From Wolbachia endosymbiont of Litomosoides sigmodontis (GTDB lineage Bacteria; Pseudomonadota; Alphaproteobacteria; Rickettsiales; Anaplasmataceae), in assembly GCF_013365435.1 (NCBI RefSeq), contig NZ_CP046577.1, positions 900,001 through 932,000 of the forward strand: a DNA stretch of 32,000 bases. Reading direction: 5' to 3'. Shown one piece after another: positions 1 through 32,000 of the stretch (position 1 is the stretch's first letter; the number at the start of each line of letters is the position of its first letter). A program made the position numbers and the translations under genes. Below the pieces are notes generated by a model. It saw nothing but the letters and a program-made list of their open reading frames with translations. It did no database searches and was not told the origin of the DNA.

Positions 1-615
1 ATAAAGTTCGTTCATCTGGCTCAGTAACGTCTGTAACTACATCTTGAGTTATTTTAACAATATCAACCACTCTAGTTTGATAGCGGTTCTTATATATCTG
101 TTCATCGATTTTTTCTCCAAAAGTTACTGGATAATTATCATGAAATAATGAAGTTATGAACATAATTGTAGGCAAGACTTTCTTTAACTTTGCTACGTAT
201 TCTCTTTCCGTTATGTGCAAATTATTCAAGGCCTCATGAAATTTTTTTTTGTCAAATTCTCCTTTATTGTTTTGAAAATACTCAGTATTTCTAATGTGGT
301 CTTTTATGGATTCTTCTCCAATCACTAACCCTAAATCACTAATCAAGTTAAACAACAGTTTTTGCTCTATAAGTGCATTAAGTAAACCGTATTTCAATCT
401 TTTTATCTGCTCTTCACTAAGATCAGATCTAGAAGCATGATTTCCATAATTTTGATATAGCGACTTGTACTCATCCAATGTTATAACTTCCTTTCCAACT
501 CTAGCCAATTCTTCCTTTTTATTATCATCCAAAAAAAGGGTGCCAAGCCCCATAAAGAGTAACAAACAAGTTAAAATGATAACAATTATTTTAGTAAAAA
601 AAAAATTAACATTCA
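1..615 (-). CDS. PpiD/SurA_N-like periplasmic chaperone (peptidyl-prolyl isomerase D family), N-terminal part. The 3' end lies outside the window and the 5' end is frameshifted in an A9 tract.
   Basis: My own reverse-strand translation is open from 595 to 1: TKIIVIILTCLLLFMGLGTLFLDDNKKEELARVGKEVITLDEYKSLYQNYG..LSEEQIKRLKYGLLNALIEQKLLFNLISDLGLVIGEESIKDHIRNTEYFQNNKGEFDKKKFHEAL.. This shows a TM anchor followed by a SurA_N/PpiD-type chaperone domain. The ORF is absent from the supplied track because it has no stop inside the window. The ATG at 615-613 is one frame off (see finding). Confidence 0.6.
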
Positions 616-685
616 TAAACAAAAGTTGATTAGCGGTTAATCGTAGAATAGTGCTAATTTATCTTTTGTAAATCTACTGATTAAT

Positions 686-1055
686 TATACCAATTCTCAT
701 GTTAGTAAGTCAAATAAGTGAAGTTGCAGAGTGAGAATGAGGGTAATAAATTTGTACAAAGCACTCTTAAATAAAGCAATTTTTGTCATGAATTGTGCTA
801 GTTGACATGGGTCGAAAAATTTAAAGGTATCAAAAATATTGAGATTATATATCCACTATGATACTCATCTGAGCTCAACCATATTGAGAGACTTTAGATT
901 GCATATAAACAGAATATTTTGCGTCACAAAGTCTATAATACAATTGTTTTGCTTGAGAGCGTTTTGTGTAAATTTACCATCTCTCTTTCTCACTACACAA
1001 TAAAACAACTCTGTTGTATTACTTATTTGACCTATCACTAATGAGAATTAGTATA
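686..1055. mobile_element. IS630-family remnant in foldback form: a ~95-bp inverted right-end fragment (686-780, minus) abutting the 3' ~270 bp of the element (783-1055, plus)
   Basis: 686-780 aligns to the reverse complement of the right end seen in the other copies (TATACCAATTCTCATGTTAGTAAGTCAAATAAGTGA..). 783-1055 aligns to the 3' part of the plus-orientation copies and ends ..GACCTATCACTAATGAGAATTAGTATA. Confidence 0.7.
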
Positions 1056-1821
1056 ACACAATATCAAAAGAAAATCTTATACTCACACAAATGCTACTAC
1101 TAAGTCCAACATCAATAACGGCATAAAAATGCTCATCATCATTGCACTATCTCTAACACTTCCTTTTTCGAGGTAGCTTAATCTCCTATAACGTCAATAA
1201 GTGCTCGTTTTGTTTTTCTCTTTAAGCCAACTCTGCAATAGTTTAATTATTTGCGTTTTATATCAAAGAATTTGCCCTATATTAAAGTAGGGTAGTTGTT
1301 GTCTCAGTGTTACTACACAACAACTTGGTGTAATAATGTATTCCTCTTCTCAACTCTAAAATTCACGTAAACAAGAAACTCTCTTCATTGATTTATCTTT
1401 TGCATATATTCTATCTTCAATAGCCCCTTCAAATGCTCTATTACGTCTTAAATGGTAATTTACCCCCTCCATTCAAATCTTGCACCATTGTGTTCGACGC
1501 AATGACACAAAATATAAGGTATACTATTACTTGTTATGTCTACATCAGGCTTTATGAACAGATCTGACTCAAATATTTTCTTGTTAATTGCTATTTCACT
1601 ATTCTTACTGAAGAACTTTTTTAATTGCTCAATTCTTTTATTACATACCTTTCCTGTGTTGTCATAACCTTAAGAAAGTCATCAGATTCTTCTGAATGCT
1701 ATTTATTAATAATAAGCCACGTTAAAAGCCAAGAACTTAGTTAATGAATTAATGTAACCTTCCTTATAGGAAGTAAGGCCCATCATTTTTATCACACATA
1801 TCTATTAAAGCTAGCTTATTC

Positions 1822-3237
1822 TTAATTATTCATAGAGCTAAAAAAGTCAGCGTTACTCTTTGTCAAAAGCAGTTTATCACGCAAAAACTCCATTGCTTCA
1901 ACAGGCCCCATAGGGCTTAGTATCCTACGCAATACCCATATTTTATTTAATGTAGCTTTGTCAATTAATAACTCTTCTTTTCTAGTTCCAGATTTCGTAA
2001 TGTCAATAGCTGGAAATATACGCTTATCGGCAAGTTTTCTATCAAGAATAATCTCAGCATTACCTGTACCTTTAAATTCTTCAAAAATAACTTCATCCAT
2101 TTTTGAGCCAGTCTCTATAAGAGCAGTAGCAATTACTGTTAAAGAACCACCATTTTCAATGTTACGAGCTGCTCCAAAAAAACGTTTTGGTCTTTGTAAT
2201 GCATTAGAATCTACACCACCAGTTAGAACTTTTCCAGACGAAGGAATGACTGCATTATAAGCACGTGCAAGACGAGTTATAGAATCAAGCAAGATTACCA
2301 CATCTTTCTTATGCTCAACCATCCTTTTAGCTTTTTCTATTACTATTTCAGCAAGCTGTACATGACGGTAAGCAGGTTCATCAAATGTAGAGCTTACTAC
2401 TTCGCCTTTCACAGAGCGCATCATATCTGTCACTTCTTCAGGTCTTTCATCTATGAGTAATACTATCAACTCTATTTCAGGATGATTTGTAGCTATAGAA
2501 TGAGCCATTTGCTGAAGTAGTATAGTTTTTCCCGTACGTGGTGGAGCAACTATTAATGCTCTTTGCCCTTTTCCAAGAGGTGCAACTATATCCACGGCAC
2601 GCATATTTATATCTTTTTTATTATCACCGCTGCTGTTATTTTCAAGAATTAAACTTTCTTCAGGATAAAGAGGAAGTAAATTATCAAAATGGGCGTACTT
2701 TCTTAATTCACTTACTTCAGTAAAGTTTATACCTTGAACTTTAGTTAAAGTAAAATATCTTTCCTTATCACCAGGCGGTCTTATTTCTCCACATACCATA
2801 TCTCCCGTGCGCAAACTAAACTTTTTTATTTGTCCATTAGAAATATAAACATCATCAGTACTTGGAGCATAATTTGCATTTGCTGAGCGCAAAAAACCGA
2901 AACCATCAGGTAATATTTCCACTACTCCACTCCCTGTAGTAATACCTCCTTCTTCACTCATTTTCTTCATTAAGCTGAATATCACTTCCTGTTTCAACAT
3001 TCTGCCATTGCCCTTACCATTAGTTGAAACTTTTCTTTCTTCAGCTAGATTTAATAATTCTTCTGCTGTTTTTTCCCTCAGCTCACTCAGATCTAGTGTT
3101 TTTCTATTTTCCTTTACACCTTCGTTTGTTGTTTGTTTTATCATATCGTTATTAGAAATTTGCTCGCTTTTTTCTATTAGTTCTGTTGCAACTGCAACCT
3201 TTTCTTTCGCTAAAACATCTTTGTTGATTGTTACCAT
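1822..3237 (-). CDS. rho: Transcription termination factor Rho
   Basis: The 471-aa ORF carries the Rho hallmarks: [11 protein letters not shown] (RNA-binding domain), Walker [19 protein letters not shown], and [19 protein letters not shown]. It has a ~45-aa N-terminal extension relative to E. coli Rho, and M32 (3144) is an alternative start. Confidence 0.97.
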
Positions 3238-3442
3238 AGTCCTCCAAAAATTCTAATTGATGCTTACTAACCTAAAATGTGATTACAAGATAATAAATTA
3301 GGCTGAGCTAATCTTTAGGAAGTACTGAACTCAATTATTACTAAGCTATATACTTTACCTAAATGTAATATCAATAAATACCGGCAAGTCAAGTTAATTT
3401 ACTACTAACATAGTATGAAAACAAGTAAATGATTTAAAAATT

Positions 3443-4036
3443 TTAATAATCTTCCTTTATATTTCTCAACCTTTCTTGCTTTTCTTCTTTCACTCTTGCT
3501 TTTTCCACTTCTGCTTCTAAGTTTTCTTGGCTACATAAGCCAAGCAATACTGGATCTTGAGGTTTTATATTCTGCATATTGTAATGAGATCCATCTCTTA
3601 TTTGTTCCACCGTATAACTTGTTGTACTGATCAGTCTAGCTATAACATTATTGTCTAAGGCAGGAAATTTTTTTATTAAATAAAAAATCGCGTCAGGTTT
3701 ATCTCTACGCCTCACTGTAGAAGCAAAACCCAAAATATTACCGCCCACCTTATTCCTTTTTTTTACATTTTTTGCAATCAAATCTGGAATACGATTTGGG
3801 TCTTCTTTACAGTTATCAATTTCTTTTTCGGTTATTATTCCAGAAATCACAGGATTAAATTTTTCTATGTCTATTTCCTCATCAGCTATACTTTGCACCT
3901 CTTCAATAGCCAATTTACAACACCGCGCTATTTGATTAAAAGTTAAAGCAGTATTATCTATTAGCCAAGCAGCAATTTGCATGTAAAACTGTTTAATTCT
4001 ATCATTATCACCTTTAGAAAATTCTGTTGACATCAA
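3443..4036 (-). CDS. DUF1013-domain protein (alphaproteobacterial TrcR-like small regulator family)
   Basis: The 197-aa ORF contains WLIDNTALTFNQIARCCKL, RRRDKPDAIFYLIKKFP, TVEQIRDGSHYN and DPVLLGLCSQENLEAEVEKA. These match the conserved DUF1013 blocks as I remember them. Confidence 0.8.
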   Translation of the reverse strand: MMSTEFSKGDNDRIKQFYMQIAAWLIDNTALTFNQIARCCKLAIEEVQSIADEEIDIEKFNPVISGIITEKEIDNCKEDPNRIPDLIAKNVKKRNKVGGNILGFASTVRRRDKPDAIFYLIKKFPALDNNVIARLISTTSYTVEQIRDGSHYNMQNIKPQDPVLLGLCSQENLEAEVEKARVKEEKQERLRNIKEDY

Positions 4037-4296
4037 AGAAACATCTCCAAAATAAAATCAATTGTCATTACATAGAGCTAAAATATAAGCTATTAAAATT
4101 AAAAAAGCATTAATTTCGTCACTAGATGACCTTTTTGGTTTAACTTCCTAGACTAATCAAGCAGCTAGACCTGTCTTAAGTAGACCCAAAAAATATTTTC
4201 TCTCCCTAAGCATGATACTTAATCAAGTATATATTTACACTTGAGAAATAGCTAATTCTAAACTTAATATAGTGTAATACCATACATAATAGCTCA

Positions 4297-5447
4297 TAAT
4301 AATTATCGTTGTTAATAGATTAAATTAAGTAACATTATAGAATTGTTTAACTGCAGAACAAGATAGAGAGAGATAATATATTTGTATACGCCTTCTCAAG
4401 TAAAGCAATTCTATTATTGCTTTTAATTATGCAGGATGTTCTGTTTTATATACGACCAAAATCTTGCAATAAATTGAGTTCAGTGAATATGATGACAGGT
4501 ACGTAATCTTAATATTTTCAGATATCTTGCAAATTTTTTGACTTATATTAACTAGCACAATCCATGATAAGAGATATGCTAACGTGCTAATACTAACTTC
4601 ATATTAATTAAGGCTCATCATATTTTTAAATATTGCAACGTTTGTTTATAGAGATACATTCATACAATCAGTGTTGATATATCCAGTACAAATAAGTTAA
4701 AGCTCTTTCCATTTTTTAGGATCACTGCACTGTAGAGATAAAAGTTTTTTTGTCTAGCTAATTCTAATTTAACTTATGCTCTAACGCCATTTTCAAATCA
4801 CCCGTATCTAACTTTTGAATGTACGCCAAATCTCAATTCATCAAAGATGAGTAACTTTTATTCATAGATGCTTACCAATAGCCTTATTAAATTTTCATTT
4901 TAACTCTTCCTGTCTACCTTTATCTTGCTCATTGTAGATTGATCTTGGCATAACACATGAAAATTTCATTTTTTTGCTTATCACGGTATATTATAAACTT
5001 GCTAGCATTCAAGCTAAATTGTCCCAAGTTCTTATCCTTATTTTTTAAACAAAAATGCTATGATTTTCTTGTACACATGCCTCAACTTGTTCAAATTAAC
5101 TCCGATTTAATCTAGTTTTTCTACAACGTTAAGTATGAAGTAAACAACTTTTCTTCCCTTCTAAACTCCAGGTGCTTTTCTATGTAGTTAATACATATCA
5201 TTGAAATGCAATATATTTTTGCTATGGCTGTTATACAGTGCTTTTTGCTACAATTACAGCATTCAGTTTTTTTGCAACATATGTGTTATTTCATACTTTT
5301 TTCAACATTCCTTTTACTGATTTCACAACTTTTTTACCAATAATTTTAATTTCACACCATTTAAATCTTGCTATTTTACTTACTTCAGTAAGGCTTCTTT
5401 TCCACTCTTGGCTATCCGCTCCTTAATACATTAAGAATTTGATATAA
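4297..5447 (-). mobile_element. IS630-family element, full-length but degenerate (transposase pseudogene)
   Basis: It aligns end to end with the other copies. The right-end TIR lies at about 4297 and the left end (..GGAGCGGATAGCC.., reverse complement) at about 5447. Multiple stops and frameshifts are present. The supplied ORF 5238-5426 (+) is antisense to the HTH-coding part. Confidence 0.8.
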
Positions 5448-5459
5448 GTACCCTGAATT

Positions 5460-6016
5460 ATAGAGTTATTTCCCTTTGATAAATCGCGATTTGATACACG
5501 TTCAAAAGTTGAACATTGGTGACTTTAAAATGGCATTAGAACACAGATTGCAGTAAAATTAAGTAGATAAAAACTTTTATCTCTACAGTGCAGTTAATCC
5601 TAAGAAATGGAAAGAGCTTTAGCTTATTTGTACTGGATATATTAACACTGATTGTATGAATGTATCTCTTAAACAAACGTTGCAATATTTAAAAATATGA
5701 TGAGCCTTAATTAATATGAAATTAGTATTAGCACGTTAGCATAACTTATCATGGATTGTGCTAGTTAATATAAGTCAAAAAATTTAAAATTACCTAAAAA
5801 TATTGAGACTATATACCTACCACTATACTCAGAACTCAATTTTATTGAGAGATTTTGGTTGTACATAAAACAGAACATCCTGCATAATAAAGTCTATAAC
5901 ACAATTGCTTTCTTTGAGAAGGCTGTATACCAATTTATTACCTCTTTACCTCTTGCTCCGCAATCAAATAACTCTACAATGTTACTTATTTAACCACTAA
6001 CAATATGAAGATTCGT
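5460..6016 (+). mobile_element. IS630-family element, 3' ~560 bp only (5'-truncated)
   Basis: It starts in the middle of the element (..TTGATAAATCGCGATTTGATACACGTTCAAAAGTTGAAC..) and runs to the right end (..AACCACTAACAATATGAAGATTCGTAT). It is an inverted repeat of 4297-4850. Confidence 0.8.
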
Positions 6017-6354
6017 ATCACTACTTATTTTCTATATTGCTAGGTTTTTAAGTCTTAAATGCTGTAATCTAGCTGCTTTCTAATGTAACTTATTGGGGCT
6101 ATAAATATTTTTAAATTTACTAAGCAAAAAAAACACTAAAATAGTAAATTATTAACTCTCTGTTTTAAAAACTTAAAATTATATAATATTTTAAACGTTT
6201 CAGCTTATATAGGTAAAAACTTAGAAAGTTTATAAAGACATAAGATATAAATAGTACAAAGAATTAAACAACAGTACACCAAATATAAGGCCTTCTTACC
6301 ATTTTAACCTGCTAAGATTGGAAAGTTATATAAAACAACTTCAATACTATGCTT

Positions 6355-6386
6355 AAAAAGCTACAAAGTATGTCAAGTAGCTTTTT
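6355..6386 (+). terminator. Candidate hairpin/terminator between the upstream IS and guaB copy 1
   Basis: There is a perfect 10-bp stem, AAAAAGCTAC(12 nt)GTAGCTTTTT, running into a T-rich tail. It is conserved in the second unit with a C->T change that still allows G-U pairing. The stem is AT-rich and therefore weak. Confidence 0.3.
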
Positions 6387-6480
6387 GCATTTCTGTGAAC
6401 TACTCTTAAATAACCGATAACTCTATGCACAAAGCCTGCTCTTATTGTCCTATATCCTGTAATCATACACTCAGCTAATT

Positions 6481-6520
6481 TTGCAATGCCCTATTGCAAT
6501 TTACTTAATTGACGTATAAG
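6481..6520 (+). promoter_or_regulatory. Candidate guaB promoter/operator region (copy 1)
   Basis: Two palindromic TTGCAA hexamers (6481-6486, 6494-6499) are followed 15 nt later by TATAAG (6515-6520), 26 nt upstream of the ATG. The region lies within the 100% conserved leader shared by both guaB units. This is motif inspection only. Confidence 0.3.
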
Positions 6521-6545
6521 CTTTAAATAAAGCCTATGAAAAAAA

Positions 6546-8036
6546 ATGAAAGCTTGTTATTCATTTGACGATATACTCCTTTTACCAGCTTATTCTAATA
6601 TATTGCCTTGTGACGCAGATACAAAAACTTATTTAACAAATAGTATAGAACTCAACATCCCTCTGATATCTTCTGCAATGGATACTGTCACTGAATCAGA
6701 TTTTGCAATAGCTATTGCACAACATGGTGGAATAGGTTGCATACATAAAAACTTATCAATAGATGAGCAAGCTTCAGAAGTAAGGAGAGTAAAAAAATAC
6801 GAAAGTTGGATCGTATACAACCCAATCACAATTTCCCCGGACAAAACAGTTGCAGAAGCAATTTCATTGATGAAAGAGCATGATTATTCTTGTATTCCTG
6901 TAGTTGAGCAATGCAAGTTAGTCGGAATTTTAACTAACAAAGATATAAGATTTATTGAAGATCAGAACATGAGTACAAAAGTCTCTGAGGTAATGACAAA
7001 AGAGAAATTAGTTACAGTACGGGAGCAGGGGATAGACAGCACTTCAGCAATGAAACTCCTGCATGAAAACAGGATAGAGAAGCTTTTGGTCATAGATGAA
7101 AACTTCTGCTGCATAGGTCTGATCACAGCTAAAGACATTAAAGAATACAATAGATACCCCAATTCATGCAAAGATAGTAAAGGGCGGCTCAGAGTTGCCG
7201 CTGCAGTTGGCACTGGTAAAAAAGATGGTATAGAAAGATGTGAAGCTTTGATCAGAGAAGAGATTGACGTGATTATTGTAGATACTGCTCACGGTCATTC
7301 CGAAAATGTTATTAATACTATTAAAGAAATAAAAACAATGTATCCAAGTACGCAGCTAGTTGCTGGAAATATTACAACAAAAGAAGCTGCTGAAGCATTG
7401 ATTAACGCTGGTGCTGATGCAGTAAAGGTTGGGGTAGGGCCTGGATCAATTTGTACAACTAGAATAGTTACAGGTGTGGGTGTTCCACAATTTTCTGCAA
7501 TCCAAAGCGTTGCAGAAACATGTAAAACAAGAAAAGTAAGGTTAATTGCTGATGGTGGAGTGAAATACTCAGGAGATATTGCAAAAGCTATTGCAGCTGG
7601 TGCTGATTCCGTAATGATAGGTGCAATTTTTGCTGGTACTAATGAAAGTCCAGGTGAGATTATCATGTATAAAGGTAGAGCATATAAAAGTTATCGAGGA
7701 ATGGGGTCTATCAGTGCAATGAAACGAGGTTCTGCTAGCCGTTATTTTCAAGATAAAGATCCAAAACTCAAATTAGTTCCACAAGGAGTGGAAGGAAGAG
7801 TGCCATTCAAAGGTCCAGCTTCAGGAGTAATTCATCAATTAATTGGTGGGTTACAAGCTGCAATGGGGTATACCGGTAATAGAAATATAGAAGAGATGAA
7901 AGAAAACTGTAAGTTTACAGTTATGACTGCATCAGGATTAAGAGAAAGCCATGTTCATGACATAACTATCACACAGGAATCTCCAAATTATGTTTATCAA
8001 GTGTCCAACAACTTGTCAATTGATTCAGACGTCTAA
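6546..8036 (+). CDS. guaB: IMP dehydrogenase, copy 1
   Basis: The 496-aa ORF starts with SFDDILLLPAYS and has a CBS pair (residues ~95-205). The catalytic Cys loop GVGPGSICTTR, GGVKYSGDIAKA and YRGMGS are all present. Confidence 0.97.
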   Translation: MKACYSFDDILLLPAYSNILPCDADTKTYLTNSIELNIPLISSAMDTVTESDFAIAIAQHGGIGCIHKNLSIDEQASEVRRVKKYESWIVYNPITISPDKTVAEAISLMKEHDYSCIPVVEQCKLVGILTNKDIRFIEDQNMSTKVSEVMTKEKLVTVREQGIDSTSAMKLLHENRIEKLLVIDENFCCIGLITAKDIKEYNRYPNSCKDSKGRLRVAAAVGTGKKDGIERCEALIREEIDVIIVDTAHGHSENVINTIKEIKTMYPSTQLVAGNITTKEAAEALINAGADAVKVGVGPGSICTTRIVTGVGVPQFSAIQSVAETCKTRKVRLIADGGVKYSGDIAKAIAAGADSVMIGAIFAGTNESPGEIIMYKGRAYKSYRGMGSISAMKRGSASRYFQDKDPKLKLVPQGVEGRVPFKGPASGVIHQLIGGLQAAMGYTGNRNIEEMKENCKFTVMTASGLRESHVHDITITQESPNYVYQVSNNLSIDSDV

Positions 8037-8267
8037 TTATTAATTGTCAATTAATACAGTAAAAGTAAATAGGTAAAGCAGAGGTTTTTGCACTAATATA
8101 AAAGTCCCTGCTATAGTTAAAAATGCATTAGCTTTTAGTTTGTTAAGTTATAATACACATTTGTTAATCTATGTAATTTATATTAGACCTGTGCTTGCTG
8201 TACATCTTGCTACATCTACCGCATCATCAATTATCCTTCACCATCTTCTGCTCTATCTTCATTTATA

Positions 8268-9485
8268 ATACCAATTTCTACCATATAAAGAACGGATAGA
8301 CAATAATGAACAAGAAGTCTTCTGAAGCAAGTAAAGTAGCGAGGGTAAAATGGCGTTGAAATCAAAATTTTTGGATAAAAAGTCGTGTAGTCAGCAAAAG
8401 AAATGTTAAAAAAGTGCGAAATGACGTATATGTTACAAAAAATTAAATGCTGTAATTGTAGCAAAAAAGCATAATATATAACAGCCATAGCAAAAACATG
8501 TTGTTCTTCGAGAACAGCATTACTACATAAATAAAGCTCTAAAATTTAGAAGAGAAATAAAATTGTTTACTCTCTGCTTAATGTCATAAAAAAAACTAGA
8601 TTAAATCAGAGTTAATTTGAACAAGTTAAAGATAGATACAAGAAAATCCTAATATTGCCATTCAAGAAAAAAGAAGAAACTTGAGCGCTTGTCTGTAATA
8701 CAGTATAGTAATTACTCTGAGCAGTATAGCACGGACAATACCATTATAAGAAAATACGATATTAGGGATATAGTAAGAATAATAATCCAGAAAAAATTTG
8801 GCTTGAATGTCAGCAAGACTACAGCACATTGTAATATGTAAAAATGAAATTCCAGTATACTATGCCAAGATTAATTTACAAAGAACAAGATAAAAGGTAG
8901 ATAGGAAGAGTTTAAAAAACTTAATAAAGTTATTGATAAGTATCTATGAACAAAAGTTACTCATCTTTGATGAATTGGTTTGGTATACATTTAAAGTTGG
9001 ACACAGTGATTTAAAAAAGACGTTAGAACACAGATTAAAGTAAAATTAGGTAGACAAAAAATTCTTATCTTTACAGAGTAGAAAGTTCTAGTTTATTTGC
9101 AATGAATGCCAACATTTATTATATGAATATATTTCTTGAATAAATGTTACAATATTCAAGAACACAAAAAGCTTTATTAATATAAAATTAATATTAGCAC
9201 GTTAGCACATCTTATCATAAATTGTGCTAGTTAGCATAAGTCAAAAAATTTAAAGGTACCCCAAAATATTAAGATTATATACCTACCACATATATTTACC
9301 AGAGCTCAGTCTCCTTGAGAGACTTTAGTTGTATATAAAACAAAATGTTTTGTATAATAAAGCCTATAATAGAATAACTTTATTTGAAAGCTCTTTGTAC
9401 AAATTTATCATCTCTCTTTCTCACTTTGCAATCAAACAATTCTGCAACGCCACCTATTGATACACAACATATAAGGATTTGTATC
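8268..9485 (+). mobile_element. IS630-family element, longest copy, degenerate (transposase pseudogene)
   Basis: The left end ATACCAATTTCTACCATATAAAGAACGGATAG resembles the reverse complement of the right end (imperfect TIR). The N-terminal HTH peptide MALKSKFLDKK.. breaks off after a few codons. The central block reads ..LEHRLKVKLGRQK.LIFTE... The 3' block reads ..NIKIIYLP../..PELSLLERL*LYIKQNVL.. in shifted frames. That is a decayed version of the IS630/Tc1-mariner LPPYSPELNPIERLW motif carrying the catalytic E. Confidence 0.85.
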
Positions 9486-9849
9486 ACTACGCATGAAAGA
9501 ACTAAGGACACAGCTCTTTATTTCCTGTATTAGCAGAGTTTTTAAGTCTTAAATGCTGCAGTTTAGCTGTTTTTAAATTTAATTAATTGGGGCTATGAAT
9601 ATTTAAAAAACTTACTAAGTAAAAAAATATCAGAGTAGTGGATTACTAATCCTCTATTTTAAAAACTTAATGTTGAGAATGTCTTAAACACCTCAGCTTA
9701 TATTTAGGTAAAAATTTAGAAATTTTATAAAGACATAAAATACAAATAGTACAAAAAATTAAACAACAGTCACCAAATATAAGGCCTTCTTATCATTTTA
9801 ACCTACTAAAATTAGAAAGTTATATAAAACAACTTCAATACTATGCTTG

Positions 9850-9880
9850 AAAAGCTATAAAGTATGTCAAGTAGCTTTTT
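9850..9880 (+). terminator. Candidate hairpin/terminator upstream of guaB copy 2 (homologue of 6355-6386)
   Basis: AAAAGCTAT(12 nt)GTAGCTTTTT occupies the same position relative to guaB as the copy-1 hairpin. Confidence 0.3.
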
Positions 9881-9975
9881 GCATTCCTGTGAAATTATTC
9901 TTAAATAACCGATAACTCTATGCACAAAGCCTGCTCTTATTGTCCTATATCCTGTAATCATACACTCAGCTAATT

Positions 9976-10015
9976 TTGCAATGCCCTATTGCAATTTACT
10001 TAATTGACGTATAAG
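9976..10015 (+). promoter_or_regulatory. Candidate guaB promoter/operator region (copy 2)
   Basis: Identical in sequence to 6481-6520. Confidence 0.3.
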
Positions 10016-10040
10016 CTTTAAATAAAGCCTATGAAAAAAA

Positions 10041-11531
10041 ATGAAAGCTTGTTATTCATTTGACGATATACTCCTTTTACCAGCTTATTCTAATATATTG
10101 CCTTGTGACGCAGATACAAAAACTTATTTAACAAATAGTATAGAACTCAACATCCCTCTGATATCTTCTGCAATGGATACTGTCACTGAATCAGATTTTG
10201 CAATAGCTATTGCACAACATGGTGGAATAGGTTGCATACATAAAAACTTATCAATAGATGAGCAAGCTTCAGAAGTAAGGAGAGTAAAAAAATACGAAAG
10301 TTGGATCGTATACAACCCAATCACAATTTCCCCGGACAAAACAGTTGCAGAAGCAATTTCATTGATGAAAGAGCATGATTATTCTTGTATTCCTGTAGTT
10401 GAGCAATGCAAGTTAGTCGGAATTTTAACTAACAAAGATATAAGATTTATTGAAAATCAGAACATGAGTACAAAAGTCTCTGAGGTAATGACAAAAGAGA
10501 AATTAGTTACAGTACGGGAGCAGGGGATAGACAGCACTTCAGCAATGAAACTCCTGCATGAAAACAGGATAGAGAAGCTTTTGGTCATAGATGAAAACTT
10601 CTGCTGCATAGGTCTGATCACAGCTAAAGACATTAAAGAATACAATAGATACCCCAATTCATGCAAAGATAGTAAAGGGCGGCTCAGAGTTGCCGCTGCA
10701 GTTGGCACTGGTAAAAAAGATGGTATAGAAAGATGTGAAGCTTTGATCAGAGAAGAGATTGACGTGATTATTGTAGATACTGCTCACGGTCATTCCGAAA
10801 ATGTTATTAATACTATTAAAGAAATAAAAACAATGTATCCAAGTACGCAGCTAGTTGCTGGAAATATTACAACAAAAGAAGCTGCTGAAGCGTTGATTAA
10901 CGCTGGTGCTGATGCAGTAAAGGTTGGGGTAGGGCCTGGATCAATTTGTACAACTAGAATAGTTACAGGTGTGGGTGTTCCACAATTTTCTGCAATCCAA
11001 AGCGTTGCAGAGACATGTAAAACAAGAAAAGTAAGGTTAATTGCTGATGGTGGAGTGAAATACTCAGGAGATATTGCAAAAGCTATTGCAGCTGGTGCTG
11101 ATTCCGTGATGATAGGTGCAATTTTTGCTGGTACTAATGAAAGTCCAGGTGAGATTATCATGTATAAAGGTAGAGCATATAAAAGTTATCGAGGAATGGG
11201 GTCTATCAGTGCAATGAAACGAGGTTCTGCTAGCCGTTATTTTCAAGATAAAGATCCAAAACTCAAATTAGTTCCACAAGGAGTGGAAGGAAGAGTGCCA
11301 TTCAAAGGTCCAGCTTCAGGAGTAATTCATCAATTAATTGGTGGGTTACAAGCTGCAATGGGGTATACCGGTAATAGAAATATAGAAGAGATGAAGAAAA
11401 ATTGTAAGTTTACAGTTATGACTGCATCAGGATTAAGAGAAAGCCATGTTCATGACATAACTATCACACAGGAATCTCCAAATTATGTTTATCAAGTATC
11501 CAACAACTTGTCAAGTGATTCAGACATCTAA
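10041..11531 (+). CDS. guaB: IMP dehydrogenase, copy 2
   Basis: A 496-aa ORF with 10 nucleotide differences from copy 1, giving D139N, E453K, I492S and V496I plus 6 synonymous changes. All catalytic motifs are intact. Confidence 0.97.
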   Translation: MKACYSFDDILLLPAYSNILPCDADTKTYLTNSIELNIPLISSAMDTVTESDFAIAIAQHGGIGCIHKNLSIDEQASEVRRVKKYESWIVYNPITISPDKTVAEAISLMKEHDYSCIPVVEQCKLVGILTNKDIRFIENQNMSTKVSEVMTKEKLVTVREQGIDSTSAMKLLHENRIEKLLVIDENFCCIGLITAKDIKEYNRYPNSCKDSKGRLRVAAAVGTGKKDGIERCEALIREEIDVIIVDTAHGHSENVINTIKEIKTMYPSTQLVAGNITTKEAAEALINAGADAVKVGVGPGSICTTRIVTGVGVPQFSAIQSVAETCKTRKVRLIADGGVKYSGDIAKAIAAGADSVMIGAIFAGTNESPGEIIMYKGRAYKSYRGMGSISAMKRGSASRYFQDKDPKLKLVPQGVEGRVPFKGPASGVIHQLIGGLQAAMGYTGNRNIEEMKKNCKFTVMTASGLRESHVHDITITQESPNYVYQVSNNLSSDSDI

Positions 11532-11767
11532 TTGTTAATTGCCAGCTAATACAGTAAAAGTAAACAGGATAAAGCAGAAATTTTTGCACTAATACAAAAG
11601 TCCCTGCTGTAGTTAAAAATGCATTATTCCTTAATTTGTCAAGTTATAATGCACGTTTGTTGATCTATGTAATATATATTATACCTGTACTTGCCTGTAC
11701 ATCCTACTACATCTACCCCGCATCATTATCAATTACCCACCTTCACCATCTTCTGCTCTATCTTCAT

Positions 11768-12425
11768 TATAAGACCAATTTCTACTATATAAAGAACGGA
11801 TAGACAATAATGAACAAGATAAAGGTAGACAGGAAGAGTTTAAAAAATTTAATGAGGCTATATTGGTAAGTGTCTATGAATAAGAGTTACTTTTCTTTGA
11901 TGAATTGAGGTTTGGTATACATTCAAAATTGGACACAGATGATTTAAAAAGGACTTAGAACACAGGTTAAAGTAAAATTAGGTAGACAAAAAAATTCTTA
12001 TCTCTACAGTGCAGTAGATTCTAGCAGTGAAGAAAGTTCTAGTTTATTTGTAATGAATACCAAGATTTATTATATGAATATATTTCTTGAACAAATGTCA
12101 CAATATTAAAGAACATGAGAAGCTTTATTAATATAAAATTAATATTAGCATGTTAGCCTGTCTTATCAGGAATTATACTAGCTAGTATAAGTCAAAAAAT
12201 TTAAAGGTACCTAAAAATATTGAAATTATATATTCACCAGAACTCAGTCCTTTTGAGAGACTTTAGTTGTATATAAAATAAAATGTTTTGTGTAATAAAG
12301 TCTATAATAGAATTGCTTTACTTGAGAGTTCTTTGTACAAATTTATTATCTCTCTTCCTCATTTCGCAATCAAACAATTCTGCAACGTCACTTATTTGAC
12401 CTACAAACAAAGAGAATTAATATAA
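11768..12425 (+). mobile_element. IS630-family element with a ~570-bp internal deletion
   Basis: Both ends are present: left ..TATAAGACCAATTTCTACTATATAAAGAACGGATAG and right ..GACCTACAAACAAAGAGAATTAATATA. The sequence jumps from ..AATGAACAAGA directly to TAAAGGTAGACAGG, which is the equivalent of 8315->8891 in the full copy. Confidence 0.8.
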
Positions 12426-12647
12426 GTTTTTGTGATTGCAAACATTAAAGACATCAGGTCAGAAACTACTCTTCTACTTCATTGAAAAGTGTTTTACACG
12501 AACTAGAATAGCTTTTGTAAAGTCAAGGTGATTTCAACTTCTTCAATTGCAGTTTCATCTATAAATTAGGACAGTTCTTTTAAAGATTCATCCTTTATGA
12601 AATATTTTGTCATAAAATAAACCCATTAAGTTTTAACAATAGGCGTT

Positions 12648-12684
12648 TATGCTAATGTACTAATATTAGCTTTATATTAATAAA
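12648..12684 (-). mobile_element. Short isolated fragment of the same IS family
   Basis: TATGCTAATGTACTAATATTAGCTTTATATTAATAAA matches the minus-orientation internal IS segment (compare 4585-4625 and 14355-14390) at about 34 of 38 positions by eye. Confidence 0.45.
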
Positions 12685-12967
12685 AATATAAAATTACTTT
12701 CATGAGTAATTTTGTTACATAGCTAATTTGGAGCAAATAAAAAAGCGACCAGAATATACAATTATTACATATTTTATTATAAAACGAACATCCTAACTAT
12801 ACACATGTTATAAAATAGTAGTCAGCACAGCTAATTTACGTTTGACCCCACATTAACAATATTTTTATTATTATATGAGATAAGTAGACTAGTACTTATA
12901 AATTCATACCATGTTACACATAGTTCAGGAGAGTAAAATTTATTGGCTACGCACTGGAATAATATAA

Positions 12968-13795
12968 ATGTGCAACCTAGATACTGCAACACTTAGACCT
13001 GTACTTGCTTATATATTATTAATTTGCGCCACAATCTTATTAAGAGTTTCTACTGTTCATGCTAACGAAAATTTGGAGATACAAAAAGCCTTTGATAGCG
13101 TCGCTAAGCATATAAAAGCCGACAAAAAATATAAAGACCTTGATGTTATTGAGAGAAAGAGTGACAAATTTAATATCAAAATTTCACAAAACCCAAGCAA
13201 AAGCTTTAGCATGCACTCTATCTTAGAAAAGGTAAAGGATTCCTTTAAGTCAGGAGATAGTAAAACAGCTATCTCTCTTCTTAATCAAGTTATTGCAAAA
13301 TTTGCTCATCATAAAAATGCTTTAATTTGGCTAGGAAACATTTATTATGCTAACAAAGAATATAAAAGAGCTATAGAAATATGGATAAAACTTTTAAAAG
13401 AAAATCCTGATAATTCTTACATACTAGAAAACTTTCTAACAATAATTTCACAGTATAATCCTAATCTAGCATTAAATGAAATGTTAAAATTGTATGATAT
13501 ACAAAAAAAATTTACTCCTTTGTTAGCAAACTTAGGTCTAATCTATATGAAAAAGGAAAATTATATAAAAGCCAAAGAATATATGGTAACTGCAATTTCC
13601 TTTGATCAAAATAATATTTTTTATATCTATAATCTAGCTATCATTCTAGACAAACTATCAGATTTCAAAAATGCTGCAATAGCTTACTCAAAATTACTGA
13701 ATATGGCTGTAAATTTGAAGAATGTGAGCAAGATAATCCCCATAGGCAAGGTAGAAACAAGACTAAAATTTATAAAACTTCACAACATGGACTAA
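12968..13795 (+). CDS. Secreted/periplasmic tetratricopeptide-repeat protein
   Basis: The 275-aa ORF has an N-terminal signal-like segment, LRPVLAYILLICATILLRVSTVHA. TPR-type repeats are visible: ALIWLGNIYYANKEYKRAIEIWIKLLKENPDN, and ANLGLIYMKKENYIKAKEYMVTAISFDQNN..YNLAIILDKLSDFKNAAIAYSKLL. Confidence 0.75.
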   Translation: MCNLDTATLRPVLAYILLICATILLRVSTVHANENLEIQKAFDSVAKHIKADKKYKDLDVIERKSDKFNIKISQNPSKSFSMHSILEKVKDSFKSGDSKTAISLLNQVIAKFAHHKNALIWLGNIYYANKEYKRAIEIWIKLLKENPDNSYILENFLTIISQYNPNLALNEMLKLYDIQKKFTPLLANLGLIYMKKENYIKAKEYMVTAISFDQNNIFYIYNLAIILDKLSDFKNAAIAYSKLLNMAVNLKNVSKIIPIGKVETRLKFIKLHNMD

Positions 13796-13972
13796 ACGAT
13801 TTTATGAAAGCTTGTGATCTAATATTATTTCAGTTATCTGAACTAATTTACTGAGTATAAGATAGCTGCGTACTCAACTAGTCACAACACCACCTAATTT
13901 TAGGAAAAATCAACCACTCTAAGATAATATATTTCCAAGAATATAGAATAAAAGGCGAGGTATAATCAATGA

Positions 13973-14082
13973 ATGAGTATCAAAAGCGACCTATTAATTC
14001 AAGCTACTAAATATAACAATAAAGAAATTGTAAAACTTACTCTAGTACTCTTCAGTACATTAGATAAACTCTTTTCATCTGT
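13973..14082 (+). pseudogene. Possible ankyrin-repeat gene stub truncated by IS insertion
   Basis: My translation from ATG 13973 gives MSIKSDLLIQATKYNNKEIVKLTLVLFSTLDKLFSS, which runs straight into the IS terminus at 14083. LLIQATKYNNKEIVKL resembles the ANK consensus L..A...GN.EIVKLLL. The match is short and weak. Confidence 0.25.
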
Positions 14083-15203
14083 AATACTAATTCTCATTGT
14101 AGTAAGTCAAATAAGTGACGTTGCAGAATTATTTGATTGCTGAGTAAGAAAGAGAGATAATAAATTTGTACAAAGAGTTCTCAAGTAAAGCAATTCTATT
14201 ATAGACTTTATTACACAAAACATTTTATTTTATATACAACTAAAGTCTCTCAAAAGGACTGAGCTCTGGTAAGTATATGTGGTGGATATATAATTTCAAT
14301 ATTTTTAGGTACCTTTAAATCTTTGAATCATGCTAACCAGCACAATTTATGATAAAATATGCTAATATTAATTTTATATTAATAAAGCTTCTCGTATTCT
14401 TAAATATTGTAACATTTGTTCAAGAAATATATTCATATAATAAATGTTGGCATTCATTGCAAATAAACTAGAACTTTCTCCGCTGCCAGAATTAGCTATA
14501 CTGTAGAGATAAGAATTTTGTCTACCTAATTTCACTTTTAACCTGTGTTCTAACATCCCTTTTAAATCATCTGTGTCCAATTTTTGAATATATACCAAAC
14601 CTCAATTCATTAAAGAAAAATAACTCTTGTTCATAGGCACTTACCAATAGCTTTGTTAAATTTTTAAACTCTTCCCGTCTACCTTTATCTTGCTCGTTGT
14701 AAATTGGTCTTGGCGTAGTATACAGAAACTTCATTTTTACATATTACAATGTGCTGTAGTCTTGCTGACATTCAAGCCAAATTTTTCTCTGGATTATTAT
14801 TCTTATTTCTTAAATGGCAATATTAAGGTTTTCTTGTATTTATATTTCAACTTATTCAAATTGACTCTGATTCAATCTAGATTGGGCAGAGAGTAAATAA
14901 CCTTTCTCCTTTTCTAAATTTTAGAGCTTTATTCATGTAGTCAATACTGTTCTCGAAGTACAACACGCTTTTGCTACGGCTCTGTTATATTGTACTTTTT
15001 TTGTTGCAATTACAGCATTTAATTTTTTTGTAATATATATGTCATTTCGCACTTTCTTTAACATTTCTTTTGCTGATTTCACGACTTTTTCATTCAATAA
15101 TTTTAATTTCAATGCCATTTGAACCTCGCAATTTTACTTACTCCAGTAAGACTTCCTGTCTATTATTGTTCACACATTCCTTGTGCATTGGGAATTAGTA
15201 TTA
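14083..15203 (-). mobile_element. IS630-family element, near full-length, degenerate
   Basis: The right-end TIR TAATACTAATTCTCATTGTAGTAAGTCAAATAAGTGA is at 14083 and the left end at about 15203. Supplied ORFs 14933-15118 (HTH: MALKLKLLNEKVVKSAKEMLKKVRNDIYITKKLNAVIATKK..) and 14374-14598 (..LEHRLKVKLGRQNSYLYSIANSGSGES..MNIFLEQM..) are transposase fragments in different frames. Confidence 0.85.
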
Positions 15204-15210
15204 GCTGCAC

Positions 15211-15238
15211 AGTCCCAGTGTTAAGCACTTGTATGACA
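15211..15238. repeat. Fragment resembling a Rickettsiales/Wolbachia-type palindromic repeat
   Basis: AGTCCCAGTGTTAAGCACTTGTATGACA contains a decayed CCAGTG..CACTGG hairpin. It is about 64% identical by eye to the second half of the hemH insertion (GATTCCAGCATCATGCACAGGAATGACA). Confidence 0.3.
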
Positions 15239-15297
15239 CCAAGTGTGATAGCCAACACTTTTTATGTAAGCCGTGTAGTCATGCAAGAAGTCTATCA

Positions 15298-16728
15298 TTA
15301 AAAAATCAAAAGCCTAACGATTAGGCCTATAATTATAGACCACAGTAAAAAGTAAATTTTTCCATTTGATTTATTCTTAACTTGAATATTCTCTAGTTTC
15401 TGATTAGCTATTAGGTTTAATTTTTCTACAAGACTAAAAATCTCTTGAATTGTTCTTAAGGAACAAGAGTTTTTTATTTTCTCTTTATAGCTTATTTTAC
15501 GTTTATGTTGATTTTCTGTCCATGCTTCAACCACCTTCCACATATTAATTTTGGGGTAGATTTTTCTACAAGTTCCCTCTAGCAAAATCATAGTTTTTTG
15601 TAGAAGTAATAATTGTGTTTGAACTTCCATATCAAAATCATCAGTTATTTTTAATAATTGAGCAAGTAAATTAGCAAAAGAAATTTTCTGTATAGGCTGT
15701 CCTATAATAGGTTCACCTATTGCTCTGCACGCCGTAATAAAACTTTTATGCTGCGGTGAAACATAGCCAGCTCTAAAGTGCACTTTTGCAACTCGATCAT
15801 AATCTCGATTCAAAAAACCTTTCAGTATTTCTATTACATAGTAACATGTTTCTCGATCTATTCTACCCATAATCCCACAATCTAAAGCAATAATATTGTT
15901 GTTACTATCAATCATTAGATTGCCAGGATGCATATCCGCGTGAAAGAAACAATCTCTGTATACTTGGTTGCAAAACGACTCTATAAGATTAATAGCTATT
16001 TGCTTATGATTATTTAGTTTTTCAACCTCATATATTGGTGTAGCCTCTATCCACTCCAGTGTTAGAACCCTCTTTGAAGTTCTACTCCAATCTACTTTAG
16101 GAACATAAAAACCTCTGTCATTTTTTGTATTTTCTCTAAGCTCTGAAGAGTGAGCAGCTTCAAAACGTAGATCTAGCTCTAATCGGCAAATTTCAGCAAA
16201 AGTTTCAACTAACTTGATTGGTTTCAGCCTCCTTGATTGCTTGCTAAATTTTCCTGTAATTCCTGCAAGCCAAAAAAGCATTTTGATATCTTTTGAGAAC
16301 GTTTTTTCAATATTTGGCCTTAAAACTTTTACAGCAACTTCTTTACCTTCTGTTGTAATTGCCTTATAAACCTGAGAAATTGACGCTGCTGCAATTGGCT
16401 TCTCAGAAAAACTTGAAAAAACATCACCCAACTTACAATTAAATTCGCTCTCTATAGTTTTAATTGCTATTTTGTGTGAAAAAGAAGGTAATCTATCACA
16501 TATCAACAACAAGTTATTCGTTATATCCTCATTTAAAATATCAGTACGTGATGAGATAGACTGCCCAAATTTAATAAACACCGGACCTAATTTCTCAAGA
16601 GCGCATTTTAGTCTATAGCCCTGTATTTTATTTATTGACTTCCTTGACGGAGAAAGTAAATAAGGTGATATGTTATACTGAGTTAGTACTACAGTTATAT
16701 ACAAAAGGCGCAGAATATTTTGAATCAT
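15298..16728 (-). CDS. ubiB: UbiB/ABC1-family atypical kinase (ubiquinone biosynthesis regulator)
   Basis: The 476-aa ORF contains LGPVFIKFGQSISSRTDIL, PIAAASISQVYKA..G.EVAVKVLRP, FFHADMHPGNL and a C-terminal TM segment. Its start overlaps the znuC stop (ATGA at 16725-16728). Confidence 0.9.
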   Translation of the reverse strand: MIQNILRLLYITVVLTQYNISPYLLSPSRKSINKIQGYRLKCALEKLGPVFIKFGQSISSRTDILNEDITNNLLLICDRLPSFSHKIAIKTIESEFNCKLGDVFSSFSEKPIAAASISQVYKAITTEGKEVAVKVLRPNIEKTFSKDIKMLFWLAGITGKFSKQSRRLKPIKLVETFAEICRLELDLRFEAAHSSELRENTKNDRGFYVPKVDWSRTSKRVLTLEWIEATPIYEVEKLNNHKQIAINLIESFCNQVYRDCFFHADMHPGNLMIDSNNNIIALDCGIMGRIDRETCYYVIEILKGFLNRDYDRVAKVHFRAGYVSPQHKSFITACRAIGEPIIGQPIQKISFANLLAQLLKITDDFDMEVQTQLLLLQKTMILLEGTCRKIYPKINMWKVVEAWTENQHKRKISYKEKIKNSCSLRTIQEIFSLVEKLNLIANQKLENIQVKNKSNGKIYFLLWSIIIGLIVRLLIF

Positions 16729-17465
16729 TTCGCTATGTAATTGCTAAATATCTCACTTAGAGTTTTGCCCTCCATAATTTTATCGGGCTTACCTTGGCAA
16801 TAGATAGTACGATTTATACAAATAATATAATCTGAACATGGTACAATGGAACTTAAATCATGAGATGTCATAAGGATCGAAATTAATCTGTTTTTTGCTA
16901 TTTTCCCTATAATATCATAAAACTTAGCACGCGCGTTAATGTCCATTGCACTAACAGGCTCATCTAGAATAATCAAGTCAGGCTCTGCAATTAAACAGTG
17001 TGCAAGCAGTAATAATTGCATCTGTCCTGCGGAAATTTCTAATACCTGATTTTTTAAAATATCACCAATACCAACCAAATCTATCACTTCCGTAATAAAA
17101 GATTGACTTTTCTTTATTTTTTTTGAAAAACTATTTAAAAGGAAATATTTAACTGTTATTGGCATTAAATGGCTAATGCTAAAATTTTGTGGCATATAGC
17201 TAATTTTTATATTAGCAGCAAATATAATATTACCTGTATAATTCTTATTTATGCCAGCAACTACCTTCATCAAAGAAGTTTTACCGCCACCATTTGGGCC
17301 AAGTATAGTAACTACATCTCCTTTTTCTATTGATATGTTAATATCATTGAGAACCTTTTTATTATCATATGCAAGAGCAAGATTTTCTATTTTTAGTACA
17401 CTATTATTGACATCATTTAACTTTTTGACAAAATTTAAATTTTTCTCTACGCTTTCATGAGACAT
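16725..17465 (-). CDS. znuC: Zinc/metal ABC transporter ATP-binding protein
   Basis: The 246-aa ORF has Walker A GPNGGGKTS, a signature-like ISAGQMQ, Walker B LIILDEP and H-loop TSHDL. It sits next to a ZnuA/TroA-type binding-protein gene. Confidence 0.85.
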   Translation of the reverse strand: MSHESVEKNLNFVKKLNDVNNSVLKIENLALAYDNKKVLNDINISIEKGDVVTILGPNGGGKTSLMKVVAGINKNYTGNIIFAANIKISYMPQNFSISHLMPITVKYFLLNSFSKKIKKSQSFITEVIDLVGIGDILKNQVLEISAGQMQLLLLAHCLIAEPDLIILDEPVSAMDINARAKFYDIIGKIAKNRLISILMTSHDLSSIVPCSDYIICINRTIYCQGKPDKIMEGKTLSEIFSNYIAK

Positions 17466-18353
17466 TTACTAGCTTTTTTTCTATTACTTTTATTTACACT
17501 ATACTATAATATCGCTCTTTCATCCAATTTAAAAATTGTAGCCACAATAAAGCCTATACATTCACTTGTAGCCTCTGTCACAGATGGAATTTTAAAACCT
17601 AACTTGCTTACTTACATAACATCTGCACACGATCATATATTAAAGCCATCTGACGCGAGTAACTTAGAATCAAGCGATGTTATATTCTACATTGGTGGTA
17701 ACTTAGAAACATTTATTAAAACTTTTACTAAGGGCAAAAAAGAACTTGTGCAGTTGTCAAAAACAATCAATTTACTTCCTGTCAGACCACACTCATTTTC
17801 TAAAAGAATCATCCATACTCAAAATGCAAAAGACCTACACATTTGGCTAAGTCCTGAAAATGCAAAGAGTATGATACTTTCTATAAGTGAAACACTATCC
17901 AACATAGATAAGGAGAACGCTTCCAGGTATAACTACAATGCATTAAAAGCTATACAAGAAATAAATCAAGTAGCAGAAAAAATTACGAGAGGACTGAATG
18001 ATTTTAAAAGTCAAAAATACATAGTCACTCATGATGCTTATCAATATTTTGAAAAATATTTCGGCTTAAATCACCCAAGTGTTATTCTCTCTATAGAAGA
18101 GGACTCTTATATAGGCATGAAAAGCTTAATGAAGCTAAAAAAGGTTATGGAAAAAGAAAACATTAAATGTATATTTTCTCATTCACCAGAAGATAGTATA
18201 AAACCTAAAATCCTTTCCAAGGATGCAAAAATGGTAATCCTTGACCCTATTGGGTCAAATATAGAACCTGGAAAAGATGCATATCTTACTATAATCAACG
18301 AGATTACGCAAAATTTCAAATCCTGTTTTACTGAATATCATCAAAAATCATAG
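17457..18353 (+). CDS. znuA: Metal (Zn/Mn) ABC transporter substrate-binding protein, ZnuA/TroA family
   Basis: The 298-aa ORF starts with the signal peptide MRHLLAFFLLLLFTLYYNIALS. The cluster-9 SBP metal-ligand blocks are present: PIHSL, HDHILKPSD, HIWLSP and THDAYQYF. There is no His-rich loop, so metal specificity is uncertain. Confidence 0.8.
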   Translation: MRHLLAFFLLLLFTLYYNIALSSNLKIVATIKPIHSLVASVTDGILKPNLLTYITSAHDHILKPSDASNLESSDVIFYIGGNLETFIKTFTKGKKELVQLSKTINLLPVRPHSFSKRIIHTQNAKDLHIWLSPENAKSMILSISETLSNIDKENASRYNYNALKAIQEINQVAEKITRGLNDFKSQKYIVTHDAYQYFEKYFGLNHPSVILSIEEDSYIGMKSLMKLKKVMEKENIKCIFSHSPEDSIKPKILSKDAKMVILDPIGSNIEPGKDAYLTIINEITQNFKSCFTEYHQKS

Positions 18354-18383
18354 TAAAATTTAGCTATGTTAGTAAATCTGAAG

Positions 18384-18815
18384 CTATACTAATTCACACT
18401 CAGCAAAAAAGAAAGCTATTTCCTTATGAGCACTTTCTAAACTATCAGAACCGTGAACTCTATTTTCATTAATGTCACCAGCAAAGTCACCTCTGATTGT
18501 ACTCTTATCTGCCTGCTTTGGATCTGTAGCTCCCATGATTTGTCTGTATCTACTAACTGCATTTTCACCAACTAAAACTTGAACTACTACAGGACCAGAA
18601 ATCATAAATTCTATCAATCCTCCAAAAAAAGGTCTATCTTTATGAATCGCATAAAACAGTTCTGCTTGTTTTTTTGTTAATAATATCATCTTTTGTGCTA
18701 TTATCCTTAATCCGGATTTTTCGATATAGGAATTTATATTACCTGTAATATTATTTTTTACCGTATCAGGTTTTAATATAGAAAGTGTCCTCTCAATTAC
18801 CATACTGCCTTGCAT
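18384..18815 (-). CDS. ndk: Nucleoside diphosphate kinase
   Basis: The ORF contains [10 protein letters not shown], the active-site NRVHGSDS and a typical length. The real start is probably M5 (18803), which gives MVIERTLS. Confidence 0.95.
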
Positions 18816-18901
18816 AAAATTACATACTCATATATTTATCTTATTGTAAATTCCGGTTTCATAAAAGTAGTTTTTTCTTTATAGTTAAGAATAAATCATC
18901 A

Positions 18902-19666
18902 ATGGAGTATTGTATGGGTTACTGTCGTAAAAAATTAGCAAACAACCTTAAGTCACCAATTTTTTGCGGGGTAAAAGGGTTTTTGACTTTTAGTTTGGCC
19001 TTTTTAAGTTATTTGGAATATAGCTCATGTCGCAATACAAAATTACAAAAAGATGCTACTTTTACAATGAAAAGAAATACTATTCCATTTTTTGAAATAA
19101 TAATCATAGCACCACTCACCTGCTTTATATTATTAGCTATAGCAGGTAATATAAGCTTCACGCTATGCACATCTATATGTGCTGCATTGATGATTGCCAC
19201 ATGTTTTGTCATAAGAACTTTTAATCTGCGCGAGAAATTGCTAGAAAAGATCACTAACCATAGCAAAAAAGAAATAGATGAAGAATTTAAGAAGGATTCT
19301 ATAAAATTTCCTATTTTTGATCAGAGTAGAAAACACATTGAGTATAATTCACCCAACCAAGAACAATTGTTAAATAAAACAGGCAGCACCTCTTTTTTTG
19401 TTACTTTTTTAATTTTTCCTTTAAAGCTTCTTCAAAGCTGTATAATGCTATCTTTAGCCGCTATTGAACTTCTTGAAACAGTGCCGAGTCTTTGTGTTGA
19501 TTTAGTTTTCAATAGAAATTCTTTTGCATCTATAAAAAGCAACTTACAAAGATCTGGTCATTTATTATATGCTAGTGTAAGAAATTTAGTGCCCATATCT
19601 ATACTTGATGAGTGTGTAGCTGATTTTATAGGCGTACCAAAGGCAATTTGTTGCAGTAGTGCGTAG
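18902..19666 (+). CDS. Hypothetical membrane protein (orphan), translationally coupled to hemH
   Basis: The 254-aa ORF has hydrophobic segments IPFFEIIIIAPLTCFILLAIAGNISFTLCTSICAALMIATCFVI and SFFVTFLIFPLKLLQSCIMLSLAAIELL. Its TAG (19664-19666) directly abuts the hemH GTG (19667). I recognise no family. Confidence 0.5.
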   Translation: MEYCMGYCRKKLANNLKSPIFCGVKGFLTFSLAFLSYLEYSSCRNTKLQKDATFTMKRNTIPFFEIIIIAPLTCFILLAIAGNISFTLCTSICAALMIATCFVIRTFNLREKLLEKITNHSKKEIDEEFKKDSIKFPIFDQSRKHIEYNSPNQEQLLNKTGSTSFFVTFLIFPLKLLQSCIMLSLAAIELLETVPSLCVDLVFNRNSFASIKSNLQRSGHLLYASVRNLVPISILDECVADFIGVPKAICCSSA

Positions 19667-20689
19667 GTGAAAAAGGCAGTTGTCTTACTTAACCTTGGCG
19701 GACCTGACTCACCAAATGCAGTCCGTCCTTTTTTATTTAATCTTTTTTATGATAAGAGAATAATTAATTTGCCAAATCCTTTTCGGTTCCTTTTAGCAAA
19801 ATTTATATCCGCAAAACGAGAAAATACTGCACGAAGAATATATGAACAAATTGGAGGTAAATCGCCAATTTTAGAAAACACAAAAATGCAAGCTGAAGCA
19901 CTTGAGCGAGAGCTTAATAGATCTGTTATTTATCATCCAAGCAGCGTAACACTTAGGTCTAGAAAAGAAAATTGGATTCCAGCATCATGCACAGGAATGA
20001 CATCAAAACTGACCAAAGTTTTTATCTGCATGCGCTACTGGCATCCACTTGCTGATGAAGCTGTTAAAAGTGTAAAGCAGTTCGGTCCTGATGAAGTAAT
20101 TCTGCTACCGCTATATCCACAATATTCAACTACTACAACTTTGTCATCTATCGAAAATTGGCAAAAAAATGCTAAACAATATGGCATAAAATGCAATACA
20201 AAAATAATCCGCCACCATTATGATAACCAAGATTTTATTGAGGCCCACGCTAACTTAACAATTAAACACTATAAATTAGCTAGCGAAGTTGGCAAACCAA
20301 GAATCTTATTTTCAGCACATAGCCTACCTCTCAGTATTATTAAAAAAGGCGATCCTTATGCCTTACAGGTAGAAGAAACAGTAAAATTGATAGTAAAAAA
20401 ATTAAACATTAAAGACCTTGACTGGTCAATATGCTATCAGAGCAAGATAGGCCCCATAAAATGGTTAGAACCAAGCACTGAAAGCGAATTATTACGCGCA
20501 AAAGCTGATGGTGTACCTGTAGTTTTATCACCAATATCTTTTGTATCTGAGCATTCAGAAACGCTCGTTGAACTTGACATGGAATATAAGACTATTATCA
20601 AGGATGGATACTACTTTCGCATACCAACCCTTAGTACTAATTCCTTATTTATTAAGTGTTTAGCTGGTTTATGTATAAATCACCCTTAA
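19667..20689 (+). CDS. hemH: Ferrochelatase
   Basis: The 340-aa ORF (GTG start) contains [49 protein letters not shown] and [14 protein letters not shown]. It carries an extra ~25-30 aa segment at residues ~85-116. Confidence 0.92.
19934..20002 (+). repeat. In-frame palindromic-repeat-like insertion inside hemH
   Basis: The segment encodes [23 protein letters not shown]. It resembles the translated form (..SSQCLTLGSRKK.WIPVSSTGMT..) of a dispersed Wolbachia/Rickettsiales hairpin repeat as I remember it. Rickettsia and E. coli ferrochelatases have no counterpart at this position. Confidence 0.5.
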
Positions 20690-20765
20690 AGTCCTGACTT
20701 ATAGCGCTTTTCTTTTAGGATTTCATATGATAGAATGATAAAAAATATTATTTTATCAGCTATTT

Positions 20766-21626
20766 ATGCCGAACAAGATAATAAGAGAATCAAATATGCC
20801 CGTACAAACAATACATAGGCTGCATAGTCATTGCATCAGGAAGATAATTTATATTACAACAGCTTTAACAATGTTGCTGTGTAAGATTTCGCTACAATTT
20901 TGCTGTGAGTTTATTAACAATAATAGATCAAATATCACCTTTATAAGGGATGTTGCAAAGCTAATAAAATTGCCAGCATCCATATTATATACTCTCCATT
21001 TAGGACTCAATTTAGCTGGATACAAATCTAAAAGTAAATTAGTTCATAAAGATAAACCCAAAGAACTAGCAGAGTTTATAGGTGAATTAGCCCCATTGAT
21101 AAGCAGCATCATAGGAGTGTTAATACAGACGAAAATCATTCATTTATTTGCTGCAGGTGCAGTTAGTCATGTGGGACTTGCATCAACAATGCTATTTCTA
21201 TTCATTTCAGAACCTATAAGTTACTATTATACATACAGACAATATCAAGAAGCATATAAAAAATACCAAGACGCAAGCAAAGGATGTCAAGGTAAAAAGG
21301 ATATTGATGAACTTATAAAATATAAAGCTGAGCTTACTAAATGCAATAAGGACTTCATTACTAGTACATTAACTTTATCATTAGGTTTATTAAATTTCAT
21401 ATTAAAAAGGGTAGAAATTGCAACCATACCGATAAATTTGGGTAACGATATAATCTATAATTTCAATTGGAGCGTAACAGTCAGCATAATATATAGTACA
21501 GTATTTCTAGCAATCCAGCTTAATAAACTGTTTAATCAGCCTATCAACGATAATCCTTCTACTAAACTTAGTGGTACTATTAATCATAATCATAACCTAT
21601 ACAATGGCTGCACTATGTGGGGGTAG
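20766..21626 (+). CDS. Hypothetical multi-pass membrane protein (orphan)
   Basis: The 286-aa ORF has at least 4 hydrophobic segments: IIYITTALTMLLC, LAPLISSIIGVLIQ..LFAAGAVSHVGLASTMLFLFI, TLTLSLGLLNFIL and VTVSIIYSTVFLAIQL. A K/E-rich central loop is present. I recognise no family. M11 is an alternative start. Confidence 0.5.
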   Translation: MPNKIIRESNMPVQTIHRLHSHCIRKIIYITTALTMLLCKISLQFCCEFINNNRSNITFIRDVAKLIKLPASILYTLHLGLNLAGYKSKSKLVHKDKPKELAEFIGELAPLISSIIGVLIQTKIIHLFAAGAVSHVGLASTMLFLFISEPISYYYTYRQYQEAYKKYQDASKGCQGKKDIDELIKYKAELTKCNKDFITSTLTLSLGLLNFILKRVEIATIPINLGNDIIYNFNWSVTVSIIYSTVFLAIQLNKLFNQPINDNPSTKLSGTINHNHNLYNGCTMWG

Positions 21627-21629
21627 GAA

Positions 21630-22796
21630 TTAGATATGAAAAGACCTCATTTCCACTGCTAATGCTAGCACTGCTAATTTGCTAACTATACCCCAAAGTG
21701 ACAGGGTTTTATTTTCTATAACTTGGCCAACATCATAAAACCTACAGTCAGTAGAATTTAAGCTAGAATATATATCTTTTCTACTATTGCACCGATATAA
21801 ATAGCAAGTTGGAGTATTTCCTATATAGTATATAATTGGCTCTGCAGGACTATGTTCAAATATATCAATAGTTGGTACACCTTCTTGTATAATAACGCTA
21901 TCAATTTCTATGCCTTCTTTTACCTTTTTCATTTTATGACGCCTTTTTTTATTGAGGGTTAATATCTCTTCTCCGCTTGTTGCTGTTATAATGCCCCTTC
22001 CATATGTTCCATTGCTTGCTTTGATAAAAGCATAAGGTTTAGTCTTTATCTCATATTCCTCATATTTTCTTTGCACTAGAGACAATACTTGATCAACTTT
22101 AGTCGCTACTTTTTCCAGCGATGAATCATCATTAAAATCAACTTCATCACAGTTCTCTGTAAATACAGAAATAAGCCACGAACCTATTTTAAATTCGTCA
22201 CAGAACTCGGACACTAATTTTTTATAAATTTCAAAATATTTAAACTTCCTCCTGCTGTGCCAGCCATATAATGGGCTTGGTATTATCTCTTGTTTTACAT
22301 TCTCTAACGTACCAGGAATATGACTTGTCATATCCCGATTTAATATAATAACATCTGGCACAAATCCTGAAGTTGTCTTGAGCAGTGAATCTTCTCTCAC
22401 AATCGTCTCATATGGCTCTATTAAATTGTGTGCTTCATTATAAAAGAGACCAACTCTCGTTTCAAAACCTGCTTGTTGTAGTATCAACTCTATAGCAAAC
22501 ACGTTTTCTATATACATTTTATTTCGCGTGTAATTTTCAGGTATTATAATAACTTTTTTATATTGTCTCTTTTTAAAGTAGCTCTTCATTAGCTTTGCTG
22601 CTATTGCTTTTGACATTTCACTTAGATTGTTGAACCCTGCGGGAAACAAATTAGCGTCTATTGGGGCAATTTTGTAGCCAGAGTTTCTAAGATCTATAGA
22701 GCTATAAAATGGCAATATAAGGCTATCAAACTGCGCCTCAAACCAATTATTTATATTTTTTTCTAAATTTGAGTGAATTATATTTTGCATCTGCAC
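21630..22796 (-). CDS. gshA: Glutamate-cysteine ligase, GshA (PF08886-type) family
   Basis: The 388-aa ORF's N-terminal block SSIDLRNSGYKIAPIDANLFPAGFNNL and its overall ATP-grasp-like layout match my memory of the small proteobacterial GshA family. This was not verified by a search. Confidence 0.7.
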   Translation of the reverse strand: MQMQNIIHSNLEKNINNWFEAQFDSLILPFYSSIDLRNSGYKIAPIDANLFPAGFNNLSEMSKAIAAKLMKSYFKKRQYKKVIIIPENYTRNKMYIENVFAIELILQQAGFETRVGLFYNEAHNLIEPYETIVREDSLLKTTSGFVPDVIILNRDMTSHIPGTLENVKQEIIPSPLYGWHSRRKFKYFEIYKKLVSEFCDEFKIGSWLISVFTENCDEVDFNDDSSLEKVATKVDQVLSLVQRKYEEYEIKTKPYAFIKASNGTYGRGIITATSGEEILTLNKKRRHKMKKVKEGIEIDSVIIQEGVPTIDIFEHSPAEPIIYYIGNTPTCYLYRCNSRKDIYSSLNSTDCRFYDVGQVIENKTLSLWGIVSKLAVLALAVEMRSFHI

Positions 22797-22891
22797 TTTA
22801 AATATTATAAGGAAGGTACTATATTATAAGCTATAGCTAAACATATTTAATTAACGATTACGGTATAATGAAATTGCTATTTTAAAGTGAC

Positions 22892-23452
22892 ATGAAAATG
22901 ATTCAACATGACAGAGATAAAATGTATGGAACTACCATACTATCAATTAGAAGAGAAAAAAGCGTAATAGTAATAGGTGATGGTCAGGTTTCACTGGGAC
23001 ATACCGTTATAAAATCCGGGGCAAAAAAAGTCAGGCGTCTTTCTGGTGATTCTGTTATTGCAGGTTTTGCTGGAGCAACAGCTGACGCATTTACTCTTTT
23101 TGAGAGATTAGAATCTAAACTTGATAAACATCCAGGACAATTAATGAGAGCATGTGTTGAGCTTGCAAAAGATTGGAGAATGGATAAATATTTAAGAAAA
23201 TTGGAAGCTATGATGATAGTTGCAGATAAATCTATTTCACTAGTAATCACAGGAACAGGTGATGTTCTTGAACCTGAAGATGGAATTGCAGCAATTGGTT
23301 CTGGGGGAAATTTTGCACTATCTGCAGCAAAAGCTTTGATTGATATTAAAGGAATATCAATAGAGGAAATTGCAAAAAAAGCTATGAAAATAGCAGCTAA
23401 CATATGTATTTACACAAATCATAATATAGTTATTGAAAAGATAGAGGGATAA
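22892..23452 (+). CDS. hslV: ATP-dependent protease subunit HslV
   Basis: The ORF contains GTTILSIRR (N-terminal Thr nucleophile after a short propeptide), GDGQVSLG and [12 protein letters not shown]11 (22922) is an alternative start. Confidence 0.95.
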
Positions 23453-23453
23453 T

Positions 23454-24947
23454 ATGTCTTTTGATGAACGAAAAATTTTACGCACTAATTTCTCTAATCA
23501 ATCTATGACTCTCTTAGAAGGACAATCTTGTAACAGTGATACTTACAATAAAAAAAGTGACCTACATAAAGATACCAGAAGTAACTGTGATTCGAATAAT
23601 AGCAGCGTTCAAGTTAATAATAACACACAAATTTTATTAGATGATCTGCCACCACAGAAAATAGTTAAAGAGCTAGATAGGTTTATAATTGGGCAAGATG
23701 ATGCAAAGCGTGCTGTTGCAATTGCACTCAGAAATCGTTGGCGTCGCAACAAAGTCCCCTCTCCTTTGCGTGACGAAATTATACCTAAAAACATACTGAT
23801 GATTGGTCACACAGGTGTTGGTAAAACTGAAATAGCCCGCCGCTTAGCAAAGCTTGCAGGTGCACCGTTCATAAAAGTTGAGGCAACTAAATTTACTGAG
23901 ATAGGATATGTTGGACGTGATGTTGATTCAATAACACGTGATTTAGTTGATGCAGCAATAGTTTTAGTTAAGGAAAAAGCTCGCAAAGCTCTTGCTAAGA
24001 AAGCTTTAAATTTAGCTGAGAAGATAATAGTCAATTCTATGGTTGGCGAAAATGCAACCGAAGAAAGTAAAAGAACTTACAGAGAAAGGTTAAGAAACAA
24101 AGAATTTGAAGATGGAGAAGTTTCCATTAACGTTAGAGAGAGCAAGAGCATGTTACCTACTTTTGATATACCAGGGATGCCAGGCAGGCAAGTTGGCGTA
24201 GTAAATGTAACAGAGCTCATGGATAAAATGTTCAACGGAGGCAAAAAGACAAAAACCATTACCGTTAAGGTAAAAGAAGCGCGTGAAATATTGATTAATG
24301 AAGAAAGCGAAAGGTTAATGGATGAAGATAAGATAATCAAAGAAGCAATTGATCTTGCCAGCAATGAAGGCATAGTATTCTTGGATGAAATAGATAAAAT
24401 TGCTGCACGCACAGAAGTAAAAGGTGAAGTAAATAGAGAAGGAGTACAACGTGATTTATTACCTTTGCTTGAAGGAACAACTGTTTCAACCAAATATGGC
24501 CACGTAAAAACAGACTATATATTATTTATTGCATCAGGTGCATTTCATCTATCTAAGCCATCTGATCTTTTACCAGAATTGCAAGGTAGGCTACCAATTA
24601 GAGTGGAACTTAAAGCACTTACTCAGGAGGATTTAATAAAAATATTAAAAGAACCTGAATCAAGTTTGTTAAAGCAGTACATAGCTTTAATGAAAACAGA
24701 AAATGTGATACTTGAGTTCACCGATGATGGAATTGAAACCATAGCTGAAATAGCATCTACAGTTAATAGGGAAGTGGAAAACATAGGTGCAAGGAGGCTT
24801 CATACTATCATGGAGAAGCTTTTGGATGAAATAAGTTTTATCGCTTCTGAAAAAAATGGTGAAAAATTTATTATAGATAGAAAATATGTAAAAGATAAAC
24901 TTGAATCAATTTCAAAACAGCTAGATTTATCTAAGTTTATACTTTAA
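23454..24947 (+). CDS. hslU: ATP-dependent protease ATPase subunit HslU, with a ~60-aa low-complexity N-terminal extension
   Basis: The ORF contains [29 protein letters not shown], Walker [18 protein letters not shown] and Walker [12 protein letters not shown]. An I-domain and the C-terminal [12 protein letters not shown] are also present. The ATG lies 1 nt after the hslV stop. Confidence 0.95.
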
Positions 24948-25585
24948 TAAAATATACTGATGCGTTAGTGCTTTAATATACTATTTTAACATAGATATGT
25001 AATAGAGCAGAAAGATGTTAGCACAAAGTATTCAAGGTATGTTAGACGAAAGTGATAAATTTTTTATGCAAAAAAGCCTTCTAAAGAAGGCATTAAATTA
25101 AAAGATAGTATTATTAATAACATATTAATTTATCAAAGTTACGGAATACTAATAGTAGTTCTCATGCAAAAGCAATGCTACAAGATAGAGGCACAGCTAT
25201 AAAAATAAGCGAATTTTTAAATAGCAAATTTTACAAAAATCATAAAATCGTTGATTTTGCAATATTAAATAATGATGACAGAAAAATTATAAGTAATTAT
25301 GTTGTTGAGAGTGATGACGGTAAAAAAGTCAGATGTTATGACTTAGCTAATTCTTCTCTATATGAATGTGAATTACAATTTATAATTGGTACATAATGGA
25401 AAAGAATGTGCAACATTACATCGAGCTCTGATAGCAATGGCAATATTAAAATAATAGGATAGCAAACTAAGTTATCAAGATTTAAAGGAAACATAGACGT
25501 TAAAATCAAATTTGACGATAAGGAACCAAGTCTTATTGACGCTATAAAAGAACTAGAAATAGAAGAATTTCACCATATTAAGATC

Positions 25586-26619
25586 TAACACCAATTCTCA
25601 TTATTAGCTAGTCAAATGAGCGAAGTTACAGAATTGTTTAACTGCGGAGTGAGAAAAAAGAAAGGTAATAAATTTGCCAAGGCGCTCTTAAGCGAAGCTT
25701 TGTATTATAGATTTTATTATGTAAAATGTTCTGTTTTATATACAATCAAAATTCTTCAACAGGATTGAGCTTAGGTGAGTATGGTGACAGGTATATAGTC
25801 TCGATATTTTTAGGTACCTTTAAATTTTTCTACTTATTCTAACTAGCATGATCCTTGACAAGAAAGGTTTATCGTGTTCTTAAATATTATAAGATTTGTT
25901 TAAGAAATATATTCATACAATTAGTGTTGACATTCAGTATGAATAAGCTAGAACTCTTCCCATTTCTAGATCAACTGCACTGTAGAGATAAAAATTTTAT
26001 CTATCTAACTTTACTTTAACCTTACGTTCTAACACCCTTTTCAAATCACCAGTGTTTAACTTTCGAATGTGTACCAATAAATCGTGATTCATTAAAGAAA
26101 GACAACTCTTGTCCAGGATATTTGATAATCTCATTAAGTTTTTTAACTATTCCTGTCCACTTTATCCTGTTTATTATGGATTGGTCTTGACGTAAGATAT
26201 AAAATTTCATTTTATGCATATAATGATGTATAGACTTGCTGACATTTAAGTTAAATTTTTCCTAAATTCTTATTCTCATTTCTTTAATGGTGATATTAGT
26301 TTTTTGTATTCATATTTCAACTTGTTTAAATTGACTCTGATTCAATCTAATTATTTTCCGATGTTGAGGAGAAGCAAATAAATTTCTTTTCTTTCAAATT
26401 TTAGTACTTTATCTGTGTAGTTAGTACTGTTCGCAAAATGAGACATATTTTTACTACAGCTGTTATAGTGTATTTTTCTGCAATTACAGCATTTAGTTTT
26501 TTTGCAACATATACATTATCTCGCATTTTCTTCAGCATTTCTTGTGCTGATTTCATGACTTTTTCATTTAATAATTTTGATTTCAATATCATTTAAACCT
26601 CGTTATTTACTTGCTTCAG
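25586..26619 (-). mobile_element. IS630-family element, degenerate, lacking the outermost ~35-60 bp of its left end
   Basis: The right-end TIR is at 25586 (TAACACCAATTCTCATTATTAGCTAGTCAAATGAG). The HTH fragment ORF 26401-26592 reads MILKSKLLNEKVMKSAQEMLKK... 25605-26600 is 99.4% identical to the reverse complement of 27226-28221. Confidence 0.85.
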
Positions 26620-26914
26620 TTTGGCAAGAATTAGCATAAGATTTTCCCTGAAGAGATCTACATACAAAAGGCCTTTGAACCTAAAAAATTACCAAGATCT
26701 CACATATATAATGCCCATACTGTTAAAAATGCTTTTGTACTATTTTATCTATTTCTTCTAAATATTTATCACTAGAGTTACTTGTATTACAAGACCTATT
26801 TATAAAATATAAAATTCTTAAATATTTTATTAATCTCAGCTCTGTACCTAGCTTAGTTACCTACTTAACTGAGACTTTAGCTCCCTTTCTTCAATTCTAT
26901 GTTTTTTAACATTA

Positions 26915-27148
26915 TAAATATGAATAACTTACTATACTGCTCAAGCTTATCAAGTTTCTTTTGCAGATCATTTTGTCTATTTTGTAGAATTTTAATCTGA
27001 TCATCAAGACCAATAATTTGTCCAACTCCTTTTTTAAATTTGTTCAGATTCGCTCTTTGATCTGCAGAAATTCTCCCTCGAATGCAGCAGAGTTATTTTT
27101 CTCTTTAGAAAGAGTTAGAATTTCAACTTTTTCTTCGTACTCTTTGGC
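26915..27148 (-). pseudogene. Remnant of a coiled-coil protein gene trapped between the two inverted IS copies
   Basis: My translation of the minus strand gives AKEYEEKVEILTLSKEKNNSAAFEGEFLQIKERI*. After a frameshift it continues ANLNKFKKGVGQIIGLDDQIKILQNRQNDLQKKLDKLEQYSK. The 5' end is cut by the IS terminus at 27149. Function is unassignable. Confidence 0.35.
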
Positions 27149-28238
27149 TAATACCAATTCTTACCACACAAGGAACGGATAGACAATAACAGAAAAGAGG
27201 CTTTGCTGAAATAAGTAAAATAGCAAGGTTTAAATGGTATTGAAATCAAAATTATTAAATGAAAAAGTCATGAAATCAGCACAAGAAATACTGAAGAAAA
27301 CGCGAGATAATGTATATGTTGCAAAAAAACTAAATGCTGTAATTGCAGAAAAATACACTATAACAGCTGTAGTAAAAATATGTCTCATTTTGCGAACAGT
27401 ACTAACTACACAGATAAAGTACTAAAATTTGAAAGAAAAGAAATTTATTTGCTTCTCCTCAACATCGGAAAATAATTAGATTGAATCAGAGTCAATTTAA
27501 ACAAGTTGAAATATGAATACAAAAAACTAATATCACCATTAAAGAAATGAGAATAAGAATTTAGGAAAAATTTAACTTAAATGTCAGCAAGTCTATACAT
27601 CATTATATGCATAAAATGAAATTTTATATCTTACGTCAAGACCAATCCATAATAAACAGGATAAAGTAGACAGGAATAGTTAAAAAACTTAATGAGATTA
27701 TCAAATATCCTGGACAAGAATTGTCTTTCTTTAATGAATCACGATTTATTGGTACACATTCGAAAGTTAAACACTGGTGATTTGAAAAGGGTGTTAGAAC
27801 GTAAGGTTAAAGTAAAGTTAGATAGATAAAATTTTTATCTCTACAGTGCAGTTGATCTAGAAATGGGAAGAGTTCTAGCTTATTCATACTGAATGTCAAC
27901 ACTAATTGTATGAATATATTTCTTAAACAAATCTTATAATATTTAAGAACACGATAAACCTTTCTTGTCAAGGATCATGCTAATTAGAATAAGTAGAAAA
28001 ATTTAAAGGTACCTAAAAATATCGAGACTATATACCTGTCACCATACTCACCTAAGCTCAATCCTGTTGAAGAATTTTGATTGTATATAAAACAGAACAT
28101 TTTACATAATAAAATCTATAATACAAAGCTTCGCTTAAGAGCGCCTTGGCAAATTTATTACCTTTCTTTTTTCTCACTCCGCAGTTAAACAATTCTGTAA
28201 CTTCGCTCATTTGACTAGCTACTACTAAAATTAGTATA
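27149..28238 (+). mobile_element. IS630-family element, full-length ends, degenerate
   Basis: The left end is TAATACCAATTCTTACCACACAAGGAACGGATAG and the right end ..GACTAGCTACTACTAAAATTAGTATA. The HTH fragment ORF 27234-27425 carries the same premature stop as its inverted partner. Confidence 0.85.
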
Positions 28239-28869
28239 AGCACTTTCCTAGCACCTCTTTTTGAAGCCGCTAGCTTTAAGCTAGATGATATTTCACTTTC
28301 ACTTAATATCTAACTTATATTAAACACTTCGCTGTTATTTGTTACTAAAGCAGTTGATGTTGTTTAACCAAATAATATTCCACTACCACTTAACATTGAG
28401 CTTGCACTAAATATTTCGTTATCATTTATTGTGCGTGCTTGTCATTTGATGACACCTCACTATCCTTGACGTACATCAAATACTTTACTGTTACTTATTA
28501 AGCTTGGATTGAAAGTTAAGAAAGCGTGAGCTTTACTCTTTTTAAGAGGCTCGATTATTCTTAATCTTTGGCCTAACTTTTATTGGTACTACTTCACATT
28601 TTATTGAAGCAGAATCAAAAATAACCAGCCTACCAATAGGCTTTACAATTCTGCTAGCTGATTTATACTTCTTTGGACTTTCTTTTTACTCATCTTGAGT
28701 TGAGTTTTCAATTTTTTAATACAACTCAACTTTAAATGTTAATTATTAACTATGTGCAAATACTATTTTGGTACAAAAGTTTCTAAGCTATTTGTAAAGC
28801 AAGGAAACAAAGACTTAACTTCTGCAGCTAAATAATGGACTATCAAGGGCACACATAAATATCTCTACA

Positions 28870-31419
28870 ATGCAAAAAAAAACTTTCACAATTATCGATG
28901 GTTACAGCTTTCTTTTTAGAGCTTATTACGTTTTGCATCATTTAACTACCACAACCGGTATGCCAATAGGTGCTGTATACGGATTTCTGAATATGGTTCT
29001 AAAGTATATCATACATTCAGATTACTTAACCATAGTACTTGACTCCGGTAAAAAAAATTTCAGACATGATTTATACCCTGAGTATAAAGCAAACAGAGTC
29101 ATTCCTCCTGAAGATTTAATTCCACAATTTACAATACTGAGGGAAGCAATAGAAGCTTTTAACCTCAGTTACGAAGAGATCGAAGGCTATGAAGCAGATG
29201 ATATAATTGCAACACTAGCTACAAAATATGCCAACCACCAAGATTTTAAAATAGTAATAATTTCATCAGATAAAGATTTGCTTCAGCTCTTGAACTACAA
29301 CGTTTTAATATTTGATCCTATCAAAAATATATACATAGATGAAAAACAAATAATGGAAAAATTTGGTGTAAACTTAAACAAGCTTCTTGATTTATTTTCT
29401 CTTACTGGAGATGCATCCGATAACATTCCTGGTGTTCCAGGAATAGGCCCAAAGACCGCAGCTAAATTGCTAGATGAATTTGATTCATTAAACAATATTA
29501 TAAAAAACATCAATAACATCAAGCAAACAAGAATACGTAATATCCTCAATGAGCATAAAGAAAAAGCGTTAATTTCAAGAGAACTTTTATCACTATGTAA
29601 AAAAGTTAATCTCCAACATGACGCAGTAAAATATAAGATTCTCTCTCCAAATATGGATAAATTATTATCTTTTTTAAAGAAGTATGAATTAAATTCCTTG
29701 ATAAATAAAGTAGAAAAGCTTTTTTCTTATAATGAACCTAATATAAAAGAGAAAACAGAATATAGCAATGAAGCACTAGAAAAATTTTTGGAACACTGCA
29801 GATACAAAGACAAAATTGCAATTTATTGCCATTTTGAAAAAAAAATACTTAGTAAAATCTCCCTATCTTGTAATGAAGATAATATTTTCTACATAGACCA
29901 AAACTATTTACAAGATGGACTTATTACAATCAATTCAATTCTATTTTCAAAGGGGATACTTAAAATAATACATGATATCAGAGAAATCAGAAAAATCATT
30001 CCTACAATAGAAAAAGTACTTAGCTCAGTTGACGATTTGATGATAATGTCACACAGCCTAGACACAGGAAAACATGATCATAGCATTCCAAACATAATCG
30101 CACATAATTTGAGTAAAAATATAGAGACCTTTTCAGCAAAAACTTTAATAGAAATTCATAAAAAACTGAAACAAAGGTTATTTCAGGAAAAGCTTTTTAC
30201 AATTTACGAGCGCTTCGATAAGCCGCTTACAAAAGTAATACTTAACATGGAAAAAAATGGAATATTACTAAATATTCAAAAACTACAAAAATTGTCTGAT
30301 AAATTCCAACAGCTAATCGCTATACTTGAAAATGACATATATGATTTGGCAGGAGAAAAGTTTAACATTGCCTCACAAAAACAATTAAGTGATGTTCTCT
30401 TTAATAAGATGGAGCTTAATAAGAAAAAAAAGTTGAAATCTGGGTCATATAGCACAAACTCCTCAGTACTAGAGGAACTTAAAATAGAAGGAGTTAAAAT
30501 TGCAAGCAAAATTTTAGATTGGCGACATTTAAGTAAATTAAAAGACACCTACACTGACGCACTAATAAAGCAAGTTGACCCGCTTAATGGCAGAATACAC
30601 ACAAATTTCTCAACAACTATAACTGCAACTGGAAAGCTCAATTCAAGCAACCCTAATTTGCAGAATATTCCTATCAGGAGCGAAGAAGGAAATCTTATTA
30701 GACAGGCATTTATTGCGCCAAAGGGATACAAGATAATCTCTTCTGATTACTCACAGATAGAACTAAGGCTTCTAGCACACATCGCAAATGTTGCTTCGTT
30801 TAAAGAAGCTTTTGCAAATGGAAAGGATATTCATAACATTACTGCAGAACAAGTCCTTGGAGTGCAAAAGGGCATAGAAGTTAATGAACAATTAAGGCGC
30901 AAAGCAAAATCTATTAATTTTGAAATTATATATGGAATAAGCCCTTTTGGCCTTGCAAAACGTCTTGGAATTTCCATTGAGAAAGCTAATGAGTACATTA
31001 ATTACTACTTCTCCTGTTACCCAGAAATAAAGATCTATATGGAAAAAGCAGTGTCTATCGCGAGACAGGATGGTTATATAGAAACTTTGTTTGGCAGAAG
31101 ATGCTTTGTAAAAGACATAAACAACACAATTCCTTATCTAAGACAATTTGCGGAAAGAGCGGCAATAAATGCACCACTGCAAGGAACTGCCGCTGATATA
31201 ATAAAACGTGCAATGATTCAGCTTTTTGATCAATTAAAAACAGGCAAAATAATCCTCCAAGTTCATAATGAGCTATTAGTTGAAGTAGAGGATAAAAAAG
31301 TACAAGAAACAGCAAAACTTATGAAAGATGTAATGGAAAATGTAGTGAAAATTTCTATACCACTTAAGGTAGAGGTAAAAATCAGTGATAACTGGGGAGC
31401 AATCAGACAAACATTGTGA
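28870..31419 (+). CDS. polA: DNA polymerase I (5'-nuclease + degenerate 3'-5' exo-like linker + family A polymerase domain)
   Basis: In the 849-aa ORF the 5'-nuclease motifs are intact: IIDGYSFLFRAYY, YKANR, GYEADDIIATLA, SSDKDLLQL and LTGDASDNIPGVPGIGPKTA. The polymerase motifs are A DYSQIELRLLAH, B RRKAKSINFEIIYG and C QVHNEL (normally QVHDEL). Confidence 0.95.
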   Translation: MQKKTFTIIDGYSFLFRAYYVLHHLTTTTGMPIGAVYGFLNMVLKYIIHSDYLTIVLDSGKKNFRHDLYPEYKANRVIPPEDLIPQFTILREAIEAFNLSYEEIEGYEADDIIATLATKYANHQDFKIVIISSDKDLLQLLNYNVLIFDPIKNIYIDEKQIMEKFGVNLNKLLDLFSLTGDASDNIPGVPGIGPKTAAKLLDEFDSLNNIIKNINNIKQTRIRNILNEHKEKALISRELLSLCKKVNLQHDAVKYKILSPNMDKLLSFLKKYELNSLINKVEKLFSYNEPNIKEKTEYSNEALEKFLEHCRYKDKIAIYCHFEKKILSKISLSCNEDNIFYIDQNYLQDGLITINSILFSKGILKIIHDIREIRKIIPTIEKVLSSVDDLMIMSHSLDTGKHDHSIPNIIAHNLSKNIETFSAKTLIEIHKKLKQRLFQEKLFTIYERFDKPLTKVILNMEKNGILLNIQKLQKLSDKFQQLIAILENDIYDLAGEKFNIASQKQLSDVLFNKMELNKKKKLKSGSYSTNSSVLEELKIEGVKIASKILDWRHLSKLKDTYTDALIKQVDPLNGRIHTNFSTTITATGKLNSSNPNLQNIPIRSEEGNLIRQAFIAPKGYKIISSDYSQIELRLLAHIANVASFKEAFANGKDIHNITAEQVLGVQKGIEVNEQLRRKAKSINFEIIYGISPFGLAKRLGISIEKANEYINYYFSCYPEIKIYMEKAVSIARQDGYIETLFGRRCFVKDINNTIPYLRQFAERAAINAPLQGTAADIIKRAMIQLFDQLKTGKIILQVHNELLVEVEDKKVQETAKLMKDVMENVVKISIPLKVEVKISDNWGAIRQTL

Positions 31420-31793
31420 TTCAAGAGACCGGTAGATGTTATTTAAGCAGCTCATAGAAATGCAAAAAAATGCTTGGACATACCTCGGTCAGCTCTTTTA
31501 TCATGGAATTATTTTATATACCTTCGAATGCGATTAAAATAAGATCTTGTGTTTAGCGTACTGTTTGTTTAATTTTTTGCACCAATGCCATCCATAACGT
31601 CTTTATAAAAAAATCTCTAAGTTTTCACCTACATAAGCTAAAACGTGTTTATAAAGCGTTTAAGACATCATCCAACCATCAAATTTTTAAAATCAAAGAG
31701 TTAGTAACTAGCTACTCTATAGTTTTTTACCATTTTTCTTCCTGGTAAATTTCTTAAATACTTGTAGCCCAAATTAGTTGTATTTAAAAGCAG

Positions 31794-32000
31794 CCAATAC
31801 TAATTCCCACTGTATAAAGGGACGGATAGAAAATTAATGAAAAAGAAGCCATACTGAAGTAAATAAAATAGCGAGATTTAAATAGCATTTGAAATCAAAA
31901 TTATTGGATAAAAAAAGTCGTGGAATCAGCAAAAAAAATGCTGAAGAAGTCCGAAATAAACATATATGTTGCAAAAAAACTAAATGCTGTAATTGCAGTA
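31794..32000 (+). mobile_element. IS630-family element, 5' end (continues beyond the window)
   Basis: The left end is AATACTAATTCCCACTGTATAAAGGGACGGATAG. It is followed by a frameshifted HTH region (..KSKLLDKKSRGISKKNAEEVRNKHICCKKTKCCNCS in the wrong frame), homologous to the other copies. Confidence 0.75.

Follow-up and report, generated by a model that had tools for sequence, protein, structure and literature searches.

Predicted ancient tandem duplication of guaB between dead IS630-family elements in the Wolbachia endosymbiont of Litomosoides sigmodontis, with a core probably homogenized by gene conversion

We describe here a tandem array of two guaB genes and IS remnants in the chromosome of wLsig, the supergroup D Wolbachia of the filarial worm Litomosoides sigmodontis, whose genome is small (1.05 Mb) and eroding. 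Positions are those of the window, the whole 32,000-nucleotide stretch that was analyzed. The array is read from one assembly, which is based on PCR-enriched LEFT-SEQ CCS reads; the two public records (OY and CP, 1,045,802 bp each) are probably the same assembly. The ORF list and self-BLAST place an IS-guaB-IS-guaB-IS arrangement where the original prediction had put it, and the features are as follows.

4285 to 5425, minus strand: IS copy A, a degraded IS630-family element recognized by self-BLAST to the other IS copies
5462 to 6016, plus strand: IS remnant B1, an IS630-family 3' end of about 550 bp and the putative left recombination substrate
6017 to 6545, plus strand: left spacer of unit 1, its outer part diverged and its inner 142 bp identical to unit 2
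6546 to 8036, plus strand: guaB copy 1, predicted IMP dehydrogenase of 496 aa (GenBank QKX03227.1)
6404 to 7900 (end approximate), plus strand: homogenized (putative gene-conversion) tract of unit 1, which pairs with 9899 to about 11395 in unit 2
8037 to 8267, plus strand: right spacer of unit 1, K=0.123 to unit 2
8268 to 9490, plus strand: junction IS C, a near full-length dead IS630-family element, a predicted recombinant on diagnostic sites and terminus comparison
9491 to 10040, plus strand: left spacer of unit 2, starting with a unique 27-bp insertion
10041 to 11531, plus strand: guaB copy 2, predicted IMP dehydrogenase of 496 aa (GenBank QKX03228.1)
11532 to 11767, plus strand: right spacer of unit 2, compared with the right spacer of unit 1
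11768 to 12425, plus strand: third IS, D, orthologue of the full right IS of the sister strain wLbra (L002 11724-12820)

The duplicated unit is 3.5 kb long, and the alignment of its two copies in self-BLAST (5474-8315 against 8965-11819) has E=0, which excludes chance as the source of the array. The predicted spacer lengths of 529, 231, 555 and 236 bp agree with the confirmed coordinates, and the flanks of guaB are homologous between units as proposed, though merely 83-88% identical. Sequence past the third IS is indeed unrelated, with a TPR-protein gene at 12968-13795 and no match to the sequence preceding the array. Neither Rfam nor a tRNA scan gave a match anywhere in the window, so the spacers appear to be free of riboswitches and RNA genes, and a sigma-70 promoter and terminator scan returned promoter-like matches that were rarer than in shuffled sequence. 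The original prediction had omitted a fourth, inverted IS, a 575-bp deletion in the third IS, the pseudogene state of every IS and the uneven identity along the unit.

Both guaB copies are predicted to encode IMP dehydrogenase (GuaB), and the proposal that each is full-length with a catalytic loop and a CBS pair is borne out by Pfam and a motif check. The IMPDH domain (PF00478, E=5e-156) spans residues 5-471 and profile positions 2-345 of 345, the CBS (Bateman) pair (PF00571, E=2.6e-19) is matched in two stretches, and both copies have the GSICTT catalytic loop (residue 300) and the SRYFQ flap motif (398), whose residues are invariant across the two wLsig copies and two wLbra entries. The terminal stop is the only stop in either gene and there is no frameshift. 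Exactly 10 of 1491 nt differ between the copies, as predicted, and four amino acids (D139N, E453K, I492S and V496I); the proteins are 84-90% identical to annotated Wolbachia IMP dehydrogenases. GenBank already has annotations for both genes; an exact-protein look-up found no match for copy 1 and only the source chromosome for copy 2. The wLsig genome paper does not discuss two guaB genes and its KO table gives a single guaB (PMC8116671), and a literature search on Wolbachia guaB duplication and L. sigmodontis IMP dehydrogenase found neither a description of the array nor expression data.

The repeats of the array appear to be dead IS630-family copies. One reading frame of the copy at 27147-28243, with stop codons masked as X, matches DDE_3 (PF13358) at 34.3 bits (cut-off 28.6; E=2.6e-8), and the same search on the equivalent translation of the copy at 14082-15208 gave no match. 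Every IS copy carries multiple stops and frameshifts, the ORF list holds no intact transposase ORF in the window, IS copy A has no ORF of at least 80 aa, and the IS ends are degraded and recombined. The terminal inverted repeats were read directly: the 5' end is AATACCAATTCTTA and the 3' end consensus is ...GAGAATTAGTATA, the reverse complement of which (TATACTAATTCTC) matches the 5' end at about 11 of 13 positions. IS copy A adjoins the array upstream, in inverted orientation and outside the duplicated unit, and wLbra keeps the same inverted-IS arrangement (its counterpart of copy A lies at L002 8014-8943). IS C contains an extra segment of about 97 bp (8678-8776), and IS D has a 575-bp internal deletion between two 8-bp direct repeats, GAACAAGA, which occur twice in IS C (8308 and 8883) and once in IS D (11812). 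The IS copies adjacent to guaB are mostly not homogenized; the exceptions are an inverted IS pair at 25.6-28.2 kb that is 99% identical, and a 151-bp homogenized patch (4572-4722 against 5597-5746).

The proposal of unequal homologous recombination between direct IS copies around a single guaB gains support from comparison with related strains, which the original prediction had called for. In the sister strain wLbra there is a single IS-bracketed guaB, with a partial IS on the plus strand (L002 8948-9460), guaB at 10001-11488 and a full IS on the plus strand (11724-12820). B1 is orthologous to the left remnant of wLbra, and its 3' terminus ...GTATCACTAC recurs in that remnant and at the end of the junction IS; wLsig 11809-21129 is collinear with wLbra L002 12198-21488. 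The single-copy state of wLbra is also seen in a read-level Logan contig, with one flank version, and a single guaB is present within ±10 kb in 17 of 17 other fetched loci (16 Wolbachia or Wolbachia-like and one Anaplasma-like). These loci do not include the supergroup D outgroups wBm, wBp and wWb, so that the IS bracket is polarized no further than wLbra. Two protein-cluster entries had raised a second wLbra guaB as a candidate; they prove to be one gene, annotated in one entry with a start that adds 3 aa, and the Logan and draft contigs are 100% identical.

The earlier statement that the junction is exactly an IS copy holds as to the presence of an IS, and is refined in that this IS appears to be a left/right hybrid. 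Of the 22 diagnostic sites that IS C has up to 9418, 20 carry the right-type state seen in the third IS and in the right IS of wLbra, whereas the three sites beyond (9476, 9481 and 9490, terminus included) are all left-type, which gives a crossover interval of 9418-9476. Together, the wLbra layout and the hybrid junction IS support an IS-mediated unequal crossover. The comparison points to an ancestor with one guaB between a left IS630-family 3' remnant and a full right IS in the same orientation (step 1), and the hybrid IS suggests that an unequal homologous crossover then took place in the last ~60 bp of both IS copies, yielding remnant-guaB-hybrid IS-guaB-IS with the 3.5 kb unit doubled (step 2).

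The divergence of the non-coding parts of the two units suggests that the array is nearly as old as the split of wLsig from wLbra. Between units, K is 0.174 in the left outer spacer (6017-6397) and takes the value listed above in the right spacer, whereas for either unit against wLbra it is 0.19-0.22 and 0.10-0.15, respectively. IS C and D are 86% identical, and either is 82% identical to the wLbra right IS. The divergence between units in flanks and IS (K ~0.12-0.17) is thus 75-95% of that between wLsig and wLbra, and the duplication would lie at about that depth of the split (step 3). Since then, the spacers and IS of the units have diverged by 12-17%, unit 2 has gained the 27 bp at 9491-9517, which are found neither in unit 1 nor in wLbra, and microhomology-mediated deletion has removed the 575 bp from the third IS. 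We conclude from these comparisons that the array is in all likelihood a genuine, ancient tandem duplication in the wLsig chromosome.

These values contradict the suggestion of an amplification caught in transit. A recent duplication would account for copies with 10 differences in 1491 nt, and instability and recent origin are known from amplifications between repeats such as Octomom (PMC4323108), but a young 3.5 kb unit would show uniform identity, and here the flanks within the unit differ by 12-17% with several indels, and IS C and D differ by 14% besides the 575-bp deletion and the 97-bp insertion; we consider a recent origin extremely improbable. The same holds for an assembly artefact or chimera, whether through a repeat collapsed or expanded in assembly, a second haplotype of the symbiont, or Wolbachia DNA from the worm's nuclear genome that was joined to the chromosome. 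The PCR-enriched reads and the single assembly would allow for it, yet an artefactual duplicate would be identical bar random errors, not 12-17% diverged in its flanks beside a perfect core, and the junction IS is hybrid exactly as a real crossover predicts. A second haplotype with 15% flank divergence is implausible in a clonal, vertically inherited symbiont, and a nuclear insertion could not undergo conversion with the bacterial copy, although the cores share 113 derived sites.

It is harder to distinguish this timing cleanly from that of a duplication shortly preceding the split, after which wLbra would have returned to one copy through unit-unit recombination. The flank site patterns are near star-like, close to a trichotomy (36/33/22 in the left spacer and 13/17/8 in the right), and the right-spacer K between units is about that between unit and wLbra. 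However, the right IS of wLbra is more distant from both IS C and IS D than these two are from one another, the left-spacer K between units is below that to wLbra, and the wLbra right IS is full-length, as in the inferred ancestor. A pre-split duplication also predicts that the wLbra left flank should resemble unit 1 and the right flank unit 2, whereas wLbra is slightly nearer to unit 2 on both sides. We regard this order of events as quite unlikely, and favor a duplication after the split.

Set within these diverged flanks is a core of about 1.5 kb that is near identical between units, from 6404 to about 7900, comprising 142 bp upstream and most of guaB. The inner left spacer (6404-6545) is identical in the two units and presumably contains the promoter and RBS; the left edge of the tract is sharp (6403/6404) and the right edge graded (7613 to 8003). 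The dS between copies is 0.0185, compared with 0.28 to wLbra (Fisher p=2e-13), and the copies are separated at 4 of 105 variable sites inside the tract and 93 of 154 outside. In permutations conditioned on variable sites only, none of 100,000 gave a run above 31 sites, whereas the observed run reaches 41 (p<=1e-5), and across 6398-8036 there are 113 sites where the copies agree against wLbra and 11 private ones. Purifying selection was rejected as the sole cause of core identity, because synonymous sites and the 142 bp of non-coding upstream sequence are homogenized too. A near-identical core amid diverged flanks argues for concerted evolution by gene conversion and not for amplification in transit, and the near-identity of the guaB copies would come from such conversion, not from recent origin; both the age and the conversion had escaped the original prediction. 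Repeated RecA-type gene conversion would have kept the core near identical (step 4), so that the two copies have in common over 90% of the substitutions that became fixed on the wLsig branch, with the latest homogenization at about 7% of the split depth. For wLsig, recA is present in the KO table, with no entry for ruvA or ruvB, and five to nine homologous-recombination genes are reported lost (PMC8116671); these losses sit awkwardly with ongoing conversion, although recA is kept.

The presence of a duplicate with both copies intact in a small, eroding endosymbiont genome, to which the original prediction drew attention, therein stands. The differences between copies comprise four nonsynonymous and six synonymous changes (omega 0.19; binomial p=0.010), and omega to wLbra is 0.07. 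There is no nonsynonymous excess indicative of relaxed constraint in the duplicated lineage, as far as the small counts allow, and wLsig guaB outpaces wLbra guaB at both synonymous and nonsynonymous sites. Differently regulated isozymes at an incipient stage could be envisaged, since one of the four replacements (D139N) falls in the CBS/Bateman module, the others being at 453 and in the C-terminal tail, but four replacements are few, their derived states are split two and two between copies, they do not cluster in functional sites, and conversion keeps erasing differences; functional divergence is very unlikely.

Dosage selection on the duplicated guaB is plausible, because purB is missing from wLsig and wLbra and nucleotide provisioning by filarial Wolbachia has been put forward as a hypothesis (PMC8116671). 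Both copies may be expressed from their identical upstream regions and encode functional IMP dehydrogenase, with doubled dosage retained through selection on IMP -> XMP -> GMP flux in a purB-less putative nucleotide provisioner (step 5), the least certain step, to which we give slightly less than an even chance. Retention itself is no proof of a dosage benefit, because gene conversion alone can long keep a redundant copy intact. One of the copies, be it copy 2 or copy 1, could be redundant and have persisted neutrally, its lesions erased by frequent conversion from the selected copy and IS-IS deletion being rare. The flanking IS are now 14-25% diverged (76-86% identical), too far for efficient recombination, and junk is tolerated in this genome, with dead IS remnants accounting for 23% of the window. 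The conversion tract also matches the stretch whose divergence is slowed by purifying selection, a self-reinforcing state that needs no dosage selection. We consider persistence without benefit somewhat unlikely, given that the array has outlasted most of wLsig history in a small reductive genome with no frameshift or stop in either copy, that the post-conversion differences lean synonymous (p=0.010) and that both upstream regions are kept identical. As a whole, the five-step account of an ancient IS-crossover duplication, a conversion-homogenized core and retention for dosage is in our view probable.

Buchnera is said to carry trpEG and leuABCD in tandem or plasmid copies. It resembles wLsig as a reduced obligate nutritional mutualist in which a gene for the biosynthesis of a compound presumably passed to the host has risen in copy number, but its amplifications are plasmid-borne or multi-copy tandem arrays with experimentally supported provisioning, whereas wLsig has two copies of guaB and a hypothetical provisioning role. 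That the array is an adaptive, long-maintained dosage increase at the committed step of GMP synthesis in a purB-less filarial mutualist, a counterpart of the Buchnera provisioning amplification preserved by conversion despite the loss of much of the recombination toolkit, is a stronger claim that we hold to be doubtful. The duplicated tufA and tufB genes of Salmonella and E. coli reportedly evolve in concert by gene conversion. Those paralogs are likewise near identical with diverged flanks, with identity ending near the gene boundaries and a RecA-type mechanism, although tufA and tufB lie dispersed and in inverted orientation in free-living bacteria whose recombination machinery is complete, and the wLsig guaB copies are in direct tandem at a distance of 3.5 kb, in an endosymbiont with a reduced genome and, reportedly, no ruvAB.

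Closer relatives offer two further comparisons. In filarial wBm, gene conversion is described as maintaining non-functional IS copies (Cordaux 2009, Mol Biol Evol 26:1679, as cited in PMC3205602), and as far as that account goes, wBm is likewise a supergroup D obligate mutualist of the same lifestyle, with all IS dead and intragenomic conversion between repeats, but what is converted there is IS pseudogenes, and in wLsig a functional metabolic gene. Octomom of wMelPop is a segment of ~21 kb with eight genes in 2-10 copies, pathogenic and unstable over few host generations (Chrostek & Teixeira 2015, PMC4323108). It too is a tandem copy-number gain of a Wolbachia segment between direct repeats, ascribed to non-equal homologous recombination, with a novel inter-unit junction (PMC4323108). 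The wLsig unit differs in being 3.5 kb long with one housekeeping gene in exactly two copies, in having long-dead IS630 remnants as flanking repeats, and in a flank divergence that argues for long-term two-copy stability over nearly the whole lineage history.

The array is a clean case of textbook mechanisms, and its general significance is modest. A housekeeping gene appears to have undergone gene conversion here, in a reduced genome from which ruvAB is reportedly missing. In practice, the array can mislead orthology pipelines and SNP callers; the KO table of the genome paper shows one guaB. Nucleotide provisioning is among the main hypotheses for the dependence of filarial worms on Wolbachia (PMC8116671), and a long-intact, homogenized guaB duplicate provides a concrete locus at which to test it, with 10 SNP markers built in by which expression could be assigned to each copy. 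L. sigmodontis is the standard laboratory model of filariasis, in which anti-Wolbachia drugs are tested. If the dosage reading is true, the supply of guanine nucleotides would be a currency under selection in the symbiosis of Litomosoides with Wolbachia, and IMPDH would be a dosage-sensitive drug target in the rodent filariasis model.

The guaB array is real and cleanly resolved. It consists of two tandem repeats, units 1 and 2, whose guaB genes are referred to as copies 1 and 2, set among repeats located by self-BLAST.

Features of the window: guaB genes and IS repeats
~775-1058, IS repeat
4285-5425, minus strand, IS copy A
~5462-6021, plus strand, IS remnant B1
6546-8036, plus strand, guaB copy 1, 496-codon ORF
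8268-9490, plus strand, junction IS C (8266-9487 by self-BLAST)
10041-11531, plus strand, guaB copy 2, 496-codon ORF
11768-12425, plus strand, third IS D
14082-15208, minus strand, IS repeat
25586-26625, minus strand, IS repeat
27147-28242, IS repeat
31790-32000, IS repeat

The coordinates, spacer lengths and count of 10 SNPs in the original prediction all proved correct on re-examination, and both copies are intact as it had claimed, each with a full IMPDH domain (Pfam, E=5e-156), a pair of CBS stretches, and preserved GSICTT (catalytic loop) and SRYFQ (flap) motifs. Exactly 10 of 1491 nt differ, giving four amino acid changes (D139N, E453K, I492S and V496I). The differences fall, in copy 1/copy 2 coordinates, at 6960/10455, 7397/10892, 7517/11012, 7613/11108, 7901-7907/11396-11402, 8003/11498, 8020/11515 and 8031/11526, and peptides bearing residue 139 or 453 are distinguishable between the copies. 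Existing annotation already has the copies as neighbouring genes, QKX03227.1 and QKX03228.1, and the copy 2 protein is also found, as IMP dehydrogenase of the Wolbachia endosymbiont of Litomosoides sigmodontis, on chromosome OY365737.1 (GCA_959347385.1). This chromosome and the wLsig genome published from PacBio CCS reads assembled with Canu (PMC8116671) are both 1,045,802 bp long and are therefore probably one assembly. The text of that paper does not mention guaB, and its supplementary KO table has just one guaB locus (wLs20_04940), so that the pathway comparison does not reveal the duplication.

The repeats are IS630-family elements, as indicated by terminal inverted repeats and by a Pfam DDE_3 match of 34.3 bits, over the cut-off, in one reading frame of one copy with stops masked. 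Stops and frameshifts run throughout every copy in the window, and none of the nine degraded copies or fragments has an ORF longer than ~63 aa. Together they occupy 7.3 kb, or 23% of the 32 kb; wBm is reported to have 2.6% IS coverage and only three IS630 copies (PMC3205602). We also note a dead inverted pair (25602-26608 and 27218-28224), spaced 609 nt apart, with 99% identity over 1007 nt and stops in common, whereas identity is 70-86% for every other IS pair in the window; this points to recent duplication in inverted orientation or to conversion of one pseudogene by the other, and the pair could constitute an invertible segment. A 151 bp patch of A (4572-4722, minus strand) is 96-97% complementary to B1 (5597-5746, plus strand), against ~84% elsewhere between these two copies, and has the appearance of a local tract of conversion; the two copies lie head to head immediately upstream of the array.

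The origin of the array is best seen by comparison with the sister strain wLbra, whose draft contig L002 has the order rho, TrcR, IS(-), partial IS(+), guaB, full IS(+), TPR gene, IS(-), ubiB. There is one guaB in wLbra (L002 10001-11488), and a read-level Logan contig from that strain matches L002 at 100% identity over the two spacers, which leaves a single flank version in wLbra. One guaB within +-10 kb is likewise found in 17 of 17 further loci (16 Wolbachia or Wolbachia-like and one Anaplasma-like). With its single IS-bracketed guaB, the wLbra locus preserves exactly the substrate postulated in the original prediction, that is, direct IS copies around one guaB, between which unequal recombination gave rise to the array. 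In wLsig, self-BLAST aligns 5474-8315 with 8965-11819. When the three wLsig IS copies are aligned with the two from wLbra, and differences between the versions left and right of the single guaB are scored, 20 of the 22 diagnostic sites as far as 9418 are right-type in the junction IS (8268-9490), and its sites at 9476, 9481 and 9490, terminus ...GTATCACTAC included, are left-type. Such a hybrid is the mark left by unequal crossover in the last ~60 bp of the IS, and both it and the wLbra layout bear out the proposed origin.

Other changes distinguish the units. The third IS, orthologous to the full right IS of wLbra, is missing 575 bp that lay between two direct repeats of GAACAAGA; the junction IS has both (8308 and 8883), whereas the third IS keeps a single one (11812). 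Unit 2 has gained 27 bp (9491-9517), and the junction IS carries an extra ~97 bp (8678-8776) missing from the wLbra right IS and the other window copies. The left spacer (6072-6414 and 9563-9770), described as unique in the original prediction, has a ~67%-identity paralogue at 31438-31794 (minus strand), beside an IS terminus downstream of polA, with the same sequence extending ~350 bp outward from the IS end at both places; it occurs in wLbra as well (L002 9530-9756), and may belong to a larger composite repeat or represent a favoured site of insertion. The remaining gene context (12968-24947 and 28870-31419) is ordinary. Collinearity with wLbra reaches 21129, where L002 ends, and takes in a TPR protein, ubiB-like ABC1 kinase, ABC ATPase, znuA, ndk and ferrochelatase; gshA, hslV, hslU and polA follow past that point. 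Pfam gives no match for two ORFs, at 18902-19666 and 20766-21626.

Identity between the units is ~100% from ~6404 to ~7900 and 70-85% on either side. Unit-specific flank sequence lies at 6017-6397 versus 9491-9892 on the left and at 8037-8267 versus 11532-11767 on the right. The 148 bp 5' of the start codon contain two differences between copies, both at the 5' edge before 6404, and 20 relative to wLbra; across 6398-8036 the copies are alike against wLbra at 113 sites, with 11 private sites, whereas in the flanks the three site patterns occur at similar frequencies. Conditioning the tract test on variable sites removes the confounding of coding with non-coding sequence: sites separating the copies make up 4 of 105 inside 6404-7900 and 93 of 154 outside, and the copies share a run of up to 41 variable sites, against at most 31 in 100,000 permutations. 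We infer that the near-identical core is the product of gene conversion, and its edges, sharp on the left at 6403/6404 and graded on the right, suggest several overlapping events. An assembly duplicate is very unlikely to lie behind the second unit, since it should show uniform identity rather than a perfect core inside 12-17% diverged flanks, and would not give the distinct indels or the hybrid junction IS. It is equally improbable that one copy derives from a nuclear insertion, which could not undergo conversion with a bacterial copy, yet 113 derived sites are held in common. The tract includes a poly-A homopolymer upstream of guaB; an upstream ATG and 7-A run (6536-6545 and 10031-10040) are out of frame in both wLsig copies, whereas in wLbra a 6-A run (L002 ~9992-10000) puts the ATG in frame, and GuaB is thus annotated 3 aa longer (MKKMKAC...).

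Concerted evolution of the tufA/tufB type and the amplified provisioning genes of Buchnera are close precedents for the array, which is of kinds already known. Octomom of wMelPop is similarly a repeat-flanked tandem amplification formed by non-equal recombination, but differs in its large size, multiple copies and instability (PMC4323108). In the related strain wBm, dead IS copies have been reported to undergo conversion (Cordaux 2009, as cited in PMC3205602); this is another close precedent, and resembles the possible pseudogene conversion in the inverted IS630 pair. The KO table lists recA for wLsig with ruvA and ruvB unlisted, and none of the three for wLbra (PMC8116671); the authors of the genome paper report the loss of 5-9 homologous-recombination genes in wLsig.

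The duplication is older than guaB itself suggests. Left spacer K is 0.174 between units and 0.19-0.22 between either unit and wLbra, and right spacer K is 0.123 and 0.10-0.15 respectively, whereas guaB dS is 0.0185 between copies and 0.28 to wLbra. The junction and third IS are 86% identical to each other and 82% identical to the wLbra right IS. Spacer and IS divergences near the wLsig-wLbra levels place the duplication at roughly 75-95% of the depth of that split. The original prediction had offered an amplification caught in transit as one explanation, but the divergence of flanks (K 0.123-0.174) and IS copies between units rules this out. The account is thus corrected on age, with gene conversion added.

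The 10 differences between copies comprise four nonsynonymous and six synonymous changes (omega 0.19, binomial p=0.010, a test weakened by transition bias), and omega relative to wLbra is 0.07. Polarised with 14 outgroups, the unambiguously assigned changes in guaB number seven amino acid changes in the wLsig lineage and five in wLbra, and 11 and three synonymous changes, showing faster evolution in wLsig at both site classes. Within these small numbers there is no nonsynonymous excess in the wLsig lineage, and thus no sign of relaxed constraint. The proximal upstream regions of the two copies are identical. Conversion alone can keep a redundant guaB copy intact. The other explanation originally offered, selection for IMPDH dosage, is plausible given that purB is missing from both wLsig and wLbra and that provisioning of purines and pyrimidines is a leading hypothesis for the mutualism (PMC8116671).

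Follow-up and report, generated by a model that had tools for sequence, protein, structure and literature searches.

Pol I is almost universal among bacteria, and the polA gene of wLsig, the supergroup D Wolbachia of the filarial worm Litomosoides sigmodontis, raises the question of whether its product is still a DNA polymerase. The gene lies in a window of 32,000 nt (the whole stretch of DNA that was analyzed), in which an Rfam scan gave no matches, and is 100% identical to the copy on OY365737.1 (1,045,802 bp). Its features are collected in Table 1. Pfam recognizes three domains in the product, PF02739 (5_3_exonuc_N, 2.4e-51), PF01367 (5_3_exonuc, 6.6e-27) and PF00476 (DNA_pol_A, 1.4e-142), such that a FEN-like 5'-3' exonuclease and a family-A polymerase are fused within one ORF, the arrangement of PolA1. 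The nearest relatives are the PolA proteins of the sister strain wLbra (89% identity) and of wWb (87%), both at 100% coverage. The wLsig gene is a true orthologue of Pol I, and it bears none of the marks of a pseudogene, with neither a frameshift nor a premature stop, nor a dN/dS near 1.

Table 1. Features of the wLsig polA locus, with positions counted from the first nucleotide of the window.
Feature	Position	Strand	Remarks
polA ORF, 849 aa	28870..31419	+	Unbroken, without frameshift or internal stop
5'-3' exonuclease / flap endonuclease domain, aa 6-261	28885..29652	+	Pfam PF02739 and PF01367
Vestigial 3'-5' exonuclease / linker, aa 262-437	29653..30180	+	DEDD motifs absent; no PF01612 match
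Y395H (CAC), inside the vestigial exonuclease / linker region	30052-30054	+	
Family-A polymerase domain, aa 438-849 (Pfam match aa 470-843)	30181..31416	+	PF00476; aligns with Taq 422-829
K589 (AAG; TATGKLNSS) for Klenow R668 / Taq R573, TGRLSS motif	30634..30636	+	Single AGG>AAG
N591 (AAT) for Klenow S670	30640..30642	+	Common to wLbra; convergent in C61_2
D626, motif A catalytic Asp (Klenow D705), kept	30745..30747	+	DYSQIELR from aa 626
L663 (CTT) for a 98%-conserved Phe	30856..30858	+	Common to wLbra
E685 (GAA; INFEIIYG) for Klenow G763 / Taq G668, O-helix	30922..30924	+	Single GGA>GAA
N800 (AAT; QVHNEL) for motif C catalytic Asp, Klenow D882 / Taq D785	31267..31269	+	Single GAT>AAT

An earlier note on this DNA had read an asparagine at the place of the motif C catalytic aspartate, a glutamate for the motif B glycine and a lysine for the TGRLSS arginine, next to a canonical motif A, and alignment bears out all four assignments. 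A phmmer search against the PDB aligned QVHNEL to Taq QVHDEL with high confidence in a block without gaps, and a MAFFT alignment with E. coli Pol I pairs N800 with D882, E685 with G763, K589 with R668 and N591 with S670. The catalytic residues of Klenow are D705, D882 and E883, and R668 has a role in substrate binding or catalysis (PMC10520511). Among the features of an active family-A polymerase, wLsig PolA thus keeps the motif A aspartate (D626) and lacks both the metal-binding aspartate of motif C (N800) and the TGRLSS arginine (K589). The O-helix retains R676, K680, F684 and Y688, with E685 in place of its glycine and adjoining the position of the dNTP-stacking phenylalanine (Klenow F762/Taq F667). 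The equivalents of Klenow D705, E710, R754, K758, F762, Y766, H881 and E883 are unchanged, and all ten equivalents of the residues through which Klenow contacts the DNA backbone are the same as in other Wolbachia.

The three altered positions are 98-99% conserved among 115 full-length homologues. In a wider set of 150 representatives of clusters formed at 50% identity, the R668 column is arginine throughout, the D882 column is aspartate in 148 (the other two are C-terminally aberrant fragments) and the G763 column is glycine in 142, serine in seven and alanine in one; lysine, glutamate or asparagine at the respective sites occurs in none of the 150, and glutamate at G763 in particular is absent. 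The canonical D, G (rarely S or A) and R are found in wLbra and in ∼260 other PolA proteins, the sole exception being that of the Wolbachia MAG C61_2. The metal-binding aspartates of motifs A and C are invariant in the intact relatives examined, C61_2 excepted. N800, E685 and K589 are not universal in relatives, which would have told against the earlier reading; apart from C61_2, wLbra, wWb and the other Wolbachia and Anaplasmataceae relatives carry D, G and R, and the changes are lineage-specific. Judged from these alignments, N800, E685 and K589 are derived and confined to wLsig, except for the recurrence of D to N in C61_2, and correspond to three G>A transitions acquired after the split of wLsig and wLbra. 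N591 is older, since it is common to wLbra; the unusual changes already present in wLbra and the common ancestor are S591N, F663L, I686S and G694D.

C61_2 provides a second lineage in which the same site has changed. Its PolA shows 77% identity and is nearest to that of wMoz, and it is encoded by an unbroken ORF of 860 aa. It carries D800N, R589S and S591N, together with eight further deviations at conserved polymerase columns (11 in total) and one in the nuclease. C61_2 is an unrelated lineage, and its D to N and R to S changes arose independently of wLsig. Three of the five deviations of the wLsig lineage fall at columns also altered in C61_2, compared to 11 of the 90 conserved columns overall (hypergeometric p=0.012). 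Elsewhere in the genus, 41 of 64 Wolbachia PolA clusters are without any polymerase deviation. The ratio of nonsynonymous to synonymous changes in the polymerase domain of C61_2 is well under the neutral expectation (p=2e-7).

The 5'-nuclease presents a different picture. The earlier note had described its motifs as canonical, and all nine carboxylates corresponding to E. coli D13, D63, E113, D115, D116, D138, D140, D185 and D188 are indeed present in wLsig (D10, D58, E108, D110, D111, D134, D136, D181 and D184). At columns conserved at 97% or more, wLsig deviates at none of 54 in the nuclease and at five of 90 in the polymerase, an asymmetry that for wLsig alone is statistically not significant. 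The 3'-5' exonuclease region had been noted to lack an ExoI DxE motif. This absence is real, and wLsig PolA is without the DEDDy 3'-5' exonuclease of a proofreading Pol I, but it is not peculiar to this strain, as it is common to all Wolbachia, Ehrlichia and Anaplasma homologues; a Pfam search for PF01612 in wLsig PolA and in these homologues found none. The lost ExoI motif was rejected as part of the polymerase-site event, and the two are unrelated, because the loss is clade-wide in Anaplasmataceae. Substitutions in the DEDDy motifs are found in about half of Pol I orthologues (PMC12926913). A vestigial 3'-5' exonuclease is likewise seen in Taq, Bst and mycobacterial Pol1, as in wLsig and its Anaplasmataceae relatives. 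Loss of these motifs is ancient and common, whereas loss of the polymerase catalytic aspartate, as in wLsig, is not.

The polymerase domain of wLsig is under purifying selection and is not decaying. In the comparison of wLsig with wLbra, the polymerase domain has a dN/dS (Nei-Gojobori) of 0.25 and the nuclease domain one of 0.14, and these values do not differ significantly (Fisher p=0.15). When changes in the polymerase domain are polarized with an outgroup, 14 nonsynonymous and 17 synonymous fall on the wLsig branch and 15 and 19 on the wLbra branch. The wLsig counts depart strongly from the neutral expectation of 79% nonsynonymous (p=4e-5), and those of wLbra are likewise well under it. Relaxed selection across the domain, one half of what the earlier note had suggested, is rejected, as neither the dN/dS values nor the polarized branch counts reveal any acceleration in the wLsig polymerase domain; the other half, loss of polymerase activity with retention of the flap endonuclease, stands as the best reading. 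The lack of acceleration relative to wLbra fits a still-functional polymerase domain equally well.

With moderate confidence, we interpret wLsig PolA as a natural separation-of-function Pol I, in which catalysis of synthesis would be lost or greatly reduced, the FEN activity kept and the polymerase fold preserved for DNA binding or as a structural module. This interpretation is preferred because the changes lie at exactly D882, G763 and R668, are lineage-specific and accompany a fully canonical nuclease. After the split from wLbra, D882N replaced one of the two aspartates that bind metal, R668K changed the residue in contact with the primer terminus or dNTP, and G763E changed the O-helix beside the dNTP-stacking phenylalanine. 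DNA synthesis would thereby cease or drop by orders of magnitude. The 5'-nuclease at the N terminus, which has a separate active site, would still clear RNA primers and flaps, and the gaps left behind would be filled by another polymerase, presumably Pol III. The protein is probably now mainly a flap nuclease rather than a polymerase. Given that purifying selection still acts on the polymerase domain and that its contacts to DNA have not changed, this domain is most likely a non-catalytic DNA-binding or structural module, which could serve as a scaffold that places or stabilizes the nuclease. Low residual polymerase activity is possible, perhaps enough for a slow-growing symbiont. Asn800 could weakly ligate metal, and E801 (Klenow E883) and D626 are intact.

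Separation-of-function mutants of Pol I have been made in the laboratory. Taq D785N ('TaqDN') was reportedly engineered as a polymerase-deficient 5'-nuclease. The D684A-D861A mutant of M. smegmatis Pol1 has less than 1% of polymerase activity with normal FEN/EXO activity (PMC7102940). Like wLsig PolA, this enzyme, Taq D785N and the Klenow D882 mutants represent a layout of FEN/EXO, vestigial exonuclease and POL in which the motif C aspartate is replaced. They are laboratory constructs, however, whereas the wLsig protein is the product of an allele that arose in nature, is fixed in a genome and is known by its sequence, and it adds R668K and G763E to the motif C change. [quoted passage not shown] Buchnera has a truncated polA, akin to stand-alone 5'-nucleases. 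[quoted passage not shown] A further parallel is bacterial PolX1, where in about one quarter of the family the polymerase site is inactivated and the PHP exonuclease conserved (PMC12926913). This too is a multidomain repair polymerase whose nuclease site is better conserved than its polymerase site and whose dead domain is kept, although it belongs to family X rather than A and has another nuclease fold, and the wLsig case is a rare exception.

Alternatively, wLsig PolA may be a working polymerase, the three changes being tolerated or in part mutually compensating and the activity sufficient to fill short gaps in an endosymbiont that grows slowly. Metal binding might, for instance, rest with E801 and D626, or a carboxylate might come from Glu685. 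Purifying selection acts strongly on the polymerase domain, at least as strongly as in wLbra, and this is in keeping with a working enzyme, as are the intact state of all remaining catalytic and dNTP-binding residues and the chemically conservative nature of R to K and D to N. However, replacement of D882 in none of the 148 intact representatives and of R668 in none of 150 indicates that changes at these positions are not normally tolerated, and the Taq D785N enzyme, polymerase-deficient by repute, points the same way. In M. smegmatis Pol1, mutation of both equivalent aspartates left less than 1% of activity (PMC7102940). D to N in C61_2 occurs without G to E, so that Glu685 is not a general compensator, and its candidacy as a relocated catalytic carboxylate was judged unlikely on this ground. 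On balance, we consider a working polymerase unlikely.

Less probable still is a recent inactivation with neutral decay just starting, in which the polymerase domain is functionless, the selection signal predates the inactivation and loss by frameshift or deletion lies ahead. Inactivation of a domain without any use would have to date from very recent times. Such a history would agree with the small number of wLsig-specific changes, only three, with the four unusual changes that wLbra and the common ancestor already carried, and with the placement of three of the 14 nonsynonymous wLsig changes in the highly conserved 22% of polymerase columns, which equals random placement; species that lack Pol I do have stand-alone 5'-nucleases (PMC12926913). 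Against it, C61_2 is further along, with changes at 11 conserved sites, and yet keeps an intact reading frame and a strong signature of constraint, and the DNA-contact residues of wLsig are unchanged.

A sequencing or assembly artefact, with true codons GAT, GGA and AGG, could be suspected from the fact that each of the three changes reads G>A on the same strand and that a search for contigs encoding the gene gave a single one, present in two samples, whose two records are equal in length to each other and to the published assembly and are probably one assembly, but the single-position G/A error that the earlier note had allowed for is very unlikely, since there are three separate changes, 288 and 345 bases apart, in a circular 1,045,802-bp genome built at high coverage from 180,870 PacBio CCS reads (BioProject PRJNA593581; 94.67% mapping), errors would hardly strike three near-invariant active-site codons, G>A is the commonest substitution on the wLsig branch (23 of 74), and the identical D to N is found in the unrelated C61_2 assembly.

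Should the separation-of-function reading be correct, a natural full-length Pol I that lacks one catalytic aspartate and is still selected would amount to an in vivo separation-of-function allele. It would imply that a reduced-genome symbiont can forgo Pol I synthesis but not the Pol I 5'-nuclease, and would document an intermediate on the way to nucleases that stand alone, as in other bacteria. Filariasis drugs directed against Wolbachia have L. sigmodontis as their standard rodent model. The DNA replication and repair machinery of wLsig may differ from that of the human-parasite strains wBm and wWb, which keep the canonical residues, a difference that deserves notice.

A stronger form of the separation-of-function reading, possible but doubtful, is that a polymerase-dead Pol I is retained by selection rather than caught in passing decay, and this in two Wolbachia lineages or more (wLsig and the MAG C61_2). 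PolA would then have turned into a dedicated flap endonuclease targeted to DNA structure, and shutting down a polymerase without proofreading might itself bring an advantage. D882, R668 and S670 are convergently altered in wLsig and C61_2, with the fold still constrained.

[quoted passage not shown] Pfam detects two 5'-3' exonuclease domains (residues 6–166 and 170–261) and a DNA_pol_A domain (residues 470–843, E=1.4e-142), with no match to a 3'-5' exonuclease domain, the motifs of which are missing across the clade, wLsig PolA included. Sequence identity is highest to the PolA proteins from the Wolbachia strains of Litomosoides brasiliensis (89%) and Wuchereria bancrofti (87%). Residues 438–844 pair with Taq polymerase 422–829 in a phmmer search against PDB chains, where QVHNEL/QVHDEL, INFE/INFG and TATGKLNSS/TATGRLSSS fall within gap-free, high-confidence blocks. 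Taq numbering was read off by counting along this alignment, and E. coli numbering was taken from the aligned E. coli polA (N591 corresponds to S670); motif DYSQIELR starts at residue 626. The codons and both alignments confirm the earlier note's description, namely an Asn in place of the motif C Asp, a Glu in place of the motif B Gly and a Lys in place of the TGRLSS Arg.

Coordinates of polA, its altered codons, related polA genes and other features (window positions unless a locus is named)
Feature	Position	Strand	Remarks
polA ORF	28870..31419	+	single intact ORF, 849 aa
K589 codon AAG	30634-30636	+	TATGKLNSS; Taq R573, E. coli R668
E685 codon GAA	30922-30924	+	INFE; Taq G668, adjoining F667; E. 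coli G763
N800 codon AAT	31267-31269	+	QVHNEL; Taq D785, E. coli D882
C61_2 polA	L007 3001-5583 (= L002 5001-7583)		JBPETD010000001.1; intact ORF, 860 aa
wLbra polA	L003 664-3207		PolA P0002
guaB, two copies	6546-8036 and 10041-11531	+	intact, 496 aa each
Inverted repeat	25602-26608 / 27218-28224		1007 nt, 99% complementary, arms 609 nt apart
Degraded dispersed repeats	~860-1030, 5700-5950, 9070-9460, 12020-12400, 14100-14500, 25700-25970, 27850-28170	both	

The best 120 homologues were aligned, and the 115 full-length sequences among them were used for column conservation. All other Wolbachia, Ehrlichia, Anaplasma and further alphaproteobacterial PolA among these 120 have D in QVHDEL, G (S in two) in INFG and R in TGRLSS, with the sole exception of the PolA of the Wolbachia MAG isolate C61_2 (P0050), which reads TATGSLNFS and QVHNEL. 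The possibility of lineage-specific residues, raised earlier, is thus upheld in this set: E685 and K589 occur only in wLsig, and N800 elsewhere only in C61_2. At columns conserved in at least 97% of the 115 sequences, wLsig deviates six times (Y395H, R589K, S591N, F663L, G685E and D800N), affecting 0 of 54 conserved nuclease columns versus 5 of 90 conserved polymerase columns. S591N and F663L are common to the sister strain wLbra and are therefore older than the split between the two strains; the three classical active-site changes are specific to wLsig. Used as query in an exhaustive HMMER search, the polymerase domain retrieved 150 diverse PolA from 1.84 billion cluster representatives. The position of R668 is Arg in 150/150, and that of D882 is Asp in 148, the remaining two having aberrant C-termini where the query match stops before motif C. 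At G763, 142 have Gly, seven Ser, one Ala and none Glu.

The polymerase domain is free of such deviations in 41 of 64 full-length Wolbachia PolA clusters; wLsig has 5, wLbra 4, C61_2 11, and P0046, from another Wolbachia MAG (Wolbachia sp., contig 1,136,253), 5. The catalytic Asp is kept in both wLbra, which has I686S and G694D of its own in motif B, and P0046, which is 85% identical to C61_2 PolA and carries T529I, N596D and N599S at the equivalents of the Klenow DNA contacts T609, N675 and N678. These oddities hint that the polymerase domain may have become less constrained ahead of the catalytic changes.

The 5'-nuclease is canonical, as had been claimed: equivalents of all nine E. coli carboxylates (D13, D63, E113, D115, D116, D138, D140, D185 and D188) are present, in line with the unaltered conserved nuclease columns, and every FEN-domain feature tested is found. 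Of the tested features that define an active family-A polymerase, two are absent: the Asp of motif C and the Arg of TGRLSS. The remaining catalytic and dNTP-binding equivalents are kept (D705, E710, R754, K758, F762, Y766, R841, N845, Q849, H881 and E883), and the equivalents of ten Klenow DNA-backbone contacts (list of PMC10520511) are identical to those of other Wolbachia.

The C61_2 PolA is 77% identical to that of wLsig, its nearest relative being wMoz (dS 0.29). It carries R589S (Klenow R668), S591N, S592F, N599S, P601S (NIP becoming SIS) and D800N, together with R552Q (Klenow R631), R603K (R682), D749N (D827), G464E, A545T, G694V and A706V. Eleven of its 12 deviations at columns conserved at 97% or above lie in the polymerase domain, and three of the five polymerase sites changed in the wLsig lineage (589, 591 and 800) are also changed here, which is above expectation (hypergeometric p=0.012). 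This recurrence argues for a biological origin of the pattern. It also suggests that, once synthesis can be dispensed with, the residues serving catalysis alone are those released.

Between wLsig and wLbra (Nei-Gojobori, dS ~0.25), dN/dS is 0.14 for the nuclease, 0.22 for the middle region and 0.25 for the polymerase domain; the polymerase value is the higher, but its difference from the nuclease is not significant (Fisher p=0.15). The dN to outgroups is equal for the two strains (0.090 vs 0.090 to wCcry). Substitutions were polarised with nine outgroups, a filter that dropped D800N since C61_2 has it too. In the polymerase domain, the wLsig branch has 13 nonsynonymous changes (14 with D800N) and 17 synonymous, and the wLbra branch 15 and 19. 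Neutral evolution would make 79% of the changes nonsynonymous; 14/31 on the wLsig branch (p=4e-5) and 24/52 on the C61_2 branch (p=2e-7) are far too few, the latter gene being under purifying selection despite the D-to-N change at motif C. Together with the parity with wLbra, these counts show that the polymerase domain is not a decaying pseudogene and evolves no faster than in the sister strain. Relaxed selection, as the earlier note proposed, therefore fails for the domain as a whole, and the change is limited to a few of its catalytic positions.

Taq D785N was built as a polymerase-deficient 5'-nuclease, and in Buchnera only the 5'-nuclease portion of polA is left. The Klenow fragment has D705, D882 and E883 as its catalytic residues, and R668 has a role in substrate binding or catalysis (PMC10520511). 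[quoted passage not shown] On these grounds, we infer that wLsig PolA works as a flap endonuclease, its synthetic activity being mostly or wholly gone. The polymerase domain would be retained as a module for DNA binding or stabilisation, with another polymerase filling the gaps.

Alternatively, residual polymerase activity may be sufficient in wLsig: the lasting purifying selection is just as compatible with this, and metals might still be bound by Asn, E801 and D626. Inactivation may also be too recent for decay to show, but C61_2, far further along, is still intact and constrained, which counts against pure decay. A sequencing artefact, considered earlier, is very unlikely and the least likely of these explanations, as the three changes lie apart within a deep CCS-based circular assembly (180,870 PacBio CCS reads, 94.67% mapping; Lefoulon et al. 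2020, PMC8116671) and the pattern turns up again in the unrelated C61_2 assembly. An identical PolA is encoded on a 1,045,802-bp contig, the two records that hold it probably being one assembly; the wLsig genome paper does not mention polA (PMC8116671).

A codon-level alignment that includes ten Wolbachia polA genes shows each active-site change to be one G>A transition (AGG>AAG, GGA>GAA and GAT>AAT); G>A is also the commonest substitution polarised to the wLsig branch (23/74). The wLsig polA has the highest AT content of the eleven genes (G+C 31.6%; window 31.3%; published genome 32.1%, PMC8116671). Its branch spectrum is biased towards GC>AT (40 vs 27), the opposite of wLbra (25 vs 42).

Among known systems, those nearest to wLsig PolA are separation-of-function mutants made in the laboratory, stand-alone 5'-nucleases and PolX1 proteins whose polymerase sites are dead. 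That the nuclease outweighs the polymerase in Pol I is already established as a principle; wLsig PolA would be a naturally occurring, full-length Pol I, under selection, whose polymerase site is disabled, a class represented in two Wolbachia lineages. The finding touches on the simplification of lagging-strand processing in reduced genomes and concerns a widely used filariasis model strain, and the claim is easily testable.

The window also contains two IMP dehydrogenase (guaB) genes that match at 492/496 residues and belong to a ~3.5-kb tandem direct repeat. This is a recent duplication, unusual for a nucleotide-biosynthesis gene in a reduced filarial Wolbachia genome. The inverted repeat immediately upstream of polA may represent the remains of an IS or a duplicated pseudogene; positions 24948-28869 contain no ORF of at least 120 aa. 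Several families of degraded dispersed repeats (60–90% identity) surround the guaB duplication and lie upstream of polA, which suggests old mobile-element or pseudogene remnants.
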